This document shows, piece after piece, positions 1-64,000 of a stretch of DNA of 64,000 bases. The DNA is taken from contig VEQR01000002.1 of NCBI GenBank assembly GCA_018883125.1, positions 20,023 to 84,022 of the forward strand, in the 5' to 3' direction. Made by a program: the position numbers and the translations under genes. Below the pieces are notes generated by a model. That model saw only the letters and a program-made list of their open reading frames with translations, was not told the DNA's origin and did no database searches. Origin of the DNA: Candidatus Kapaibacterium sp. (GTDB lineage: Bacteria; Bacteroidota; Ignavibacteria; Kapaibacteriales; Kapaibacteriaceae). Numbering within the stretch: the first letter of the stretch is position 1; each line of letters opens with the position of its first letter.

Positions 1-172
1 GGACGCCGGCACGAAAGACTGGCCGAATGACCCCGTCGAAATCGGGGCCCTGCACCACTCCACGAAGCGTCTGAGACAAACCCGGTAGTGCTGCCACTGC
101 GAGGAAAAGCGCAACAGGTAAAAGCCCGAGACTGCCAAGTCGCGGGCCGTAAAAAGTTCTGCTAATGCCCAT
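1..172 (-). CDS. N-terminal fragment of a secreted protein (continues past the window edge)
   Basis: There is a reverse-strand ATG at 172-170. The reading frame stays open to position 1: MGISRTFYGPRLGSLGLLPVALFLAVAALPGLSQTLRGVVQGPDFDG... It has a signal-peptide-like hydrophobic stretch, then an LRGVVQG start like a CarboxypepD_reg domain. It is too short to appear in the ORF track. Confidence 0.35.
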   Translation of the reverse strand, partial: MGISRTFYGPRLGSLGLLPVALFLAVAALPGLSQTLRGVVQGPDFDGVIRPVFRAGV

Positions 173-218
173 GGCGCAATAGTACGGAAACGGCACCTGA
201 ATAGTATATTGCCTGACG

Positions 219-644
219 TTGAGAAGCATCACCATCATCCTTGCAATCCTCTTGGGCGTCCTGACGGCTGAAGCTGTGCAGGTAACCTTGCAGTTCTTCC
301 AGGCAAAGTCCAACGGCAACTCAATCGTGGTGGAATGGAAGTCAAACGTCGAGACCGACGTTGTCTCGTATGATGTCGAGCGCGCCGGATCCGATAACGT
401 CTTCCGATATGTTGGAACGGTTGCCGCAAAGGGTAGCAACCAGCCGTACTCGTACACCGATGATGAGGCCTTTGGCAAGCGCGATGGCAGCAGTGACGGC
501 TCGGTGGCGCGCAACTACTTCACGTATCGCCTGAAGATTGTTACTGCCGATAAAAACGTCAATTACTCCAATAGCGTCGGCGTTGTGCACAACGTTAGCG
601 GCATTAAGCGGACGTGGGGAATGATCAAGGAGATGTTCCGCTGA
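219..644 (+). CDS. Small secreted beta-sandwich-like protein with a basic C-terminal tail (hypothetical)
   Basis: 141-aa ORF with a TTG start. Signal peptide MRSITIILAILLGVLTAEA. The body is a beta-rich single domain (IVVEWKS..YDVERAG..YRLKIV). It ends in GIKRTWGMIKEMFR. No family was recognised. Confidence 0.55.
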   Translation: MRSITIILAILLGVLTAEAVQVTLQFFQAKSNGNSIVVEWKSNVETDVVSYDVERAGSDNVFRYVGTVAAKGSNQPYSYTDDEAFGKRDGSSDGSVARNYFTYRLKIVTADKNVNYSNSVGVVHNVSGIKRTWGMIKEMFR

Positions 645-2269
645 GCACCGCACGCAGTCTGCCGCATGGCGATGAATGCTCGCGAATAGGATTGTTCCTG
701 TTCGCGTTTTTGTTTTTTGCCCATACCCTTGCCGCGCAGGACGTTGTGCCGGACAGATGTGGTGCCGGTGACCGCTCCGGGGCTGACCGGATCCGCAGGA
801 TCAAACAAGGGACGATCACAGGCGGACGACCAATCCTTGCTCTCTCGGTTGAATCGGTGGACGGACGATTCCGGGTACACTATGACACCTCTGGTCCGCA
901 TGCCGTAGATCTGCGCGACTCGGATGGCAATGACATTCCCGATTACATTGACGAATGTCTGGCCGCACTGGAGCACGCTTGGAAGGTGGAGATCGACACG
1001 CTTGGATACCTCCCGCCCCCTGCCGACGGAATTGATGGCGGCTCCCCCGCACTCGATGTGTACGTAGAGGATCTGGGTCCGATGGGGTTCTACGGCATAG
1101 CCACTCCCGAGAGGATGATCCGCCAAAGTCCAACGGAACTGTGGGTGTCGTTTCTGGAGATCGACAATGACTACAGTCCACTTGATACCATTCCAAGCGG
1201 ACGCAAATCCTATACGACCACGGGCCTTGATGCCCTGCGAATCACATGCGCGCACGAATTCCATCATGCTGTACAGAACGGATCGTACGCCTTCCTGCCG
1301 CAGCACCGGATGCTCTATGAAATGACGTCCACCTGGATGGAGCTCCGCTGCTGGCCCGAGGTGCGGGACTGGGCATTCTATGCATCTGCACTGCTCACGC
1401 GCCCGTCAAGCTGGCCACTATCCCGTTCCACGGGCAACAATGGCTACGTGTGGGGATGGTTCGGCAATGTGCTCGCATCGCTGCCAGGAAATGTCCTGCG
1501 ATCAACCTGGGAGCGCATTGGTCAGGCCCGCATGCCCTATGCAGCCCTCGTAGATGCATGCTCGGCCAGCGGCACTACGATCGACGATGCGTTCTGTGTG
1601 GCCGTCGAATCGCTCTACCGAACAGGCTCTCGAGGCACTTCGAATGCGATACTGCCGGGGGCACAGGATCTGCCGGAGATCGCTGTTTCATCGACGCTTG
1701 AGGTGACGGGCAATCGCTCGGTGTTCTCCGGCAGCATGGCGCCGTTCGAAGTGCGATCCTTTCGATTCAACCTGACCAACCCCGCAGGAGATCGCGCCAA
1801 TGCCGATGTCATCTTGTCTCTGAGCGACGGACGCGTCCTTGCCAATGACACCCTGCGCGATCGTCAGCAGTCCTATGCGATGACGCTCTCCTCGAACCCT
1901 TCAACGAGCGACGTCCCCATTGCCTCAACCGGCTGGGGTGTGGGACTGACGCCGGATGCTCATTGCATCGCGGTGGAGGGAATCGCACTTCTTGAGACTG
2001 CATCGCCCTTCCCCCAGCCCCTTGACCTCTCCTCACCCGTGCTCTATGTTCCAGTTGCAGGGGGCTCTGTGGGCGACTCCGTTTCGGTGTCCATTCTCGA
2101 CCTTTCCATGCGTCCGGCTCAGCCCACCATGATGGCCACGATCTCCGTCGTTGAGCGTCGTGTGGTGGCAACCATGACGGTTGACAGGACGATCACTCCC
2201 GGTACCTACCTGCTTTTTGTTGATGATCGGCGTTCGACGCCATCAATGCGGAAGATCTACATTCGATGA
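614..2269 (+). CDS. Secreted HExxH zinc metalloprotease with a T9SS C-terminal sorting domain
   Basis: 551 aa. Hydrophobic leader IGLFLFAFLFFAHTLAAQ. Zinc-protease motif CAHEFHHAVQ. The last ~85 aa (SPFPQPL...GTYLLFVDD...KIYIR) have the pattern of a Por secretion tail. The GTG start at 614 overlaps the previous ORF by 31 nt; TTG at 692 is an alternative start. Confidence 0.7.
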   Translation: MGNDQGDVPLSTARSLPHGDECSRIGLFLFAFLFFAHTLAAQDVVPDRCGAGDRSGADRIRRIKQGTITGGRPILALSVESVDGRFRVHYDTSGPHAVDLRDSDGNDIPDYIDECLAALEHAWKVEIDTLGYLPPPADGIDGGSPALDVYVEDLGPMGFYGIATPERMIRQSPTELWVSFLEIDNDYSPLDTIPSGRKSYTTTGLDALRITCAHEFHHAVQNGSYAFLPQHRMLYEMTSTWMELRCWPEVRDWAFYASALLTRPSSWPLSRSTGNNGYVWGWFGNVLASLPGNVLRSTWERIGQARMPYAALVDACSASGTTIDDAFCVAVESLYRTGSRGTSNAILPGAQDLPEIAVSSTLEVTGNRSVFSGSMAPFEVRSFRFNLTNPAGDRANADVILSLSDGRVLANDTLRDRQQSYAMTLSSNPSTSDVPIASTGWGVGLTPDAHCIAVEGIALLETASPFPQPLDLSSPVLYVPVAGGSVGDSVSVSILDLSMRPAQPTMMATISVVERRVVATMTVDRTITPGTYLLFVDDRRSTPSMRKIYIR

Positions 2270-2907
2270 ATGCGCGGCTGGATGTCATCGGGCTCTCGAA
2301 GCGCTATGCACGTCGGCTCGTGGTTGACAGAATCGATCTGCAGGCCAGCTCGGGCCAGGTGATCGGTATTGTTGGCGCTAACGGCTCCGGCAAGTCCACC
2401 CTGGTGAAAATGATCGCAGGTCTGCTCCGCCCTGATGCCGGCACGATTACGCTATCAATGGCCGACGGGATCGTTAGCGCCCAATTGATGCATGAACACT
2501 GCGGACTGGTTGCCCCTTATCTGCAGATCTATGACGAGTTCACGCCCGTTGAACATCTGCACCTGCACGCTCGGCTACACGGGCGGACACTCGACGCATC
2601 GCGCGTTGAGGAGGTGCTGTCGCTGGTGGGCCTGGATGCAGCAACAACGCGCATCATCCGGAGCTTCTCAAGCGGAATGCGTCAGCGTATGAGCATAGCA
2701 CTTGCCGTTTCCCTGATGCCTCCACTGCTTCTGCTCGACGAACCAGGCGTCACCCTCGATGAAGCCGGACGTCAGACATTATCTCGATGCATCGACATCG
2801 CTCGCGCCAACGGGTCTATCGTGATCCTTGCCACAAACGACGACCGCGAACGCAGCCTGTGCGATCGAGTTGTGGTGATGACGGATGACCGCTCCGTTGT
2901 TTCGTGA
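2266..2907 (+). CDS. ABC transporter ATP-binding protein (orphan, degenerate H-loop)
   Basis: 213 aa. Walker A GANGSGKST, signature-like FSSGMRQR, Walker B LLLLDEP. The H-loop position reads ATND, with no His. It shares an ATGA overlap with the upstream protease gene. No permease gene is adjacent. Confidence 0.85.
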   Translation: MNARLDVIGLSKRYARRLVVDRIDLQASSGQVIGIVGANGSGKSTLVKMIAGLLRPDAGTITLSMADGIVSAQLMHEHCGLVAPYLQIYDEFTPVEHLHLHARLHGRTLDASRVEEVLSLVGLDAATTRIIRSFSSGMRQRMSIALAVSLMPPLLLLDEPGVTLDEAGRQTLSRCIDIARANGSIVILATNDDRERSLCDRVVVMTDDRSVVS

Positions 2908-2922
2908 TTGCGCGCAGAGCGC

Positions 2923-5694
2923 CTACTCTCCAAATCCTCTGAATCGATAACTGAACGTCAGCAGCGCAACTCGGCGCAATATCGCCGTGCTACGATCCTC
3001 TGTGAAAACGTTGGAGAACGTGCGGTTCACGTCGTTGTTCTGGTTCAGGGCATCGCGAATGCTGAGCTCGAGTTGGCCACGATCACCATCAAAAAGTGAC
3101 TGCTTGAGCGCAATGTTGAGGAGAGTAATGTTCTGACTGAAACCGGCGGATAGTCCGCCGTTGCGTTGATTTGATACATCGGCAACCAGACGCATTCCAT
3201 GCCAGAGTTTGAGAGACAGATTTGCGCTGATACTCATCGTCGAGAAGGCGTTGTTCATGCCCGACCGCAGAGAATTCGAGACACGACCGGTTCGGTAGTT
3301 CACCGCCGCACCCATGGTAAAGACATCGGTATTGTCGTACTCGGCATCAAAGCCGACTGATGCCGATGGCGAGGTGGCTTCGTTGCGTGCAGAATTGATA
3401 AGTCCGGGGGTCATTCCATAGTTGAGATCGATATTCGCACTCAGGCGCAAAGGAAGCGTATCAACCCGAAATCCAAAGTATCCGGTAATGGATGAAGAGT
3501 ACTCACCATTGAGATTCACTGGACGCGTCAGCTGAGCCCCCTGCAGAAGTGGAATTCCGTCAACCAACGAGTCGCGACCGGCAATGATCGTACTCGTGCC
3601 GATGTAGTCATTGGTAAAACCGACATTAACCGACACATAACCCCACCCATCTATGGATGGGATCGAGGTGTGGTACATACCCCGAACTGTGTTCATTACG
3701 GCCTGCCTCAGTTCTGGTGTGCCGATCGAAAGCTGCAGTGGGTTTGAGTTGTCGAGAACGTTCTGCATCTGCGAGATCGTCGGCAATTCAGTACTCATCG
3801 TGTAATCGAAGGACACATAGGTGTTCTGCATGTCGTTCATCGACAGCGACAGCCACGGTAGGACATTGCGGAATACTCTGGACGTGGAAGCTGTTACCGG
3901 GAAGGTGCTCGTGCCACTGAGATCGGCGGATTGATACTTCAATCCCGAGGTGAAGCGCCAGACGGAGTCGTGCCACACATACGCCGCACTTGAGGCGAGC
4001 CGGGACAGGTCCTGCTCAAAGGCATTCGACAGTGCTGTGTCAAGGAGCGTGTAGGCCTGCTGACCTGACGGCGTGACCCTGGTTTGGCGATCGGCTTTGG
4101 ACGTCTGAAGGTCGCCATCGACCTTGATAGTTAGCTCACTCCGGTCGGTAAGGGGCTCCGTGTACGACACCCTGGGTGTGAGCTGTGTACGCTGATCACT
4201 CTGCGTACCACGCTGATCGGTGGTGTCAGACGTCTGCGGCATGGCCGCGCTGCCGGCAAGGGCATTCAAACGTCGTGTCTGGTCGGAAGCTGATCGATTG
4301 AGTACCGCCTCCACCTCGAAACTGCGACGGGGCTTTGCAAAGCGGTGCCGCAGGTTTACACTGGTAGTGATGGTGCTACCATCGGATTCCGTGCCTGACT
4401 GCGTGCTGTTCGTACTGAGCGTGTCGATTCCATTGATCGTTGCGCCCGAGAACCGCGAAGAGTTTGTGGCATTGTTGAATCGGACTCCTGTGATCACCGA
4501 CAACTGCGATGAAGAATCGAGATCGATTTTGGCATTCAATCGCACATTGTGACTTGTAGCTGTCTGCACGGTGGTATCAGCCTGACGAAACCGCTGTTGC
4601 GCAAGCTCGGGTGTGACGAACTGACGCAACAGCGACGTTGCAACATCTGTGATCCTATTCTTGACGTTGTAGGATCCCGTGATCTTGATCGGTCCCTTTG
4701 TATTGGCAAAGGTGGTTGCTGCGGACTTCGTCTGGGTAATCCCCTGACGATCCGAATCAAAGAAGTCGTCGAGACTTCCATCATTGTAGATCATCATTGT
4801 TCCACCCTGCTCGGACGTCTGCTCGGGCGCTGCCGCACGGAAGACATCGTTGAAGTCAAAGCTCTGGTCGTTGATGTTATTGGCCATTGCCAGGACCGAC
4901 AACCTATACGTTGAATCAAACCGGTTAAAGCTTCCCGAGCCCTGGTATCGATTCGCAAGACCATAGCCGGCCTGGGACTTTCCGAAGTATCCGAAGCGCT
5001 TATCTTGCTGAGTAACGATATTTATGGTCTTGGTGGTCGACTGTTCATCGGCCCCAGTAAACTGTGCCGACTCGCTCTTTGTATCGTAGATCTGCACCTT
5101 GTCAACAATGTCAGCCGGAAGATTGCTCAGCGTCTGCATAGCGTCATAGCCAAAGAAGACCTGACCATCGACGAGAACCTTGTCGACCTCTTCGCCCATG
5201 GCGCGGATCTTCCCGCCGTCGAACGCAACACCGGGCAATTGCTTGATGAGCTTGTCGGCATCAGCGTCGGGAGCCACCTTGAACGCCAGTGCGTCGTACT
5301 CTGTGGTGTCGCCCCGCTGCATTGTGCGCAGTCTGTTCTGCGTCACAAGGATCGCGGCTCCCATGACGGCACTCTCGACCAATCGAATCGTGTCTAACTC
5401 GCCCCCTGTTCGACCAATCTCGATCGTATCGGCGAAGGGGCGAAAGCCAACGTAGGAAACACGCACAACGGCCCGCCCATCGCCGGTTCCGCGCACGACA
5501 TAGCGTCCGCGTCGGTCCGTAACAGCACCACTGGCAAGCGAATCCCCCACTCTCGTTATCACTACGGTTGCGCCGAACAACCCTCGACGGGAAGCACTGT
5601 CGACAACCATGCCACGAACCTCGCGGCGCTGAGCCACGGAAATCACTGACGCACCGATGAGCAGTGCGAGTGCCCACGCCGTTAATCGTATCAT
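2923..5694 (-). CDS. Outer-membrane beta-barrel protein, TonB-dependent-receptor-like, with a CarboxypepD_reg-like N-terminus
   Basis: 923 aa. Signal peptide MIRLTAWALALLIGASVISVAQ. N-terminal domain VRGMVVDS..GATVVI..YVGF. A long Ser/Thr/Asn/Gly-rich strand-like region follows. The C-terminus LLTFSYRFRGFGE is typical of an outer-membrane barrel. Confidence 0.8.
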   Translation of the reverse strand: MIRLTAWALALLIGASVISVAQRREVRGMVVDSASRRGLFGATVVITRVGDSLASGAVTDRRGRYVVRGTGDGRAVVRVSYVGFRPFADTIEIGRTGGELDTIRLVESAVMGAAILVTQNRLRTMQRGDTTEYDALAFKVAPDADADKLIKQLPGVAFDGGKIRAMGEEVDKVLVDGQVFFGYDAMQTLSNLPADIVDKVQIYDTKSESAQFTGADEQSTTKTINIVTQQDKRFGYFGKSQAGYGLANRYQGSGSFNRFDSTYRLSVLAMANNINDQSFDFNDVFRAAAPEQTSEQGGTMMIYNDGSLDDFFDSDRQGITQTKSAATTFANTKGPIKITGSYNVKNRITDVATSLLRQFVTPELAQQRFRQADTTVQTATSHNVRLNAKIDLDSSSQLSVITGVRFNNATNSSRFSGATINGIDTLSTNSTQSGTESDGSTITTSVNLRHRFAKPRRSFEVEAVLNRSASDQTRRLNALAGSAAMPQTSDTTDQRGTQSDQRTQLTPRVSYTEPLTDRSELTIKVDGDLQTSKADRQTRVTPSGQQAYTLLDTALSNAFEQDLSRLASSAAYVWHDSVWRFTSGLKYQSADLSGTSTFPVTASTSRVFRNVLPWLSLSMNDMQNTYVSFDYTMSTELPTISQMQNVLDNSNPLQLSIGTPELRQAVMNTVRGMYHTSIPSIDGWGYVSVNVGFTNDYIGTSTIIAGRDSLVDGIPLLQGAQLTRPVNLNGEYSSSITGYFGFRVDTLPLRLSANIDLNYGMTPGLINSARNEATSPSASVGFDAEYDNTDVFTMGAAVNYRTGRVSNSLRSGMNNAFSTMSISANLSLKLWHGMRLVADVSNQRNGGLSAGFSQNITLLNIALKQSLFDGDRGQLELSIRDALNQNNDVNRTFSNVFTEDRSTAILRRVALLTFSYRFRGFGE

Positions 5695-5760
5695 GAATCC
5701 TCGGAAACGTTTACCGACTCGTTGATAGGATCGATATTGTACTGAGTGGTATCAAATGAA

Positions 5761-5814
5761 CTGCGGGCGTGCTGACGCTTCCCGTGTTCGGGAAATCCGT
5801 CGGCACGCCCGCAG
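5761..5814 (-). terminator. Long stem-loop downstream of the DUF1573 gene (putative terminator)
   Basis: ctgcgggcgtgctgacg...cgtcggcacgcccgcag forms a stem of about 17 bp with an internal ttcccg/cgggaa hairpin. It lies 25 nt after the stop at 5839. On the minus strand it is followed by ttcatttgat, which is only weakly T-rich. Confidence 0.45.
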
Positions 5815-5838
5815 GTGTGTACTACGTTTTTGAAGCGT

Positions 5839-6639
5839 TTACGGCTTTGCCGGAGCGTTCTGGAAGACCGGACTTGTAGACTCTTGCACAAAACCATAGG
5901 CGCGCAGGTCTACGTCCGGGTTGTCTGGGTGCGTTGTCTTGAACTTCACACCGCCATTGTAGTTGCCCTTAGCAAGTGGCACCAGCTTGGCAATAATGTC
6001 CAGCTTACTCTTAGCCTTCACAACAACGCGCCCGGTGTGGTTAACAACAACCCCACCTTCGGTCTGCCAGTCGGAGAGTGTGACATCAGCGTCAGAATTG
6101 TTCACCATTTCAACCTTCGACGTTGCTTCCACACCAACCTTGAGGTCATTGAACGCAAAGTACATTGATGGATTGAACGCGATCTCGCGCTGAACGTCTG
6201 CCTTCAGCCACAGGTAACCTGTGCGGATGTTCGTATCGGCACCGCTTGGAACAGTCTTGCCGCTGGTACGGAATTCCTTCAGGGCATCATTGCCCGCAAG
6301 GTCGGCCCACGAAAGGGTGATGCTCTTGGTGAGTGAACCGGCCTGTGTTGGTGAAATGTTCAGCTTGACCTTCATGGTGCTGATCTCACCCGGCTTCAGA
6401 TCGTACTTATCCGGATCGGTCTTTGTGCATCCGCAACCGGGACGAACTTCCGTGATGCGCACAGCGCGATCGCCGGTGTTCTTCATTTGGATGGATGCTT
6501 CGAGATACCCTTCCTTCGGGGGCTTGACCTTACCCCAGTCGTAGGTGTCACCACCGACGACTTCAAGTTTTGCCTGAGCAGATGCCGATATCGTGGCAAA
6601 CACACCAACGACGGCAATAAGCAGAATGCGGTTGAGCAT
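5839..6639 (-). CDS. DUF1573 domain-containing secreted protein
   Basis: The internal ATG at 6639 gives the signal peptide MLNRILLIAVVGVFATISASAQA. The hallmark motif VRPGCGCTKTD is present in the first domain, followed by a second similar beta domain. The 44-aa upstream ORF extension lacks signal features. Confidence 0.75.
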   Translation of the reverse strand: MLNRILLIAVVGVFATISASAQAKLEVVGGDTYDWGKVKPPKEGYLEASIQMKNTGDRAVRITEVRPGCGCTKTDPDKYDLKPGEISTMKVKLNISPTQAGSLTKSITLSWADLAGNDALKEFRTSGKTVPSGADTNIRTGYLWLKADVQREIAFNPSMYFAFNDLKVGVEATSKVEMVNNSDADVTLSDWQTEGGVVVNHTGRVVVKAKSKLDIIAKLVPLAKGNYNGGVKFKTTHPDNPDVDLRAYGFVQESTSPVFQNAPAKP

Positions 6640-6719
6640 TGGTAAACTCCAAACAAAAAAGTGTGGTGCAGTGAGTGTGCGTGGTTGACGAACACGGAAC
6701 AAATATAGTATCCCCGCGG

Positions 6720-7478
6720 CTATCGCCCCCTCATCACGCGGATGCCAAGTCCAAGATCTGAGCTGCGCCACGGATGTGCCGCAGACAGACTACCGATAGT
6801 TGTTCCTATTCGCAGAAAAGGCTCGATATAGTACCCGAAGGAAAGGGGCACATCATACCCCACCGAGAGATAAGGCTCCAGTACAACCGACGCCGCATCA
6901 TCAAGTCCGGTGGTGGGGAGAACGGCCTCGCGCGATCCGTCGGTAAAGGTGGCATCTGGCGGACCGACGACCGTTTCCCGATTTGCCATGGAGGAGGACA
7001 CGAGAATATTCGCCCGGGCCCCTGCGTCCACTACGAGCATGGTTCCGCCGACACGCTGCCGGAACTCGGCCCCAACAGTGAGGTGGGTCAGGTTCGCATT
7101 CAACAGGTACTGTGTGACAAGGGGCGCTTCATTAGCCCGCGGATAGGTCGATATCGGGGCGGCAAACTCGGCGGACTGCATCACCAGGCCAACCTGGAGG
7201 GCAACGGCCTGCTGCGGAGCAAACCAATACTCGGCCAGAAGTCCAATCCGAATAGGAGTGGACGAACCGTTTTCATACGAACAGCATGCATTGGCGATGT
7301 CCTTCTCGAGATACGGCAAGGCTCCGCGATGGCTCGCCAGCCCCATACCCGCCTCAAGTCCCAAGAACATCGTCGGGGCCTGATAGGGCCGTCGCAAAGA
7401 AGGTTGCCAGTCGAATCCCTGCGCGGTGAGTTCGTACGCGAGCACCAGCGCAGCAACGATGATCACAGACAATTTCAT
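6720..7478 (-). CDS. Small outer-membrane beta-barrel protein, CC-x-YE motif family (paralog of 42371..43195)
   Basis: 252 aa. Signal peptide MKLSVIIVAALVLAYELTAQG. The body has an alternating beta-strand pattern. It shares ANACCSYENGSS and a C-terminal WRSSDLGLGIRV with the 274-aa protein at 42371 (SCCPGYESTSGS, WTISPLRIGVGIL). Its start overlaps the upstream cargo gene stop as ATGA. Confidence 0.6.
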   Translation of the reverse strand: MKLSVIIVAALVLAYELTAQGFDWQPSLRRPYQAPTMFLGLEAGMGLASHRGALPYLEKDIANACCSYENGSSTPIRIGLLAEYWFAPQQAVALQVGLVMQSAEFAAPISTYPRANEAPLVTQYLLNANLTHLTVGAEFRQRVGGTMLVVDAGARANILVSSSMANRETVVGPPDATFTDGSREAVLPTTGLDDAASVVLEPYLSVGYDVPLSFGYYIEPFLRIGTTIGSLSAAHPWRSSDLGLGIRVMRGR

Positions 7479-9676
7479 CGCTGCACCACGAGAGGAATCG
7501 TCTGCATGCCGTCGCCCATGCGAACGACAACCGCATAGGCGGCAGGGGGCAACATGGACACATCGATCGTGGCTGTTGTGATGGCGTCAGTGCATACGAC
7601 CTGCATCGTCTGAACACACGGCCGACCAAGTGCATCGAGCACGTCAACAGACATCACACTTCCCTGCTGAGCTATCACAGCCACGGTAGCACCATCGAAC
7701 GCCGGGTTGGGCAGCACGCCGGCCCGGAAGGTCTTGAGTCCACTGACTGCCGTCTTGTACGACAGACCGCAAACAGAATCGATGGAGACCCGTCCGGCAC
7801 GGACGCGAAGCGGCAGCAGATCCGGACACTCGGCAAGACCAACCGTGCTGTTATCGGGATTGATCACCACCCTTGTTGATGACGAGTCACCGAGAAACAG
7901 TCGCATGCGAAGCGTTATCAGGGTATCGCCTTCACCAAAGCCTGCGTCATCACGTAGGTCAACAACAGCTCCCTGAGGACGGGCATCAATAGACGCAAGG
8001 GCAGTGGCACTTGCGGTGCCCTGGCGCTGCAGGTCAATGATGGCCGCAACACTCGGGTTGAAATTCACAAACAGTGATGCACGCTGGAGTCCACGGACAA
8101 ACCCGGACCCGACGACCACAGGAACGGCAACAACCGAACCAGGCCGTGCCGACGCATCGGCCACGGTGTGCAGGGCAAGTGTATCGGCCGATATGGCCGT
8201 TGCAACAAATGGAATGGGGCGGCGTGGCTCCACACCTGTTGAATGCAGCACAACGTCGCCGGTGATACGGCCCGGAAATCCGGCTCTGAAGGAGCATTGC
8301 AACGTACGCACTGCTCCGGCCGGAAGAAGGTATTGCTGCGGCGTAACAGTGATGCCGGCATCAGGGGGCGACACGGTTACCGAGTCGACACGGATATCGG
8401 TATTACCGAGGTTCGAGATCTCTACCTGCGCGGAAGCTTCATTGGAGCATGTCGAAGAAACGATGACCGGACCAAGAGAAAGGGGCTCTGGAACAACCTT
8501 CACACTCGACCGTGCCCGGCCGATCACGATCAGGGAGCGGCGCGCCGCCTCCGAAGGGACGTCGCCAAATCCGCGGCGCAGAAGATCCGTGAAGACATCA
8601 AGGCGCGCAATACACTCACCTCGTTGTGAAGGGGCAAAGCCAACACTCACGGTATCTGTGCGATCAATACCAATCGACGTGGCAAATCGAGACAGCGTAA
8701 AAGCCCCTTGCCCCTTGATGGGAACAACAACAATGCTGTCGATGTGCACATCGGCATTACCGGCATTACGCAGACGAACATTCAGGTTTACCACAGACCC
8801 GGCCAGAACGTCGCTAACGATCACCGTGTCAGGCTGTGCCACCACGATTGGAGAACTCACACCCGAAGCGCTTGCGCCGACGATATCGATGCGCTGTTCA
8901 ACACCCACGCCGCTTATCCGCGTCATGACGATCGTATCACGAACGTTGTCAGCATTCACATATCGCAATTCGAAGTCCGCACTATCGCGTCCACGATCGA
9001 GCGGGCGGTACGATACCTTCCAGTCAATCGCTCCTCGTTCGGGGAACTCCACACGGGCAAACGTATCAACCTGAATCTCCTGCGGACCCAATGACGGGGT
9101 GCGAAGAAGTAGTCGCTGGGATACCACTGGGAATCGTACCGGCAGGAGATTCTGCACGGTGTACGTTACCTGCCGAGCCATGGGTGTGGCTAGATACACA
9201 CTATCAAAACGGACGTGCCGCTGCACAGTGCCCAGAACGTTACCGGTCTTGAGTCCACGTAGGATGAGCACCTTCCGCTGAATCGGGCTCTGAGACGGTA
9301 GACGAAGCACGTCGAGCACGAGTCGTACCTCAGCCACAGAATCTGCGGGAAAGAAAGCAACGTCGGCCCGATAACGCACGTTGAGAGACCGTGTGGTCTG
9401 GGGCGAAATGTCCTCGTTACTGAACAAGCCCTCGAACTCGTTCACCACCGGTGATTGCTGACCAGAGATATCGGTCCGCGACGGTACGATACGAACGGTT
9501 GAGTCGGTTGCGTTGCGCACGGTGAAGGAGCGCGTGAGCGGCCGATTGAACGTCGTAACGCCAAAGACGATCACCGTGTCGGACTTGGCCGACTCGTCTA
9601 TGAATATCTCGACTTGTGCCTGCGTCCGGACAATTCCCAACGCAGTGATGGCCGCGATGATCAGCCAATGGCGCAT
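7475..9676 (-). CDS. Large secreted protein: repeated choice-of-anchor-D/ASH-like beta domains, a cohesin-like module and a T9SS C-terminal domain
   Basis: The ATG at 9676 gives the signal peptide MRHWLIIAAITALGIVRTQAQ (733 aa). Segments such as FGVTTFNRPLTRSFTVRNATDSTVRI recur. A cohesin-like segment reads ARPGSVVAVPVVVGSG...LFVNFNPSV. The C-terminus LPNPAFDGATV...AAYAVVVRMGDGMQTIPLVVQR looks like a T9SS sorting domain. Confidence 0.7.
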   Translation of the reverse strand: MRHWLIIAAITALGIVRTQAQVEIFIDESAKSDTVIVFGVTTFNRPLTRSFTVRNATDSTVRIVPSRTDISGQQSPVVNEFEGLFSNEDISPQTTRSLNVRYRADVAFFPADSVAEVRLVLDVLRLPSQSPIQRKVLILRGLKTGNVLGTVQRHVRFDSVYLATPMARQVTYTVQNLLPVRFPVVSQRLLLRTPSLGPQEIQVDTFARVEFPERGAIDWKVSYRPLDRGRDSADFELRYVNADNVRDTIVMTRISGVGVEQRIDIVGASASGVSSPIVVAQPDTVIVSDVLAGSVVNLNVRLRNAGNADVHIDSIVVVPIKGQGAFTLSRFATSIGIDRTDTVSVGFAPSQRGECIARLDVFTDLLRRGFGDVPSEAARRSLIVIGRARSSVKVVPEPLSLGPVIVSSTCSNEASAQVEISNLGNTDIRVDSVTVSPPDAGITVTPQQYLLPAGAVRTLQCSFRAGFPGRITGDVVLHSTGVEPRRPIPFVATAISADTLALHTVADASARPGSVVAVPVVVGSGFVRGLQRASLFVNFNPSVAAIIDLQRQGTASATALASIDARPQGAVVDLRDDAGFGEGDTLITLRMRLFLGDSSSTRVVINPDNSTVGLAECPDLLPLRVRAGRVSIDSVCGLSYKTAVSGLKTFRAGVLPNPAFDGATVAVIAQQGSVMSVDVLDALGRPCVQTMQVVCTDAITTATIDVSMLPPAAYAVVVRMGDGMQTIPLVVQR

Positions 9677-9692
9677 AGGTGCACCGGCGGTG

Positions 9693-11132
9693 TTACAGCC
9701 CGATCCACGACCGATAGATCGACAGCAGCTGCGTCGTAAAGAATCCGAGTGCAATGCTCGCTGCAGCTGTAACGACAACGGTGATGCCGGCCAGTCCGGT
9801 GCGTGTTGGCTCGTGCGAGCCCTGCGGTTCGGAGAAGTACATCTTAACGATGAGGCCAAGGTAGAAGTAGGCGCTCACCACCGACGCCAGAACGGCCACC
9901 AGCGTCAGCCACAGGTACCCGGCATCGATGGCCGAGACAAAGAGTAGGTACTTACCAAAGAAACCGGCAAGGGGCGGAATTCCAGCAAGTGCGAACATGA
10001 ATACCGCCATTGCGAATGCCAGCACAGGCTCGCGCTTGGCAAGCCCGGCGTAGTCACTGATCTGCAGATGCTGTTCGTTGCCGCGTTCGAGGATGCCCAC
10101 AACAACAAACGCTCCAAGCTGCATGAAGACATACGACGTAACGTAAAACACAATGGCAAAGTATCCATCGGCGCTATTGGCTACTATTCCCATGAGAAGG
10201 TAACCTGCGTGCGCTACCGATGAATACGCCAGCATACGCTTGACGTTGGTCTGAGAGATGGCCGTGATGTTGCCGATGAGCATCGTAATGGCCGAGACCA
10301 CGGCAAGCATATTCTGAAGCTTTGGCGTCAGGGCCGCACCGTGCGGCATCAGCGCGCTGAACACGGTGATGAACGCCGCGAACGCGGCCGACTTGCCGGC
10401 CGTGCTCATGAAGGCCGTTACCACCGAAGGAGCCCCTTCATAAACATCCGGTGCCCACTGGTGGAACGGGAATGCCGCAACCTTGAAGCCCAGTGCCACT
10501 GCAAGTAGCACGGCACCAATGGCCAACAGCATCGGGAAGTTCACCGCACCGTCGTGGATGTTTTTGGCGATTACGTCGAACTGCAGTGAGCCTGTGGCAC
10601 CATAGATCAATGCCATACCGTACACGAGAAAGCCCGATGCAAAGGCACCAAGCAGGAAGTACTTGAGTCCGGCTTCAATACTGCGAATGTTCGTGCGAAG
10701 AAAACCCGCCATCACATAAAACGAGATCGACATCAGTTCAATACCAACGAACAGCACCAAAAGGTTGTTCGCGTGCGCCATGAACATCATACCCGACACT
10801 GATGAGACAAGGAGCGTATAGAACTCATCAAGCTCGGCATTCTCGCGCTGCAAATAGGGTCGCGCAGCCATCATGGCCATGATACCGGCACCGCAGAACA
10901 GCACATCGAAGTAGTTGGCAAAGCCCCCTACCGTGATCATGCCATTGAACGCCAGTGCCTTGTGTCCCGCGGTGATAACTGCCAGCGCCGCCGTACCGGC
11001 AAGCGTTGCCATGTAGTAGCCGAAGATCAGACGCGTGTTATTGCGAACAAACGCCTGAATGGCAATGCCAACAGCCCCAAGGGCAAGCCAGATGACGATC
11101 AGCGGAAGTGAGCCAAAAATGTCGATGTTCAT
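9693..11132 (-). CDS. nuoN: NADH-quinone oxidoreductase subunit N
   Basis: 479-aa polytopic membrane protein. Its conserved blocks (LGAFASGFLVYGMALIYGATGSL, FHQWAPDVYEGAP, AYSSVAHAGY) are typical of NuoN/ND2. Confidence 0.9.
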   Translation of the reverse strand: MNIDIFGSLPLIVIWLALGAVGIAIQAFVRNNTRLIFGYYMATLAGTAALAVITAGHKALAFNGMITVGGFANYFDVLFCGAGIMAMMAARPYLQRENAELDEFYTLLVSSVSGMMFMAHANNLLVLFVGIELMSISFYVMAGFLRTNIRSIEAGLKYFLLGAFASGFLVYGMALIYGATGSLQFDVIAKNIHDGAVNFPMLLAIGAVLLAVALGFKVAAFPFHQWAPDVYEGAPSVVTAFMSTAGKSAAFAAFITVFSALMPHGAALTPKLQNMLAVVSAITMLIGNITAISQTNVKRMLAYSSVAHAGYLLMGIVANSADGYFAIVFYVTSYVFMQLGAFVVVGILERGNEQHLQISDYAGLAKREPVLAFAMAVFMFALAGIPPLAGFFGKYLLFVSAIDAGYLWLTLVAVLASVVSAYFYLGLIVKMYFSEPQGSHEPTRTGLAGITVVVTAAASIALGFFTTQLLSIYRSWIGL

Positions 11133-11174
11133 GCGAAGGTCCTTGATGCAGCGATCAGGGGGTCGAATTCGTAA

Positions 11175-12734
11175 TTAATGATGGGCTTCGGCGTGCGGCG
11201 CGTGGTTCACTTTGATGGTCAGTGACTCCGGTGCCGGTTTCTGGACCCATTTGACAACGGCTGTTACGCTCTGCTCGGAGAACTTCATCAGGGGTCCTGG
11301 CTGAACGCCGATCCAGATGGCCAGAAGAGCAAGCGGAACAAGCTGCCAGTATTCACTGCGGTTGAGGTCGCGCAGGTAGTGATTCTCGGCATTGTCGTTC
11401 GTGCCGAACATCACACGTTGGAACATCCACAGCAAATACACCGCGGCAAAGATCACGCCACTGGCGCTCACAATGGCATACGTCCAGTTGTTGAGAACGG
11501 GGCTCTTAAAGGCACCGAGGAGCGTCAGGAATTCACCAATAAACCCGTTCAGCCCGGGTAGGCCAACAGATGCGAACATGGCGATGGCAAACAGCACGGC
11601 AAACTTTGGCATCACCTTGGTGATCCCACCATAATCGGCGATCTCGCGTGTGTGACGACGCTCGTACAGAACGCCCACACAAAGGAACAACATCGGTGTT
11701 GAAATACCGTGGTTGATCATTTGCAGCACAGCCCCCTGCACACCTTCGGTGGTGACGGAGAAAATCCCAAGCACCACAAAGCCAAGGTGGCTCACCGATG
11801 AATAGGCAACAAGTTTTTTGATGTCGGTCTGCACCATGGCAACGAGTGCGCCATAGACAATGCCGATTACCGCAAACACACTGATCAGGTGAGCGAAGTG
11901 CACAGACGCCTGCGGGAAGAGTCCAAGGTTGAACCGAATAAGTCCATAGGTACCAAGCTTGAGCAAAACGCCGGCAAGAATCACCGAACCGGCCGTCGGG
12001 GCCTGAACGTGGGCATCAGGGAGCCATGTGTGCAATGGGAAGAGCGGCACCTTGATGAGGAAGGAGATCGCAAAAGCCCAGAAGAGCAGCTGCTGCTTAT
12101 CAAAAGCGATCTGCGACCCAATGGCCTGAAGCTTGGTGAGGTCTGCAGTGAAGCCGTGTCCGGCCCACTGCGATTCGAGGCCAAGCCATACGATGGCAAG
12201 GAGCATCAGCAGCGAACCGACCAACGTGTAGAGAAAGAACTTGATCGCGGCGTAGATGCGGTCCTTCCCACCCCAGATACCGATGATGAAATACATCGGA
12301 ATGAGGATAAGCTCCCAAAACACATAGAACAGGAATGTGTCCCAGGCCATGAATACACCAGTCATGCCGAACTGCAGAAGCAGCATCAGCACATAGTATT
12401 CTTTGATGCTTTTGGAAATCGGTTCGTAGGAGGCCAGCAGGGCAATCGGCATGATGAGCGTGGTCAGGAGCACCAACGGCAGAGCAATACCATCAACGCC
12501 AAGGCGGAAGCCAGCATCGAGCGAGGGGATCCATGGCTGATCGATCACAAACTGCAGCGCTGAATTCGACGGATCGAACTCCGGAATCATAAAGAGCGAC
12601 AGCAGAAAGGTTAGACACGAGAACACCAGCGCAGTGCGCTTGATGGCCGTAGCCTGATCGCGATGAATGAACAGAATGGCGATCGCTCCAAGGAGCGGAC
12701 CGAACAATGTTGCGAGCAGAGCTGACACGCCCAT
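11175..12734 (-). CDS. nuoM: NADH-quinone oxidoreductase subunit M
   Basis: 519 aa. The blocks HTWLPDAHVQAPTAGSVILAGVLLKLGTYG and LVAYSSVSHLGFV are typical of NuoM/ND4. Confidence 0.9.
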   Translation of the reverse strand: MGVSALLATLFGPLLGAIAILFIHRDQATAIKRTALVFSCLTFLLSLFMIPEFDPSNSALQFVIDQPWIPSLDAGFRLGVDGIALPLVLLTTLIMPIALLASYEPISKSIKEYYVLMLLLQFGMTGVFMAWDTFLFYVFWELILIPMYFIIGIWGGKDRIYAAIKFFLYTLVGSLLMLLAIVWLGLESQWAGHGFTADLTKLQAIGSQIAFDKQQLLFWAFAISFLIKVPLFPLHTWLPDAHVQAPTAGSVILAGVLLKLGTYGLIRFNLGLFPQASVHFAHLISVFAVIGIVYGALVAMVQTDIKKLVAYSSVSHLGFVVLGIFSVTTEGVQGAVLQMINHGISTPMLFLCVGVLYERRHTREIADYGGITKVMPKFAVLFAIAMFASVGLPGLNGFIGEFLTLLGAFKSPVLNNWTYAIVSASGVIFAAVYLLWMFQRVMFGTNDNAENHYLRDLNRSEYWQLVPLALLAIWIGVQPGPLMKFSEQSVTAVVKWVQKPAPESLTIKVNHAPHAEAHH

Positions 12735-12847
12735 ACGCTGTAGGTTCCGTCTGTAGTGTCACTTACCGTGTTGAAGCCGCAATATAGCAAACGGGCCGCG
12801 TCGGCGGGACGATAATGCGTCCGCCGTCGTGCGTAGGTTTGCATCCC

Positions 12848-13450
12848 ATGAGCACATCCTCACGATCGACATTGATGTTCGTCGGACTCGGAAACCCGGG
12901 TGCAGAGTATGCACAAACGCGTCATAACATCGGTTTTATGGTGGTCGATGCCTTTGCGTCGTTCATCGAAGAGCCGTGGACCTCTCCTTCGTCGCTCTTC
13001 GAGGAGGCCCGTGCGCGCTATGCCGGCATCGAATTGGTGTTGATAAAGCCCCTTACCTACATGAACCTCTCGGGTAAGGCCGTTGCCAAACGCAGCCGAG
13101 AACTGGGTATCTCCCCCACCCGCGTTGTTGTCATCACCGATGAATACAACTTCCCTGTGGGAAAGCTCCACCTCAAGCAAGGGGGCACTGCCGGTGGGCA
13201 CAACGGCGTAACGTCGGTGATCGAAGAATTGGAGACGGCCAATTTCTGGCGTCTTCGCTGCGGGATCGATCGCAAGTTCGGCCCGGGCGAGCTGGTGGAC
13301 TATGTGCTGGCACCATTCGATGCAAGCCAGAGTGACGAGCTTGGACGCATGATCGAGCGCGGATGCGAGGCGATCCGACAGATCGCCAAGGTGGGTCCCG
13401 CCCTGGCCATGCAGAAGGTCAATACGCCTGGTCCCTCCTCAGGGGGCTGA
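12848..13450 (+). CDS. pth: Peptidyl-tRNA hydrolase
   Basis: The motifs LMFVGLGNPGAEYAQTRHNIGF and GTAGGHNG are present. The ATG at 12848 gives a protein of normal length (~200 aa). Confidence 0.9.
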   Translation: MSTSSRSTLMFVGLGNPGAEYAQTRHNIGFMVVDAFASFIEEPWTSPSSLFEEARARYAGIELVLIKPLTYMNLSGKAVAKRSRELGISPTRVVVITDEYNFPVGKLHLKQGGTAGGHNGVTSVIEELETANFWRLRCGIDRKFGPGELVDYVLAPFDASQSDELGRMIERGCEAIRQIAKVGPALAMQKVNTPGPSSGG

Positions 13451-14077
13451 TCATTCCGCCTCGGGACGCAGATATCCGTCGTTGCGGATCACCCGCTGGA
13501 TGGCATCGGCCTTGGCAACGGCCGGCATTACGTCTTTGTAGTGTTCTCTGAGCAGAACCAGCCGCGTGTTTTCGTCCTGGACCTCAAGGAGCATCTGCCT
13601 CTGCATCGGAGTCAATCCGGCCTTGGGGGCCATGTCGAATGACGGCGTAGCAGTAAGGTCGTCAATCGATAGCGTCTGCGCCGCAAGACCATAGACCATT
13701 GTTACAATGCGATTATAGTTGGCCAGCACCTCCTCAAGAAGGGCCTGGTCACAGCCGGAGGAATCGTCGTAATACTCTTCGACCTCGCCAACGTTGTAGG
13801 GGGCATCGGTTGAGATCAGGTCAATCAGTTTGTACCGACGCAGACCCTCGACCACGACGTCCATGCGTCCATCCGGGTGACGTTCCAGAACGTCCACCAC
13901 AATGGCCGAACAGCCCACAGGATGAAGCCGTCCGTCATCCACAAGGTTGATCCCAAACTCCGAACCCCGCTCAAGACACTCGTTGATGAGTGTCTTGTAG
14001 CGAGGTTCAAAGATGTGAAGGGGCAATCGAACCTCGGGAAAAAGAACGAGGTTCAACGGGAACAGTCCAAGGGTCAT
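13451..14077 (-). CDS. LON peptidase N-terminal (substrate-binding) domain protein
   Basis: LFPLNLVLFPEVRLPLHIFEPRYKTLI is the typical opening of a LON N-terminal domain. There is no ATPase or protease part. The ATG at 14077 overlaps the SOD stop as ATGA. Confidence 0.8.
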   Translation of the reverse strand: MTLGLFPLNLVLFPEVRLPLHIFEPRYKTLINECLERGSEFGINLVDDGRLHPVGCSAIVVDVLERHPDGRMDVVVEGLRRYKLIDLISTDAPYNVGEVEEYYDDSSGCDQALLEEVLANYNRIVTMVYGLAAQTLSIDDLTATPSFDMAPKAGLTPMQRQMLLEVQDENTRLVLLREHYKDVMPAVAKADAIQRVIRNDGYLRPEAE

Positions 14078-14700
14078 CGACGAAGCTTGAGGTAGCGGTC
14101 GTTGATGCGACCCCAATGCAGATTGTTCAGGAAAGCGTCGATGTATCCAGCGCGGCCGGGACCACTCTTGTGATAGTAGGCGTGCTCAAATACGTCGCAG
14201 GCGATCAGCGGCATGCCGCCCCAGATTGCGCCGTAGTGATGCTCGTCCACGAGCACGTTGAGGAGTCGGCCAGAGTACAGCGAATCGATACACAGCACGC
14301 CCCATCCCGATAGCTTGGCGGCTAAAGCCGATGCCTTAAAGTCGGCCTTCCACGCATCAAGTGAGCCGTACTCCTTTTCGATGGCGGCAACAACGTCCGG
14401 TCCCTTGCTTGTATCACCATCGCCGCCCATGACTTCCCAATAGACATCATGAAGGACGGTACCGGCATGGTTCCAGGTGAATCGGCGCTTCAGCTCGCCA
14501 ACGTCGCTCCAGTTGCCGTTTGCAGCGGCACGATCAGCACTCTCAAGACCGGCTTCGATCTTGTTGAGAAACGTCACGTATCCCTTGTGGTGTGTGTTGT
14601 AGTGCCAGTCCGTCGTCTCCGGGGAGATCACGTCCTTGAGCAATTCCCTTGCTTCCTCGTCGCTATATGGACGTGGATTGAATTTCCATTCGTAGGCCAT
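14074..14700 (-). CDS. Fe/Mn-family superoxide dismutase
   Basis: 208 aa. Metal-ligand regions WHYNTHHKGYV and CDVFEHAYY are present. The length and pattern match the Fe/Mn SOD family. Confidence 0.85.
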   Translation of the reverse strand: MAYEWKFNPRPYSDEEARELLKDVISPETTDWHYNTHHKGYVTFLNKIEAGLESADRAAANGNWSDVGELKRRFTWNHAGTVLHDVYWEVMGGDGDTSKGPDVVAAIEKEYGSLDAWKADFKASALAAKLSGWGVLCIDSLYSGRLLNVLVDEHHYGAIWGGMPLIACDVFEHAYYHKSGPGRAGYIDAFLNNLHWGRINDRYLKLRR

Positions 14701-14750
14701 GGGTACCTCAAATGCAGATGATGTGAAGGATGTTTTGTTGGTCGGGGGTA

Positions 14751-15149
14751 TCAGACACCGAAGCTGCTACCGCAGCCGCACGTCTTTGTAGCGTTCGGGT
14801 TGTTGAAGGTAAAGCCCTTGCCCATCAACCCATCGCTGAAGTCCAGCGTCATGCCCATCAGATAGAACATGCTCTTGGCATCAATAAAGATGCGTACGCC
14901 GTCGGCACTAAGCACAAGGTCCGCTTCCTTTGTTGCTGCGTCAAATCCGAGTGTATAGGACATGCCGGAGCAGCCCCCTCCCTTGACGCCGAGTCGCAGA
15001 CCGTAGTCATCGGCGATGCCGTTCTGCTCTTTGATCTTCTTGACCTCGGTAAGGGCCTTCATGGTGACGATGATATTATCGTTGTCATCAGTTCCCGTCA
15101 CCCCGGTAGGAATCGAAACAACGTCGGCGCCGATCATGGCAACGCTCAT
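14751..15149 (-). CDS. sufA: Iron-sulfur cluster insertion/assembly protein (HesB/IscA/SufA family)
   Basis: The C-terminal CGCGSSF and the internal GGGCSGMSY are A-type carrier motifs. The ATG at 15149 (MSVAMIG...) overlaps the Rrf2 stop as ATGA. The longer ORF-track start is unlikely. Confidence 0.85.
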   Translation of the reverse strand: MSVAMIGADVVSIPTGVTGTDDNDNIIVTMKALTEVKKIKEQNGIADDYGLRLGVKGGGCSGMSYTLGFDAATKEADLVLSADGVRIFIDAKSMFYLMGMTLDFSDGLMGKGFTFNNPNATKTCGCGSSFGV

Positions 15150-15580
15150 AGTACCTCCAATTGAACGAGTTCTCGAGGAGCAGCCAGTTCGGCAATGCTC
15201 ATCGATCGAAATGTTTCCTGTATACGCTCCTGCAATCTGCCGAGCGGTTCTTTGATCGTACACGTGTGTTCAGCACTGCACGACGAGTGATCTGTGCTTT
15301 GACAGTCCACCAAGGCTGATGAGCCCCCTTCCATTACCAAGATGACCTCGGCAACGGTAATGGAGTCGGATGGACGAGCAAGAGTGTAGCCTCCGGTGCT
15401 TCCGGCATACGAACGGATAAGTCCGTGACGTGCCAGCTGCTGAAGCACCTTGGCAACAAGCGCCTGCGAGATGCCATAATGCACGGCTACGTCTTTTGCC
15501 GAGACAATGTTGCCTGGCTTTGATGCGATGTCCTGCATGGCAAGCAGTGCGTACTCTATGCGCTTCGACAAACGAACCAT
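15146..15580 (-). CDS. Rrf2-family transcriptional regulator (IscR/SufR-like)
   Basis: 144 aa. The N-terminal winged-helix pattern MVRLSKRIEYALLAMQDIA...ISQALVAKVLQQLARHGLI is present. A Cys cluster (CQSTDHSSCSAEHTC) is compatible with Fe-S binding. Confidence 0.85.
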   Translation of the reverse strand: MVRLSKRIEYALLAMQDIASKPGNIVSAKDVAVHYGISQALVAKVLQQLARHGLIRSYAGSTGGYTLARPSDSITVAEVILVMEGGSSALVDCQSTDHSSCSAEHTCTIKEPLGRLQERIQETFRSMSIAELAAPRELVQLEVL

Positions 15581-15583
15581 GGC

Positions 15584-15892
15584 TTACTGATCGTAGTCCA
15601 CCAGGCAGCCGTCCGACGTTGGATGGGCCTGACATGTGAGAATGTAGCCATCGGAGATCTCATCATCCGAAAGTGCCTCGCGCTCGTCCATGATGGCCGT
15701 GCCCGACACCAGGCGAGCGCGGCATGTGCAGCATGCGCCGATCTGGCAGGCATACGGAGGATCGAGATTCGCACGCTGCGCGGCGGCGAGAATTGTCTCG
15801 TCTGGCTGAACGGTGAACTCGGTCTCCTGACCATACAGGCGAACCTTGACGCTGCGGGTGACAAGTTCGGATGTCTGTTGCGAAGAATCCAT
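15584..15892 (-). CDS. Plant-type 2Fe-2S ferredoxin
   Basis: 102 aa. Cluster motif CQIGACCTCRARLVSG plus a distal Cys (ILTCQAHP). Confidence 0.8.
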   Translation of the reverse strand: MDSSQQTSELVTRSVKVRLYGQETEFTVQPDETILAAAQRANLDPPYACQIGACCTCRARLVSGTAIMDEREALSDDEISDGYILTCQAHPTSDGCLVDYDQ

Positions 15893-15895
15893 GCG

Positions 15896-16684
15896 TTACT
15901 CGAAGGTTGAAGTGGAGGCTGTTGACGAAAAAGATTCGAAATGAATGTGCTCTGCAGATGCGCCCATCAGCTGAAGATTCTCACTGACAGCGTCAATCAT
16001 TCCACCCGGACCGCACAGGAGATACTCGGTGGAGGAATCTGCGATAATGGCAGGTGCAATGGTGTGCGACAGGGTCTCCACGGTAATGCGTCCATGGTGA
16101 ACAGCATCGGCAGTGAGTACCTCCGCACCAACAAGACTTTCCAGTACGTGGGCGATGACAAGCCGTTCGGCCACCTCTGATCGTAGCCGCTCGAGCTCAC
16201 GAGCAAACATTACTTCATCGGCAGAAGCGTTGGCATACACAAGCAGAACGCGACTGAGTGGTTCAACAACAAGAACTGATTTGGCAATTGCCCACAATGG
16301 AGTTACGCCGCTGCCACCGGCAACCAGCACGATCGTGCGATTATGGGATGGATCAAGGTGGATGCCGAAGGTCCCCTTCGGCGGACAAACCATTACCGTA
16401 TTTCCCGCGTAGAGCATAGCCTGCACACGCGCAGCTACTGACGACGCGTCGCTGCGCTTAACCGCGATGGTAAGGGGCTCACCAGCCTCTAGACTGGAGC
16501 AGAGGGAGTATGCATGCTCTTCCGTAGAGCCGTTACCATCCACCTGTACCTTGATGTACTGTCCAGCACGATACGCAAACGTCTCCCGAAGCCACTCCGG
16601 TATATGGAACGCAGCAGCACGTGCGCGTGGCGTGGTGTCCCACGCACGCTCAACAACCAGAGGAAAGAATTCGTCCGAGGTCAT
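15896..16684 (-). CDS. FNR-family FAD/NAD(P)-binding oxidoreductase (PaaE-like reductase without the fused ferredoxin)
   Basis: The motifs RAGQYIKV, GGSGVTP and CGPGGM are characteristic of the ferredoxin-reductase fold. The ATG at 16684 overlaps the sufT stop by 1 nt (TGATG). Confidence 0.75.
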   Translation of the reverse strand: MTSDEFFPLVVERAWDTTPRARAAAFHIPEWLRETFAYRAGQYIKVQVDGNGSTEEHAYSLCSSLEAGEPLTIAVKRSDASSVAARVQAMLYAGNTVMVCPPKGTFGIHLDPSHNRTIVLVAGGSGVTPLWAIAKSVLVVEPLSRVLLVYANASADEVMFARELERLRSEVAERLVIAHVLESLVGAEVLTADAVHHGRITVETLSHTIAPAIIADSSTEYLLCGPGGMIDAVSENLQLMGASAEHIHFESFSSTASTSTFE

Positions 16685-17040
16685 CAGTACAATCCAATCG
16701 AGAACAATGCGGTGTCGGACATCATGGTCTTGTCCCACGGTGGATCAAAGGTCAGCTCCAGCTCTACAGACTCAACGCCCTCGACGCCACGAGCGGCCTG
16801 CTCCACTTCACGCGGAAGCGACTGCGCGGACGGACAATTGGGTGTGGTCAGCGTCATGGTGATGTGAACCTTTGTCCGGTCAACAACTTGTACTTCGTAG
16901 ATCAAGCCGAGTTCATAGATGTTGATCGGGATCTCCGGATCGAACACCGTCTTGATGGCATCGATTACCTGGTCGCGCAGATTCGGCTCGGGCTGAGAGA
17001 CAAATTCTGCCGCCTCTGCGGTGTTTGGTGGCTCTGTCAT
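16684..17040 (-). CDS. sufT: DUF59/MIP18-family Fe-S assembly protein (SufT/PaaD-like)
   Basis: 118 aa. The motifs VFDPEIPINIYELGLIY and MTLTTPNCP are typical of DUF59 proteins. Confidence 0.8.
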   Translation of the reverse strand: MTEPPNTAEAAEFVSQPEPNLRDQVIDAIKTVFDPEIPINIYELGLIYEVQVVDRTKVHITMTLTTPNCPSAQSLPREVEQAARGVEGVESVELELTFDPPWDKTMMSDTALFSIGLY

Positions 17041-17474
17041 GATGGGGTCCTCATACTCAGGGCAACGGCATAGAGTCGGATCTGCTTAAGCATACTCGAC
17101 AAGCCGCTGGCTCGGTTCTGGGAAAGGTGCTGCGCCAAGCCTAACTGTTCCGGAATATCCTTCGGTGCCGCCAGTATCTCCTGCGGAGTTCTATCCTGCA
17201 TGATCTGCACAACGATGGCTACCAGCCCCTTCACAATCAGCGCGTCACTATCGGCTTCGAAATGGATTCGTCCGTCCACCAGTCGCGGAAATAACCAGAC
17301 CTGCGCCTGACATCCCTTGATCAGAAAATCGTCTCGACGAAATTCCTCTGGGTAGGGGGCTAGCCCCTTCCCCATCGACATGATCGCACTGAATCGCTCT
17401 TCCCAATCAGGGAGTGCCTCGAGCATCGATGCGATCTCGTAAGTAGCCTCGGCAATGGTCTTTGTGGTGCTCAT
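17037..17474 (-). CDS. sufE: Cysteine desulfuration protein SufE
   Basis: 145 aa. The motif IKGCQAQVWL contains the persulfide-acceptor Cys. The gene lies directly after sufS. Confidence 0.85.
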   Translation of the reverse strand: MSTTKTIAEATYEIASMLEALPDWEERFSAIMSMGKGLAPYPEEFRRDDFLIKGCQAQVWLFPRLVDGRIHFEADSDALIVKGLVAIVVQIMQDRTPQEILAAPKDIPEQLGLAQHLSQNRASGLSSMLKQIRLYAVALSMRTPS

Positions 17475-17475
17475 G

Positions 17476-18726
17476 TTAGAGAAGGACCTTCATGACCCGA
17501 TCAAGGGCGTGAAAGAACTGTGCAATCTCATCGTGCGACGTGTACACGGCCGCAGAAACGCGGACCGTTCCCTGTGGTGCAATACGCTTCATCAGCGGCA
17601 TGGTGCAATGATGTCCCGTGCGCACAGCAACGCCATGCGTGTCGAGCATGATGCCTACGTCCTGTGGATGGACGCCGTCAATGGAGAAACTCACGATGCC
17701 CGAATGACCGTGATGTGCTCCATGCACATGCACGCCCGAACGCAACCGCAGACCCGCCACAAGCTCATCGGTGAGCATCTTCTTGTACGACTGAACGTCT
17801 CGCAGATCCAGAGCGTTTCTCCACTGCAAGGCTGTGCACAGGCCCACAGCTCCTTCGATGTTCGGCGTGCCGGCCTCGAACCTCATGGGGCCATCTGCAT
17901 AAGTGGTCTTGTCGAAGCTGACATTTGTGATCATCGATCCGCCGCCTTGGTAGGGCGGCAGGTCCGACAGCAGTTCGCGTCGAATGAACGCGCAGCCGAT
18001 GCCCATTGGACCATAGACTTTGTGTCCGGAGAAGACCAGTGCATCACATCCGATCTGCTGCACATCGATCGCCATGGATGATACGCTCTGCGCAGCATCA
18101 ACGATCGATATCGCGCCAACGGCATGGGCCCATTGGCACAGAGTGCTGACGTCGTTCTCGGTTCCAAGGGTATTTGACACCTGCACGCATGACACAACAA
18201 GCGTCGAAGCATCGATGAGCTGCGATGCCCGCCCCATATCAAGCGCGCCGTCATCGGTCAGTGGTATCACGCGGATCTCCACTCCCGAGCGTTCACGAAG
18301 CATCTGCCATGGAACGATGTTGGCATGGTGCTCCATCTCGGTTAGCACAATGTTGCCTTCGGCAAGTCGCGGTCCAAGGCGCGCCCCGATCGACGTTGCG
18401 AGCAGGTTCAGCGATTCCGTAGTGCCTCGTGTAAAGACAACCTCGTCAGCACGAGCACCGATACTCTCGGCGACCACTTCGCGAGCACGCTCGTACATTG
18501 ACGTGACCTCCGCACCAAGAACATGTCCGGCGCGATGGGCGTTGGCATTGTGTTGACGATAGAACTCAGAGATCGAATCGATAACAACCGTCGGCTTTTG
18601 GGTTGTAGCAGCGTTGTCGAGATACACCAGCGGCTTATTGCCATGAACCATGCGCTGCAGAATCGGGAACTCTGTGCGAATCGCGGCAATATCCAGTAAG
18701 GGGGCCGATGGTTGCGTAAGGTGCAT
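17476..18726 (-). CDS. sufS: Cysteine desulfurase SufS (class V aminotransferase)
   Basis: 416 aa. PLP-Lys region FSGHKVYGPMGIG and active-site region RTGHHC. Confidence 0.92.
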   Translation of the reverse strand: MHLTQPSAPLLDIAAIRTEFPILQRMVHGNKPLVYLDNAATTQKPTVVIDSISEFYRQHNANAHRAGHVLGAEVTSMYERAREVVAESIGARADEVVFTRGTTESLNLLATSIGARLGPRLAEGNIVLTEMEHHANIVPWQMLRERSGVEIRVIPLTDDGALDMGRASQLIDASTLVVSCVQVSNTLGTENDVSTLCQWAHAVGAISIVDAAQSVSSMAIDVQQIGCDALVFSGHKVYGPMGIGCAFIRRELLSDLPPYQGGGSMITNVSFDKTTYADGPMRFEAGTPNIEGAVGLCTALQWRNALDLRDVQSYKKMLTDELVAGLRLRSGVHVHGAHHGHSGIVSFSIDGVHPQDVGIMLDTHGVAVRTGHHCTMPLMKRIAPQGTVRVSAAVYTSHDEIAQFFHALDRVMKVLL

Positions 18727-20063
18727 CAGGACAGCAGAGTATCCGTTGAAAGTTTGCGGGCAATACGACGCGTGAGCAGTTCGCGAAGTCCGTCAAGCGA
18801 GATCTTCTCCACAACCTCTGTGATGAAGGCATAGGTCAGCAGAGCCTTGGCCGTGTCCTTGTCAATTCCACGCGAGCGGAAGTAGAAGATCGCTTCTTCG
18901 TCCACCTGACCCATGGTAGCCCCGTGGGAACACTTCACATCATCAGCCCAGATCTCCAGCTGTGGCTTCGCCTGCACTTGTGCCTTGGAGCTCAGAAGCA
19001 GCGTATGGTTTGACTGGTAGGCCGTGGTCTTTTGTGCTTGCGGGCGAACGTAAATCTTTCCGTTGAACACGCCCGTTGAACTGCCGTCGTAGATACCCTT
19101 GTAGAGCTCTTCGCTGTGGCAGTGCGGCACCATGTGGTCCACCACCGTATGATTGTCTGTGTATTCGTGATCGGCAAGAAGGCTTACGCCGAAGAGAAAT
19201 CCCTGACTTGATGGTTCACAAAGGCGAAGCGCAAGATCATTCCGCACAAAGCGTCCGCCGATACTGAGAGCATGCGACGTGAAGGTCGCATCGCGATGCA
19301 CATCAGCCGACACCGACGAGATCGATCGCGCAGCGTCCGCATCATCGGCGATCTTGAAGTACCGAATGTGGGCCATCGCCGATACGACAAATTCCACCAC
19401 CGTGGCATCGAGGACTGTTGCCTCACCGAATACGTGGTGCGACTGGACAATATCTACCTCTGCCCCCTGCTCAGCGATCACCAGCAGTCGTGGTGTGATG
19501 AGTGTGGGTGATGTGGAGTCTGATGTCTCGATCGACACATGGATCGGCGGTTCAACACGGACGTCCTTTCCGATGCGAAGAACAACTCCGCTCTCAAGCA
19601 GCGCTGTGTTCAGGGCAACGAACGGATGCGTGTTCATGGGGGCGCCGCTACCAAGGGCGCCGGCAATTGCTGCATCGTTCTCTACCAACTCCGGTGTGAG
19701 TTCGATGATCTCCACGCCGCTTGGCAGGGTGGAATCATCCACAATCACGCAACCATCGACGATACGAACGCTCACGTGCTGACCGAGTGCGGAGGCGATC
19801 TCCTTGGCCGATGCCGGCATCGTGTTTTGTGCGCTAACGGAGCCCCAATGCGTTGGGCGATAGGTAAAGTCCTGACCAATGAATGGAAAAACGTTGGTGT
19901 ACTTCCACTCTTCATGACGTGTTGTGGGAATGCCCATGCGGACGAATTCTCGAAGGCCTTCTCGACGCAGGTAACCAAGCCGTCCATCAGCAGCTTCTAC
20001 GGCCGCCTCAGCATGCACCGCAACGCGACTCTGGGCAAGCTCCACAAGTGAATGCTGCGACAT
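18726..20063 (-). CDS. sufD: Fe-S cluster assembly protein SufD
   Basis: 445 aa. It has a SufB/D-family C-terminal beta-helix pattern and sits between sufC and sufS. It shares 1-nt overlaps with both neighbours. Confidence 0.9.
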   Translation of the reverse strand: MSQHSLVELAQSRVAVHAEAAVEAADGRLGYLRREGLREFVRMGIPTTRHEEWKYTNVFPFIGQDFTYRPTHWGSVSAQNTMPASAKEIASALGQHVSVRIVDGCVIVDDSTLPSGVEIIELTPELVENDAAIAGALGSGAPMNTHPFVALNTALLESGVVLRIGKDVRVEPPIHVSIETSDSTSPTLITPRLLVIAEQGAEVDIVQSHHVFGEATVLDATVVEFVVSAMAHIRYFKIADDADAARSISSVSADVHRDATFTSHALSIGGRFVRNDLALRLCEPSSQGFLFGVSLLADHEYTDNHTVVDHMVPHCHSEELYKGIYDGSSTGVFNGKIYVRPQAQKTTAYQSNHTLLLSSKAQVQAKPQLEIWADDVKCSHGATMGQVDEEAIFYFRSRGIDKDTAKALLTYAFITEVVEKISLDGLRELLTRRIARKLSTDTLLS

Positions 20064-20830
20064 TATGCCTCCACCGCTGCTTCCTGCTTGAGCCAGTCAT
20101 AGCCACGCTGCTCAAGTTCAAGCGCAAGAGATTTGTCGCCCGACTTCACAATGCGTCCGTTCCAGAGAACATGCACAAAGTCTGGCACGATGTGATCAAG
20201 CAGGCGCTGGTAGTGTGTGATGACGATCGTTGCATTGTCACTTCGACGTAGGGCATTCACACCCGAAGCCACGATTCGTAGGGCATCGATATCCAGACCC
20301 GAATCTGTTTCGTCTAGCACAGAAAGAACAGGGTCTAGCATCGCCATCTGAAAGACCTCATTTCGTTTCTTCTCGCCCCCTGAGAAACCTTCATTGAGCG
20401 AGCGCTGTAGGAACGATGGATCCATTTCAACCAGTGCCATGCGCTCGCGCATCAGCGCAAGAAATGCCGCAGGGTCAAGGGGCTCCTGTCCGCGATGCTT
20501 GCGAACTTCGTTGACGGCTGTCTTCACGAAGTTGGCTGTTGAAACACCCGGGATCTCAACCGGATACTGAAATGCTAGGAAGAGTCCTTCACGTGAGCGT
20601 TCTTCCGGGACCAGATCCAGAAGCTCTTTGCCTTGGAACACGACAGAGCCAGCGGTGACGGTGTAATCTTCTCTTCCTGCCAGGACCGAGGCCAGTGTCG
20701 ACTTCCCGGAACCATTGGGTCCCATGATGGCGTGGATCTCGCCGGCATTGACCGTCAGGTTGATGCCTTTGAGGATCTCCCGGTCATCGATCGATGCATG
20801 TAGATTGGAAATCTGCAATAGTGGTGTCAT
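20063..20830 (-). CDS. sufC: Fe-S cluster assembly ATPase SufC
   Basis: 255 aa. The motifs [28 protein letters not shown] and VITHY are present. Confidence 0.95.
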
Positions 20831-22269
20831 CCGACGCTTCCTTCGAGTGAAATGGCAAGGAGTTTCTGTGCTTCGACGGCGAATTCCATCGGAAGCTGAT
20901 TGAGGACCTCACGAGCGTAGCCGTTAACGATGAGGGCAACTGCGGCCTCGGTATCAATGCCGCGCTGGTTACAGTAAAACAGCATGTCTTCGCCGATCTT
21001 CGACGTCGTGGCCTCGTGCTCTACGGTGGCCGAGTTGTTGGCGACTTCGAGGTACGGGAAAGTGTGAGCGCCGCAGGCATCACCGATAAGCAGCGAATCG
21101 CACTGAGAGAAGTTGCGAGCCCCCTGCGCAACAGGCAACACCTTGACGAGACCGCGATAGGAGTTCTGAGACACACCGGCCGAGATACCCTTCGATACGA
21201 TGCGGGACCGGGTGTTGCGTCCGATGTGGATCATTTTCGTACCGGTGTCTGCCTGCTGCTTGTTGTTGGTCACAGCAACGGAGTAAAATTCACCGATCGA
21301 ATTGTCTCCCTTGAGCACAACGCTCGGATACTTCCACGTAATGGCCGAACCAGTCTCGACCTGCGTCCAGGAGATCTTACTATCCACACCTGCGCAGATT
21401 CCCCGCTTGGTCACGAAGTTGTAGATACCGCCTTTGCCGTCCTTGTCCCCAGGGAACCAGTTCTGAACTGTCGAATACTTGATCTCCGCGCGGTCGTGGG
21501 CAACGAGCTCTACCACCGCTGCATGGAGCTGATTTTCGTCGCGCTGCGGAGCCGTACACCCTTCGAGATAGCTGACGTAGCTGCCCTCATCGGCAATGAT
21601 CAGCGTCCGCTCAAACTGCCCCGTGTTGCGGGCATTGATACGGAAGTAGGTGCTGAGTTCGATTGGGCAACGAACACCCTTCGGGATGTAGACAAATGAT
21701 CCGTCGCTGAACACTGCCGAGTTGAGGGCGGCGTAGAAGTTGTCATTTGTCGGCACCACTGAACCGATATACTTTCGGACGAGCTCAGGATGATTCTCAA
21801 GTGCCTCACTGATCGGACAGAAGATGATACCGAGCTCAGCCAGCTTGTCCTGGAATGTCGTCTTAACACTGACAGAATCCAGCACAAAATCCACGGCAAC
21901 GCCTGCCAGGACCTTCTGTTCCTCAAGGGGAATTCCCAGCTTCTCGAATGTTGCCAGAATCTCGGGATCGACCTCATCTAACGAGTTCAGCTCGGGCTTC
22001 TTCTTCGGAGCTGCCCAATAGATGATGTCCTGAAAGTCTACAGGCGGATAGTCGACGTTCGGCCACATTGGCTCTTTCATCGACTTCCATTGCTCGAAGG
22101 CCTTCAATCGCCATTCGAGCATCCACTCCGGCTCGTTCTTACGATCCGATATGAATCGGATAACGTCCTCGTTAAGCCCCTTTGGCAGGAGCTCCTGTTC
22201 GATATTGGACGTGAATCCGTATTTGTAATCGCTTCCGACGATTTCGTCGAGTATCGTTTGCTGGTCCAT
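20827..22269 (-). CDS. sufB: Fe-S cluster assembly scaffold SufB
   Basis: About 480 aa with highly characteristic SufB blocks ([48 protein letters not shown]). The ATG at 22269 is preferred over the TTG at 22278. Confidence 0.95.
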
Positions 22270-22275
22270 AGGCGG

Positions 22276-22283
22276 CAAATATA
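22276..22283 (-). promoter_or_regulatory. Candidate Bacteroidetes-type -7 box (TATATTTG) in front of sufB
   Basis: The minus strand reads TATATTTG, an exact match to TAnnTTTG. The G lies 6 nt before the sufB ATG at 22269. No clear -33 TTTG element was seen. Confidence 0.3.
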
Positions 22284-22404
22284 CGACTGTTTTGGTCCTA
22301 GATTAGTGCAGAAGCCGCCACGTGAAACGCGAAGCGCCCCTTCCGCCGGCCAGAACAGGCAAAAGGGGCGCATCGTTCCCGCCGGAGCGGGTGAGTTTTT
22401 GGTG

Positions 22405-25400
22405 TTAGCGTGCTATGACAACCTTTGCACGCGCGGTGAGTGCACCATCGGCGAACTCGACAGTGTACATGCCCGGAGCCAGCATGTCCGTCTTCAGACG
22501 CACATCGAACGACTGGCCAGATGTGGCGACGGACTGCGTGGCAACCTTGCTGCCGCTCATATCGAAGATCGTCAAGCGCGCGGTGGCACTTGGCGCGTGC
22601 TCCAGATTCAAACGGACGGAAACGTCAGCGTCTGCGGGAATCGGACCGAGTACACGCAGGAGTGATGAGGCCGTCTCGTCATCATCAACGGACGTGCCAT
22701 CCATGACAACAACCGTTGCAGCCGTTGTGGTGACCGTGCCGCAACCACCCGTTACGGCGCACGTGTATTGTCCTTCATCCGCCTTTGCCGCAGCGGCAAC
22801 GGTAAAGTCAGCTGCCGTAGCGCCGGAGATATCAACTCCACCCTTGCTCCACTGGTATGCTAGCGTAGAACCAGTGGCACTTACAGACAACGTAAAGGAC
22901 TTGCCTTGATCCACCGTCAGTCCTGCAGGCTGCTTGGTTATCTCAGTCGGTGTTCCAGCCAGAACGTTGACCGTTGTGGACGTAACACTTGGATTACAGG
23001 TTCCCGTTACTAGACAGTCGTACTTGCCGAGCGTTGAAGCATCCACCGATGCGATCGTGTAGGTGGACTCTGTAGCACCGCTGATGTTCACGCCGGCCTT
23101 GCGCCACTGGTACTTGAGTCCGGCACCGCTTGCCGTGATCGACAGCGTTGCAGGCTTTCCACCGCAGGCGGAAACATCAACAGGCTGCTTTGTGATCGCA
23201 GGAGTGCTTGAGATCGTGAATGGGGTGATAAGCTCGCTGAGGTGACCATGAATCGTCGTGATGCGGGCCAGATACAATCCTGGGGCTAGGTTCGGCACCT
23301 TCCACAGATAGCTCCGTCCACCAACATTCTTCGCAACATCCGTCCAAACATTTGAACCAGCAGCGGAGTACTGGATCTGGAACTTGGCTGTGTCCGGGAA
23401 GCCCTGTGCAGACCACGAGATCGGACGACTTGAGCCGATGCAGTACACTTCACCACCGGCAGGAGCCGTAAGCTCGATAACACCAAATGCGTGCTTGGCA
23501 ACGTAACCGTGAAGTCCAGCCGATGCCTTTGATGCGGACTTTGGATAGGTGGTCAGGTTCGTGGACGTGGTACTTGCAATGTAGTACGGGTTGCCAAGTG
23601 GATCCACAGAAAGGGCCTTGACGGTGTCTTTTCCATTCCCCGACACATACGTAGCATAGATATTCGTTGCGAGGTTGATTGACGCAATGAAACCATCGGT
23701 CTGCCCGGAACGGGTTGAAACAATGCCGCTACCCGTTAACGGGAAATTCTCTGAGTTGGTAGTTCCGCCCAAAAGGACCGTAGATCCTGAAGCGATCCGC
23801 AATGCATAGGCGGCGTCATCGCCCGAACCGCCGTAGTATGTAGTACCGACCAATTCGCGTCCATCATCAGCAAAGACCGACAGGTACGCATCACGCTTAC
23901 CAAAGGTCGTTGTATTGAGAGTACCAATCGCCGGAAGATTCGTCGATGTGGTCCATCCGGTGATGTACGCGCGTCCGAGATCGTCCACCGCGATCGCCGT
24001 TGCTTCCTCGTCGTTATTGCCGCCGAAGTAGGTCGAATAGGTACCGTCATCAGTGGTGGCAAGTGTTAGATCGCGACTGAATTTTGAGACGAAACAGTCA
24101 GTGATACCACCGTTGTATGAGTCATCGGCAGGCTTACGACCCGAAGCGAATCGGTCAGCGGTCGGGGCAATCTCAAAGTTCGACGACATCGTCGATCCAG
24201 TCACGAACACGCTGTTGGACTTGTCGATGGTCATGGCCGTGATGACGTCATTGTTCGAGCCACCGAAGAAGCGCGACAGCTGCATTGAACCATTGGCCGA
24301 GAATGTTGCAACGAAACAGTCGATCTGTCCCTGATTTGCTCCGCCGCCCGGAACGACACGCGTTGAAGGGGGCCGACCCCAGCTACCGGGAATGTTGATG
24401 GTGATCGTAGCCGGGAATGTTACCGGGAAGTTTGTCGTCGACGACGTGCTACCGGCAATGAAAATCACACCCTCTTGGTCTACGGCAATGGCACGGGCGA
24501 TATCGTCCTTGTTGCCGCCATGATAGAATCCAACGATCAGCTTCTTCAGCGTCGAATCAAGCTTTGCTACGAAAGCATCCGAGAGGGCTTTGTAGATCTT
24601 ACCTGTAACGCCGGAGGTCGTTGGGAAATCGTTGGAGATCGTTTCACCCGCAACGTACACGTTGTTCGACTTATCGCGTGTCAATGCACGAATGCGATCA
24701 TCCGAACCACCGCCGATAAACGTATAGGAGAGAACATTTTCAAGACGCGAATCCATCCGAACGAGGAATCCGTCCAGCTTACCCTTGACTGCCGTGCTAT
24801 ACCCGCCCGGCGCTGCTGGAACGTCGAGCTCGGATGTGTTACCAGCGACAATCACATCTCCATTACTCAGATATTCCAGATCAACGAGTTCATCATCGCC
24901 ATTGCCGCCGATGAATGAACCGTACACGGTGGACGTTACCGGTGAAACGTCGGCCAACTCCTGCTTGCCCCCGCCGCCGAGGATCTCACAGCGGATTGCT
25001 GATAGGTCAGCCCCCTGACGGGCAACAACGTTGCGGACAACGCGTCCGTCCTCAACAAGCGAGTACGTGAACGTCACCCCAGGATAGTAGTCCACAAGCG
25101 AAACGCGAGAGACAACAGGAGCTGAAAACCATTGTGTTTGGTCACTCCCCTTGATGAAGGACACAGTAGAGATGGCCTCGCTGGTGCGCTGCTCGAACCG
25201 TGGATTGACGTCGCGGAAGGCCTCCTGGGTGACGGTTCCGGTGCGCATGCGGTCGGCTGAAACCTCGAACTTGTCGGTGACCACACCTGTTCGCGTAATC
25301 CAGACATTGGCGCCGTTTTGGCGCACAGCATACAGGACGTGCGAAGGCCACTGCCCGACGTTGGCAATAAAGCCCTTCAGGTTCGCCGTCCCTGCGTTGG

Positions 25401-25494
25401 TCTCAGCGGCAGAAGCAACGTTCGAGGCTATAATGAGAAGGGATACGAGCGTCAGGCCTAGTGTCCTGAGGGTCGTCGCGATGCTTTTGTCCAT
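22405..25494 (-). CDS. Secreted SBBP beta-propeller repeat protein with Ig-like domains and a T9SS C-terminal domain (paralog 1)
   Basis: The ATG at 25494 gives MDKSIATTLRTLGLTLVSLLIIASNVASAAE. The N-terminal module reads FIANVGQWPSHVLYAV. SBBP-like repeats recur (DAFVAKL..GG..DD..AIAVD..G.IFIAG.T.S..FP). Two Ig-like units of the YQW.K.G..ISGAT...YT......D.G.Y.C.VTG.CG type follow. The C-terminus GMYTVEFADGALTARAKVVIAR looks like a sorting domain. Confidence 0.75.
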   Translation of the reverse strand: MDKSIATTLRTLGLTLVSLLIIASNVASAAETNAGTANLKGFIANVGQWPSHVLYAVRQNGANVWITRTGVVTDKFEVSADRMRTGTVTQEAFRDVNPRFEQRTSEAISTVSFIKGSDQTQWFSAPVVSRVSLVDYYPGVTFTYSLVEDGRVVRNVVARQGADLSAIRCEILGGGGKQELADVSPVTSTVYGSFIGGNGDDELVDLEYLSNGDVIVAGNTSELDVPAAPGGYSTAVKGKLDGFLVRMDSRLENVLSYTFIGGGSDDRIRALTRDKSNNVYVAGETISNDFPTTSGVTGKIYKALSDAFVAKLDSTLKKLIVGFYHGGNKDDIARAIAVDQEGVIFIAGSTSSTTNFPVTFPATITINIPGSWGRPPSTRVVPGGGANQGQIDCFVATFSANGSMQLSRFFGGSNNDVITAMTIDKSNSVFVTGSTMSSNFEIAPTADRFASGRKPADDSYNGGITDCFVSKFSRDLTLATTDDGTYSTYFGGNNDEEATAIAVDDLGRAYITGWTTSTNLPAIGTLNTTTFGKRDAYLSVFADDGRELVGTTYYGGSGDDAAYALRIASGSTVLLGGTTNSENFPLTGSGIVSTRSGQTDGFIASINLATNIYATYVSGNGKDTVKALSVDPLGNPYYIASTTSTNLTTYPKSASKASAGLHGYVAKHAFGVIELTAPAGGEVYCIGSSRPISWSAQGFPDTAKFQIQYSAAGSNVWTDVAKNVGGRSYLWKVPNLAPGLYLARITTIHGHLSELITPFTISSTPAITKQPVDVSACGGKPATLSITASGAGLKYQWRKAGVNISGATESTYTIASVDASTLGKYDCLVTGTCNPSVTSTTVNVLAGTPTEITKQPAGLTVDQGKSFTLSVSATGSTLAYQWSKGGVDISGATAADFTVAAAAKADEGQYTCAVTGGCGTVTTTAATVVVMDGTSVDDDETASSLLRVLGPIPADADVSVRLNLEHAPSATARLTIFDMSGSKVATQSVATSGQSFDVRLKTDMLAPGMYTVEFADGALTARAKVVIAR

Positions 25495-25572
25495 GTTAGG
25501 AAGGCTAATGGGAGTGAAAATGGAGTTCAACATTAAACAATAACACCCAAACCGTATTACGGTTACAAGACA

Positions 25573-25616
25573 CAGAAAAGAAAAGAGGCGTTCGCCGGAA
25601 AATCGGCGGACGCCTC
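25573..25616 (-). terminator. Rho-independent terminator after SBBP paralog 2
   Basis: The minus strand reads gaggcgtccgccg-attttc-cggcgaacgcctc followed by ttttcttttctgtg. It lies 33 nt downstream of the stop at 25649. Confidence 0.65.
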
Positions 25617-25648
25617 AACATCAAGTGCTGGTCGATTATCTCTGTTCT

Positions 25649-28600
25649 TTACCGAACCACCGTCAGCGGCAGTGTCCACGTTCCAGCAGTCGAGATGATC
25701 TTCAGAACATGCAACCCAGATTGACAGTTCTTTGTGGAGATCGCCACATCGTGCGTTCCCGCAGTGAGACCGCCGGTAGCAAGAGTCTCAACAACCCGGC
25801 CCCGCAGGTCCATCACGGCAACCGAAAGGTCCGTGGCCATGGAAAGTTCGATTCGCACGACGGCTTCGTCTGCAACGGGATGGCGTCCGACCACACGCGC
25901 AGACGAGAAGATGTCTGAATCCTCGTCCACCGACGTGCCTTCAACAACGATGGCTGCCTTGTCTGATGTTACGGCACCACACCCACCCGTTACCGTACAC
26001 GTATAGTCTCCGGCATCAGCAGGTTCGGCAGCGGATACAGTATAATCGGCCGATGTTGCACCAGAAATCGGCGCAGAGTTGCGTGACCACTGATAGCTGA
26101 GCGTTGAGCCCGTAGCTGCGACCGAAAGCGTGAAGGGACTACCGCTCTGCACAGTCAGGCCCGCAGGCTGTCTGGTGATAGCTGTAGCCGCAGCGGTTGT
26201 CAGATTCACACTCGCCGAGGTGATCGACGGATTACACGTGCCGGTAACCACGCAGTCGTATCTGCCGAGCGTGCCGGCATCGACCGTGACAACAATCGAA
26301 TCTGCTGTAGCCCCTGATATGTTCTGCCCACCACGACGCCACTGGTACTTCAATCCCGCACCGTCGGCCTTGAGACGCATCACGGCCTGGCCACCCGGAC
26401 ACGCACTGGCATCCTTCGGCTGGGACGATATCGCAGGTGGGTTCGAGATGATAAAGGGGCTTATCAGGCGACTCATGTGACCACGAGAGGTCGTCAGGCG
26501 CAGATGATACTGCCCGGTTGGAACATTAGGAACCTTCCAAGAGAAACTGCGTCCCTGAGCAACGCGAGTCACGACGGTCCAATTGGTCGTACCTGTCGGG
26601 GCAAGTTCGATAGAATACTTGGTGGTGTCCGGCATTCCCTGAGCTCCCCAGGATACTGCCTTATTCGAGCCTGCACACCAGGTTTCGCCAGCCAGCGGAG
26701 CAGTGAGTTCAATGGTTCCATAGGCGTACTTACCCACAAACACGTTTTGTCCGGAAGATTTACCTTGAGCGGCAGAATCCGGAGTTCGAAAGTTGTCCGA
26801 AGTGGTCGACATCGCATAGTACAGGTCTCCGGCAGGCTCTGTGGCCAGCCCCATGATCGAGTCGGCATCGGCACCGGAAATCAGTGTGGTATAGACGTTC
26901 GTGCTTGTGTTCAATAGCGCAACAAAGCCATCTGTGGTGCCGGCACGCTCATTGGTCGCCCCTTCGCCTGCAGCAGGAAAATCATTGGACTGAGTTGCGC
27001 CGTACATCACCGCCAGCTTGTTCTGCGTGTTGTACCGCACACCGTAGGCCTCGTCGTTACCCGTACCTCCAAAGTATGTGGCGCCAGCAAGCTTCTGGCC
27101 GTCGTCGCTGAACACGGCCAGAAAGAGGTCCTGACCACCGATGCGCTGCGTTATCAGCGTACCCACACAGTCGAGGTTGGTGGACGTCGTTACCCCTACA
27201 ACCTGAGCACGGCCTTGTTCATCGACAAAAATCCCGCGCCCTGTCTCATCACCGCTTCCTCCGAAATAGGTCGAGTACGTGCCGTCATCGGATTTTGCCA
27301 GGGCGAGCTCGTTGTTGAGCTTGACGACAAAGGCATCGGTGTTTCCACCATTGAAAACACGGTCATACGGCAAACGTCCTGAAGCAAAGAAGCCTGATGT
27401 AGGAGCCGTTTCGAAATTGGGCGACGTGGTCGAACCGGTAAAGTACACGCTGTTTGATGCGTCGATGCACATCGCTGTGACAAGGTCAACACCCTCACGA
27501 CCAAAATACCGTGACTGTTGAAGCGTACCAGTAGCCGAGAAGAAAGCCAGAAAGATGTCCGTGAGTCCTTGGTTACCTCCCCCGCCCGGCTCGGTTGTTG
27601 TGCGGCCACGCCAGTCACGACGAGTGGCAGTCACCGGAAAGGTAACGGGCAGGTTCAACGTGGATGTGGTGTTGCCGGCAATGAAAATCACCCCGTTCTG
27701 ATCTGCAGCAATAGCTACTCCACGATCGTCCTTGTTGCCACCGTGATAACCGCTGACAATGAGCTTGTTGAGCGTACTGTCGAACTTGGCGATGTACGCA
27801 TCAATACCTGCCTTGTAGAGCTGACCCGATGCGCCCGAGGTGACCGGTAGATCCGGAGAATTCGTTTCACCCGTCACGTACACATTGTTCGATCGGTCTT
27901 TGATGATCGACGTGATCTTATCCTCGCCTGAACCGCCGTAGAACGAAAACGACAGAACCTTTTGAAGCTTCCGGTCCATGCGCGCAAGGAATCCGTCCAG
28001 AAGACCCTTCAATGAACGGGAGTATCCACCTGTTGCGCCGGAGTATTCCATTGACGTTGTGCTACCGGCAATGATCACATCACCATTTGACAAATACTCG
28101 AGTCCTGCAACAAGATCAGTTCCCGTACCACCAAGGTAGGAACCATAGACCACTGATGTCGCGGGCGTAACATTGGACCTCGTTGATGCATCGTCATCGA
28201 TCTCGACCATCAGTGCAGAACGCTCAGCACCTGGACGGAGAACAACGTCCTGTCGGAGTCCATCACCGCCGACACTGTAGCGCACGTCTGCTCCCGGGAC
28301 AACGTTGTGGACGACGGCGATGGAATAGACCGGAGCAGAGAACCACTCGGACTCGCCCCTGCCCCGGAAAAAGTTCACACGGCTTACCGCGCCCACCGAG
28401 CTCACACGGGCACGCGGATCGGCATTGACAAACGTCCGACGTTCGATGCGTCCATTGCGCATCTGGTTCGCGACGTCAACGCCGTACTTGTCAACTTCGA
28501 CGCCAAATCGCGTGATCCAAACGTCCACCCCCTGCTGTCGCGAAAGAAACAGCACATGCGCAGGCCATTGACCGACATTTGCTATCAAGCCGTCGACGCG

Positions 28601-28699
28601 CGGATTCGTGGAATTGACGGTGCCGGCCCGAACCGAACTGTGCGTGATGACTAAGACCATTGCTGCTGCAATGACCGAAAAAAGTGAGCGGAGACTCAT
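25649..28699 (-). CDS. Secreted SBBP beta-propeller repeat protein with Ig-like domains and a T9SS C-terminal domain (paralog 2)
   Basis: The ATG at 28699 gives MSLRSLFSVIAAAMVLVITHSSVRAGT. It is collinear with paralog 1 along its full length, with long near-identical blocks (YLSNGDVI.AG, LDGFL.RMD, RSNNVYV.GET, YHGGNKDD, GVIFIAG). It has the same Ig-like units and sorting tail. Confidence 0.75.
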   Translation of the reverse strand: MSLRSLFSVIAAAMVLVITHSSVRAGTVNSTNPRVDGLIANVGQWPAHVLFLSRQQGVDVWITRFGVEVDKYGVDVANQMRNGRIERRTFVNADPRARVSSVGAVSRVNFFRGRGESEWFSAPVYSIAVVHNVVPGADVRYSVGGDGLRQDVVLRPGAERSALMVEIDDDASTRSNVTPATSVVYGSYLGGTGTDLVAGLEYLSNGDVIIAGSTTSMEYSGATGGYSRSLKGLLDGFLARMDRKLQKVLSFSFYGGSGEDKITSIIKDRSNNVYVTGETNSPDLPVTSGASGQLYKAGIDAYIAKFDSTLNKLIVSGYHGGNKDDRGVAIAADQNGVIFIAGNTTSTLNLPVTFPVTATRRDWRGRTTTEPGGGGNQGLTDIFLAFFSATGTLQQSRYFGREGVDLVTAMCIDASNSVYFTGSTTSPNFETAPTSGFFASGRLPYDRVFNGGNTDAFVVKLNNELALAKSDDGTYSTYFGGSGDETGRGIFVDEQGRAQVVGVTTSTNLDCVGTLITQRIGGQDLFLAVFSDDGQKLAGATYFGGTGNDEAYGVRYNTQNKLAVMYGATQSNDFPAAGEGATNERAGTTDGFVALLNTSTNVYTTLISGADADSIMGLATEPAGDLYYAMSTTSDNFRTPDSAAQGKSSGQNVFVGKYAYGTIELTAPLAGETWCAGSNKAVSWGAQGMPDTTKYSIELAPTGTTNWTVVTRVAQGRSFSWKVPNVPTGQYHLRLTTSRGHMSRLISPFIISNPPAISSQPKDASACPGGQAVMRLKADGAGLKYQWRRGGQNISGATADSIVVTVDAGTLGRYDCVVTGTCNPSITSASVNLTTAAATAITRQPAGLTVQSGSPFTLSVAATGSTLSYQWSRNSAPISGATSADYTVSAAEPADAGDYTCTVTGGCGAVTSDKAAIVVEGTSVDEDSDIFSSARVVGRHPVADEAVVRIELSMATDLSVAVMDLRGRVVETLATGGLTAGTHDVAISTKNCQSGLHVLKIISTAGTWTLPLTVVR

Positions 28700-28848
28700 G
28701 GGAACATTCCTCTGTTCAATAGGCGATGGAAGCACTACTTTTGCGAACGCAAAATTAGCTTGCGCGCAATTCACAGGCTGGGAAACCGACGACATCGACG
28801 ACTCGTTCCAGGCCTTAATGTGACATTCACATTCCGAATATTTTCCCC

Positions 28849-29559
28849 ATGCGCCTCGCCGTCAACATTGATCACGTCGCAACGCTCCGCGAAGCCCGCG
28901 GTGGCATCGAACCGGACCCCGTCCACGCAGCTGTTCTGGCCGAGCTTGCCGGTGCCAGCGGAATTGTCTGTCACTTGCGCGAAGATCGCCGACATGTCAA
29001 CGATCGGGACGTTCGCGTCTTACGTGAGGTAGTGACGACGAAACTTGATCTGGAAATGGCTGCCAACGAAGAGATCATCCTGATCGCACTGGACGTTGTA
29101 CCGGATTTGGTTACGATCGTTCCGGAAAAACGCGAAGAGCTCACTACGGAAGGGGGCCTTGCAGTTGCCGGCTTTGAGGAACGATACACGGCACTGACGC
29201 AGCGATTTCACGAGCGCGGCATCGCTGTTAGCTTTTTCATCGAACCGGAGTCCATGCAAGTTGAAGCGGTAGCGGCCTGTGGCGCCGACATCATCGAACT
29301 GCACACAGGCACGTATGCCAATGCCCGAACAGCTGCGGAGCAACTGCTGCAGCTGCAGCGCCTTCAGTCCGCTGCGCGAATCGCGTCAGAGGCAGGACTC
29401 GTCGTTACAGCCGGACACGGTCTCGACCTGCGGAACTTGGCAGCAATGAAGTCCATACCATCGCTCGAGGAAGTCTCTATCGGACACGCCCTTGTTGGCC
29501 GAGCCGTTCTGGTCGGATTCGAGCGAGCCGTTGGAGAATATCTGAACGTCCTTCGCTGA
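28849..29559 (+). CDS. pdxJ: Pyridoxine 5'-phosphate synthase
   Basis: 236 aa. The start MRLAVNIDHVATLREARGG, the motif HLREDRRH and the overall pattern are typical of PdxJ. Confidence 0.92.
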   Translation: MRLAVNIDHVATLREARGGIEPDPVHAAVLAELAGASGIVCHLREDRRHVNDRDVRVLREVVTTKLDLEMAANEEIILIALDVVPDLVTIVPEKREELTTEGGLAVAGFEERYTALTQRFHERGIAVSFFIEPESMQVEAVAACGADIIELHTGTYANARTAAEQLLQLQRLQSAARIASEAGLVVTAGHGLDLRNLAAMKSIPSLEEVSIGHALVGRAVLVGFERAVGEYLNVLR

Positions 29560-29581
29560 CGTTTACTGAAGGCCTGATTTA

Positions 29582-30331
29582 CTAGGCCTTGCCGCCGAAC
29601 GTTGTGGAAATGAAGTCTCGATTCATCTGCGCGATGAACTCAGCACTGATTCCCTTTGGACACGCGGCCTCGCACTCATAGTGGTTGGTGCACGAGCCAA
29701 AGCCTTCGGCATCCATCTGTAGCACCATGTTCATGGCGCGGGAAGAACGCTCTGCCTGACCCTGTGGTAGTGATGCCAGATGACCAACCTTCGCTGCTGT
29801 AAAGAGCATGGCTGACGAATTCGGACACGCAGCCACGCAGGCTCCGCAACCGATACAAGCGGCAGCATCCATAGCTCTGTCGGCATCAGGCTTTGAGATA
29901 GGAATAGCATTGCCATCCTGTGCATTGCCAGTGTTGACGCTGACAAAGCCCCCTGTCTGAATGATGCGATCGAACGAACCGCGGTCGACAACCAGGTCTC
30001 GCAGCACAGGGAATGCCTTCGCACGCCATGGCTCGATGTAGATCTCGTCACCATCCTTGAAGGTGCGCATGTGCAACTGGCATGCCGTGGTACGGGCAAC
30101 AGGTCCGTGCGGACGTCCGTTGATGACCATACCGCACGTGCCGCAAATACCCTCGCGGCAGTCATGGTCAAAGGCTACAGGGATCTCGCCTTTTGCGATG
30201 AGATCCTCGTTCAACACGTCGAGCATTTCGAGAAAACTCATGTGCTCGCTCACATTGGCAACGTCATACGTCTTGAGCATGCCCGTATCGTTGGGTCCGG
30301 CCTGACGCCAGATATGCAGTCTGAGGTTCAT
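29582..30331 (-). CDS. sdhB: Succinate dehydrogenase/fumarate reductase iron-sulfur subunit
   Basis: Three Cys clusters are present: [22 protein letters not shown] and [12 protein letters not shown]. The ATG at 30331 overlaps the sdhA stop by 1 nt (TAATG). Confidence 0.9.
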
Positions 30332-32244
30332 TACTTGTAGCTCCGTGTTGCCAGTTGGACGTTTTCGAAGGAAAGGGATTCCTTGTGCAGGGTCGGCGTC
30401 TTGCCAACACCTGTGTGCTCCCATGCTGCCACATAGCAGTAATCGTCATCGTTACGCTTGGCTTCGCCATCCTCGGTCTGATACTCCTCTCGGAAGTGTC
30501 CACCGCAGGACTCATTGCGCTGCAGCGCGTCATAACACATCAGTTCGGCGAACTCGAGGAAGTCGGCCACACGCAGGCCAAGCTCGAGAGACTGATTCAA
30601 TTCGGCACCAGACCCTGGCACAACGAGATTCTGCCAGAACTCCTCTCGAAGCTCAGGAATACGCGTAAGCGCCTCCTTGAGTCCGGCTTCGTTACGGGCC
30701 ATGCCGCACTTGTCCCACATGATCTTTCCAAGCTCGCGGTGGAACGACGTTGGCGAGCGCTTGCCCCCTATCGAGAGCAGAGTGGATATCTTCTGCTCGG
30801 CTTCCTTCACAGCGGCCTGTGCTTCAGAGCTGTCCGAGCTGACGCCCGCAAGACCACCCTGAGCGAAGTACCCGCCAATAGTGTAGGGGATCACGAAATA
30901 TCCATCGGCCAGACCCTGCATCAGGGCCGAGGCGCCGAGGCGGTTTGCACCGTGATCGGAGAAGTTTGCTTCACCAAGGACGAACAGGCCAGGCACGTTC
31001 GACATCAGGTTGTAGTCCACCCAGAGACCACCCATTGTATAATGCACGGCCGGATAGATGCGCATCGGCACCTTATACGGGTTTTCGCCGGTGATACGCT
31101 CGTACATCTCAAACAGATTGCCGTAACGATCGGCTATGGCCTTTTCGCCGAGACGCCGGATGGAATCCGAGAAATCGAGATAGACGCCAAGACCACCTGG
31201 TCCAACACCACGTCCTTCGTCGCAGACTTCCTTCGCTGCGCGCGAGGCAATGTCACGGGGCGAGAGATTTCCGAATGAAGGATACTTCCGCTCGAGATAG
31301 TAATCACGGTCTGACTCCGGGATCTGATCCGGACTGCGTTGATCGCCCTTGTTCTTTGGAACCCAGATACGACCATCATTTCGGAGCGACTCGGACATGA
31401 GCGTCAGCTTCGATTGGTAATCACCGCTTTGGGGGATACACGTCGGGTGGATCTGCGTGTAACACGGATTGGCAAACAACGCTCCTCGCTTGTGAGCGCG
31501 ATACGTTGCCGTGACGTTACAGGCCTTGGCATTGGTGCTCAGGTAAAACACGTTGCCGTAGCCGCCTGTTGCAAGGATCACTGCATCGGCCATGTGCGAG
31601 CGCACGGCGCCGGTTACCATGTCTCGTGTGACGATGCCGCGGGCGCGGCCGTCAACAACGATCAGGTCCATCATCTCCTGCTTGTTATGCAGCTTCACCT
31701 TGCCGAGGCCAACCTGACGCATCAGAGCTTGGTAAGCACCGAGAAGAAGCTGCTGTCCGGTCTGACCCTTGGCGTAGAACGTCCGGGACACCTGAGCACC
31801 ACCGAATGAGCGGTTGCTCAAATAACCACCGTACTCGCGGGCAAAGGGAACGCCCTGCGCCACACACTGATCGATGATGTTCACCGACACCTGTGCCAGA
31901 CGATACACGTTTGATTCGCGGGCACGGAAGTCGCCCCCTTTCACTGTGTCATAGAACAAGCGCCAGACGCTGTCACCATCGTTCTGATAATTCTTGGCCG
32001 CATTGATACCACCCTGAGCAGCGATCGAGTGGGCCCGACGCGCCGAATCGTGGTAGGTGAATGCGTGGACGTTGTATCCGAGTTCGGCAAGCGTGGCTGC
32101 TGACGAAGCACCGGCTAGACCGGTGCCCACAACGATGACCGTGAACTTCCGCTTATTGGCCGGGTTGACGAGTTTGAGATCTGCCCGATGCTTGTCCCAG
32201 CGCTGCTGGATGGGTCCGCTCGGAATGCCGGTGTTGAGTTCCAT
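30331..32244 (-). CDS. sdhA: Succinate dehydrogenase/fumarate reductase flavoprotein subunit
   Basis: 637 aa. FAD-binding motif [12 protein letters not shown], then [12 protein letters not shown] (covalent FAD His region) and [10 protein letters not shown]. Confidence 0.93.
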
Positions 32245-32263
32245 GTCGTTGAGCTTTCTTCGA

Positions 32264-32968
32264 TTAGATCTTGACGAAACCGAGGATGATGGCCAGCGGA
32301 ACGCTGGAGAATCCGAGAGCGATGATGATCGACAGTCCCGGTCCGAGAATGCGCATCACCGGAACGATGCGCCGGTTGGTAACACCAAGGGTCTGCACGG
32401 CGCTGGCAATCGCATGATTCAGATGAAGGCCTACCATGATCATCGAAAGCAGGTAGGTAATGCTGATAAGGGGCTGCTGGAAGCTCGAGACAATCATGCT
32501 GTAAACGTCAGGAATGCAGTCCACGCATCCGGCAGACGGCGGACACGCCTGGGCATAGTACTCGCTGTGAACTGCACCCCAGGTGAAGTGCGCAAGGTGA
32601 TACAGCACATACGACAGCAACAGCAGGCCCGAATACAACATGGTCCTCGATGCAAGCGTCGAGGCACGAGACTCCACGCGGTGGTACTTCGCGGGTCGGG
32701 CCGCGCGATTGCGTCTGGCCAGGGTGATGGCCGAAGTCACATGAAGCACGAAAAACGATAGAAGGCCAAGTCGCACGACCCAGATGATCATGCCATGCCC
32801 CATCGTACGAAGTCCGTGGGCGTATTCGTTGATCTGTTCACGTCCGAGAAACACCAGAAGGTTGCCCGAGAGGTGACCCAGAAGAAATAGCACCAAAAGC
32901 AGACCGCTCACCGCCATGAGCCACTTCTGGAACAGATTCGAACGCCAAATGTCGCCGAATGCCTTCAT
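32264..32968 (-). CDS. sdhC: Succinate dehydrogenase cytochrome b subunit (b558-type, five-helix)
   Basis: 234 aa with about five hydrophobic helices carrying conserved His residues. It lies immediately upstream of sdhA-sdhB. Confidence 0.8.
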
Positions 32969-33068
32969 CGATATATCCTGACGTAATGTGCGTAATCCGA
33001 TGGCCTAAAACACGGATGCAGGCCAAAAGGTGCCGCGAATTTACAAATGTTGTGTCGTAGCTTCGCTC

Positions 33069-33977
33069 ATGCTCGAAATCACACATCTGACAAAGCGATA
33101 TGGCTCTCACGTGGCCAATGACGACATCTCACTTCGTGTTCAAACGGGGCGGATATTTGGCCTGCTTGGTCCTAACGGGGCAGGAAAGACGACGCTGATC
33201 CGGATGATCACCGGCATCACGCTACCTGACGCCGGAACGATATCCCTCGGCGGGGACTCAACGATCGACTCCCGACGGGAGCGGATCGGCTACCTTCCGG
33301 AAGAGCGTGGTCTGTACAAAAAGATGACCGTGGCCAAGCAGCTGCAGTACTTCGCCGGACTCAAGGGTCTTGATGCAAAGACAGCTGAGCAGCGGATCAA
33401 TTACTGGCTTGAGAGAATGGATGCCTCCGGGTGGGGCGAGAAGAAGATCCAGGAACTCTCCAAGGGGATGCAGCAGAAGGTCCAGTTCATCTCGACGATC
33501 CTCCATCAGCCGTCACTTCTGATTCTCGATGAACCATTCAGCGGGCTTGATCCGGTGAACGCCGATGTTCTCATTGGCGTTACCCGCGAGCTGCAGACTG
33601 CGGGAACAACGATCATCCTCTCTACACACCAGATGGATCAGGTCGAGCGCTTGTGCGACGACATTGCTCTGATCAATCGGGGACGCGTGGTGCTTTCGGG
33701 CGAGGTGGCAGAGGTCCGTTCACGGTTTGATTCCGATCGACTTCGGATCCGGTGCGCAGGTGCTACCAAGCCCCTTGAATCGATTGCCGGCACGTCAGTG
33801 ATCAGTTCGTTTGGCTCCACCATCGAGCTCCGGCGCGACGCGTCTACAAGCGTACGCCAGATCTTGGAACAGGCCAACGCGCTAGCAGAGATCATCGAGT
33901 TCTCCGTTATCCAGCCATCACTCCACGAGATCTTCGTACGCACGGTCACCGGCTCCTCTGGCGGGACAGAGGCATGA
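33069..33977 (+). CDS. ABC-2-type transporter ATP-binding protein (orphan; no adjacent permease)
   Basis: MLEITHLTKRYG start at 33069. The motifs GPNGAGKTT, LSKGMQQKVQF, LILDEPFSGLD and LSTHQMD are present. There is an extra C-terminal domain of about 80 aa. Confidence 0.85.
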   Translation: MLEITHLTKRYGSHVANDDISLRVQTGRIFGLLGPNGAGKTTLIRMITGITLPDAGTISLGGDSTIDSRRERIGYLPEERGLYKKMTVAKQLQYFAGLKGLDAKTAEQRINYWLERMDASGWGEKKIQELSKGMQQKVQFISTILHQPSLLILDEPFSGLDPVNADVLIGVTRELQTAGTTIILSTHQMDQVERLCDDIALINRGRVVLSGEVAEVRSRFDSDRLRIRCAGATKPLESIAGTSVISSFGSTIELRRDASTSVRQILEQANALAEIIEFSVIQPSLHEIFVRTVTGSSGGTEA

Positions 33978-34984
33978 GGCGAAGGGGTGCCGCTGTTGCA
34001 GCGGCCGTTGGATGTGTAATGATGATCATGCTGCTGGCAGTGCTCAACCAGCCTCTAGATAGGCGAATGTCGGTGATGATTCCGCGGTCGTCAGTGGGCG
34101 CTTCTGCGGTCATCGACAGCATTCGGTCGAATGCAGGAAAGCGTCATGCGTGGGTGACATCCACCCTGGTTTCTGTGGGCCTGAAGATCACATCGCGGAA
34201 GGTGCTGCCCGGCTGGTATCACCTCGCCCGTGATGCATCCGCCCTCGACATCGCCACGATGATCGTCTTTGGTAGGCGCGAGCCCCTTGTCAAGGTCACG
34301 ATCCCTGAAGGATTCACCATTGAGCGCATCGCCCGGCGCCTCACGGTTCGGGCTGGCATCGATTCAGCAGCTTTCCGTTTATGGTGTCAGTCCGACTCCG
34401 TATTGCGCCGCTTCGACGTGCACGCCCCCTCGATGGAGGGCTTTCTTATGCCCGACACCTACTTCATGATCCGTGGCGATGACGCGCGATATGTGGCTGA
34501 GCTAATGGCCGCACAGGCACAACGCGTCTGGTCGAGCTTATCGGGCGTCGACTCACTGGCCGACTGGAACACTCGTCTGAGGCTGGCTACGCTGGCATCG
34601 ATCGTGCAGCTGGAGGCCGCAGTCGATGATGAAATGCCCACCATCGCCGGCGTGTACACAAACCGTCTTCGGATCGGGATGTTGCTGCAGGCCGACCCCA
34701 CCGTGCAGTATCTGACGGGACGTGACCGAATCACCGCCAGCGAACTTCGCGATGCATCGAATCGCTATAACACCTACGTCTACAAGGGGCTCCCACCCGG
34801 ACCAATCGGCAACCCCGGACGTAGAGCACTCGAGGCGGCGTGCAGGCCAGAAATCCATGAGTGGATCTTCTTCGTTGCTCGCGGTGATACGTCGCGACGA
34901 CACCGCTTTGCCAGAACGCTCGAAGAGCACAATGCCAACGTCAGGCTGTACCGAACTGCTAGGCGCGAATCATCATTGAATTAG
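33974..34984 (+). CDS. mltG: Endolytic murein transglycosylase MltG (YceG family)
   Basis: 336 aa with an N-terminal TM segment. The motifs TIPEGFTIERIA, LASIVQLEA and YNTYVYKGLPPGPIGNPG are present. It shares an ATGA overlap with the ABC ATPase gene. Confidence 0.85.
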   Translation: MRRRGAAVAAAVGCVMMIMLLAVLNQPLDRRMSVMIPRSSVGASAVIDSIRSNAGKRHAWVTSTLVSVGLKITSRKVLPGWYHLARDASALDIATMIVFGRREPLVKVTIPEGFTIERIARRLTVRAGIDSAAFRLWCQSDSVLRRFDVHAPSMEGFLMPDTYFMIRGDDARYVAELMAAQAQRVWSSLSGVDSLADWNTRLRLATLASIVQLEAAVDDEMPTIAGVYTNRLRIGMLLQADPTVQYLTGRDRITASELRDASNRYNTYVYKGLPPGPIGNPGRRALEAACRPEIHEWIFFVARGDTSRRHRFARTLEEHNANVRLYRTARRESSLN

Positions 34985-36432
34985 TCGGAGCTGACGATTG
35001 CGCTTTCCTTGCCCCGTTCATCGGCGGCCTGAACGCGGAATGCAAAGGGCTTCGAAGCGTCGCGCCGTGTGATCTCAAACACTTCCACCCAGGCTACAAC
35101 CGGACGCGTATTGTCTGCCGGACGCAGGTAGCCGGATAGTTTCCGTGGCGCAGTTGCATTTCCATCGACAACACGCAGCTGAGGCCTGTTCTCGCCCCGT
35201 TCATTGGAGAAGAACTGCACCACCACCATGCGCTTGTTCGGGTCGGCATCGCGGCGGATCTCCCTGATAACCGGTCCCGGGAAGGGTCGCACGATAAGGG
35301 GCTGAGCACCGACCTCAGCGCTACCATTGACCGACCTCTCAAACAGCATTGTCTTGCCCGTATCGCGTGCTGCGAACCTCACCCGGATCAGGCCTTGGTC
35401 CACCGACACAATCTCCCTGCCACCGTCGCGGATCACCGCTCTCACATCCGAGCGATCTGCCGGGAGCTTCGGATCGATCGTGTACTCCACGCCGGGATAA
35501 ACCACATCCGGTACCGATGGCGTTGCGTAGTTCATTGCGCTGACCGTAAACCGCGTGGTCGCCACGCGTCCGTCAGACCGACGTGCCGAAACCTCAACGA
35601 ATGCGGTCCCAGTGCGTGGCGCACGCCCACGCACCACTAGCGTCCGCTGATCGATCGTCCGTGAGACGTCCTGCATCGTCTCTCCACCCAGCCGGACACT
35701 CGGCAGATCAAGCAGATCCCGCTGCGGATCAGCCCCACCGATGCTGATGCGGTTCGTCCATTCTGCGCTGGCAAACGACGATATGTTGTCACGGGCCGGC
35801 TCAAGCCAGAACTCTGCCGCTCCGGCAGACGGCACGGATGTCGGCGACGATTCCCGAAGGACCAGCGTGTCGCGACGTCCGGGCAGAAACACCAGCTGTG
35901 GGGGCTGCTGATCGTTCACCACCGTCATCAGAACGAACTGCGTACTTCCCACCGCTTGCATGGCATCGGTGGCAACGCCATTTACCGGCGTGCCACTGGC
36001 ATACACCGTAACACGGAAGGTCTTTGAGAGTGCGGCATCAGCCAAGGGGCTCCAGGAGAACACAAAGGCACTCCGAGACGGATCATGACGCAACGATGCA
36101 AATCGCCTCGTTGACGGAGACCGTTCGTCGATCGTGAGCGACTGTCCGGAGGCGACATCTTCGATCACGGCCCGGACAGTAACATTTGTGAGCTGAGGAG
36201 AGTAGTGAATGACGTTGGCGGAATCCAGGCGAAGCAGGCGCACAGCACCGGACGAGTCGCGCTTGACCTCACACGTCAACCGCACACGCTCCGGAAACAG
36301 TTCAATGCGAAGAGGAGTCTGCGACTGATCTGTAGTTGACGGTACCGATGCCCCGTCGGGCATCAGAAGAACCAATGCCAGAAGGTACAGAACGAAGTAG
36401 ATCTCAACTCTACGACGCTGACGCTGGTCCAT
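34981..36432 (-). CDS. Single-pass membrane protein with a GldM/PorM-like N-terminal TM segment and an all-beta periplasmic region
   Basis: The ATG at 36432 gives MDQRQRRRVEIYFVLYLLALVLLMP. This resembles the GldM N-terminal pattern R-x7-Y within ..MYLVF.AMLAL. The remaining ~450 aa look beta-rich and multi-domain, with no obvious helical D1-type domain. It overlaps the upstream GldL-like gene by 23 nt. Confidence 0.45.
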   Translation of the reverse strand: MDQRQRRRVEIYFVLYLLALVLLMPDGASVPSTTDQSQTPLRIELFPERVRLTCEVKRDSSGAVRLLRLDSANVIHYSPQLTNVTVRAVIEDVASGQSLTIDERSPSTRRFASLRHDPSRSAFVFSWSPLADAALSKTFRVTVYASGTPVNGVATDAMQAVGSTQFVLMTVVNDQQPPQLVFLPGRRDTLVLRESSPTSVPSAGAAEFWLEPARDNISSFASAEWTNRISIGGADPQRDLLDLPSVRLGGETMQDVSRTIDQRTLVVRGRAPRTGTAFVEVSARRSDGRVATTRFTVSAMNYATPSVPDVVYPGVEYTIDPKLPADRSDVRAVIRDGGREIVSVDQGLIRVRFAARDTGKTMLFERSVNGSAEVGAQPLIVRPFPGPVIREIRRDADPNKRMVVVQFFSNERGENRPQLRVVDGNATAPRKLSGYLRPADNTRPVVAWVEVFEITRRDASKPFAFRVQAADERGKESAIVSSD

Positions 36433-37222
36433 TCCGATCAACGATGTTGCGTGAGAGAATGCGCTCGAGCTCTTGACGCACAAGGCGCTCGACTTCTTGG
36501 CGTTCAACGGCCTGCAGACGTTCACTCAGCGCACTGACGCTCTCGGTGAATTCCGCCAGTGCCTTCGTGTTCATCTTCATGGATGCCATCAGCTCGGGAT
36601 TTGGTGCTACCGCCCCAACGGCAGCCTGAACACTCTCGCGAAGCTGCTGCGTCATGGTATCCTGCCGTTCGACGACTTCGTGCAGCGTTACCGAGATCGT
36701 CTCAAGTTGAACGGCCATTGCCGCATAGTCTCGACCGATCTCCCCGAGCTCACGAATAAGCTCCTGAGATGTTGAGCCCCCTTCACCATTCCCATGCATC
36801 TCATCCGATTCAGCCGGAGGCGTGAAAAACATGACCAGGAATAGAAGCAACAGAAGGAGGGCTTCGGTGACAATTGCCGCAACAAGAAGGCCCGGAGTGT
36901 CAATAACCCGCACGCGGTTCAGACCAACGGCCACCAAGAGGAAGGCCGCGCCCATGTACACAAACGCATTGATGGGTGCATAGTAAAAACGATTGACAAT
37001 CTCCTGCATCCATAGAGACGTGCCCGAAAGAAGTCCAAGAGGGTGCAGTACTGTGACGTCGCGATTGACGGTGCGGAAAAGATCGCTTTCGCGTGTGCAG
37101 ATGCGCCAGAGCAGAACAAGCGTCGGCAACGAGCCCATCTGCTTGTCGAATCGAAGCTCCTGATGCAGGTCTCGAAGCAGTGCCCTGCCCGCAGCGGTCG
37201 AAAGTGTTTCGAGCGTCGTCAT
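36410..37222 (-). CDS. GldL/PorL-like two-TM stator protein with an N-terminal extension and a helical C-terminal region
   Basis: TM1 is FVYMGAAFLLVAVGLNRV..DTPG (compare GldL/PorL Y.(M/W)GAA.VI.GALFK...PG). TM2 is AAIVTEALLLLLLF followed by the acidic FTPPAESDE (compare GL.TEA.IF..SAFEP.E.E). The C-terminal ~130 aa are rich in Glu/Gln/Leu/Ala and look helical. The start could be ATG 37222 or GTG 37276. Confidence 0.5.
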   Translation of the reverse strand: MTTLETLSTAAGRALLRDLHQELRFDKQMGSLPTLVLLWRICTRESDLFRTVNRDVTVLHPLGLLSGTSLWMQEIVNRFYYAPINAFVYMGAAFLLVAVGLNRVRVIDTPGLLVAAIVTEALLLLLLFLVMFFTPPAESDEMHGNGEGGSTSQELIRELGEIGRDYAAMAVQLETISVTLHEVVERQDTMTQQLRESVQAAVGAVAPNPELMASMKMNTKALAEFTESVSALSERLQAVERQEVERLVRQELERILSRNIVDRNGPASAS

Positions 37223-37339
37223 GAAATGGCTGGTGCTCTTGGTGAGTAAACGGAGGCCAATGATACGGAATAGCACCTTTTGTTACTTGTCGGTGCGCCG
37301 ATTCTGTCGTATTCTCGTTTTCTGACTCTGCATTCATTC

Positions 37340-40300
37340 ATGAGGACCGCGATGACTACGCTCCTTCGCCGTGCTGCCCCGCTAGCTGTGTTTATTCTTG
37401 TCGGTCTGATTCTGCCAGCCTTGGCAGGAACACCCCGAAACATGCCCTCCCCTGGCGGTCCGGTAGCCTTCGAACGCAACGTGGGCCAGGCGCGATACGA
37501 CAACGGTCAATCCGGACGGCACGTCGATGCCGTCTTGCGGCTTGGGTCGACGATGGCATACATCCACGCATCAGGTCTCGACATCATGCAACAGGCGGTG
37601 CACCGCCTCCCGTCGCGAAATCAATACGAGCAGGATGTCGAAGTCGACATCGTTCGGGCTGACATGCGCCTGATTGCCAGTAATCCCGACCCTCGGGTTG
37701 AGTTCCTTCAGCCCCAACCGGGAACGGTTCGCTACATCACAGCCCAGACCGGTGTTGAGGGTGTGGTGGCCCAACGGTACGGAACACTGGTGTATCACGA
37801 TGTGTGGCCGGGCGTTGACATGCGTCTGTATCTCACACACCTCGGCCTGAAGTACGATTTCCTTGTGCATCCGGGTGCCGATCCTTCGCAGATCGCCTTC
37901 AGATATGATGGGACCGAACAGCCATCACTCGATGAAGACGGCAATCTCCTCGTGAAGACAGCGCTCGGCTCTCTCGATGAACAAGCTCCGGTGGTGTTTA
38001 CCAGCGACGCGGCGGGACTCTCGCGCACACCCGTCGGATCCCGATACAGCGTCAGCGGCTCCTCGATCCGGTTCCGCATCGAGGACTACGACCGCTCCAA
38101 GATCCTTGTGATAGACCCGCAGCGCGTCTGGGCCACGTATTACGGTGGCAATGCCAGTTTTGAATCGGTCTATACTGCCGTTGATCCGTCCGGCAGCGTG
38201 ATCCTGGCAGGAACGACCCTAGCGACGAACATGCCGAGCATCGCGGGCGCTCTCCAGCGGCGATTGAAGGCCGGGATGGATGGGTACGTTGCGAAGTTCA
38301 ATGAGAATGGCGTTTTTCAGTGGCACACCTACTACGGCGGCTCACTTATCGACCGCCTGCATGATGTGACAACGGATGGCAAGGGAAACATCTGGACTTG
38401 CGGTCAGTCAGACTCCAAGGACCGTCCGGAGGTCTCAAACGGCCTGCTTGGCAGTTCACCATTGGGCGACCCCGATTCCGTTCAGGGAGCTGACGCTATT
38501 GTTCTGAAGCTCGCGCCGGACGGAAAGTGGTCCGACAGCTGGGAGGTCTGGGGACGCGAGAACGACATCGCAACAGGCATCGCGGTTTCCGCAACAAAGG
38601 TTGCGATCGTCGGCTACACCCGCTCGCCGCGCCTCGGTGGACTCTTCGGTGAGGCACCGTGGAGAAAGGACTCCTCGAACTTTGGCAGCAACTTTGACAT
38701 GTTCGTCAGCGTTGTCAAACTCAAAACGCCACCAAGCCCCACCCGCCCAGAACAGTGGGTCCACGATTACCTGATCTTCTATGGAGGGGCCGGAGACGAC
38801 CTCGGAGGAAAGATCGGTTTCGATAAGCAATCCAACGTCATCTTCTCTGGCTACGGCTATTCGGCCAACTTCCCTGTGACCGATGGCTCCACCTACAAGG
38901 GTATGGAGGATATCTACGTGGTGAAGTTTGGTCCCACAGCCAATAGGATCTGGGCATCGATGTTTGGATCCACAGTGGACGAGGATCTTGGCGACCTGGC
39001 GGTCGATAGCAAGGGTGATGTGGTGGTCGTCGGCACCACCTATGGTGCAGACCTGCCAACGTCAAGCCCAATCAAGGCCGCAAAGGCCGGTATAACAGAT
39101 GGCTTCATTCGCAAGTACACCTCTGCCGGCACTGTGGCATGGTCAACGTACTATGGCGGAGACTCTGCTGACGCGGTGCGCGGAGTGGCCATGGACCGCG
39201 CTGACAACATCTGGATCGCTGGCAGTACAGCTCGATCGCTCAACATTCCGGTTACGGCCGACGCCATCCAAGCGACACCGTATGTGACGTCAGTAAATGG
39301 TTCACTTGCGGGCACCGACGGATTCGTTGGCAAGTTGAATCCCGCTGGCAGCGCGGTGCTATATGGATCTTATCTCGGTGCCCCCCCGCAGGACACCTTG
39401 CCCAAGCCACCGGCACCCCCGCCCGCGCCACCACCGCCGTTGCCGCCACCAAACACCGATTTCGGAACTGATGAGCTGTTCGATGTTGCTACCGATAACA
39501 ATGCCTACGTCGTCTTCACAGGGCGGTCAACAACGTATCGCATGACGACAACGAACGGAGCTTTCCAGGACTCCTCCGGTTTGGCCAAGGATACCGTTCG
39601 CGCAAATGCCTACGTAACTCTCTTCAGCCAATGCAAAGACTCGATCATCACGATCATTCCGAATGGTCCGGCAACGCTCTGCGATGTAGAGACGCGTCAG
39701 CTTGTTGGCCCGAAGGGTTTTGCGCGTTACCGGTGGTCGAACGGCGACACGACGCAGACAACGATTGCTCGCGACTCCGGATCATACACATTGCTGTGCA
39801 CAACCACCGACGGTTGCCGCTATCGGGACACTATTTACATCGGACGAAATCCAAAGCCATCGGTATCCGCCGGACGCGACACGTCCGTGTGTATTCGCTC
39901 AAGTATTGCTTTGACTGCTACCCCAAGCGGTGGAACTGCCCCCTATCGATTCAAATGGAATCGTGTTGAAACAGGACAAGAGTTTATCGATGACGACACG
40001 CTCAAATCGCCGAACGTCAACCCTGGTACAACCTCGCGCTATGAGGTTACGGTAACGGATTCTGCGGGCTGTTCATCAAAGGACACGGTGCTCGTAACGG
40101 TGACAGATCCAAAGCCAACCATCGGGCCGGCAACGGTGGATTTCGGAACCATTGATGGCTGTGCTTCATCTGCGGAAGTGGATGTTGCCGTGTTCAATCC
40201 GCAGGCCTACGAAGTGCGCATCACGGGCTTTGTGCCGGACGATCCGCGTCTGAGCCTTCTAACGTCGGTCTCCCCTGGCATCGTCATTCCACCAGGCGCA

Positions 40301-42352
40301 AGCAAAACGATCAGGCTCCGGATCTCGGCAACGTCGGCCGGTCAGATCAATGGAACCTACAACATCACGGGAACTCCATGTTCGTGGACCGCACCGGGTA
40401 AGTACACGGCAAAGAAGGATCAGCTGACGGCATCGATTTCTCCGGGCGTGGTGTCATTCGGTGCGAGTGTGGTCTGCGACGCAGCAGAAAAGCTTGATAC
40501 AGCGGTGATCACCAATAGCGGCAAGGTAGATCTTATCGTGAAGCCCGCCGCTGCAACAGCCCCCTTTGCGCTCGTCTCTCCTACGGCTGAGGTAACACTC
40601 AAGCCAGGTGAGCGTCGCGACGTTATCTTCAGGTACACACCGACTGTTGGAGTTCATAGCTCCGATATTGTCTTTGGGTACGAATCCGGCCCATGCAAGG
40701 ACTCTCTCCGAGTCCGCCTGAATGCTATCACCAGCGAGGTAACAGCCGCTGTTACGCCAGCCACGATCAACGGTGGAACTCTCTCCGGTTGCGAGAACCA
40801 AAAGGACACATCGATCACGATCGACAACACGTCGAACGTTGCCATTTCGGTAACCCTACCCACAGATGCGGAGATCGTCTACTCGCCGGCAGGTCCGATC
40901 GACATCGCTGCAAAATCCTCTGTGCAGGTTGCCGTGTCTCTGCGTCCGGGAACAGCCGGACTCTTCAGCCGTACACATGACCTGACGATCGAACCGTGTA
41001 AGGCCAAGACAAGCGTATCCTACACGATACAAAAGAATGGCATCGCATTCACGACACCATCAACTGTTGATTTCGGCGAGTTCTCAGCCTGTGTGCCGGG
41101 AACATCGACGCAGCGTAGCGCTTCTCTGTCGTTCGATGGCTCGGGAACAGCAACGATAAAGTCTGTTGCGACTGGACCACGCATTACCACCTCATTGACG
41201 AACGGTCAAGCACTTACATCGGGTCAGGCAGCACCGTTCACAGTCACGTGGACCCCTGCTGCAGATGGTCCGCTGGTGGACAGCATTGTTGTGACATTTG
41301 ACCCGTGCGACGTTCGCCGAGTGATCCGTGTAAGCGGCACACGCACAAGCATTGCTCTTCGGTCAGACAATCCAACGGTCGCTCTTGGCGCAATCACGGG
41401 CACAGCTTCCGGCAAGGTGAAGTATACCAACACCGGAACCGACACCATCTTCGTTGGTGTCTCCTCCAAGAGTGTCGGAACAGCCGTTGACGCTGCCGTG
41501 CCGGGTCCGCTGGTAGGCGTACTGCCGGGTGCTGAAGTCTCGGTTGACTTTACGACCGCCTGTAGGGACCGAACGTCCATCAGTGACACGCTCGAGTGTA
41601 TCGTCCTACTCCCCTGCGCCGGCGTCACGGCTCAGTCGGTGATCACGGCATCCTGCGCCAAAACAACCGTTGTCAGCAGTACGATCTCTATCGACACTGT
41701 CAGTAAGAAGATCGGCGAACAGTTCGTTGTGCCGATCCGCATTCGTTCATCACAGGGACTCAATGCAGCCGGGGCCAGCTCATGGCGCGCAACGGTCAGC
41801 TACGATCCATCGGTGATCGTTGGCCGGGCGAACACCACCGACTGTTGGCTGCCGAACAACGTTGGGCCATGTTCTATCACCATTCAGGGTACACGTGGCA
41901 CCGATACGGTTGGAACGCTCTTCGCACTGAACTATACCGCAGTGCTTGGTTCCACTGACCGCTCGGCTTTAACGCTCACCGACTTCCAATGGATAGGTGT
42001 GCAAGGCGCAACGATCGAAAAGCGGAACGGCTTGGTGACCATCAGTGATATCTGTCGCGAGGGCGGTGATCGCTACCTCGTCGGCAAGGCCAATGGCTAC
42101 GGCGTGCGTGTGTACCCAACGCCGGCAACATCGGATGTCACTATCGATGTGAAGGGGCTTGGCACGGATCAGCTTCGCTGGACCCTGTGCAACATGCTGG
42201 GAGAAGTCATTGCTGATGGCATTGGCCGGGCTGATGCCTCCGGTTCTCTGCAGGTAAGCATCGACGTGAGCGCCTTCGGCGCAGGCACATATACGATCAC
42301 CACGGCCGCGCGTGGCGATGTTCAGTACCTACCATTTGTCATTCAACGATAA
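37340..42352 (+). CDS. Giant secreted protein (1670 aa): SBBP-like beta-propeller repeats, Pro-rich linker, PKD/Ig-like and choice-of-anchor-D-like domains, cohesin-like module, T9SS C-terminal domain
   Basis: The ATG at 37340 gives MRTAMTTLLRRAAPLAVFILVGLILPALAG. SBBP-like repeats are present (DGYVAKF..G...W.TYYGG). The linker reads PKPPAPPPAPPPPLPPP. Many units of about 100 aa start V.FG....C. The cohesin-like segment reads IGEQFVVPIRIRSS...ATVSYDPSV. The sorting tail reads VRVYPTPATSDV...GTYTITTAARGDVQYLPFVIQR. Confidence 0.75.
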   Translation: MRTAMTTLLRRAAPLAVFILVGLILPALAGTPRNMPSPGGPVAFERNVGQARYDNGQSGRHVDAVLRLGSTMAYIHASGLDIMQQAVHRLPSRNQYEQDVEVDIVRADMRLIASNPDPRVEFLQPQPGTVRYITAQTGVEGVVAQRYGTLVYHDVWPGVDMRLYLTHLGLKYDFLVHPGADPSQIAFRYDGTEQPSLDEDGNLLVKTALGSLDEQAPVVFTSDAAGLSRTPVGSRYSVSGSSIRFRIEDYDRSKILVIDPQRVWATYYGGNASFESVYTAVDPSGSVILAGTTLATNMPSIAGALQRRLKAGMDGYVAKFNENGVFQWHTYYGGSLIDRLHDVTTDGKGNIWTCGQSDSKDRPEVSNGLLGSSPLGDPDSVQGADAIVLKLAPDGKWSDSWEVWGRENDIATGIAVSATKVAIVGYTRSPRLGGLFGEAPWRKDSSNFGSNFDMFVSVVKLKTPPSPTRPEQWVHDYLIFYGGAGDDLGGKIGFDKQSNVIFSGYGYSANFPVTDGSTYKGMEDIYVVKFGPTANRIWASMFGSTVDEDLGDLAVDSKGDVVVVGTTYGADLPTSSPIKAAKAGITDGFIRKYTSAGTVAWSTYYGGDSADAVRGVAMDRADNIWIAGSTARSLNIPVTADAIQATPYVTSVNGSLAGTDGFVGKLNPAGSAVLYGSYLGAPPQDTLPKPPAPPPAPPPPLPPPNTDFGTDELFDVATDNNAYVVFTGRSTTYRMTTTNGAFQDSSGLAKDTVRANAYVTLFSQCKDSIITIIPNGPATLCDVETRQLVGPKGFARYRWSNGDTTQTTIARDSGSYTLLCTTTDGCRYRDTIYIGRNPKPSVSAGRDTSVCIRSSIALTATPSGGTAPYRFKWNRVETGQEFIDDDTLKSPNVNPGTTSRYEVTVTDSAGCSSKDTVLVTVTDPKPTIGPATVDFGTIDGCASSAEVDVAVFNPQAYEVRITGFVPDDPRLSLLTSVSPGIVIPPGASKTIRLRISATSAGQINGTYNITGTPCSWTAPGKYTAKKDQLTASISPGVVSFGASVVCDAAEKLDTAVITNSGKVDLIVKPAAATAPFALVSPTAEVTLKPGERRDVIFRYTPTVGVHSSDIVFGYESGPCKDSLRVRLNAITSEVTAAVTPATINGGTLSGCENQKDTSITIDNTSNVAISVTLPTDAEIVYSPAGPIDIAAKSSVQVAVSLRPGTAGLFSRTHDLTIEPCKAKTSVSYTIQKNGIAFTTPSTVDFGEFSACVPGTSTQRSASLSFDGSGTATIKSVATGPRITTSLTNGQALTSGQAAPFTVTWTPAADGPLVDSIVVTFDPCDVRRVIRVSGTRTSIALRSDNPTVALGAITGTASGKVKYTNTGTDTIFVGVSSKSVGTAVDAAVPGPLVGVLPGAEVSVDFTTACRDRTSISDTLECIVLLPCAGVTAQSVITASCAKTTVVSSTISIDTVSKKIGEQFVVPIRIRSSQGLNAAGASSWRATVSYDPSVIVGRANTTDCWLPNNVGPCSITIQGTRGTDTVGTLFALNYTAVLGSTDRSALTLTDFQWIGVQGATIEKRNGLVTISDICREGGDRYLVGKANGYGVRVYPTPATSDVTIDVKGLGTDQLRWTLCNMLGEVIADGIGRADASGSLQVSIDVSAFGAGTYTITTAARGDVQYLPFVIQR

Positions 42353-42370
42353 CCGACCGAGGAACCACCC

Positions 42371-43195
42371 ATGACACACCGTCTGCTTGCTGTTCTTGCT
42401 GTGCTCTCCCTCGGTACAGGCTCTGCTCTGGCCCAGGAATCTCTCTCCAAAGAACGTCCAAAACCTGCCCCGAAAAAGGCTCCGGTCCTGATCTCAAAGC
42501 GCGTCATGTCCGTAGGAGCTCATGCCTCCTATGGTATCATGATGAACGGCGTTTCGGCCTTCAAGCTGCCGTCCGTGCCATCGTGCTGTCCGGGCTATGA
42601 ATCAACATCCGGATCGGGGATGGTCTTCGGAGCCGAGATCGCGATCCCTATGTCGGAGACCATTGACATTGGCGGACGCTTGGTTTACCAATCAAGCTCC
42701 ACGGACTTCACCGCTGCAGAGCCCATCACCGTCCGGGCCGGAAATGGCGTTCTGGTGTCTGCCATCAATCACTCGTTCAAGACAACTACGAGCTTTCTCA
42801 TGATCGAGCCGGTGGCCAGCTTCAAACTTGGAGGCGGACTCTCAATGATGGCAGGACTGCGCGTTGGAACAACGCTTGGTGGCACGTACGATCAGCAGGA
42901 GTCGCTGGCCGATCCTTCGATCCCCTATGACTTCTCGTCCGGATCGGGACTCAACAACGTGAAGGCCGGTGATATTCCCAACACCAGCGGACTGCAGGCC
43001 GGTGTGCTGCTTGGAGTGCGCTATGGCGTAGCGCTGTCGGGCGGACTCTCCCTGATGCCGGAGGTCACCTACTCGCCGATGTTCACCGATGTTGTCACCG
43101 ATGCCTCGTGGACCATCTCGCCCCTTCGCATCGGCGTCGGCATTCTGTTCGACATCATGAGCACAGAAACAGCGTCAACCCCGATACAGCCGTAA
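42371..43195 (+). CDS. Small outer-membrane beta-barrel protein, CC-x-YE motif family (paralog of 6720..7478)
   Basis: 274 aa. Signal peptide MTHRLLAVLAVLSLGTGSALAQE. The motifs PSCCPGYESTSGSG and the C-terminal WTISPLRIGVGILFDI are present. It starts 18 nt after the giant cargo gene stop, with a GAGG Shine-Dalgarno-like element. Confidence 0.6.
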   Translation: MTHRLLAVLAVLSLGTGSALAQESLSKERPKPAPKKAPVLISKRVMSVGAHASYGIMMNGVSAFKLPSVPSCCPGYESTSGSGMVFGAEIAIPMSETIDIGGRLVYQSSSTDFTAAEPITVRAGNGVLVSAINHSFKTTTSFLMIEPVASFKLGGGLSMMAGLRVGTTLGGTYDQQESLADPSIPYDFSSGSGLNNVKAGDIPNTSGLQAGVLLGVRYGVALSGGLSLMPEVTYSPMFTDVVTDASWTISPLRIGVGILFDIMSTETASTPIQP

Positions 43196-43206
43196 GTTTG
43201 TTGGCT

Positions 43207-44775
43207 ATGGCCAACATCCACGACGAATGCCTGCGACGGCGAACCGTTGCCATCATCAGCCACCCTGATGCCGGCAAGACAACCATGACGGAAAAGCTTC
43301 TTCTCTATTCCGGTGCGATCCACAAGGCCGGAGCAGTGACAGGGGGCAAGCACAGTTCCACCACGTCGGACTGGATGGAGATCGAGCAGCAGCGCGGAAT
43401 CTCGGTGTCCTCCAGTGCCATGCGCGTGGACTACGATGGAATTCTGCTGAATATCCTCGACACTCCGGGGCACCAGGATTTCTCCGAAGACACCTATCGC
43501 ACGCTGATGGCCGTCGATTCGGCCATCATGCTCCTGGACGCTGGCCGTGGTGTGCAGGAACAGACCATCAAGCTGTTCAAGGTCTGCCGTGACCGGGGAA
43601 TCCCCATCATCACCTTCATGAACAAGATGGACCGTCCGGCCCGCGACCCGCTGGAGCTCTTGGACGAGGTGGAGCAGGTGCTCGGGATCTCGGCGATTCC
43701 TCGGACGTGGCCGATCGGAGACGGCCCGGATTTCCGAGGCATCTACGACCGCCAGTCCGGTGAGTTCTTCGAGTTTGAACGCACAGTTGGTAATCGGTAC
43801 AAGGCCCCTGTGAGCGTTGGTGATATCCGAGGACAAGAACTGCGATCGGCTATCGGAGAGAACGCTCACGACAAGCTTCTTGAAGACCTTGAATTTATTG
43901 ATCATGTGATCCCCGAGTTTGACACCAAAGCGTTCCTCACGGAGAAATGCACACCGGTGTTCTGGGGTTCGGCAATCACCAACTTCGGTATTGAGCATTT
44001 TCTCCGATCGATTCTTGCACTTGCACCGACGCCACAACCCTATGCGATGTCTACCGGAACGATCGAACCGGAAAGCAACGAGTTTGTTGGCTTTGTCTAC
44101 AAGGTGCAGGCCAACATGAATAAAGCGCACCGCGATCGTATCTCGTTTGTGCGCATTGTTAGCGGGACGTTCTCGCGGGGTATGACGGCAATGCACCCGC
44201 GAACGGGTAAGGAAACAAAGCTCACCTATCCGTTCGAGATCTTCGGGCGGGAACGCAAGATCATTGACGAGGCCTACCCCGGAGATGTGATCGGGCTTAC
44301 CAACCCTGGTCTGTTCCAGGTGGGCGATACCCTGACGGAGCGCACGGCAGCTACCTTGCCGTCGTTCCCCCGCTTTGCCCCGGAGATCTTTGCCAAGGTC
44401 TGGCCTGCCGCAGGATCGTTCTCGAAGTCTTTTCGCAAAGGAATTGATCAGCTCCGCGAAGAAGGGGTGATCCAGATCTTCACCGAGGCCGACGGGAGCC
44501 CCGTTCCGCTTGTTGGCGTTGTCGGTGAGCTGCAAATGGAGCTTTTTTCGTGGCGCATGGAGAACGAATACAACGAGCGCATTCGCCTCGAACGTCAGCC
44601 CTACACACGAGCACGCTGGATCATTGGCTCCACCCGTCCGGCAACATCGGCACCCGTGGTGCTTGACGATCACGACCGCGCCGTGGTGCTCTTCAAAAGT
44701 GACTGGGAGATCGACTACACGATTCAGCGCTCAGAAGGTCTTGAGCTGTCGGAGAAGCCCCCTGTGATGGCCTGA
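43207..44775 (+). CDS. prfC: Peptide chain release factor 3
   Basis: The ATG at 43207 gives MANIHDECLRRRTVAIISHPDAGKTT. The G-domain motifs DTPGHQDF and NKMD are present, and the length (~522 aa) fits RF3. Confidence 0.92.
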   Translation: MANIHDECLRRRTVAIISHPDAGKTTMTEKLLLYSGAIHKAGAVTGGKHSSTTSDWMEIEQQRGISVSSSAMRVDYDGILLNILDTPGHQDFSEDTYRTLMAVDSAIMLLDAGRGVQEQTIKLFKVCRDRGIPIITFMNKMDRPARDPLELLDEVEQVLGISAIPRTWPIGDGPDFRGIYDRQSGEFFEFERTVGNRYKAPVSVGDIRGQELRSAIGENAHDKLLEDLEFIDHVIPEFDTKAFLTEKCTPVFWGSAITNFGIEHFLRSILALAPTPQPYAMSTGTIEPESNEFVGFVYKVQANMNKAHRDRISFVRIVSGTFSRGMTAMHPRTGKETKLTYPFEIFGRERKIIDEAYPGDVIGLTNPGLFQVGDTLTERTAATLPSFPRFAPEIFAKVWPAAGSFSKSFRKGIDQLREEGVIQIFTEADGSPVPLVGVVGELQMELFSWRMENEYNERIRLERQPYTRARWIIGSTRPATSAPVVLDDHDRAVVLFKSDWEIDYTIQRSEGLELSEKPPVMA

Positions 44776-44828
44776 GACATTCGCAGGGAATTGCGTATTG
44801 TAGGGCTTTGTAACTCATGTGACGGTCC

Positions 44829-47800
44829 ATGACGATAGCTCTTCGACGAATAACTGTCAGCATGCTTCTGCTGTGCACGATCTGTGCAGCACAGAGTCTT
44901 GCGCAGACATCGATCGGTGGCATCGTCAACGACTATACTCGTGTACTGCTTGCGGAGACCGTCAACTGTCGCTCTCGACTCCTTGTTGATTCAGTGGCCT
45001 CGTTTTCCGTAGGGGACCTCGTCCTTGTCATGCAGATGCAGGGGTGCACCGGAGCAACGGGTTATGACGTTTCAGCCGTTGGCCGCTGTGAGTTCGCAAC
45101 GATCGACACGATCGTGGGTACCGAGTTCCGATTGGAGTTTCCCCTTGAGAACACCTATTCCAACTGCGGCATGATCCAGCTGGTTCGGGTTCCCGTCTAC
45201 CGCTCTGCCAGCGTCACCACGCCCCTTACCGGACGTCCTTGGGATGGACGTGTTGGCGGCATCGTCGTGATTGACGTTCGCGGAACTCTGGCGCTTCGTG
45301 CCGACGTGAGAGCCGACACACTTGGTTTTCGTGGTGGTGCCATTTGGCAAGGGGGCGGAACATGCTCCACGATGGTAGATGACGATGTGATCAACAGTGC
45401 AAATTCCGCAGCCAAAGGCGAGACATTTGTACGCCCACTGCCAACGATGGTCGCTGGAGGCCGCGCGCTCTTCAGTGGTGGCGGTGGCGGACGTGGGCAC
45501 AACTCCGGTGGCGGTGGCGGCGGCAATGGCGGCGTGGGTGGACGGGGCGGAAGTCAGTGGGAAGGATGCGGCTCCTTCTTTGATAACGGCGGACGTCCGG
45601 GCGATCGCTACCCACCGGTCCTGAATGGGAAGCCCCTTCCTCGCTTCGGTAGTGGCGGCGGTGCCGGTCAGATGAACAACGGCAACGGTACGGGTGGTGG
45701 ACGCGGCGGCGGTATTGTGATCATCAGGTGCGATACACTCATTGGCAATCAGCGAGTTGTTTCTGCCAATGGTGGCTCTCCGTTACGCGTTGGGCTAAAC
45801 GACGGCGCCGGTGGTGGCGGTGCCGGTGGAACGGTCTTGATCGTGTCACCTGTGGTAACGGGTCCAGTTGCGGTACTCGCACTCGGAGGTGCTGGCGGAG
45901 ATCTCAACACCGGCGGGCTGCATGGTCCCGGCGGCGGTGGTGGTGGTGGGTGTTTCATCACATCCGAACAGCTTTCTCCGAATAATCTCACGTACACGCT
46001 CGCAGGCGGTACTAACGGAAGGAATCAAGCGTTCACCGACGTTCGGAACTCGGTGTACCTGGCAGAAGGTGGTCAGCCCGGAGGCGTGGGATTCCGTGCT
46101 CCCGTGCCGGAGAACCGCACACCACCGCCGCCGATAGAGGTTACGGCGGTTGCGAGCTATACGGTGTGTTATGGTGATTCCATCGTCCTTGACTGCAGTG
46201 TAATCGGACGGGCCGACACCATTCTTTGGACAACAACTCGTGGCAAGCTCATCGGACGCACCAAGCGATCAGGACTGCGCGGCATTGTTTCCGACACTTT
46301 CGTCGTCAAGGCCATCGGACCCACGGGATGTTGGGCGCTAGATACGGTCGTGGTGACGGTTCGTGATCCGTGGAACGTCCGCCTTGACACTCTCGATTTG
46401 GGTGTTTTGCGGTGTAGCGCACCGATAGACACGTTCATTACCCTGCGCAATCGAACAACACGCACAGCACCGATCAGCCGTTGGATGGTGAGCGACAGTG
46501 CGTTTATTCAACTGCTCACTAGCACCGACTCGGTCAGCGCTCGAGATAGCTTCCAGGTGAGACTCCTTGTTTCGCCCGGTGACCGCCAAGGTCGGCAGGT
46601 GAGTACGATCACGGCAGTGGTGAGTCCATGCGACTCCGCCATCATCGCCGTAGTCTCATGGACACGTCAGGACCGACAGATCGATATGCGTCCTGATACG
46701 GTCATCATGCCGATGATCGAGACGTGCACCACAACTTCTGAGGAAGTCACGATCGCCGTTCGATTTACTGGAGCGGACGTTGTCGTGGAAGACCTCCTGA
46801 CGGATAGCGTAGCTTCTGCGTCGATCGCGCTACCTCGGCCTCTCGCTAGTGGTGATACGATGATGGTGCGCGTGGTATGGTCACCATCACGAGTGGCCGC
46901 AACCGGACGTCTGGGCTTCGTCATCCGTGACAGTGCCTGTCTCGATACATTCTGGATGACGGTGACCGGAAAGGTGAAAGCTCCATTCCTCATTGCTCCA
47001 ACAACCGTCCAAGCAGATACTCTTACGTTGTGTGAGGATTCCGTTCTTACGGTTCGCGTTCCGTTGATCGCTGATACCACAACCGCATGGATCGTCGACT
47101 CGATAGACGTTGTCGGCCCGGGCTCTGCTTCGATTGTACGGGGCGACTCAATTCGTGGCCTCGATACGATCATCGTCAAGGCGCGCCCTGGCGTTAGTGG
47201 CCCCTACCAAATCGCCCTTCGAATGAGGTTACTGCCATGCGACACGGTCGTAACGATCCTTATCAATGGCGTCGCACGTGATGCGTCGATCAGATCATCT
47301 CCGTCACTGACCTTTACCGAGCGTATCATTGGAAGAAGACAAGTCCTCGTTGCGTCATACGTGAACACTGGCACAACGCCGTGTGCACTTCGCGTGGTGC
47401 AGACGCCGCGGGCACCGTTCCGCATTCTGCGCATTACACCCGTACTACCAATGGAGATCGGCATTGGCGACTCCGTGACGATTGAGGTTGAGTATCGACA
47501 GTCGTTTGGGGAGTTTACCGACAGCGTGGTCCTTGAGCGCGTTGCTCCGTGTCCGACGCTGCTGACGACGCTTCTCAATGGTGAAGGCAAGGCCATAACG
47601 CGCCTGCGCATTCCTGACGTCACCGCAAAGACGGGTCAAGTTGTGGACGTTCCTGTGTTGATGGTCGGACGCCCGGACATCGACGCTGCACTGCTCGACA
47701 CCTTCTCGGTCCGCTATGCCTGGAAAACCAGTGAGGCCAGCGTTGAGCCTGGCTCTGATGCTCGATCGAGCTGGACACTTCTGCCGCGTGGAGATTCCAC

Positions 47801-48278
47801 GGTTGCGGACATTGTTGGCCGGTGGGACGGAACCGACACTTTGGCGGTGATCCCAATGCGCTCCCTACTCTCCCTCTCTCCTTCCACTGATCTCGTATTT
47901 GACCGAACTCCCGGCTTTCTCTGGACGGGACAGCAAAGCGACGTGCAATACGATGACGGCTCGCTTCTGATTGATGAGGTCTGCGCCGGACGACGCCTTC
48001 GTGCAGTCGGATTTGATGAAGCTGCGCGCCCCGTTATTCAACCATCACCGCTGCAAGATGTGATGCAGATACACCTACCAAGAACCGTCACGGGTGCAAC
48101 AACTATCATCGTCAGCGATGCCGTTGGCAGAGCTGTTCTTCAACACACAATTAGCGTGATTCCAGAGAACCAAAGCACACCGCTATTGATTGATGTCAGC
48201 TCCCTTGCGGCGGGCATCTACTTCGTCCACATAGAAACCACCAAAGGTTCCGCTGATCTACCTGTTGTGGTGAGATAA
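44829..48278 (+). CDS. Giant secreted protein (1149 aa) with a Gly-rich predicted beta-helical domain, Ig-like domains, a cohesin-like module and a T9SS C-terminal domain
   Basis: Signal peptide MTIALRRITVSMLLLCTICAAQSLAQ. The Gly-rich region runs GFRGG...GGGGGRGHNSGGGGGGNGGVGGRGG...GGGGGGGCF. The cohesin-like segment reads KTGQVVDVPVLMVG...FSVRYAW. The sorting tail reads AAGIYFVHIETTKGSADLPVVVR. Confidence 0.75.
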   Translation: MTIALRRITVSMLLLCTICAAQSLAQTSIGGIVNDYTRVLLAETVNCRSRLLVDSVASFSVGDLVLVMQMQGCTGATGYDVSAVGRCEFATIDTIVGTEFRLEFPLENTYSNCGMIQLVRVPVYRSASVTTPLTGRPWDGRVGGIVVIDVRGTLALRADVRADTLGFRGGAIWQGGGTCSTMVDDDVINSANSAAKGETFVRPLPTMVAGGRALFSGGGGGRGHNSGGGGGGNGGVGGRGGSQWEGCGSFFDNGGRPGDRYPPVLNGKPLPRFGSGGGAGQMNNGNGTGGGRGGGIVIIRCDTLIGNQRVVSANGGSPLRVGLNDGAGGGGAGGTVLIVSPVVTGPVAVLALGGAGGDLNTGGLHGPGGGGGGGCFITSEQLSPNNLTYTLAGGTNGRNQAFTDVRNSVYLAEGGQPGGVGFRAPVPENRTPPPPIEVTAVASYTVCYGDSIVLDCSVIGRADTILWTTTRGKLIGRTKRSGLRGIVSDTFVVKAIGPTGCWALDTVVVTVRDPWNVRLDTLDLGVLRCSAPIDTFITLRNRTTRTAPISRWMVSDSAFIQLLTSTDSVSARDSFQVRLLVSPGDRQGRQVSTITAVVSPCDSAIIAVVSWTRQDRQIDMRPDTVIMPMIETCTTTSEEVTIAVRFTGADVVVEDLLTDSVASASIALPRPLASGDTMMVRVVWSPSRVAATGRLGFVIRDSACLDTFWMTVTGKVKAPFLIAPTTVQADTLTLCEDSVLTVRVPLIADTTTAWIVDSIDVVGPGSASIVRGDSIRGLDTIIVKARPGVSGPYQIALRMRLLPCDTVVTILINGVARDASIRSSPSLTFTERIIGRRQVLVASYVNTGTTPCALRVVQTPRAPFRILRITPVLPMEIGIGDSVTIEVEYRQSFGEFTDSVVLERVAPCPTLLTTLLNGEGKAITRLRIPDVTAKTGQVVDVPVLMVGRPDIDAALLDTFSVRYAWKTSEASVEPGSDARSSWTLLPRGDSTVADIVGRWDGTDTLAVIPMRSLLSLSPSTDLVFDRTPGFLWTGQQSDVQYDDGSLLIDEVCAGRRLRAVGFDEAARPVIQPSPLQDVMQIHLPRTVTGATTIIVSDAVGRAVLQHTISVIPENQSTPLLIDVSSLAAGIYFVHIETTKGSADLPVVVR

Positions 48279-48286
48279 GTCAGGCG

Positions 48287-48328
48287 TTGGGTTTTGGGTT
48301 TTGGGTTTTAGGTTATAGGTTATGGGTT
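48287..48328. repeat. Six tandem copies of a 7-bp unit (TTGGGTT x3, TTAGGTT, ATAGGTT, ATGGGTT)
   Basis: Read directly from the sequence: ttgggtt ttgggtt ttgggtt ttaggtt ataggtt atgggtt. The array lies in the convergent intergenic gap between the 1149-aa cargo gene stop (48278) and the pirin stop (48387). Confidence 0.9.
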
Positions 48329-48386
48329 GAATCTCGAAGCGACCCAATGGGAATACCCAAGTCTGGAATGTATCTCACTGCGAGTG

Positions 48387-49247
48387 CTAGTAATCCAGTT
48401 GCCCCATCGCCCCCTGACGGAAATCAAGGAAGGCCTGACGGATCTCATCTTCAGTATTCATCACAAACGGACCGTAGGCAATCATCGGTTCTTCAAGGGG
48501 CTCCCCTGCCAGCAGAAGGATACTTGTTGGTTCGATTGCCTCGAGAGAGATACTCTGGCCGTTATCGGCAAAGACCACAAGCTTGTGGCGGTCAACGACA
48601 TGCTCGTTATTCACGCGAAGCGAACCGCCGAGGACGTACAGTAAGAGCGTACGCATGGGCGGTACGTCGATCTCACCGGTAGCACCAGCATCGATGGTGC
48701 CCATGGCTGCCATGATGGGTGACTGGGTTGTTGCCGGACCTCGCTTGCCTGCGAACTCACCGGCAACCAGCTGCAGCTGGCCAGCGCCATCGAGGATGCT
48801 GACGGTTGGAATACTCTCGCGATGGATCTCCTGATAAGCCGGCGACATCATCTTCTTTTCTGCCGGCAGGTTTATCCAGAGCTGAATGATCTCCAGCTCG
48901 CCCCCGTCACGCAGAATCTGCTCAGAGGGCCCTTCGCTGTGAATGATGCCGCTTCCGCTGGTAATCCACTGCACCTCGCCGGAGCTGATGGATCCTTCGT
49001 TGCCGAGGGAGTCCCGGTGCAGCAGACTCCCTCGGTAGACGAATGAAACGGGTTCGAATCCACGATGTGGATGAGGATCGACGCGCCCATGAAACTCACC
49101 CGGCACCACAGGCTGCGGTCCAGCATGGTGCAGCAGAATGAACGGATCTGCATCGCGTAATGCCGCCACCGGAAGGGGCTGCTTTACGTTCAAAGGTCCG
49201 ACATTCGTCAGTAGTGAGTCAGTGATGATTGACACGGGGCGAAGCAT
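48387..49247 (-). CDS. Pirin-family protein (bicupin)
   Basis: 286 aa. The motif HPHRGFEPVSFVYRG and the two-cupin layout are present. Confidence 0.88.
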   Translation of the reverse strand: MLRPVSIITDSLLTNVGPLNVKQPLPVAALRDADPFILLHHAGPQPVVPGEFHGRVDPHPHRGFEPVSFVYRGSLLHRDSLGNEGSISSGEVQWITSGSGIIHSEGPSEQILRDGGELEIIQLWINLPAEKKMMSPAYQEIHRESIPTVSILDGAGQLQLVAGEFAGKRGPATTQSPIMAAMGTIDAGATGEIDVPPMRTLLLYVLGGSLRVNNEHVVDRHKLVVFADNGQSISLEAIEPTSILLLAGEPLEEPMIAYGPFVMNTEDEIRQAFLDFRQGAMGQLDY

Positions 49248-49250
49248 GGC

Positions 49251-49775
49251 TTAGCTCTTCTGAAGTTGGATGTTGAGGATAAGCTTGACGGCGTCGGACA
49301 CAACAATACCGCCGGCTTCGGTGACCGCATCCCACGCAAGACCGAACTCTTTGCGGTTGATCGTACCGGAGATCTCAAATCCAGCCTTGGTGTTACCATA
49401 GAAATCGACCATCTGCCCGCCATACTCTGCAGACAACGCCACGCTCTTAGTGACGTCACGAATTGTCAGATCGCCTGTCAGGTCATACCTTCCATCGCCC
49501 TTTGGTGAGAATGCCGTAGAAACGAATCTCATCTTGGGATACGTTTCCGCAGCGAAGAAGTCTTCGCTCTTGAGGTGTCCATCACGCATATCATTCTTTG
49601 TCGAAATGCTGTTGACATCTGCCTCGAATACGATCGATGCGTCCGAAAAGTCCTCTTTCTCCGACTCCACCGTCACCGAATAACTCGTGAATTCTCCCGT
49701 GACCGTGTTGATCATGAGGTGCTTTACCTTGAACTGCACATCTGAGTGCAGCGAATCAACATTCCATGTTGCCAT
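49251..49775 (-). CDS. YceI-family (polyisoprenoid-binding) protein
   Basis: 174 aa. WNVDSLHSDVQFKVKHLMINTVTGEF is a typical YceI N-terminus. GGAG lies 6 nt upstream of the ATG. The stop is 3 nt before the pirin start. Confidence 0.85.
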   Translation of the reverse strand: MATWNVDSLHSDVQFKVKHLMINTVTGEFTSYSVTVESEKEDFSDASIVFEADVNSISTKNDMRDGHLKSEDFFAAETYPKMRFVSTAFSPKGDGRYDLTGDLTIRDVTKSVALSAEYGGQMVDFYGNTKAGFEISGTINRKEFGLAWDAVTEAGGIVVSDAVKLILNIQLQKS

Positions 49776-49814
49776 GTTGTTCTCCTGTGATGGTTGTGTG
49801 ATTAAAAATAGTTG

Positions 49815-49828
49815 CGTGTTGCAACACG
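49815..49828. promoter_or_regulatory. Perfect 14-bp palindrome CGTGTTGCAACACG upstream of yceI (candidate operator)
   Basis: It lies 40-53 nt upstream of the yceI ATG. On the minus strand it is followed by a TATTTTTA element resembling TAnnTTTG. Confidence 0.4.
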
Positions 49829-49847
49829 AATATATGGACGAAGTTTT

Positions 49848-49991
49848 GAATTACTGAGTTACTGAATTACTGAAGTACTGAAGTACGGAATTACTGAATT
49901 ACTGAAGTACTGAAGTACCGAATTACTGAATTACTGAATTACCGAATTACTGAAGTACTGAAGTACCGAAGTACCGAAGTACCGAAGTACT
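49848..49991. repeat. Left arm: 18 tandem 8-bp units GAA(T/G)TAC(T/C/G)
   Basis: Counted unit by unit: gaattact, gagttact, gaattact, gaagtact, gaagtacg, ... gaagtacc x3, gaagtact. There are stop codons in all frames, so it is non-coding. Confidence 0.95.
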
Positions 49992-50008
49992 TAGTTGCCC
50001 AACGACCT

Positions 50009-50176
50009 CCGTCATTCTGTAATTCAGTAACTCCGTCATTCTGTAATTCAGTAACTCCGTCATTTTGTAATTCCGTCATTCCGTCATTCCGTAATTCCGT
50101 CATTCCGTCATTCCGTAATTCCGTAACTCCGTACTTCAGTACTTCAGTACTTCAGTACTTCCGTCCCTCCGTCCCT
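50009..50176. repeat. Right arm: 21 tandem 8-bp units C(C/A/T)GT(A/C)(A/C)(T/C)T, inverted relative to the left arm
   Basis: The units are ccgtcatt, ctgtaatt, cagtaact, ... cagtactt x3, ccgtccct x2. Tandem cagtactt is the exact reverse complement of tandem gaagtact. The arm overlaps the last 41 nt of the deoC ORF. Confidence 0.95.
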
Positions 50177-50828
50177 CACTCACGATCCCAACGCCGCTTG
50201 ATGTTCCGAGGCGTGTTGCTCCGGCATTGATCATAGCAACAGCGGTTGCGGCATCTCGGATGCCCCCTGAGGCTTTGACTTGGACGTTTGGGCCGACATG
50301 CAGACGAAGCAACCGGACATCATCAAGTGTTGCACCGCCGGTTGAGAAGCCGGTAGAGGTTTTGATGAAGTCTGCTCCAGCCTCGGTTACGGCCTCGCAC
50401 ATCAGCAGCTTTTCTTCGTTGGTGAGCAGGCAGGTTTCGATGATGACCTTAACGATCGCACCGTGATCGTGCACCGCCGACGTGACATCGCGGATATCCG
50501 CGAACAGCCGATCTCGTTGACCGCTTTTGAGTGCGGTAATAGAGGCAACCATGTCGATCTCGCTGGCCCCATTCTTGATAGATTCAACGGCTTCGTAAAC
50601 CTTCGTAGTTGTTGCGCTGGCCCCAAGTGGAAAGCCGATAACGGTACAGATTGGCAGCGGATGAGCGCCTCTTATAAGTGCTGCGTCGGCAACATGCCAT
50701 GGTAGAATGCAAACACTGGCAAAGCGGTGCGTTATCGCTTCGTGAACAAGCGTACGAACATTGTCCAGCGTACTGTCGGGCTTGAGAACAGTATGGTCGA
50801 TCGTTGATGCGAGAGAGGAGACATCCAT
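50136..50828 (-). CDS. deoC: Deoxyribose-phosphate aldolase
   Basis: The ATG at 50828 gives MDVSSLASTIDHTVLKPDST. The motif FIKTSTGF contains the Schiff-base Lys. The final ~14 codons (..EGRRDGSTEVLKY) are encoded by the 8-bp repeat array. Confidence 0.88.
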   Translation of the reverse strand: MDVSSLASTIDHTVLKPDSTLDNVRTLVHEAITHRFASVCILPWHVADAALIRGAHPLPICTVIGFPLGASATTTKVYEAVESIKNGASEIDMVASITALKSGQRDRLFADIRDVTSAVHDHGAIVKVIIETCLLTNEEKLLMCEAVTEAGADFIKTSTGFSTGGATLDDVRLLRLHVGPNVQVKASGGIRDAATAVAMINAGATRLGTSSGVGIVSEGRRDGSTEVLKY

Positions 50829-50841
50829 GGCAAGGGGCGTT

Positions 50842-52488
50842 TTATTGTCCGTCGATCTCCCGTCCAATGATCTGGGGTGGACGGAACTGGTGGAGACCGA
50901 AGGCAGAAAAGAGTTGATTGACAGCAAAGATCAGACCGGACATACGACCAGTCAGTGGGTCATAGGCAACATCAAAGCGAAAGGAAGCATTCGTTCCGGA
51001 CGCTTTGAGATTGTGGATGCGGATACCGGCACCGACAGCATTGCGGTATCTGGAAGAAAGGAAACGGACATTCTGGTCGAATACCGTTCCGACATCATGG
51101 AATAGCACACCGCTTAGACCAAAGATCCAGAGCTGCCAACGTGGGAACCAGCGCAGTTCGGTATTCATCACAAATCGACTGTCACCAGCGAGACCATTTG
51201 CATCCAGACCTCTCATTCCCGATTCCGGATCTAAAACAAGTTGATGAAACCCATTCCAGTTCCAGACCGTTTGCGAGCGCAGCCGTGAGGTCAGCACAAG
51301 TGCTGGGTCGATACGCCAATGCGCAATGCCGAGCAATTCAAGGGACGTATTGCGCGCATTTGAACCAACAAAACCAGTGCCTGCAGCGATGCGGCCAAAT
51401 GCATACATCGTGGGGGTGACAAGGTTCGACTGTTCTGCTTCGCCGGCGATGTACCACATCGGTTGCGAGCCGCTACCCATCGAAAACACTCGGCCAAGTG
51501 TTGCAGAACCCCACGCCCCTTGCTGAAGATCTTCCGTCTCGTAGCCATTGAGAAATTGGGTCCGAGAAAAACGCTGAGAGATTGATGAAAACCCAACGAG
51601 TATGTGAGCTGTGTTGTCGAATGCCTGACGTGACGTGGGATCCACCCGCTGCACATCACTCGCACGAACTGCGCCGGTCACAAAAAGCCGATCGCGCTCG
51701 CCGTCAGCTTGCGAGATCCACGCATCGATGGTTCGCTCACGAAACGGCAACAGTCGCGGCGAGGCGCCTTCAGCGCCGTAGGCGAAGTCACTGCCGAAGG
51801 CATTCGTAAAGCGGAGGTTAAAGGCCCATGGCGTGAACAGACGCCAGTATGGCTGACCGATCACAACATCTTGGTCTGTGCGAAACCGGTTTGACGTAAC
51901 GGCAAGGTTAGCGCTGATTCCGCTTCGGAGAAAGCGTCGAAGGCTCAGCTCGAATGTGCCCTGAAGCCCAATGTCGTTCTCGGTGCGGCGGATGCCCAGC
52001 ACCTTGGCTCGTGATGCCGTACCGAGCAGGTTGTATTCTTCCAATTGGATTCCATAGGTAGCGATTCCACCACCTGTTGAGAAGACGACAGCAGGATCGA
52101 GTGACCAACGGTCCTGCGCCTCGATGACAACGTCCACGCTGTCGCCATCGACGTGATGCTGCACACTGACCTTACTGAAGACCCGTGTCAAACGAAGCAC
52201 ACGCTCTGTTTCGAGAAGATCCACCGTATCGAGATCATCACCGATATCGAAGAATATCTCGTCATCAAGCACATAGGGCTTTGTCAACACATGCAGACTG
52301 TTCAGCCACGATGCGCCAAAGAACCAGTCTCTATCGCCGGTGCCAAACACATCTTTCTGATCGATGCGCACAGATCGGATGGTTGGTGTCTCAGCCGACT
52401 TCTGCGCGTAAACAGGCAGAGCATGTAGCATCGTCAGCACGCCAAGGATCCACGGTAATGCTCTGACAAGGGGCTTTCGTGGCCTCAC
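50842..52488 (-). CDS. Omp85/BamA-TamA-family outer-membrane protein (POTRA + surface-antigen barrel)
   Basis: 548 aa. Signal peptide ..ALPWILGVLTMLHALPVYAQ. It has a POTRA-like N-terminal domain and a long barrel region ending ..FGLHQF-containing tail. The GTG start overlaps the ptsI stop (GTGA). Confidence 0.7.
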   Translation of the reverse strand: MRPRKPLVRALPWILGVLTMLHALPVYAQKSAETPTIRSVRIDQKDVFGTGDRDWFFGASWLNSLHVLTKPYVLDDEIFFDIGDDLDTVDLLETERVLRLTRVFSKVSVQHHVDGDSVDVVIEAQDRWSLDPAVVFSTGGGIATYGIQLEEYNLLGTASRAKVLGIRRTENDIGLQGTFELSLRRFLRSGISANLAVTSNRFRTDQDVVIGQPYWRLFTPWAFNLRFTNAFGSDFAYGAEGASPRLLPFRERTIDAWISQADGERDRLFVTGAVRASDVQRVDPTSRQAFDNTAHILVGFSSISQRFSRTQFLNGYETEDLQQGAWGSATLGRVFSMGSGSQPMWYIAGEAEQSNLVTPTMYAFGRIAAGTGFVGSNARNTSLELLGIAHWRIDPALVLTSRLRSQTVWNWNGFHQLVLDPESGMRGLDANGLAGDSRFVMNTELRWFPRWQLWIFGLSGVLFHDVGTVFDQNVRFLSSRYRNAVGAGIRIHNLKASGTNASFRFDVAYDPLTGRMSGLIFAVNQLFSAFGLHQFRPPQIIGREIDGQ

Positions 52489-54236
52489 GAAGAAGCCCCT
52501 TTCGTGCTTGAACTGCGAAACGCATCAATATGTGAACGAACCTCGGCGGCGGTTCTGCTGCGAATTGATATGTCGGCAAGGCGCTGACACGACTCAGCAT
52601 CCAGCTCGCGGACGCGACGTCGCACGTCGTGAAGGGCAAAGGAAGAGACACTCACACCACTTACTCCAAGACCAACCAGCACATCTATGGCTGCACTTTG
52701 ACCAGCCATCTCGCCGCACACCGTAACAGGAATGCCCGCCGAGCGTGCAGCAGAGACCGTCATAGAGATCAGCTTCAGCACAGACGGGTGTAGTCCGTCT
52801 GAAATGCCCGCAACAAGATCGTTCGTGCGGTCGATCGCCAATGTGTACTGCGTGAGGTCATTCGTGCCGATGGAAAAGAAGTCCACCTGCGAGGCAAACG
52901 ATTCAGCAGAAAGAGCCGCCGCCGGCGTTTCGATCATGATACCGATCGGCACGTCCGGACAATCACCATGAGCCTCAGTATGTGCCGCGCGGCATGCGGC
53001 AATGATCTCGAGTGCGCGGTCGAGCTCCTGCTGTGTGGTGATCATCGGCAGCATGCATCGGATGGGCCGTTCACGGGCAACCATGAGCAGAGCCGTGAAC
53101 TGATCGCGGAGGATATCAGGCTGCGATAAAAGGAAGCGGATGCCTCGCAGGCCCAAGGCAGGATTGTCCTCGACGTAGGTCTGCCCAACATCGATCTTAT
53201 CTCCGCCAAAGTCGAACGCACGGATCGTGATGGGCAGCTCACCCGCATTCTGGCAGATCTGACCATACCAGCGCACCTGTTCGTCGATGCTCGGGATCTC
53301 ATTGATGCTGGCGATCATCATCTCTGAGCGGACCAAGCCTAGTCCTTCGGCACCAAGGCGCAGCGCAACAGGCACCTGCTCCGGCACGTCGATGTTCGCC
53401 TCAATGGTGATCCGCACACCGTCCAGGCTGTGGATCGGAGTGTGATCGACATCCTCCTGAAGCAGACGCTGCTGACGTTCATCATCCTGCTGACGCTGAT
53501 AGTGCTCCAGCGTTGATGCGCCGGGATTACATATCACCACTCCGGCAGAACCATCAATGATCAGCAGGTCACCATCGTGGATGCGCGTCATCGAATGCGC
53601 TACGCTCACAACCGCCGGAACACCAAAATCACGAGCGATGATCGAAGAATGGGCATCAATACCACCCGACTGCATCACATAGCCCCGTACCCCAAGCTGC
53701 CGATCTGCGAGCATGTCATGGGGCGACACAGTATCGGCCACGACGATGCTTTCGCCATCTCGACGAACCTGCGGCACTCCCGTGCGAAGTGCCGAGAGCA
53801 TCTGCTCTTTCATGTGGTCAAGATCACTGACGCGATCGCGGAACATCGAATTTGTCGATGCAAGCAGGGTACGTCGTTGGCGTTCGAACTCATGAACAAC
53901 AGCCGCTTCCGAGGATACGCCGCTGGAAATCCTGTCAATGATATCGGCACTAAGCACCGGGTCCGTAACGATCATCTGGTGCGCTTCAAGGATCGAACTC
54001 AGCGTGGGCGACTCCCTGCGAGCGCGTTCAGCGATATTGTCGAGCTCCTCGGCCACAACCTGCTGGGCATGACGAAAGCGTTCCGTCTCACTATCCACGT
54101 CACCGCGAGGAGGAGGCACAGGAGCCCCTTCCCACCAGAGTGGATGTACGATCACGGCCCGTCCAATAGCGATCCCTGCCGAGGCAGGCAGGCCTCGGAG
54201 GAGATGTTCGGACGAAGGTGCTTTCGGATCGGTCAT
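52485..54236 (-). CDS. ptsI: Phosphoenolpyruvate-protein phosphotransferase (PTS Enzyme I)
   Basis: 583 aa. The active-site His region is GGIDAHSSIIARDFGVPAVV. The PEP-utiliser motifs FFSIGTNDLTQY and CGEMAG are present. Confidence 0.92.
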   Translation of the reverse strand: MTDPKAPSSEHLLRGLPASAGIAIGRAVIVHPLWWEGAPVPPPRGDVDSETERFRHAQQVVAEELDNIAERARRESPTLSSILEAHQMIVTDPVLSADIIDRISSGVSSEAAVVHEFERQRRTLLASTNSMFRDRVSDLDHMKEQMLSALRTGVPQVRRDGESIVVADTVSPHDMLADRQLGVRGYVMQSGGIDAHSSIIARDFGVPAVVSVAHSMTRIHDGDLLIIDGSAGVVICNPGASTLEHYQRQQDDERQQRLLQEDVDHTPIHSLDGVRITIEANIDVPEQVPVALRLGAEGLGLVRSEMMIASINEIPSIDEQVRWYGQICQNAGELPITIRAFDFGGDKIDVGQTYVEDNPALGLRGIRFLLSQPDILRDQFTALLMVARERPIRCMLPMITTQQELDRALEIIAACRAAHTEAHGDCPDVPIGIMIETPAAALSAESFASQVDFFSIGTNDLTQYTLAIDRTNDLVAGISDGLHPSVLKLISMTVSAARSAGIPVTVCGEMAGQSAAIDVLVGLGVSGVSVSSFALHDVRRRVRELDAESCQRLADISIRSRTAAEVRSHIDAFRSSSTKGASS

Positions 54237-54254
54237 AGCGTGGTCGATAACTCC

Positions 54255-54521
54255 TTACTGTTCACCAAACCCCGATGAAAAAAGTCCGGCGATAGCATCC
54301 GCAGCAGACTGTTCATCAACACCGTCAACCTCGAGCTGCAGCTCGCTGCCGTGCTCGGCGGCAAGGGTCATCACGCCGATGATGCTTTTAGCGTTGATAT
54401 GAAATCCATCCTTGACCAGATGTACATCACTGGCAAAAGTGGCAGCAAGCTTCACCAGCATTGCTGCCGGACGAGTGTGAAGGCCGGCCCTATTCATGAC
54501 CCGCACTGTCCGCTGCGTCAT
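54255..54521 (-). CDS. ptsH: Phosphocarrier protein HPr
   Basis: 88 aa. GLHTRPAA holds the His15 equivalent and NAKSIIGVMTL holds the Ser46 equivalent. The start overlaps the tsaC stop as ATGA. Confidence 0.9.
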   Translation of the reverse strand: MTQRTVRVMNRAGLHTRPAAMLVKLAATFASDVHLVKDGFHINAKSIIGVMTLAAEHGSELQLEVDGVDEQSAADAIAGLFSSGFGEQ

Positions 54522-55501
54522 ACTGCTTCATCCCCTGATTGACCACCAGATTCCGATGCCTTGTCAAGGCGATTCATAAGCGCCTCATTTCGAGACAACT
54601 CATCGTCACAAAGTACTATGATGCGCTCAACCTGCAAGGCGTCTGCACGACGGAATTCATCATACAATGTTGCGGCGTTTACCATTCGTGCATTCAAATC
54701 CGCGTTGCGCTCTACCGATATAGCGGATGTAAGGACAACGGCACGTTCAGCAGGATTTTCTGCAAGCATGTCTTGCACCTGTTCGGGGCTTCTGCAGATC
54801 ACCACCCGGGCCTTGGGCGCATAGTGCCTGTAGCGGGTGCCCGGAGACCGATGCCTTTGATCGGCCTCGTTGGCCGATCGGACAAACAGCTCAGGAAGTG
54901 CGTGCCGCAGGTCATCCGCTGAGAGAGCCCCCTGCCGCAGAATCAGGCATTCCGAGCCGATCACGCGCACCACGGTGCTCTCCAATCCGTGCTCGCATGC
55001 CCCCCCGTCAATGATCATCAGTTCATCACCAAAATCATCCAGTACGTGCTGGGCTCGCGTTGGACTCGGACGACCACTAATGTTGGCGCTTGGAGCTGCA
55101 AGGGGGCTTTGGGTACCCCGCAGTATCTCGAGTGCAACCGGATGGGCGGGCATGCGGATCGCTACCGTATCCAGGCCGGCACTGACCAGATCCGAGACCT
55201 TTGAGCTGCGCGAAACGACAACCGTCAGTGGTCCGGGCCAGAACACCTCGGCCAAACGTCGAAGAATATTCTGATCTCTTGATGCCGTTAGCTCGAGTGC
55301 CTGATCAACTGCATGGACATGCACGATAAGTGGATTATCCGAGGGACGTCTTTTCAGTTTGAACACCCGGCGAATTGCCTCCGGACGGTCGATTGAGCAC
55401 GCCAGACCGTAGACCGTCTCGGTGGGAATGGCCACCACGCCACCGTCATTCAGCACCTGGCAGGCCTGTCGAACGGAATGGGATGTGGCAGGATGGATCA
55501 T
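54518..55501 (-). CDS. tsaC: L-threonylcarbamoyladenylate synthase (Sua5/YwlC/TsaC type with C-terminal Sua5 domain)
   Basis: The ATG at 55501 gives MIHPATSHSVRQACQVLNDGGVVAIPTETVYGLA. The motifs SANISGRPSPT and HYAP are present, and the protein is ~327 aa. Confidence 0.88.
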   Translation of the reverse strand: MIHPATSHSVRQACQVLNDGGVVAIPTETVYGLACSIDRPEAIRRVFKLKRRPSDNPLIVHVHAVDQALELTASRDQNILRRLAEVFWPGPLTVVVSRSSKVSDLVSAGLDTVAIRMPAHPVALEILRGTQSPLAAPSANISGRPSPTRAQHVLDDFGDELMIIDGGACEHGLESTVVRVIGSECLILRQGALSADDLRHALPELFVRSANEADQRHRSPGTRYRHYAPKARVVICRSPEQVQDMLAENPAERAVVLTSAISVERNADLNARMVNAATLYDEFRRADALQVERIIVLCDDELSRNEALMNRLDKASESGGQSGDEAV

Positions 55502-55558
55502 ACGACAAGTATACCGCTCCACGCGGTTCCGGCCTACCGGACGTAGTTTTGCGCCACT

Positions 55559-58114
55559 ATGCGTCCAATATCCACGTTCGTTATTGCCCCAAGCATTCCC
55601 GAGCCCCTTATCTGCCTCGTCGAGCTCTCCCGCAATTTCTGGTGGTGTTGGGACGTCGAAGCCACGCGTCTGTGGGCCCACATCTCACCGATGCTCTGGG
55701 AGCAGACACATCACAACCCCGTGGCACTGCTTCAGGCTGTTCCTCATGAGCGGCTTCTGGAACTTGCTTCAGAGATCGACTTCGTGCATCGTTGTCGTGA
55801 GGTGAGCGATCGATTCCGAGCCTACATGACTCACCCGTCATGGTTTGCCGAACACGCCGAAACAATGCCCTCGAGCATTGCCTATTTCTGTGCCGAGTTC
55901 GGCATACACGAGAGCTTTCAGATGTACTCCGGTGGTCTCGGCGTCCTTGCGGGTGACCACCTGAAGTCGGCCAGTGATCTTGGTCTACCCCTTCTCGGTG
56001 TTGGGCTTCTTTATCAGGAGGGATACTTCCGACAGTATCTCACCGAAAGCGGCTGGCAGAACGAGCACTATGCCGAGATGGACTTCCATGCTCTGCCGAT
56101 CCAGCGTATGAACCATCCCGATGGATCGGCGATCACGATCAGTATCGACCTCCCTGCAGGAACCTGCCACGCCAATATCTGGCGAGCTATGGTTGGCAGG
56201 GTGCCGCTGTACCTGCTCGATACAAACGTTCCAGAGAACTCCGATCCGCTCCTTCGCGACATTTCCGACAGGCTCTATGGTGGGTCGCGAGACACACGCA
56301 TCATGCAGGAGATCCTGCTCGGCGTGGGCGGCATGCGTGCCCTGCAGGCTATGGGTATTCAGCCCGATGTGTGCCACATCAACGAGGGACACGCGGCGTT
56401 CTTTCTCTTGGAGCGCACGCATCAATTCATGCACCGCTTCTCACAGAACTTCTTCGAAGCGTGGAACCTGACGAGAAGCTCAACAGCCTTCACAACACAC
56501 ACTCCAGTGCCGGCAGGCAACGAAGCATTCCCGACAGCCATCCTTGAGCCATATCTCCGTAAGTACATCGAAAATATGGGACTTTCGTGGGACGAATTCA
56601 TCGGCCTTGGAATGATAGACTCCCTGCGGCCTTCCGAAGAATTTTCCATGACGGTATTAGGCTTGCGGGGCTCAACCTTCCGCAATGGCGTCAGCAAGCT
56701 CCATGGTCAGGTAGCACGCCAGATGTGGCACTCGGTATGGAGCGCCTTCCCGGTGGACGATGTTCCGATCGCCGGACTCGTCAACGGCGTACACACGCCT
56801 ACGTGGATTGCTCCGGAGCTCGGAGTTGCCTACGACTCGGCCATGGGAACGCAATGGCGTGTTTCGCCCTGGGAGGCCGCATCCTGGGAGGGGGCTCTGA
56901 ACATCCCCGACGAAACGCTGTGGCGTGCCCATGAAATGCGCCGCCACCGCCTCGTGCGCGGTGCTCGACGTCACGTCATGTCCAAGCATCATGCGTCCCT
57001 GTCCGAACGGCAGGCCGAGATCATTGAAGAGACGCTCCGTCCCGACGCGCTCACGATTGGGTTTGCACGACGCTTTGCAACCTACAAGCGAGCAAATCTC
57101 CTCATGGCCGACATGAAGCGGCTTGCAGAGATCGCCACTCGCAGTGATCGCCCCCTTCAGTTCATTCTCGCCGGCAAAGCCCATCCGAAGGATGTGCAGG
57201 GAAAGGAGCTTATCCAGGACGTGCATCAGCAGATCCGTGCTCATGGACTCGAGCGATCATTTGTGTTCCTCGAGGATTATGACATGGACGTGGCACGACT
57301 TCTCGTGCGCGGTTGCGACGTCTGGCTCAACACCCCACGCAAGCCGCACGAGGCCTCGGGAACCTCCGGAATGAAGGCCGCAGCCAACGGCGTTCTGCAT
57401 TGTTCGATTCTTGACGGCTGGTGGGCAGAGGCGTATGACGGCACCAACGGCTGGTCTATCGGCCGGGGCGAGGTCTTTAACGACGTCGAGCAGGACGCAG
57501 CCGATGCCGCCGCACTGTATGATCTGCTGGAGTATGAAATCGCTCCCATGTTCTATCATCGGGACGAGACCGGAATTCCGCGTCAGTGGATCGACCGAAT
57601 GAAAAGGAGCATTGCCAGCAACGCATGGCGCTTTTCGTCTCACCGAATGGTCATTGACTATGCAACACAGGCCTACTCAACCGCCACTGCGCGCCATGCC
57701 ATGATGCTGCGCGATCATGGAGCTGGTGCCAAAGAATTGCATGCGTTCGAGGATCACGTGCGACACCACTGGTCCGACGTGAGCGTGGTGAATGTCGAGG
57801 TCAAGGGGCGGCACCCCGGGCATGTGGGTGAGCACCTCACGGCTAGAGCCCATGTGCATCTCGGACAGTTTTCAGCCGACAATGTCCGCGTCGAGTTGCT
57901 ACATGGCCCCATTGATGCAAAAAATGAAGTGCGTCCCCACAGTATCGTGACCATGCTGGCTGTGGGCCATGATGGCGCAGATACTATCTTTGAGGGGTCT
58001 TCAGTATGCGTTGCCAGCGGCTACCAGGGATGCACTGTTCGAGTAGTACCCTATCACCCGTTCTATGCATCACGGGCTGACGGCGGTTATGCAACATTCG
58101 CGATTCAGCAGTGA
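55559..58114 (+). CDS. glgP: Alpha-glucan phosphorylase (GT35, maltodextrin/glycogen phosphorylase-like)
   Basis: 851 aa. The N-terminal motif LSRNFWWCWD, then SGGLGVLAGDHLKSASDLGLP and the PLP-Lys region EASGTSGMKAAANG. Confidence 0.88.
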   Translation: MRPISTFVIAPSIPEPLICLVELSRNFWWCWDVEATRLWAHISPMLWEQTHHNPVALLQAVPHERLLELASEIDFVHRCREVSDRFRAYMTHPSWFAEHAETMPSSIAYFCAEFGIHESFQMYSGGLGVLAGDHLKSASDLGLPLLGVGLLYQEGYFRQYLTESGWQNEHYAEMDFHALPIQRMNHPDGSAITISIDLPAGTCHANIWRAMVGRVPLYLLDTNVPENSDPLLRDISDRLYGGSRDTRIMQEILLGVGGMRALQAMGIQPDVCHINEGHAAFFLLERTHQFMHRFSQNFFEAWNLTRSSTAFTTHTPVPAGNEAFPTAILEPYLRKYIENMGLSWDEFIGLGMIDSLRPSEEFSMTVLGLRGSTFRNGVSKLHGQVARQMWHSVWSAFPVDDVPIAGLVNGVHTPTWIAPELGVAYDSAMGTQWRVSPWEAASWEGALNIPDETLWRAHEMRRHRLVRGARRHVMSKHHASLSERQAEIIEETLRPDALTIGFARRFATYKRANLLMADMKRLAEIATRSDRPLQFILAGKAHPKDVQGKELIQDVHQQIRAHGLERSFVFLEDYDMDVARLLVRGCDVWLNTPRKPHEASGTSGMKAAANGVLHCSILDGWWAEAYDGTNGWSIGRGEVFNDVEQDAADAAALYDLLEYEIAPMFYHRDETGIPRQWIDRMKRSIASNAWRFSSHRMVIDYATQAYSTATARHAMMLRDHGAGAKELHAFEDHVRHHWSDVSVVNVEVKGRHPGHVGEHLTARAHVHLGQFSADNVRVELLHGPIDAKNEVRPHSIVTMLAVGHDGADTIFEGSSVCVASGYQGCTVRVVPYHPFYASRADGGYATFAIQQ

Positions 58115-58197
58115 AACTTTTCTGTCTCGGAACTGTTTACTCCCGAATCAGATATCCCCTTCCTACCCGACATTTTTCTCCCCGAAAGGTTTACCTC

Positions 58198-59961
58198 ATG
58201 ATCCGTCGTACTCTGATCGCCGTAGCTATCCTGCTCGGTTCCGCATCGTTCGCACTGGCGCAGCTTTCCGTTGTGACGTTTGTTCACTGCTCTCCGGAGC
58301 CATCCTTGCGGGTGGTAGATCTGTACGTTACACAGGCGGGCACGACCACGAAGATCGAGGACATTGCCTTTCAGCGTGCGAGCAACATGAATGAAGCTGC
58401 CATCTTCGGTGATCTTGAGCTGACTCTCAGCGTTGCGCCAAGCTCAAGCATCAACGCCTCTGAGGCAGTGTACCAAACGACCTTTACTCCCGGACCGGAT
58501 AAGGGGTATATGGCCATCTTCACCGGCCTTGGCAAACCTGCGGACTACGTTGCGAATCCGAATGGTAAGTCGATCGGATATGCGATCACATCGTACGAAG
58601 TCCCCAATAGCAACAGCGACCCAACGAAGACGGCCGTCTATTTCTTCAATGGATCATCCGATCTCGAAGCTGGTGATATTCTTGCACGTGGTGTTTCTAA
58701 GCCCCTTGCCTCCAGCGTTGGCTTTCTTGATCGCAGCACCACGGCGTCGATCCTTGATCGCAAGGCAACGACGATCGATTTCACGAAGGTTGGCGACGCA
58801 AAGAAGCTCCTCGCATCGTTCAGCGTTGATCTTGGGTCGATGGGCAGCAACATTCTTGTAAGCGTGATCAGTGGCTTTAAGACACCGGGCGACAATGCGA
58901 AGAGCCTCGACACCCTATGCCTGCTGAACGTGCTCGAGGATGGACGTGTTTTGCGTTCGCCACTTATCAGCGGCTCACAGACTAGTCGCGTGCAGATTGT
59001 ACACGCTGCTGCAGATCCGGCCTTTGCCGTGGTGGACCTCTATGTGAACGGTACCAAGGCATTCGACAACGTATCATTCCGGAAGGCTTCGGCCTTCGTC
59101 GATGTGCCGGCAAACACTCCGCTTGTGATCGGCATTGCTCCCGGCACATCCAGTGCCTACAAGGACACACTCACAACAGTAACGCTCACCCCTCTTCGTC
59201 CAACGCGTGCTTACTCGATTGTTGCACTCGGCGTTAGCGACACGTTGAAGTTCGCCAAGAATCCGCAAGGTGTCGACCCCCGTTTCAAGTTGATGGTGTA
59301 CGAAGGTGCTCTTGAAAAAAATGGTACCACGAAAACAGGTGTGCGCACTCTGCATGCCGTCACCGATGCTCCAAACGTTTCGTTTGCAAGCTCAACGGTT
59401 TCGTATGCCAATAAGGTCGGCTACGGTGACATGACGACGTCCTACGTCGAAACTGAGCCGGCTACCGATACCGTCTGGATGAGTGATGCCGAAGGCAAGA
59501 AGCTTAAGGGGTATCTCTGCGATTTCCGCGGGGCAGCACGGGCAACGATCATGATCGCTACCGGCTTTCTCGATCCATCGAAAAACTCCAATGGTCCGGG
59601 GCTGTCTGTGATCCTCGTCGATGCAAGCGGCAACGTGAACGCGAGTGTCATCTCCATTGATCCTGATGTGACATCGGTCAAGGAAGACGCACTCCTTGCC
59701 TCTGGATGGAGCGTTAGTCCGAACCCGACGTCGGACGTTGTACGATTTGTTGTTGCCTCCGCAACGCAGTCGGCAAGCCTCTCCTACGATGTCGTGGATA
59801 TTGCTGGACGGGTTCTGCTCAGCGGAATACTCCCGGCTCAGGACTCAGGATTTGGGGCATCGATCAACGTCTCAACGCTGGCTCAGGGCTCGTATCGCAT
59901 CATCGCCCGCACGGATTCGGGATTGGTTCTTGGCTCCATGGGGCTGAGCATATCGCGTTGA
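58198..59961 (+). CDS. DUF4397 repeat protein with a T9SS C-terminal domain
   Basis: The ATG at 58198 gives MIRRTLIAVAILLGSASFALAQ. Segments such as VQIVHAAADPAFAVVDLYVNG, VTFVHCSPEPSLRVVDLYV and RTLHAVTDAPNVSF recur. The sorting tail reads VSPNPTSDVV...GSYRIIARTDSG...LSISR. Confidence 0.72.
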   Translation: MIRRTLIAVAILLGSASFALAQLSVVTFVHCSPEPSLRVVDLYVTQAGTTTKIEDIAFQRASNMNEAAIFGDLELTLSVAPSSSINASEAVYQTTFTPGPDKGYMAIFTGLGKPADYVANPNGKSIGYAITSYEVPNSNSDPTKTAVYFFNGSSDLEAGDILARGVSKPLASSVGFLDRSTTASILDRKATTIDFTKVGDAKKLLASFSVDLGSMGSNILVSVISGFKTPGDNAKSLDTLCLLNVLEDGRVLRSPLISGSQTSRVQIVHAAADPAFAVVDLYVNGTKAFDNVSFRKASAFVDVPANTPLVIGIAPGTSSAYKDTLTTVTLTPLRPTRAYSIVALGVSDTLKFAKNPQGVDPRFKLMVYEGALEKNGTTKTGVRTLHAVTDAPNVSFASSTVSYANKVGYGDMTTSYVETEPATDTVWMSDAEGKKLKGYLCDFRGAARATIMIATGFLDPSKNSNGPGLSVILVDASGNVNASVISIDPDVTSVKEDALLASGWSVSPNPTSDVVRFVVASATQSASLSYDVVDIAGRVLLSGILPAQDSGFGASINVSTLAQGSYRIIARTDSGLVLGSMGLSISR

Positions 59962-59965
59962 TTCG

Positions 59966-59973
59966 TATCTTTG
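59966..59973 (+). promoter_or_regulatory. Candidate -7 box TATCTTTG upstream of ffh
   Basis: It is an exact match to TAnnTTTG, 20 nt before the ffh ATG at 59993. Confidence 0.3.
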
Positions 59974-59992
59974 CGGTCTTCAAAAAACCGCA

Positions 59993-61336
59993 ATGTTTGA
60001 ATCCCTAAGCGACAAACTCGATTTCGCCTTAAAGGCGATCCGCGGTCAGCACAAGCTGACCGAAGACAACGTCAATGAAGCACTGACGGAGGTGCGCCGT
60101 GCACTTCTTGATGCCGATGTCAACTTTGGTGTCGTCAAGAAATTCATCGACGACGTCAAGGAAAAGTCACTCGGCCTTGAAGTCAAGGGCAACGTTCTGC
60201 CCGGCCAACTCATGATCAAGCTGATCCATGACGAGCTCGTCTCGCTCATGGGTTCATCCAAGTCTGATCTCGCAGTTGCCTCGCCGGCGCCAACCATCGT
60301 TATGGTGGCTGGACTTCAGGGTTCGGGAAAGACGACTTTTTGCGGCAAGCTGGCGTATTCACTGAAGAAGAAGGGACGCCAGCCCCTTCTCGTAGCCTGC
60401 GATATCTACCGTCCGGCGGCCGTTGATCAATTGAAAATGCTCGGTCAGAGCATGTCTCTTCCGGTGTTTTCGAAGGAAGGGGCCAAGCCTGCCGAGATCG
60501 CTGCTGAAGCTCTTGCCTACGCGAAGAAGTATGGTCGGGATACGGTGATCGTTGACACAGCGGGACGCCTGACCATCGATGAAGAGATGATGCAGGAGGT
60601 TGCCGACCTTCGTGAGCTTCTCAAGCCACACGAGATCCTGTTCGTCTGCGATGCCATGACGGGACAAGACGCAGTGAACACGGCACAGGCGTTTCATGAT
60701 CGTCTGGAGCTGTCGGGCGTTGTCCTGACGAAGCTCGATGGCGATACACGTGGCGGTGCTGCTCTCTCGATCCGTGCCGTTCTGGGTAAGCCGATCAAGT
60801 ACGTCGGTATTGGTGAGAAGATCGATCAGCTCGAGCCGTTTTATCCCGAGCGGATCGCCTCGCGGATCCTCGGCATGGGTGACATCGTTACGCTCGTCGA
60901 AAAGGCTCAGGCGCAGATCGATGAAAAGGAAGCCGAGCGTCTCGAGGAGAAGCTCAAGAAAAACGAGTTCTCATTCGAGGACTTTCTTGATCAGATGAAG
61001 CTCATCAAGAAGATGGGTTCCCTGCGTGACCTGCTCGGCATGCTTCCGGGCGTGGACAAGGCGCTGCGCGGCGTTCAGATCGATGACAAGGCATTTGGAC
61101 GGGTCGAAGCGATCATCCTGTCGATGACGCGTGAGGAACGTCAGAATCCACGTTTGCTCAACGGTAGCCGCCGCAAGCGGATCGCCTCGGGTAGCGGAAC
61201 GTCGATCCAGGACGTAAACCGACTGATCAAGCAATTTGAAGACATGCAAAAGATGATGCGAAACATGACCAAAGGGAAGATGGCGAACATGATGGGCAAC
61301 CGCATGCCGAACCTTCCCACGGGAATGCGTCGCTGA
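59993..61336 (+). CDS. ffh: Signal recognition particle protein Ffh
   Basis: 447 aa. The motifs GLQGSGKTT, DTAGR and TKLDGDTRGGAALS are present, and the M-domain is Met-rich (MQKMMRNMTKGKMANMMGNRM). Confidence 0.95.
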   Translation: MFESLSDKLDFALKAIRGQHKLTEDNVNEALTEVRRALLDADVNFGVVKKFIDDVKEKSLGLEVKGNVLPGQLMIKLIHDELVSLMGSSKSDLAVASPAPTIVMVAGLQGSGKTTFCGKLAYSLKKKGRQPLLVACDIYRPAAVDQLKMLGQSMSLPVFSKEGAKPAEIAAEALAYAKKYGRDTVIVDTAGRLTIDEEMMQEVADLRELLKPHEILFVCDAMTGQDAVNTAQAFHDRLELSGVVLTKLDGDTRGGAALSIRAVLGKPIKYVGIGEKIDQLEPFYPERIASRILGMGDIVTLVEKAQAQIDEKEAERLEEKLKKNEFSFEDFLDQMKLIKKMGSLRDLLGMLPGVDKALRGVQIDDKAFGRVEAIILSMTREERQNPRLLNGSRRKRIASGSGTSIQDVNRLIKQFEDMQKMMRNMTKGKMANMMGNRMPNLPTGMRR

Positions 61337-61372
61337 CCCATTTTCACTAACATTCTCTGAACTGGAGAAACC

Positions 61373-61816
61373 ATGGTAAAACTCCGCTTGCGTCGCCGCG
61401 GTCGTAAGAAGCACCCCTTCTACGATATCGTTGCGATCGACGGACGCGACCGTCGTGACGGCGCTTCGATCGAACGGATCGGGTACATTGACCCGATGAC
61501 AACCCCCAAGAGCGTTGTTCTGGAAACAGAACGCGCCCTGTACTGGCTCTCGGTGGGAGCCCAACCAACGGACGTTGTCCGTGAGATCCTCAGCCGTGAG
61601 GGCGTCCTGCTTCGCCGGCACCTCGGTTTCAAGGGGGCTACCCCGGAAGAAATCGATGCCGCTGTTGCCAAGCACAAGGATGTGGCTTTATCGCGCTACA
61701 CGCGCCTGAAGCAGCGTCGTGCCGATCGTGCCAAGGCCAAGGCCGAAGCCGCCAAGGCACCTGTTGTTGAAGCAGCTCCCGCTGCTGAGGCACCGCAAGA
61801 AGCCGCAGCCGAATAA
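61373..61816 (+). CDS. rpsP: 30S ribosomal protein S16 with an Ala/Lys/Glu-rich C-terminal extension
   Basis: The start MVKLRLRRRGRKKHPFYDIVAIDGR is typical of S16. A tail of ~60 aa is added (RRADRAKAKAEAAKAPVVEAAPAAEAPQEAAAE). GGAGA lies 5 nt upstream of the ATG. Confidence 0.92.
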   Translation: MVKLRLRRRGRKKHPFYDIVAIDGRDRRDGASIERIGYIDPMTTPKSVVLETERALYWLSVGAQPTDVVREILSREGVLLRRHLGFKGATPEEIDAAVAKHKDVALSRYTRLKQRRADRAKAKAEAAKAPVVEAAPAAEAPQEAAAE

Positions 61817-61837
61817 GTATCTCGTCAATGAACTTCC

Positions 61838-61875
61838 AAAGCGCGGTCATCGTTCATCGGTGACCGCGCTTTTTC
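61838..61875 (+). terminator. Rho-independent terminator after rpsP
   Basis: The sequence is aaagcgcggtca-tcgttcatcgg-tgaccgcgcttttt, a GC-rich 9-12 bp stem followed by a T run, 22 nt after the stop. Confidence 0.8.
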
Positions 61876-61900
61876 GTCAACACCATATTCTGCATCAACC

Positions 61901-62353
61901 ATGTTTGACCCGTCACTGGCTGCAGTCTATGAGCCTCAACATCGGCTCTTCGGACGCCTTATCCGGCTATGTTTTTCGTTTGCCGGATGCTACTGGATAT
62001 TGATCTACGGCATGCAGTGGCGCTCGATGGTTGACCACGACCAGCTTCGAGAGCTGCGGTCAGGACAGACCCTGATCTATTTTATCCTGCTATCGCTCTG
62101 GGGCATCGAGTATCTGCGTGAAGCGCGCCGACTGAAGTTGCTGATCCGACGGAGCGAAGAGCTCGGTGTTCCGGTTTCCAACGTTTCCGTGTCCAACATT
62201 TCTCATGGTACCGGAAGCTTTGCTGTACTGCACCCGATAGCCCCCTCAACAGCATCGCACTGGACATTCCCCGTGCTGAATGCGGTAGGCTTGGCAGTAG
62301 CCCTCTATCTGATCGCTCAGCGGTATATCGCCGCATTAACTGCAGCACAGTAA
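61901..62353 (+). CDS. Hypothetical small membrane protein
   Basis: 150 aa with three hydrophobic segments: LIRLCFSFAGCYWILIYG, LIYFILLSLWGI and FPVLNAVGLAVALYLIAQ. No family was recognised. Confidence 0.5.
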   Translation: MFDPSLAAVYEPQHRLFGRLIRLCFSFAGCYWILIYGMQWRSMVDHDQLRELRSGQTLIYFILLSLWGIEYLREARRLKLLIRRSEELGVPVSNVSVSNISHGTGSFAVLHPIAPSTASHWTFPVLNAVGLAVALYLIAQRYIAALTAAQ

Positions 62354-62409
62354 GAGCACCTCACTGTCTGCCGTGCTAGATTTGAGCCTCTTGTTTTACG
62401 GGGCTCATC

Positions 62410-64000
62410 ATGATTCAGCACTCAGTTCTCTGGCTTCTCTGTCTTCTTACACTCGGCGTGCTCAGTACGGTGCCAGCATTCGCACGCATTGACACGATCA
62501 GAAAAGACAACGGCGTGGCAACCGCGTCAGCGCCTCTGAAGGACGGCTGGGAAGAATCAGTCATCCTCACCGTGGGCCAGCCGTGTCGGTTGAAAAAGAT
62601 CCAGATCTACTACGCATCGGGCGTCGGAACAGACCAGGTTAAGGTTACCGGTGACGCATCCGAAGGAACGATTCCTCCGTCACAGTACTGTTTCCCCTAC
62701 AACACCTTGGCAGAAGCCACCGTCACGGTATCGGGTAAGGGTTGGATAGATGTCGATATGTCCCGACACAATGTTTCCTTTGATGGCTATGATCGAATCG
62801 TGATCCAGCACGTCGTCAAAGCAAACGGTCCGATCTGGGGTCAGGATAACAACGGTCAATCACCGAGCACCTCATTTCAATACGATCCGGTAACGCCCAA
62901 CCCGAACTTCTTCAACATCGCCGGCATCTATTATCTGGCCCGAGGCGATTACATGGTCCGCCTGGTGGTCGAACTTCCCTTCGATGTGCGCCCTGCAGCC
63001 ACTATGCTCGATGCAACCTCACAGATGGGGCTCATTGGTACCGACAGCAAGCCAATCCGATCTGATCAAGTGAGCGTGGTCGACTGGAACAGCGATGGTT
63101 ATGATGATGTCTGCATCCCGGGACAGTACTTTCAGAATGATAGTGGAAGGGGCTTTAAGCGCGTACAGATGCCTTTTGCGGGCGGACCCACATCATGGGG
63201 CGACGTTGATAATGACGGCGATATGGACGTACTTGTGATACAGGGTTTTGGCAACGATCAGCTGTGGCGCAATGATGGAGGCATCACATTCACGAACGTG
63301 TCTGCCGAGAGCAAGATCGTCAACAACGCTCCCGGTGTAACGGCACTCTGGCTGGATATCGAACAGGATGGTGACCTTGACCTGTTCATTGCGAACGGAC
63401 GGAGTGAGTCAAATGGTAACGAGGTATACTTTCAGGATAGGCTATGGCGGAACGACGGCAAGATGATCTTCACGGATGTCACCACCACGTCGAAGCTCTC
63501 CCTTGGAGAGCCAGCCCCCTACTACGATACTTGGGGTGCATCGCTGTGCGACTTCAACAACGATGGGCGAACCGACATTTTTGTTGCCACCTATCGTCTA
63601 GCTCCCGATCGCCTATATCGGAACAACGGTGATGGGACGTTCACCGAAGTGTCGGCAACCACCGGGGCTATTGGCGTACCAACAACTCAGCCACAGTACT
63701 TTGGTCACGGTATGGGCTCGGAATGGGGCGATGTGAACGGCGATGGTCTTGTGGATCTGCTGGTCGGCAACCTTGGTCACCCCGACTCACGTGCTCAGTA
63801 CTCCAACCCCTCGCTTGTGCTGCGAAACACGGCTACGGCTGCCAATCCGCGCTTCACGAACTGGTATGAAATGTCAGCCGATGGAGTGCTCGACTGGCAT
63901 GGCATCAAATTCAAAGAGATGAATGCCGGCATGTGCTTGGCGGACCTCAACCACGATGGCGCACTCGACATCTGGCATGGCCAGATCTCCTACGATGCCT
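62410..64000 (+). CDS. Secreted FG-GAP/VCBS-repeat protein (CRTAC1/ASPIC-UnbV-like), 5' part; runs off the window
   Basis: This ORF is not in the ORF track because it has no stop in the window. My own translation from the ATG at 62410 gives MIQHSVLWLLCLLTLGVLSTVPAFA with no stop through 64000. Repeated motifs include VVDWNSDGYDDV, WGDVDNDGDMDVLV..NDQLWRNDGG.TFTNV, DIEQDGDLDLFIANG and CDFNNDGRTDIFVA...LYRNNGDGTFTEV. Confidence 0.8.
   Translation, partial: MIQHSVLWLLCLLTLGVLSTVPAFARIDTIRKDNGVATASAPLKDGWEESVILTVGQPCRLKKIQIYYASGVGTDQVKVTGDASEGTIPPSQYCFPYNTLAEATVTVSGKGWIDVDMSRHNVSFDGYDRIVIQHVVKANGPIWGQDNNGQSPSTSFQYDPVTPNPNFFNIAGIYYLARGDYMVRLVVELPFDVRPAATMLDATSQMGLIGTDSKPIRSDQVSVVDWNSDGYDDVCIPGQYFQNDSGRGFKRVQMPFAGGPTSWGDVDNDGDMDVLVIQGFGNDQLWRNDGGITFTNVSAESKIVNNAPGVTALWLDIEQDGDLDLFIANGRSESNGNEVYFQDRLWRNDGKMIFTDVTTTSKLSLGEPAPYYDTWGASLCDFNNDGRTDIFVATYRLAPDRLYRNNGDGTFTEVSATTGAIGVPTTQPQYFGHGMGSEWGDVNGDGLVDLLVGNLGHPDSRAQYSNPSLVLRNTATAANPRFTNWYEMSADGVLDWHGIKFKEMNAGMCLADLNHDGALDIWHGQISYDA

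Follow-up and report, generated by a model that had tools for sequence, protein, structure and literature searches.

Two overlapping genes in the window, i.e., the whole 64,000-nucleotide stretch from Candidatus Kapaibacterium sp. that was analysed, form an uncharacterized module with a GldLM-like architecture, in which the gene of a two-helix membrane protein (hereafter L-like) immediately precedes the gene of a bitopic partner (M-like). We tentatively read the pair, with a little less than even confidence, as one inner-membrane complex on the GldL/GldM plan, which would most likely serve to drive type 9 secretion in the absence of a GldK/GldN ring. [quoted passage not shown] From the sequences, the pair cannot be shown to belong to the GldL or GldM family, of which it is possibly a remote homologue; a T9SS motor role is plausible, as far as we infer. 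The initial annotation had proposed either a diverged T9SS motor or a distinct motor of the GldLM type, a proposal with which the architecture and the key-residue pattern agree but the missing GldL family match does not. The features of the locus, counted from the first letter of the window, are as follows.

36410 to 37222, minus strand: L-like gene, 270 amino acids plus stop (288 amino acids if the ORF is prolonged to the GTG at 37276)
37043 to 37222, minus strand: L-like cytoplasmic N-domain, residues 1-60, a small alpha/beta domain in the AF2 model; GldL is without such a domain
36914 to 37042, minus strand: L-like amphipathic helix ahead of the membrane plus TM1, residues 61-103, with an AF2 helix at 63-103 and invariant columns
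36824 to 36895, minus strand: L-like TM2, residues 110-133, with the invariant Glu120 (codon 36863-36865), from the AF2 model and the orthologue alignment
36434 to 36772, minus strand: L-like cytoplasmic coiled-coil hairpin, residues 151-263, with AF2 helices at 151-204 and 209-263
34981 to 36432, minus strand: M-like gene, 483 amino acids plus stop
36410 to 36432, minus strand: overlap of the L-like stop region with the M-like start, 23 nt, labelled as translational coupling
36361 to 36417, minus strand: M-like basic cluster and TM helix, residues 6-24, with Arg6/Arg7, Glu10, Tyr12, Phe13 and Tyr16
34984 to 36309, minus strand: four all-beta periplasmic domains of M-like in the AF2 model, residues 42-175, 206-302, 303-396 and 397-483
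37223 to 37339, no strand assigned: intergenic stretch flanked by two divergent genes, L-like and that of a 1690-aa cargo protein, given as context only

Both ORFs described in the initial annotation, with their 23-nt overlap, are present on the minus strand, and each of the strings that it quoted, including FVYMGAAFLLVAVGL, TEALLLLLLF and FTPPAESDE, was found in the sequence. Alignment A1 of the orthologues, like NCBI's annotation of the MAG, places the L-like start at the ATG at 37222, which is Met19 of the 288-aa ORF (36410-37276). The M-like ORF of 514 aa exists as described (34981-36525), but its start lies at the ATG at 36432, giving a protein of 483 aa that begins MDQRQRRRVEIYF. Overlaps or short gaps between the two genes can be found in most of 70 related loci.

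The L-like protein is encoded by 184 species genomes, mostly labelled Kapabacteria or Ignavibacteria, and all family members bearing a name are Kapabacteria/Kapaibacteriales. Given this wide distribution, and with 70 of 72 loci carrying both genes side by side in one orientation, the gene pair is not a product of chance. Clustered at 50% identity, the relatives amount to about 100 groups (98 at E<=0.001). Literature searches brought up no account of T9SS components or of a GldLM-like system in Kapabacteria; for Ignavibacterium and Melioribacter, which belong to the neighbouring class and not to Kapabacteria, SprA, PorV and Plug have been reported, and no other T9SS protein (PMC11705866).

In the L-like protein, an N-domain in the cytoplasm is followed by a membrane hairpin of two helices and then by a coiled-coil tail. 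The two TM helices recognized in the initial annotation thus reappear as a hairpin in the AF2 model, whereas the N-terminal extension given there as about 100 aa comes to about 80 aa before TM1. Mean conservation is 0.67 in the N-domain and peaks at 0.78-0.81 in the segment of the amphipathic helix and TM1, where Tyr89, Gly91, Ala92 and Arg103 are invariant in the orthologue alignment. Conservation of the TM Glu among orthologues, proposed as a check, was found for Glu120 and likewise for Tyr89, both being invariant in 26 orthologues and reaching at least 90% in the 84-member wider family. The periplasmic loop has only about seven residues and hence no sensor domain, and the PDB sequence matches of the coiled-coil region are of coiled-coil type only.

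For the M-like protein, a basic cluster, a single membrane helix and four all-beta periplasmic domains are predicted (AF2, pLDDT 83), so that the beta structure right after the TM helix, which had been suspected from the sequence, is recovered in the model. The D1 domain of GldM is made of five helices (PMC5790014), and no helical D1 appears among the four beta domains that AF2 gives for M-like. Among 76 distinct N-termini, position 10 is Glu or Asp in 100%, as are Tyr12, Phe13, Leu15 and Tyr16 conserved in 100%, and positions 6 and 7 are basic in 96% and 92%, respectively; the conservation of the segment is 0.82. Regarding the Arg-Tyr signature that the initial annotation had pointed out, Tyr12 and Tyr16 are fully conserved, but the residue eight positions before Tyr16 is Arg in just 45%, the conserved basic residues sitting 9-10 residues N-terminal to Tyr16. 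Conservation in both proteins is highest where they cross the membrane (0.78-0.82, with linkers at 0.25-0.45), which is not what one usually sees in a plain membrane anchor. Glu49 and Tyr13 of GldL together with Arg9 and Tyr17 of GldM are described as important in the membrane core in the GldLM paper; considering the invariance of L-like Glu120 and Tyr89 and of M-like Tyr16, together with the basic cluster, these may be the counterparts of the four GldLM core residues.

Profiles of GldL/PorL (PF22827 GldL_N, TIGR03513 and the NCBIfam models) gave no match to the L-like protein of the window at E<=1. When 84 relatives were scanned against Pfam at E<=10, no GldL family appeared among the 25 most-hit families; PF22827 is carried by all true GldL fragments. 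The GldL/PorL match that the initial annotation expected of the 288-aa protein, and whose lack it regarded as speaking against its proposal, is therefore not found in Pfam or NCBIfam. HMMER profiles of the full-length L-like protein and of the hairpin only, run against PDB sequences, did not find the GldL membrane region and returned coiled-coil noise only, with the GldL chain 7sax_C at E=0.079 and matched in its tail only. With the filters off, real GldL sequences reach 14.9 bits, shuffled ones 6.1 and reversed ones 2.6. In hhalign, a 77-sequence hairpin profile aligned to a 124-sequence GldL_N profile with a probability of 54.8% (P=1.2e-4) over 55 columns covering both helices, pairing Tyr with Tyr (Tyr89/Tyr13), GAA with GAA, Arg with Lys27 and Glu with Glu (Glu120/Glu49). 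The score is attained by 8 of 1400 segment-preserving column shuffles (empirical p ~0.006), and the comparison became informative only after broadening both profiles, the probability being 1.8% with merely four PDB GldL sequences. As the alignment needs a one-residue gap in TM1 and a four-residue gap in TM2, Glu120 may lie deeper in the membrane than Glu49. Foldseek, run with the L-like model, placed five PorL/GldL chains among the 50 matches listed (TM-score normalized to the target, TMt, 0.47-0.63), at a non-significant E of 3-5. The GldL and GldM motifs that the initial annotation had given match exactly the solved sequences 6ys8_G and 6ys8_A. The similarity of the hairpin to GldL is weak but non-random, and a remote homology, to which only hhalign and the non-significant Foldseek listings point, is possible.

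None of the GldM domain profiles of Pfam and NCBIfam matches the M-like protein at E<=1. Its own profile A2, which brought up nothing but coiled-coil noise, retrieves no GldM or PorM from the PDB sequences at E<=10, neither of them is among the best 50 Foldseek matches of its model, where only generic tandem Ig/cadherin-type arrays were matched, and hhalign of its helix against the GldM helix gives a P of 0.023 only. Full-length alignment to ordinary GldM, which the initial annotation had named as the outcome that would make this the standard motor, was not obtained, so that the pair is not a standard motor split from gldK and gldN. Concerning other motors and envelope machines, neither Pfam nor NCBIfam gave a match of the pair to a MotA_ExbB/TolQ channel or an OmpA-like/ExbD domain, nor a similarity to Lpt, Bam or Tol components, and the PADLOC models of ZorA and ZorB found no match.

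GldL/PorL (PF22827; 6ys8, 7sat, 7sau, 7sax, 7saz) shares with the L-like protein the hairpin with the TM1 Tyr, the GAA motif and the TM2 Glu, a basic residue where TM1 reaches the periplasm, an acidic linker that leads from the hairpin to a helical cytoplasmic region, and a gene located immediately upstream of that of the bitopic partner. In contrast to GldL/PorL, the L-like protein adds an 80-aa cytoplasmic N-domain plus amphipathic helix ahead of the hairpin, has a TM2 about four residues longer after the Glu and a tail in the form of a long coiled-coil hairpin, lacks any HMMER-level match, and is never found in a gldKLMN operon in the loci compared. GldM/PorM (6ey4, 6ys8_A, 7cmg) resembles the M-like protein in its N-terminal basic residues, its one TM helix, which contains an invariant Tyr, its four periplasmic domains and its length (513 versus 483 aa). 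Unlike GldM/PorM, the M-like protein has a first periplasmic domain predicted as a beta-sandwich instead of the up-and-down helical D1, and no GldK/GldN partner is encoded nearby; its helix also carries a second invariant Tyr and, at the cytoplasmic end, an invariant Glu/Asp that is missing in the GldM helices retrieved. With the 5:2 motors MotAB, ExbBD and TolQR, the pair has in common a two-gene module in which a bitopic axle is joined to a ring subunit present in several copies, as well as the invariant acidic residue near the cytoplasmic end of the bitopic helix, similar residues being Asp32 of MotB, Asp25 of ExbD and Asp23 of TolR. However, the candidate ring subunit has two helices instead of three to four, and the buried Glu is located on it, as in GldL. 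Zorya ZorAB likewise combines a bitopic partner with a membrane subunit whose cytoplasmic tail is a long coiled coil, but a Zorya-like defence system was rejected given the lack of a PADLOC match and the conserved, housekeeping-type context of the pair, found across the 184 species genomes rather than in a variable defence island.

Regarding the cargo genes, the 1690-aa neighbour harbours DUF7948, SBBP and Ig domains together with a Por_Secre_tail at 27.6 bits (cutoff 27). Six ORFs of the window show a T9SS C-terminal domain signal, four above a curated cutoff and two below, and not seven as initially counted. The head-to-head arrangement with the giant cargo gene does exist here, but the synteny check found it in the closest clade only (29-33 of 80 loci), so that it is not a functional clue, and the giant gene was rejected as a functional partner. 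With a custom CTD HMM, no T9SS cargo was found beside distant relatives.

On the reading that we prefer, a motor on the GldL/GldM plan, a dimer of the M-like membrane helix would be encircled by L-like hairpins, in a ring of presumed stoichiometry. Protons would presumably flow through the core along L-like Glu120 and Tyr89 and M-like Glu10, Tyr12/Tyr16 and the basic cluster, and the resulting movement, probably a rotation, would cross the periplasm via the four beta-sandwich domains of M-like to an outer-membrane partner. T9SS cargo proteins are numerous in Kapabacteria, where the putative role of the pair would be to power their secretion with no GldK/GldN ring involved. It is possible, if rather doubtful, that the pair is more precisely the missing energy source of a T9SS devoid of GldK, GldL, GldM and GldN, and a distinct branch of GldLM-type 5:2 proton motors with an all-beta stalk, with a protonatable Glu120 in the ring and Glu10 in the axle, with direct coupling either to the SprA/PorV translocon or to some other partner in the outer membrane, and with four-gene operons including two secreted proteins elsewhere (locus L086).

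Separation from gldK and gldN is what the initial annotation had noted, and indeed neither the ORFs scanned in the window nor the recurrent neighbours that were profiled for 80 related loci include a gldK (FGE-sulfatase) or a GldN-type gene. That the pair is nevertheless an ordinary GldL/GldM motor merely set apart from these genes is very improbable: gene order is the same, sizes are comparable (270 + 483 aa versus 215 + 513 aa) and the key-residue pattern is similar, but PF22827, TIGR03513 and the GldM domains are without a match at E<=1, the first periplasmic domain is predicted as beta and not as a five-helix D1, L-like has an additional N-terminal domain, and the invariant acidic residue of the M-like helix is lacking in the GldM helices retrieved. 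Both the sequence profiles and the fold prediction refute this reading. More weight is due to a static or signalling complex, though we consider it unlikely; here L-like would be a chemoreceptor-like membrane-anchored coiled coil and M-like a bitopic Ig-domain scaffold, and the resemblance to GldLM would be convergent, its source being the small and aromatic residues that packed membrane helices often contain. The uniformly negative standard profile searches are consistent with it, as are the label "methyl-accepting chemotaxis protein" that some JGI entries give to family members, the coiled coils and chemoreceptor cytoplasmic domains among the best PDB matches of the L-like tail, and the existence of 4-TM relatives of the hairpin without an M-like partner. 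However, invariant buried Glu and Tyr residues and a conservation maximum in the membrane segments are unexpected for anchors, the hairpin-GldL score exceeds 99.4% of composition- and segment-matched shuffles, and a periplasmic loop as short as that of L-like holds no sensor domain.

The genomic neighbourhood bears on a further explanation, namely that the pair is an ion-driven or other trans-envelope module for a process other than T9SS, such as outer-membrane/LPS biogenesis, peptidoglycan remodelling or surface motility. T9SS machinery genes were never found beside the pair, whose neighbours are unrelated genes or else LptFG, BamD or MltG. In 17-20 loci the gene immediately upstream, in the same orientation, is LptF/LptG; several loci have BamD/YfiO upstream, and more than 34 have MltG/YceG downstream in convergent orientation. 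This recurrence of envelope housekeeping genes argues for such a process, as does the distant relative L086, where two secreted proteins that fit no known family come after the pair, these third and fourth genes having no homologues among the loci compared. However, the neighbours vary from clade to clade and none is therefore obligatory; MltG was rejected as an obligatory partner, being convergent and swapped for other genes in other clades. Considering also that the pair shows no similarity to MotA/ExbB/TolQ, Lpt, Bam or Tol components and that GldLM offers the closest residue pattern, we regard this explanation as improbable on the whole.

To our knowledge, very few families of ion-driven membrane motors exist, and GldLM is, as far as we know, described as specific to the T9SS and gliding of Bacteroidota. 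If the pair is a second, divergent family on the GldLM plan, it would reveal which features of the core are essential (Tyr and Glu in the ring; a basic residue and Tyr in the axle) and which are interchangeable (a helical or a beta stalk; the presence or absence of a GldKN ring). About 100 clusters of "hypothetical" proteins would gain an annotation hypothesis, and the question of how lineages with T9SS cargo and translocon but without a recognizable motor energize secretion would become testable.

The pair described here consists of two minus-strand genes that overlap by 23 nt:

36410-37276, minus strand: ORF of the L-like gene, with the start placed at ATG 37222 by orthologues and the NCBI annotation, giving a GldL/PorL-resembling protein of 270 aa
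34981-36432, minus strand: M-like gene downstream of it, starting at ATG 36432, encoding a GldM-resembling protein of 483 aa (FGM32_00630) that begins MDQRQRRRVEIYF

The L-like protein is identical to a MAG protein from Candidatus Kapabacteria (FGM32_00635). Every sequence string quoted when this pair was proposed in the initial annotation is found in the window proteins, and the GldL and GldM motifs given there match exactly the solved sequences 6ys8_G and 6ys8_A. The pair is best read as an inner-membrane energy transducer of the GldLM type, whose all-beta stalk would be novel and whose axle helix bears an extra invariant acidic residue.

Both proteins were modeled with AlphaFold2 using family alignments. 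The L-like model (pLDDT 78) has five parts:

Residues 1-60: small cytoplasmic domain
Residues 63-103: long helix passing into TM1
Residues 110-132: TM2
Between TM2 and the coiled coil: acidic, disordered linker
Residues 151-263: antiparallel coiled-coil hairpin

Tyr89, Gly91, Ala92, Arg103, and Glu120 are invariant in the orthologue alignment. The N-terminal cytoplasmic domain (37043-37222, minus strand) is absent from GldL; its residues 10-31 bear a weak, non-significant resemblance to a Z-alpha winged helix (E about 1). The M-like model (pLDDT 83) consists of a TM helix (residues 8-22) joined by a disordered linker to four all-beta domains. While D1 of GldM consists of five helices (PMC5790014), no counterpart is seen in the model, as had been anticipated from the sequence, and the M-like periplasmic part is unrelated to GldM in fold order. 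Among 76 distinct N-termini, Tyr12, Phe13, Leu15, and Tyr16 are conserved at 100%, position 10 is always Glu or Asp, and positions 6 and 7 are basic in 96% and 92%, respectively. In the proposed Arg-Tyr signature, the Tyr is Tyr16 (100%), and the position eight residues earlier is Arg in just 45%. In both proteins, conservation peaks in the membrane segments (0.78-0.82 vs 0.25-0.45 in linkers).

The proposed assignment of the L-like protein to GldL/PorL found no significant profile match: Pfam and NCBIfam (E≤1) returned no GldL, GldM, MotA/ExbB or other relevant match for either protein. When 1.84 billion representative proteins were scanned in full by HMMER with an N-domain-plus-hairpin profile, just 98 clusters came up at E≤0.001, and GldL_N was absent from all 20 members checked. 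No GldL family occurs among the 25 families most often hit by 84 family members in Pfam (E≤10), nor did the L-like and M-like family profiles find the GldL or GldM membrane region among all PDB sequences. These results do not establish the L-like protein as a member of the GldL family.

Comparison of a 77-sequence profile of the wider hairpin family with a 124-sequence GldL_N profile (hhalign) gave a probability of 54.8% (P=1.2e-4, score 27.6) over 55 columns across both helices, matching Tyr to Tyr13, GAA to GAA, the conserved Arg to Lys27, Glu to Glu49, and F.P to FEP. The alignment depends on gaps of one residue in TM1 and four in TM2. Column shuffles preserving the composition and position of each segment averaged 13.6 (SD 3.5) and reached the real score in 8 of 1400 cases; the reversed profile scored 9.2. 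When HMMER was run unfiltered, scores reached 14.9 bits for real GldL sequences, 6.1 for shuffled and 2.6 for reversed ones. Foldseek with the L-like model gave no significant match; PorL/GldL chains account for 5 among the 50 matches listed (E 3-5, target-normalised TM-scores 0.47-0.63). The helix of the M-like protein aligned with that of GldM at just P=0.023. According to the GldLM paper, GldL Glu49 and GldM Tyr17 are invariant, GldL Tyr13 and GldM Arg9 are highly conserved, and the motor's function depends importantly on all four of these membrane-core residues; each has a positional counterpart in the present pair. The hairpin-GldL resemblance is a real but weak signal, and remote homology is about an even bet.

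The hairpin recurs as a module in a wider but small family, which has no annotation in Pfam, NCBIfam or PADLOC. At L085, an LptFG gene precedes an L-like gene and a clear M-like homologue (hhalign 99%). At L086 (6001-9997), the L-type protein has its hairpin at the N-terminus, as does GldL, and is followed on the same strand by an M-type protein of 442 aa, beginning MRQKTSFYFVLYIVAIVSLLD, a secreted protein of 444 aa and a secreted/lipoprotein-like one of 150 aa; no member of this set has a Pfam or PADLOC match. Three more unannotated genes likewise lie downstream at the P0236 locus. Further relatives bear additional helices at the N-terminus and lack a partner. In P0255 (L004:8001-9203) and the similar proteins P0249-P0275 (230-440 aa), such added membrane helices precede the same hairpin motif, NNVQGFAYGGAALLIVIVGLRG...LEF..LL..TPEE; P0255 is solitary, with no M-like gene adjoining.

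The L-like gene occurs in 184 genomes (one genome per species), the best 80 being MAGs whose labels are mostly Kapaibacterium, Ignavibacteria, Bacteroidota or Chlorobiota; in more distant clusters, too, the named members are Kapabacteria/Kapaibacteriales. Several loci with Kapabacteria-type gene order (L007, L011, L019, L031, L034, L039, L072, and others) are titled Patescibacteria, Chitinophaga pinensis, Hyphomicrobiales, Bradyrhizobiaceae or Chloroflexota, labels that are probably wrong. By our own ORF calling and clustering of related loci, the L-like gene is followed by a same-strand M-like gene in 70 of 72 loci, and all other neighbours differ between clades. The head-to-head giant DUF7948 cargo gene holds for the closest clade (29-33 loci) but not as a divergent neighbour elsewhere. 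MltG/YceG is convergent downstream of the pair in more than 34 loci, LptF/LptG lies directly upstream in 17-20, and BamD upstream in several. The reported lack of flanking gldK and gldN extends to the recurring neighbour genes profiled from the 80 related loci, and no T9SS machinery gene, GldK and GldN included, was found near the pair or among the window ORFs scanned.

Six window ORFs, rather than the seven cargo genes first counted, carry a T9SS C-terminal domain signal, four of them above a curated cutoff. A stretch of 20 kb holds three large paralogues, DUF7948/SBBP beta-propeller proteins with T9SS tails (22405-28795, minus strand; 37280-42352, plus strand), and a similar protein recurs at the edge of locus L001. 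A 1149-aa protein (44829-48278, plus strand) ends in a C-terminal T9SS sorting domain; over its first 400 aa it matches the N-domain of NCBIfam's 'adventurous gliding motility protein AgmC' at E=4.9e-52, with 177 bits against a cutoff of 275. A 274-aa protein (42371-43195, plus strand) has no Pfam match and a weak one to the TDE1717 outer-membrane beta-barrel family (E=0.017); in 26-29 related loci an orthologue of it comes after the giant cargo gene, a placement recalling SprF/PorP-type partners of large adhesins.

An ordinary GldLM is refuted, and a defence system is unlikely given that PADLOC returned no match. The pair may also be a non-motor scaffold, and the envelope-biogenesis genes among its neighbours would be compatible with a different function in the envelope. 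For the energy-transducer reading, powering T9SS in Kapabacteria would be an appealing role because the window has several T9SS cargo genes and because, in Ignavibacterium and Melioribacter, of a class neighbouring Kapabacteria, SprA, PorV, and Plug are reported with no other T9SS protein (PMC11705866).

Follow-up and report, generated by a model that had tools for sequence, protein, structure and literature searches.

A class-restricted family of OmpA-type barrels encoded beside T9SS cargo genes in Candidatus Kapaibacterium: candidate surface carriers with a possible disulphide tether

The window analysed here, a 64,000 nt stretch of DNA from Candidatus Kapaibacterium sp., carries two loci at which one gene encodes a large secreted protein (the cargo) bearing a T9SS C-terminal sorting domain (CTD) and the next encodes a small outer-membrane barrel protein. 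Both arrangements had been described in an original prediction made from the sequence alone, and the open reading frames, the 18 nt gap of the first pair (which contains GAGGA) and the 4 nt ATGA overlap of the second (at 7478) were all verified. The genes and features are as follows.

37340..42352, forward strand: cargo 1, 1670 aa; from N- to C-terminus a signal peptide, DUF7948, an SBBP propeller, PKD/Ig and HYDIN/choice-of-anchor-D Ig domains, a pre-CTD module, a junction cysteine and the T9SS CTD, an architecture common to its orthologues
41699..42052, forward strand: pre-CTD β-sandwich module (MOD) of cargo 1, about 118 aa
42053..42055, forward strand: junction cysteine Cys1572 of cargo 1, 98 aa from the C-terminus
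42101..42349, forward strand: type-A-like T9SS CTD of cargo 1
42371..43195, forward strand: barrel 1, 274 aa; a signal peptide, a conserved N-terminal tail after Gln22, then an 8-stranded OmpA/OmpX-like barrel, without an OmpA_C domain
42584..42589, forward strand: the adjacent cysteines C72-C73, within loop 1 (residues 62-78) of barrel 1
43207..44775, forward strand: prfC, release factor 3 (NF001964, 642 bits)
44829..48278, forward strand: third cargo, 1149 aa; an AgmC_N-like N-terminus, MOD, a cysteine 97 aa from the end, and a CTD
7475..9676, reverse strand: cargo 2, 733 aa, with choice-of-anchor-D/HYDIN Ig domains
about 7772-8158, reverse strand: divergent MOD of cargo 2
7769-7771, reverse strand: junction cysteine Cys636 of cargo 2, invariant in 15 orthologues, in the motif D-S-V-C-G-L-S-Y-K-T
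7478-7714, reverse strand: CTD of cargo 2
6720..7478, reverse strand: barrel 2, 252 aa, distantly paralogous to barrel 1
7281-7286, reverse strand: twin cysteines C65-C66 of barrel 2

The third cargo gene is not directly followed by a barrel gene of its own. The prfC gene, which lies 11 nt beyond barrel 1 and is probably co-transcribed with it, had been taken for an odd passenger; it is instead a conserved syntenic neighbour in relatives. In a promoter and terminator scan the intervals separating cargo 1, barrel 1 and prfC contain no terminator-like site, a result that weighs little in either direction because terminator-like sites are overall no more numerous than in shuffled sequence. A GldL/GldM-like gene pair adjoins cargo 1 in divergent orientation and is likewise syntenic in relatives.

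We considered the relationship between the two small proteins, which had been called paralogous on the basis of a vicinal-cysteine motif and a C-terminal strand marked by a tryptophan. Both have signal peptides ending in A-Q and exactly two cysteines, which are adjacent (C72/C73 in barrel 1, C65/C66 in barrel 2) and invariant in 28 homologues of barrel 1 and 18 of barrel 2. Pairwise BLASTP gave nothing significant (best E 0.20), so the motif resemblance of the two proteins is by itself weak evidence of kinship. The family profiles, however, match significantly in hhalign (97.6%, E 3.3e-12, 209 columns), and the alignment pairs the YE that follows the cysteines, with the cysteines offset by one residue, as well as the C-terminal tryptophan strand. 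The two proteins are related at the level of profiles.

A barrel fold had also been proposed. The AlphaFold (AF2) model of barrel 1 is a confident 8-stranded barrel (pLDDT 86), and the best Foldseek matches, all with probability 1.0, are the OmpA transmembrane domain (9fzd_A, TM 0.55 by target), OmpX (1qj9, 0.60) and Ail (3qrc). Searching PDB sequences with the barrel profile returned only designed barrels (E > 0.08). The window barrels have no match to Pfam OMP_b-brl_2 (PF13568), which is matched by 10 of the 28 barrel 1 homologues (best E 7e-10), by 3 of the 18 barrel 2 homologues (best E 0.019) and, above its gathering score of 27 bits, by two paralogues from the same genome, C95_5205 (38.3 bits) and C99_1489 (32.9 bits). 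The original prediction could assign these proteins to no family; they can probably be placed in a divergent branch of the Pfam OMP_b-brl_2/OmpA-type barrels, and most members of their family carry two OmpA_C domains. Barrels 1 and 2 belong to a large, unnamed family of 8-stranded outer-membrane proteins limited to one class, and all 57 homologue clusters found for the window barrels are without a functional name, being called ‘hypothetical protein’ if named.

The genome encodes about 19 paralogues of this family, most of them about 700 aa long. Most combine the barrel with two OmpA_C peptidoglycan-binding domains and others stand alone. PF00691 (OmpA_C) scores above the Pfam cut-off in six of eight long paralogues tested, with two matched stretches each, and only weakly in the other two (E 0.0014 and 0.058); it is absent from barrels 1 and 2. 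Relatives across half of the class have 10-17 or more barrel copies in their genomes.

Searches against PorP/SprF, which the original prediction had suggested alongside general barrel families, drew a blank. Neither PF11751 nor TIGR03519 has a match anywhere in the genome; against the window barrels themselves they give nothing at E ≤ 1, and they are not among the families matched by the 46 barrel homologues. Membership in PorP/SprF was rejected on this result, on the count of 8 strands rather than 14, and on the type-A-model CTDs of the cargos. The genome does encode SprA, PorU and PorV.

In the AlphaFold model strands 1 and 2 are joined by a long loop, loop 1, which holds the twin cysteines and lies on the side of the barrel away from the C-terminus. 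Because most paralogues carry C-terminal OmpA domains, the C-terminus would be periplasmic and loop 1 would lie outside, an extracellular placement that we infer from strand count and domain order. Conservation is highest in the loops on the cysteine side and lowest in the opposite turns, and the loop face exceeds the membrane core. This topology bears on one alternative, namely that the twin cysteines are periplasmic and bond a GldK/PorK-like hub, coupling the barrel to the T9SS/gliding motor. SprF and the 8-stranded PorG work in this manner, their twin cysteines forming a disulphide with a single GldK cysteine, Cys343 (PMC12635249), and the GldL/GldM-like pair beside cargo 1 is in keeping with such a role. 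We nevertheless regard it as very improbable here, as the cysteines are in the strand 1-2 loop, opposite the end that bears periplasmic OmpA domains in paralogues, the C-tails of the window barrels contain no cysteine, and GldK (TIGR03525) is undetected in a genome that is 99% complete. A link of the SprF/PorG type to GldK was set aside on the topology and the absent GldK match; PorG membership was rejected on the latter and on the placement of the only cysteines (72/73 and 65/66) in loop 1.

The proposal that such barrels are cognate secretion or anchoring partners of their upstream neighbours predicts that homologues elsewhere should be linked to T9SS cargo genes, and they are. Of 19 barrel paralogues in this genome, 9 strong and 2 marginal cases directly follow a CTD gene, compared with a background of 89 of 2419 genes (3.7%). 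Four upstream proteins (C113, C129, C148 and C180) have no CTD by Pfam and NCBIfam; an HMM built from the genome's own CTDs finds one clearly in C113, marginally in C180 and C129, and not in C148. Across 172 sampled loci, which cover this genome together with further genera of its class, a CTD or MOD gene is directly upstream at 120 (about 70%). Linkage stands at about 15-20 times background. The original prediction had listed three outcomes that would count against it, and the opposite of each was found: the pair is related, a barrel is predicted, and cargo linkage recurs.

An ordinary explanation would be that these are multi-copy OmpA-like envelope proteins or porins with no specific partner, which adjoin surface-protein genes through block duplication. 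In their fold and C-terminal OmpA domains the barrels are generic OmpA-type proteins, 52 of the 172 sampled barrels (about 30%, most with intact twin cysteines) have no cargo gene directly upstream, and synteny of the whole neighbourhood is kept around both window loci in relatives, all as this explanation would have it. We consider it improbable, given that the linkage recurs with many unrelated cargo N-terminal parts while one specific tail module travels with the barrel, that conservation peaks at the loop face, and that the cysteines of barrel and cargo co-vary (see below). Distance matrices of barrel and module are correlated (Mantel r 0.53, p ≤ 0.001) and 35 of 85 pairs have concordant nearest neighbours, although correlated trees may reflect linkage alone because adjacent genes duplicate together. 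That the barrels are dedicated carrier or anchor partners of their own upstream cargos is the likely reading, the physical partnership being one that we infer from gene order and co-variation.

We examined the cargo tails for the part that accompanies the barrel. The original prediction had given both large proteins the same C-terminal order of repeated β domains, a cohesin-like module and a T9SS sorting domain. The order is borne out: both have HYDIN/ASH/choice-of-anchor-D Ig domains, then homologous modules (profiles A4 versus A5, 98.4%, E 4e-15, with part of the score coming from the CTD), then a CTD. The module-only HMM does not detect the module of cargo 2. Identity of the module as a cohesin is not established, as Pfam Cohesin (PF00963) scores 20.7 bits on cargo 1 against a cut-off of 24.1 and matches 3 of 19 module sequences at E ≥ 0.065. 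The AF2 model of the cargo 1 module is a β-sandwich (pLDDT about 93), and a PDB search with the module plus CTD profile gave weak CTD matches only. The CTDs are borderline type A, that of cargo 1 by PF18962 (27.6 bits, cut-off 27) and that of cargo 2 by TIGR04183 (24.0 bits, cut-off 23), each failing the other model. Within the genome the module is almost confined to barrel-linked cargos, whose tails consist of a β-sandwich module of about 120 aa, a cysteine placed 97-100 aa before the C-terminus, and then a linker leading to the type-A-like CTD.

The junction cysteine is nearly invariant among cargos, and invariant in the cargo 2 family. In cargo 1 it closes the module, ahead of a disordered linker, and lies within the motif I-C-x-E-G-G-x-R-L; in the small cargo C5_27704 it is the sole cysteine outside the likely signal peptide. 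It counts against the tethered-partner reading given below that 23 of 126 other CTD proteins of the genome also have a cysteine at positions −94 to −103, with the same motif in at least some. Among 104 pairs with an alignable junction, cysteines are present on both sides in 97, in the barrel only in 3, in the cargo only in none, and on neither side in 4. Barrels without loop-1 cysteines fall in two separate clades and occur only where the cargo is also without its cysteine, a co-variation that amounts to two or three evolutionary events only.

This pattern suggests a disulphide between the junction cysteine of the cargo and the twin cysteines of the barrel, which we judge possible, if somewhat short of probable. 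The main competing account keeps the dedicated partnership, to which all of the linkage evidence applies, and has the module bind non-covalently; the twin cysteines would form an intramolecular vicinal disulphide shaping loop 1, or link oligomers, and the cargo cysteine would serve elsewhere, for example in CTD processing. Barrels that lack a neighbouring cargo do keep their twin cysteines, as does one orthologue group (that of C190 in this genome) in which the cargo lacks the junction cysteine, and disulphide-linked oligomers of OmpA-like proteins occur in P. gingivalis and T. forsythia (PMC12635249). This account must also explain why a conserved, apparently unpaired cargo cysteine sits at a fixed distance from the end, and why barrels have lost their loop-1 cysteines only where the cargo is without its own (4 of 4 such pairs, in two clades, against 0 of 97 otherwise); we hold it to be rather unlikely, though deserving of serious attention.

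Taking dedicated partnership with a disulphide tether as a whole, which we advance tentatively, a sequence of steps may be proposed from the genomic evidence. Its type-A-like CTD would take the cargo through SprA and so across the outer membrane; the CTD would then be cut off in the flexible linker, presumably by PorU/PorV. The remaining C-terminal β-sandwich module would dock with its own barrel at the conserved face of loops L1-L4, and the single junction cysteine, about 98 aa from the precursor end, would attack the twin cysteines of loop 1. The resulting intermolecular disulphide would keep the cargo at the surface, and in the fused forms that bear OmpA_C the barrel would be pinned to the cell wall. 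Each barrel, in short, would probably catch and hold its own neighbour at the cell surface, possibly by a disulphide bond.

The final sorting of T9SS substrates has so far been understood for two signal types only. Type A sorting relies on PorV and PorU and results either in attachment to lipopolysaccharide or in release, and type B sorting uses private PorP/SprF carriers. Cargos with type-A-like tags appear, in a whole clade of Bacteroidota, to be served instead by an unrelated private barrel, present in 10-17 or more copies per genome. One might speculate, with more doubt than conviction, that this is a third class of T9SS cargo-carrier system, in which a bipartite tail signal (a docking module with a reactive cysteine, then a type-A-like CTD) is paired with an OmpA-type barrel capable of covalent thiol-disulphide capture; in the Kapaibacteria/Ignavibacteria-type clade it would replace carriers of the PorP/SprF type, in a T9SS that is also without a recognizable GldK. 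A surface-exposed intermolecular disulphide anchor, if true, would bring to the cell surface the twin-cysteine disulphides recently found in the periplasm for T9SS and gliding. The cargo-tail motif and the barrel together make a simple predictor of cell-bound secreted proteins in these uncultured bacteria.

Several known systems offer points of comparison. The OmpA family has the same barrel fold, and OmpA_C (PF00691) at the C-terminus as in most paralogues here, but the present barrels have no sequence match to OmpA barrel families, their OmpA_C domains are doubled in tandem (the window members having none), and OmpA does not share their conserved loops, their twin-cysteine motif or their cargo linkage. 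Like the PorV/PorU pathway, the cargos have type-A-like CTDs; canonical type-A cargos, however, all use a single general carrier, have no private barrel, and are either released or attached to lipopolysaccharide. The SprF/PorG-GldK system (PMC12635249) resembles the present one in joining a T9SS barrel with two close invariant cysteines to a partner with one (here a candidate), and PorG is also 8-stranded, but in that system a C-x-C of the periplasmic C-tail bonds a periplasmic track lipoprotein, whereas here the cysteines are on the opposite face and the candidate partner is a secreted cargo. A further parallel is with type-B cargos, which remain bound to cognate PorP-like barrels that PorE links to peptidoglycan (PMC9143113, PMC12618676). 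As in SprB-SprF and PG1035-PorP-PorE, a cargo gene adjoins its own barrel gene, there are many paralogous pairs per genome, and the barrel is proposed to retain the cargo at the surface. The peptidoglycan link through OmpA_C is provided by the separate PorE in the type-B system, and most paralogues here have that domain as part of the barrel protein itself; the barrel is OmpA-like rather than 14-stranded; and the CTD, unlike that of type-B cargos, is type-A-like and preceded by the extra module and conserved cysteine. Our best reading is of a system that would be analogous to the type-B CTD/PorP-SprF pairs yet unrelated to them.

The ORF map bears out the original prediction that two T9SS cargo genes in the window are each followed by a small outer-membrane barrel gene, and this gene arrangement is confirmed. 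These genes, together with a third cargo gene, are as follows.

37340-42352, + strand: cargo 1, ending in a TAA stop codon
42371-43195, + strand: barrel 1, with an ATG start
7475-9676, opposite strand to cargo 1: cargo 2
6720-7478, opposite strand to barrel 1: barrel 2, overlapping cargo 2 by 4 nt
44829-48278, + strand: third cargo, a 1149-aa T9SS cargo after prfC

The 18-nt spacer between cargo 1 and barrel 1 includes GAGGA, and the barrel 1 stop is separated by 11 nt from the start of prfC, which encodes full-length release factor 3 (NF001964, 642 bits). Both barrel signal peptides end in A-Q, and each barrel has exactly two cysteines, which are adjacent (CC). Gene order within both pairs persists even in relatives whose barrels are only 35-40% identical, which adds little evidence because the whole neighbourhood is syntenic in those relatives. 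Two genes diverge from cargo 1 (34981-37276, - strand), and the genes at the same position in relatives' loci have no recorded Pfam hit. The gene after barrel 2 (5839-6771, - strand) matches the OS_HP2 family (seleno)protein below the cut-off (E 4e-12) and choice-of-anchor D weakly; its orthologues in relatives are conserved in position and carry DUF1573/HYDIN Ig domains.

The two small proteins had been described as paralogous. By BLASTP nothing significant links them (best E 0.20), and their homologue clusters (38 for barrel 1, 19 for barrel 2), all unnamed and from Kapaibacterium/Kapabacteria/Ignavibacteria-type metagenome genomes, form separate sets. When the two family alignments, in each of which CC is invariant, are compared as profiles, they match significantly (97.6% probability, E 3.3e-12, 209 columns), and the barrels are therefore distant paralogues; the claim stands by profile comparison and fails by pairwise search. 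PorP/SprF proteins had been raised as a precedent, and no member of either barrel family (28- and 18-member sets) matched PorP_SprF. Pfam OMP_b-brl_2 was matched by 10 of 28 barrel 1-family members (best E 7e-10) and by 3 of 18 barrel 2-family members.

An AlphaFold2 model of barrel 1 from a 28-sequence alignment (pLDDT 86, pTM 0.74) has the expected barrel form, with eight long strands, and its best solved relatives by Foldseek are the OmpA transmembrane domain, Ail, OmpX, NspA and OmpT/Pla (probability 1.0, TM-scores modest). CC lies in one of the long connections, between strands 1 and 2 (residues 62-78); the other joins strands 5 and 6 (180-193), and the connections on the opposite face span 2-7 residues. 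Most paralogues run on past strand 8 into OmpA peptidoglycan-binding domains, which places the C-terminus in the periplasm and, by inference, the CC loop outside the cell. Among orthologues, the CC-face loops are the most conserved regions (entropy 0.5-1.1) and the opposite turns the most variable (1.6-1.9). Outer-membrane proteins usually show the reverse pattern, and this unusual conservation suggests that the CC face is a conserved binding surface. The residue after predicted signal-peptide cleavage is Gln in both barrels. The N-terminal tails that follow, presumably periplasmic, are unstructured and well conserved but differ by family (barrel 1: window 42434-42487, residues 22-39, Q-E-S-L-S-K-E-R-P-K-P; barrel 2: window 7364-7421, residues 20-38, Q-G-F-D-W-Q-P-S-L-R-R-P-Y). 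Barrels of other genomes (L118, L083, L147 variants) include some with C-x-x-C at the loop-1 position of CC and others with only one Cys.

Searching the 2.9-Mb assembly (99% complete) with profiles extended the recurrence noticed at the two window loci to approximately 19 barrel paralogues, ten with CC at the same place. Most are 590-800 aa long, and OmpA_C (PF00691) scored above the Pfam cut-off, in two stretches each, in six of the eight long paralogues scanned. The analysis thereby places the small-barrel and the OmpA-fused forms in a single family. As judged with an HMM built from this genome's own T9SS C-terminal sorting domains (CTDs), nine clearly and two marginally lie directly downstream of a CTD-ending gene, a neighbour found upstream of only 89 of the genome's ~2419 genes; contig ends hold two further barrel paralogues.

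The N-terminal parts of the proteins encoded upstream are mutually unrelated (DUF7948/propeller, WD40, FCGBP_N, Ig arrays), but the ~140 residues ahead of the CTD form one family, which in this genome is nearly confined to barrel-linked cargos. When 19 tails, drawn from this genome and others, are aligned, a single cysteine, in I-C-x-E-G-G-x-R-L, is nearly invariant. AlphaFold2 (pLDDT 90) predicts that this junction Cys lies at the end of a beta-sandwich module (1-118), which is followed by a disordered linker (124-132) and then the CTD. In eight cargos of this genome, 97-100 residues separate the cysteine from the C-terminus, and the small cargo C5_27704 has no other cysteine outside its likely signal peptide. 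The more divergent tail of cargo 2, with its invariant D-S-V-C-G-L-S-Y-K-T motif, is homologous at the profile level (98.4%, E 4e-15). The third cargo has the same tail type (98.3%, E 2e-14): the module, the Cys at 97 aa from its C-terminus, and the CTD. Such cargos hence lie on both sides of barrel 1. No barrel gene follows this third cargo, whose N-terminal 400 aa match NCBIfam gliding_AgmC_N below the cut-off (E 5e-52).

Other arrangements were also observed. One strand of contig C121 (16142-28398; L002, L004, L022) encodes a barrel-OmpA, a 1450-aa cargo, a second barrel-OmpA, a 368-aa ORF and a 669-aa protein with the module and C-x-x-x-C-E-S-G, in which a CTD is not recognisable. At C95:12-6026 and C5:20550-30772 (L023, L024), ~300-aa proteins comprising little beyond module, Cys and CTD are positioned between a giant protein (1415 or 2419 aa) and a barrel, and may be adaptors. 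Some cargos of other genomes (L118, L083, L147 variants) carry an additional Cys, five residues N-terminal to the one at the junction (F-C-x-x-x-x-C).

The barrel family is present in 76 of 151 same-class genomes, usually in 10-17 or more copies, with all sampled members of some taxonomic families carrying barrels and none in others; across 301 sampled genomes of the phylum, no multi-copy set was found outside this class. Linkage to T9SS cargo genes holds elsewhere: among 172 loci (upstream regions fetched for 140 further loci and 30 with the search; same-genus duplicates excluded), 120 have a CTD/module gene directly upstream and 52 do not. The module-CTD junction was alignable in 104 of the 120 pairs. 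Both the barrel loop-1 Cys and the cargo junction Cys are present in 97, only the barrel Cys in three (one orthologue group), only the cargo Cys in none, and neither in four. This co-occurrence gives p ~8e-6 if pairs are independent, which they are not. The four barrels without the loop-1 Cys fall into two separate clades, one of which has as its partner the cargo lineage behind the three barrel-Cys-only cases as well. The pattern therefore rests on two barrel-loss events, each in a cargo background that lacks the Cys. Across 85 pairs, distances between barrels track those between modules (Mantel r 0.53, p <= 0.001), which shows that the cassettes evolve as units, although physical linkage alone could yield such a correlation.

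This genome encodes SprA, PorU, PorV and more than 100 CTD proteins, with no PorP/SprF (PF11751, TIGR03519) at E <= 1 and no GldK (TIGR03525) at E <= 1e-5; the core T9SS machinery of this clade looks non-canonical. Within the class, PorP_SprF is matched, mostly weakly, by 6 of the 66 genomes that have multi-copy barrels and by 38 of the 85 others; the genomes are related, and complementarity between the two is suggestive only.

Genomic evidence thus supports the original proposal that the barrels serve as cognate secretion or anchoring partners of the cargos, and a disulfide tether between cargo and barrel is so far only a testable hypothesis. A literature search found no published description of this cargo-barrel system. 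In known systems, type-B CTD cargos remain bound to private PorP/SprF-like barrels, and PorE ties PorP to peptidoglycan (PMC9143113, PMC12618676); a private barrel and a connection to the wall are common to the present system. Likewise, the twin cysteines of SprF and of the 8-stranded PorG form a disulfide with one GldK cysteine (PMC12635249), and twin cysteines facing a single Cys recur here. Unlike those systems, the present one uses an OmpA-type barrel, with OmpA_C fused to it in contrast to the PorP/PorE arrangement; its cargos combine a type-A-like CTD with an additional module, and its cysteines are placed on the outer face.

Follow-up and report, generated by a model that had tools for sequence, protein, structure and literature searches.

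Genes and Repeats at the deoC-yceI Junction

The window, that is the whole 64-kb stretch of DNA that was analyzed, contains a pair of short tandem repeat arrays between deoC and yceI (Table 1). Every gene flanking the arrays is carried by the minus strand, the order being an Omp85-like gene, deoC, the array, yceI and pirin, and a large gene encoding a T9SS-sorted protein converges on pirin. The DeoC of the window is 100% identical to a deposited protein of 230 aa (P0001, [quoted passage not shown]). Only 3 nt separate yceI from the pirin gene downstream, and the two probably share an operon.

Table 1. Features of the deoC-yceI junction, in window coordinates.
Feature	Position	Strand	Basis
deoC (deoxyribose-phosphate aldolase)	50136..50828	-	Pfam DeoC, E 2.6e-16; start as in deposited protein
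deoC-proximal arm, 21 octamers	50009..50176	-	Unit reading, TRF
17-bp unique spacer, apical loop of predicted hairpin	49992..50008	.	Unit reading, fold
yceI-proximal arm, 18 octamers, inverse orientation	49848..49991	-	Unit reading, TRF; inverse octamers at the same place in relatives
Conserved yceI upstream region, non-repeat, 72 bp	49776..49847	-	Comparison with relatives
yceI (polyisoprenoid-binding YceI family)	49251..49775	-	Pfam YceI, E 1e-45
pirin gene	48387..49247	-	Pfam Pirin and Pirin_C matches

Read unit by unit, the yceI-proximal arm consists of 18 contiguous 8-mers and the deoC-proximal arm of 21, likewise contiguous but of the inverse type, both counts being those of the metagenome-assembled genome (MAG) as assembled. 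The 18-unit arm is composed of GAATTACT (seven copies), GAAGTACT (four) and GAAGTACC (four), together with the single-copy variants GAGTTACT, GAAGTACG, and GAATTACC, while the 21-unit arm includes seven copies of CCGTCATT and three of CAGTACTT. On the sense (minus) strand the deoC-proximal arm reads AGGGACGG (twice), AAGTACTG (three times), AAGTACGG, AGTTACGG, AATTACGG, AATGACGG, and others, and the yceI-proximal arm GTACTTCG, GTACTTCA, GTAATTCA, and similar units. The general form of the window unit is the octamer GA(A/G)(T/G)TACN, and a core of ACTGA or ACGGA recurs among the units. The arms are separated by a unique spacer, TAGTTGCCCAACGACCT, which holds a 4-bp mini-stem (GTTG..CAAC). The paired arrays obtained TRF scores of 178, 153, and 188, and all 36 matches to the two-unit motif GAAKTACNGAAKTAC (at most two mismatches) in the 64-kb window lie within the array region, as compared to 0.47 matches in shuffled sequence. 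The G+C content of the array region is 36-44%, against 56% for the window as a whole. Higher-order periods of 24 bp and about 32 bp are superimposed on the 8-bp period.

The layout of 18 octamers, a 17-bp spacer and 21 inverse octamers that had been proposed in the first-pass annotation is thus exact when read unit by unit, and both of the 24-bp higher-order blocks it reported were found. GTAC, which it described as present in many units, occurs in 13 of the 39. The same annotation took the array to fill the intergenic region and to be non-coding. This is mostly so. However, the array begins with 41 nt of coding sequence (50136-50176), which correspond to the final 13 codons of DeoC and its stop codon, and at the other end 72 bp of non-repeat sequence precede yceI. 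The DeoC tail, ...SEGRRDGSTEVLKY*, is the same in P0001, and its stop codon is the TGA of a TACTGA unit. For the remainder of the array the exclusion of coding is upheld; a 54-aa ORF (49939-50103, minus strand) was put down to the 24-nt periodicity. A CRISPR locus would have repeats of about 24-48 nt and unique spacers of comparable length, while the units found here are contiguous, spacer-free and 8 nt long, in agreement with the earlier exclusion of this class. Short units arranged head to tail without spacers, here 18 and 21 contiguous 8-mers, are what characterizes a variable number tandem repeat (VNTR).

The non-repeat region upstream of yceI contains TCCATATATTCG, a perfect palindrome, CGTGTTGCAACACG (49815-49828), and an AGGAG ribosome-binding site, and judged from its sequence it is likely to be the promoter and operator of yceI-pirin. 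It is nearly identical in contigs L003, L204-L211, and L257-L259 from related bacteria. The outgroup contig L004 also keeps it, with one base of the palindrome changed. In L004 promoter and palindrome are found without octamers, and the possibility that the repeat is part of the yceI promoter was consequently rejected.

The Arrays in Related Bacteria

The DeoC proteins closest to that of the window are 85 and 81% identical to it. Their contigs, L001 and L002, stop about 30 nt past the deoC stop codon, within octamers such as GAGGTACT, GAGTTACG, and similar. Repeat units also encode the DeoC tails of P0002 (ANDGKTEVLSY) and P0004 (MNGGVTEVRSY), both of which end in Y, and the contig encoding P0003 (L261) ends one base past the deoC stop codon. 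On the other side of the junction, the closest YceI relatives are 93% identical; contig L258 begins within inverse octamers, of which there are at least five, and L259 has six inverse octamers downstream of a heptamer array, (AGACGAG)n, at the start of the contig. Exact-sequence look-ups of the window YceI and of P0001 gave no further contig. A scan of genome contigs with DeoC gave L004 as the sole close relative, the remaining matches being distant Firmicutes and Chloroflexi.

In a sister lineage, where DeoC is 76-78% identical to that of the window, the gene order deoC-yceI-pirin-T9SS is kept; L003 and L204-L211 share the order deoC-yceI-pirin. Here deoC ends ACT GAT TAC TGA, and an array of heptamers, TTACTGA or TGATTAC depending on the register, starts in these last codons. 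Next come a hairpin that resembles a terminator and has a T-run, a unique stretch of about 80 bp, inverse octamers, and the conserved promoter block. The inverse octamers of this junction, three to seven in number, include GTAACTCC, GTAATTCT, and similar units; there are three to four of them in L003 and L204-L211 and seven in L257. The close lineages thus differ in both length and sequence of the unit, with the TTACTGA heptamer in some and the GA(A/G)(T/G)TACN octamer in the window.

One DeoC protein of the sister lineage, P0009, is encoded in identical form on eight contigs from different samples, two of which end inside the array. The six complete junctions contain 2, 2, 3, 3, 4, and 7 TGATTAC units, and apart from this copy number their intergenic regions are conserved. 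For the five contigs extending as far as yceI, stop codon and ATG are 179, 186, 186, 193, and 214 nt apart; the second two-unit contig, L207, ends before yceI and therefore has no such distance. Neighboring lineages have five (L257) and 11 (L003) heptamers. The locus had earlier been suggested to be slippage-prone, and this receives direct support from copy numbers that change in steps of whole units at the same site in relatives with identical DeoC. Copy differences of whole units between constant flanks, the second hallmark of a VNTR, are accordingly found at the equivalent position in the sister lineage.

No repeats follow deoC in the outgroup contigs L004 and L212-L214. Their deoC closes with ...TAC TGA, and what comes after it are GC-rich hairpins and further genes; in L004, where octamers are absent, yceI-pirin is found about 6 kb beyond deoC. 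Since the outgroups are free of repeats and yceI-pirin lies this far away in L004, the arrays arose after deoC and yceI became neighbors. Other, unrelated arrays are also found beside stop codons in this clade, namely six copies of TTGGGTT in the window and a 14-mer in L258. L004 itself has intergenic arrays of an 18-mer (seven copies) and a 14-mer (six copies) by stop codons.

The relatives also bear on whether the structure is real and whether it has moved. A chimeric or collapsed palindrome might be suspected, as the short-read assemblies of the relatives break at the repeats and the exact copy number in the MAG is uncertain. However, a chimeric palindrome is unlikely since both arms are found separately and in the right orientation in independent assemblies, on the deoC side in L001 and L002 and on the yceI side in L258 and L259, and since the arms of the window are only 75% complementary. 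They also differ in unit composition, and the syntenic genes flank them correctly. A mobile element with terminal inverted repeats built from the units is the other possibility of this kind, and some palindromic-unit arrays among the metagenome matches listed do resemble transposon ends and lie on eukaryote-like contigs. The sister lineage, however, has both arms in a small form and no target-site duplication, and the deoC-proximal arm begins within coding sequence. Looking for features of a MITE or transposon, no direct duplication was found flanking the array, and the relatives display graded arm sizes, not an empty site. Taken together, an artefact or a mobile element is the least probable of the explanations considered, and a very remote one.

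Hairpin Potential and a Possible Role at the RNA Level

In the best register the two arms are 75% complementary over 154 nt, the best 50 nt reaching 84%, and many alternative registers are nearly equal to the best one. The potential to form a hairpin, which had been noted earlier, is evident for both strands: the sense RNA folds at -149.7 kcal/mol (z -14.2, shuffle mean -84.9), the antisense RNA at -122.0 kcal/mol (z -13.0, shuffle mean -65.8), and single-stranded DNA at -80.9 kcal/mol (z -13.3, shuffle mean -33.4). In contrast, the intergenic regions of the sister lineage fold no better than their shuffles (z +0.13 and -0.52). The large hairpin is therefore specific to the lineage of the window, a conserved hairpin was rejected, and the earlier proposal of an RNA-structure role is not supported as far as a conserved feature is concerned.

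The difference between the two RNA strands was considered as a sign of selection at the RNA level. It amounts to 28 kcal/mol, but about 19 of these come from base composition, as seen from the shuffle means of -84.9 and -65.8, and this idea was also rejected. No covariance model of Rfam 15 matched positions 48200-51000 at E <= 1. As had been pointed out before, no T-run follows either arm, and a search for Rho-independent terminators gave none at the arms; the sole minus-strand matches were to the palindrome at 49815-49828. The giant hairpin is thus the only candidate 3' structure at the window deoC, whereas the sister lineage has the terminator-like hairpin with its T-run and the outgroups have their GC-rich hairpins.

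It is possible, though unlikely, that the inverted arrays are transcribed from deoC and constitute a functional RNA, the predicted double-stranded hairpin being cut by RNase III or blocking exonucleases. It is equally doubtful that, in such a case, the number of repeats would tune the expression of deoC, of yceI-pirin or of both. What speaks for this is the very strong fold of the sense strand, which is more stable than that of the antisense strand, and the position of the array, set precisely between a stop codon and the promoter that follows it, where there is no other terminator. There is also a precedent in Haemophilus influenzae, where heptamer repeats in the 5'-UTR of hmw1A form one arm of a hairpin that is processed by RNase III (PMC12721329). 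The (ATCTTTC)n repeats of hmw1A and the arrays of the window are alike in forming an arm of a long RNA hairpin, for the window in silico only, and in a copy number that varies by slippage. In hmw1A, however, the other arm is unique and G-rich, the hairpin is situated in a 5'-UTR, and its function has been shown experimentally, whereas in the window both arms are repeats, they follow a stop codon, and the hairpin is a prediction (PMC12721329). What weighs against an RNA element is that the hairpin is not conserved, the 7-nt and 8-nt arms of the sister lineage being unable to pair in register, that most of the difference between the strands, 19 of the 28 kcal/mol, is compositional, and that Rfam gave no match.

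As a probable incidental effect, the deoC transcript would end in, or read through, an imperfect hairpin of about 150 bp. This giant hairpin may have replaced a lost 3' hairpin of deoC as stabilizer or terminator, and would then separate deoC from the yceI-pirin promoter. According to the fold predictions it may thus serve as a stabilizer, terminator or insulator, even though no U-tract follows it. The sense strand is also rich in ACGGA motifs, which brings a CsrA-like sponge to mind; the heptamers of the relatives lack GGA.

Possible Effects on the DeoC C-Terminus

As the array begins inside deoC, slippage in its first units might change how long the flexible C-terminal tail of the protein is and which residues it contains, making the junction a contingency locus. 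In E. coli DERA the C-terminal tyrosine is involved in catalysis (review PMC8403123), and the tails of P0001 (SEGRRDGSTEVLKY), P0002, and P0004, which are all encoded by array units, all end in Y. The deoC-proximal arm contains three successive TACTGA-bearing units, so that a Tyr-stop is present in each reading frame, and when deletion or duplication of units 1-2, or duplication of units 3-5, was simulated, the protein still ended ...KY*.

Only the first five of the 39 units are coding, however, and since the array of the sister lineage starts at the stop codon, copy number there leaves the protein untouched. The inverse arm is left unexplained. The frame-proof ending itself holds only partly: simulated loss of one of the three TACTG units gave a long read-through tail, and the terminal Y is present in 26 of 120 DeoC homologues. 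It is thus very unlikely that the locus serves to vary the DeoC tail, and just as hard to credit that the three TACTGA units are there to guarantee a terminal Tyr-stop in every frame.

Is the Repeat Unit Recognized by a Protein?

A metagenome collection was scanned with four tandem GARKTACN units, and the matches listed span contigs with a GC content of 24-72%. Among these matches most arrays are intergenic and many lie at contig ends; of 86 octamer arrays among them, about 8 are accompanied by an inverse array no more than 400 bp away. The arrays among the listed matches that were not selected for by the motif are mostly of period 7 (17) or 8 and have many different units. In a control on viral_contigs, a collection different from the metagenome collection, four tandem units of the real motif gave seven loci, while three scrambled octamers matched to it in composition and degeneracy gave 11, 16, and 8. 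The idea of a widely conserved motif was rejected on the grounds that the scrambles gave equal or higher numbers of loci in viral_contigs. Judging from these counts, scrambled octamers form arrays as often as the real one does, and the motif is not special.

It has been suggested that the locus is a protein-binding array. In an extended form, a DNA- or RNA-binding protein would recognize the units by their sequence, and the locus would be part of a genome-wide repeat regulon of the TAACTGA or Geobacter type. The TTACTGA unit of the relatives is one mismatch from TAACTGA, the ACTGA/ACGGA core recurs in the units, and the same (GTACTTCC)n array was found at two loci (L098 and L127) of one metagenome. 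A further point in favor comes from Geobacter metallireducens, in which tandem octamer or heptamer sites on opposite strands form 24, 21, and 8 pairs (PMC2700814). On the other hand, the unit switches between 7 and 8 nt and drifts in sequence across lineages whose DeoC proteins are 76-85% identical, the yceI promoter of the outgroup L004 is conserved without any units, the unit is found nowhere else in the 64-kb window, and the scrambled octamers revealed no enrichment in viral_contigs. Neither the TAACTGA nor the Geobacter repeat families have a known binding protein. The proposal of a protein-binding array finds no support, given the changes in unit length and sequence between close lineages and the equal frequency of the scrambles, and binding sites of a genome-wide regulon are improbable.

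Rather unlikely, if slightly less so, is a combination of these ideas, where a family of TAACTGA-like repeats that crosses phyla and is read by a putative nucleic-acid-binding protein would have its Kapabacteria members in the TNACTGA(A)-type units, and the inverted pair would act as a dsRNA switch tunable by copy number. If true, such a switch, for example as a substrate for RNase III, would couple or insulate deoC and the stress-related yceI-pirin operon.

Proposed Origin by Replication Slippage

The locus is best explained as two hypervariable short tandem repeats (VNTR) that were generated by slippage and whose unit has no specific recognition function; we assign this explanation a probability of roughly 60%. 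Replication slippage, including slippage of several units at a time, would have built both arrays between deoC and the yceI-pirin operon. The deoC-proximal array may have grown from the end of the gene. In the two-copy junction of L204, GCTGATTACTGATTACGCG, two occurrences of ACTGA lie 7 nt apart where deoC ends, and this repetition within ACT GAT TAC TGA would be the seed from which the array developed.

The yceI-proximal array, in turn, would be an inverse copy of a similar unit. Two units of the deoC-proximal arm in the window, GGAGTTAC and GGAATTAC, match exactly the reverse complements of units that the sister lineage has in its yceI arm, GTAACTCC and GTAATTCC. Furthermore, units of the GTACTTCA and GTAATTCA types are found in both arms of the window, and GTCATTCC is found in the yceI arm of L259. 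As far as can be judged from the sequences, this sharing of units suggests either copying from one arm to the other by template switching or common descent of both, followed by independent expansion. In the lineage of the window the unit would have become 8 nt long and the arms would have expanded to 21 and 18 units, replacing what lies between the two arms of the sister lineage, namely the small terminator-like hairpin and a unique stretch of approximately 80 bp. The 24-bp and ~32-bp higher-order patterns point to duplication or slippage of several units together.

Copy number would be close to neutral. The persistence of repeats at this junction in several lineages could, however, mean selection rather than neutrality, and so could the single base that separates the TTACTGA of the relatives from TAACTGA. 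That repeated target-site duplications by transposons were the source of the 8-bp units is speculation.

Relation to Known Tandem Repeats

According to the first-pass annotation no element of this form had been described. Intergenic tandem arrays of 7-8 nt are, however, known from the literature (PMC4679880; PMC4692102; PMC2700814). TAACTGA repeats are found in Beggiatoaceae, Cyanobacteria, and five Bacteroidetes, in arrays of up to 43 copies (MacGregor, 2015; PMC4679880), and are reported to be favored in some genomes (PMC4679880). Like the arrays of the window they are intergenic, head to tail and spacer-free with stop codons in the unit, and further heptamer arrays are found in the same intergenic regions. 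In Bacteroidetes they reach tens of copies, up to 43. They differ by 7-nt indels between close strains and are found at the ends of contigs (PMC4679880). The units differ, TAACTGA against the octamer of the window and TTACTGA in its relatives, and the inverted pair is a feature of the window. TAACTGA repeats occur as many sets per genome, mostly in the forward direction and just upstream of start codons (PMC4679880). In the window there is one locus in 64 kb and the forward arm extends from a stop codon. The other arm, closest to the start of yceI, runs in the reverse orientation and ends 72 nt short of it.

In Geobacter metallireducens three classes of sites with 3-5 units each have the consensus sequences GTTGCTYN, TCTCCGTS, and MTYCTGA, and they form multicopy families of 8-24 pairs (PMC2700814). 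These share with the window the arrangement of 7-8-nt tandem arrays on opposite strands within one intergenic region, and with the relatives of the window the variable distance between the members of a pair. The window differs by having 18 and 21 units, a single locus, an unrelated consensus, and units that drift between lineages (PMC2700814). The GGGNATC repeats of Xanthomonas and Nostoc are non-coding tandem 7-mers of 2-26 units that favor gaps between ORFs of the same direction, within 50 bp of stop codons, and form G-quadruplexes (PMC4692102).

The STRR and GGGNATC repeats are abundant genome-wide families with fixed units, while the unit of the window is AT-rich, 8 nt long and demonstrated at one locus. 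The former, the short tandemly repeated repetitive heptamers of cyanobacteria, were reportedly described by Mazel et al. in 1990. By its sequence, the window locus would belong to the general class of intergenic 7-8-nt repeats and to none of the specific families, as it departs from each of them in unit sequence and, within the 64 kb covered, in multicopy status. What is noteworthy about it is its size and its inverted layout; taken alone, the locus points to no new mechanism.

The junction provides an example, from an uncultured lineage of the FCB group, of a position-conserved VNTR with a unit of 7-8 nt that is traceable to the last codons of a gene. As its copy number varies among environmental populations it is a potential marker for strain typing, and in these genomes short-read assemblies are known to break at the repeats. 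It also adds a case to the question of why some bacterial lineages gather heptamer and octamer arrays beside stop codons.

Short-period arrays and related units elsewhere

The octamer pair is not the only short-period array in the window. Six copies of TTGGGTT occupy the convergent gap ahead of the pirin stop codon, starting 9 nt past the stop of the gene for a 1149-aa T9SS-sorted protein. The arrays at the pirin end of other lineages are unrelated to this one; a contig from one of the closest YceI relatives (L258) carries a 14-mer array, CTGCGGTGGGACAC, and in the outgroup L004 seven copies of an 18-mer and six of a 14-mer (17950-18148) reach the contig end.

Positions of the repeat features and the palindrome
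Feature	Location	Remarks
(TTGGGTT) x6 array	window 48287-48328	G3 tracts on plus strand; final units degenerate
Perfect 14-bp palindrome CGTGTTGCAACACG	window 49815-49828	within conserved block TCCATATATTCGTGTTGCAACACGCAA
(AGACGAG)n array	L259 1-30	upstream of inverse octamers
(GTACTTCC)n array	L098 4790-4996	
(GTACTTCC)n array	L127 5450-5597	
Small inverted pair, units as in window	L103 960-1150	metagenome contig, 43% GC

Similar units were also matched in metagenome contigs. L098 and L127 come from the same metagenome, and each is about 500 kb long (GC 0.57-0.59). Both have an array immediately preceded by the hairpin element GACCGGTAGGGTCGCAGCATGCTGCGACCCCACGA, and array and hairpin together are a dispersed composite repeat of this genome. 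In L098 this composite repeat appears to come after a putative tRNA-like sequence. In the inverted pair of L103, GGAGGGAC and three copies of GGAAGTAC lead into an AT-rich loop of 34 nt, on whose far side lie the units GTCCCTCC, GTAACTCC and GTACCTCC. The pair has a heptamer array, (GCGACAA)n, ahead of it and an ORF for an IS1 InsA-like zinc finger downstream. Among the metagenome matches listed, L145, L152, L161, L095, and L146 have palindromic TACGGAAGTAC...GTACTTCCGTA units; they also contain coding repeats of 48 bp and microsatellites of the types (GT)n, (ACAG)n, and (CTAG)n. These five contigs look eukaryotic, and their palindromic units may be transposon terminal repeats.

The deoC-yceI junction and its flanks

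The mechanically called deoC ORF takes the TTG at 50927 as its start, where it still overlaps the end of the Omp85-like gene that lies upstream (50842-52488), while the deposited DeoC protein starts at an ATG at 50828, leaving 50829-50927 between the two starts. The ATG start agrees better with the homologues. On the other side of the junction, the block with the palindrome lies upstream of yceI, at a distance of about 45 nt, and is also found in the relatives with heptamer arrays and inverse octamers (L003, L204-L211, L257), in the contigs of the closest YceI relatives (L258, L259), and in L004 (16500-16530), where the palindrome is kept without the repeats, with one base changed. The palindrome looks like a promoter or operator serving the yceI-pirin operon.

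In L259, whose lineage has a YceI 93% identical to that of the window, the (AGACGAG)n array is of a third type, and the junction thus holds differing repeat units in different strains. In L004, a MAG from the outgroup (Bacteroidota bin NASQAN2011_332_B_bin.40), several genes lie between deoC and yceI-pirin in a stretch of about 5.9 kb (10651-16563), whereas in the repeat-bearing lineages deoC directly adjoins yceI-pirin (window gap 49776-50135). The repeats accordingly mark the junction of a rearrangement.
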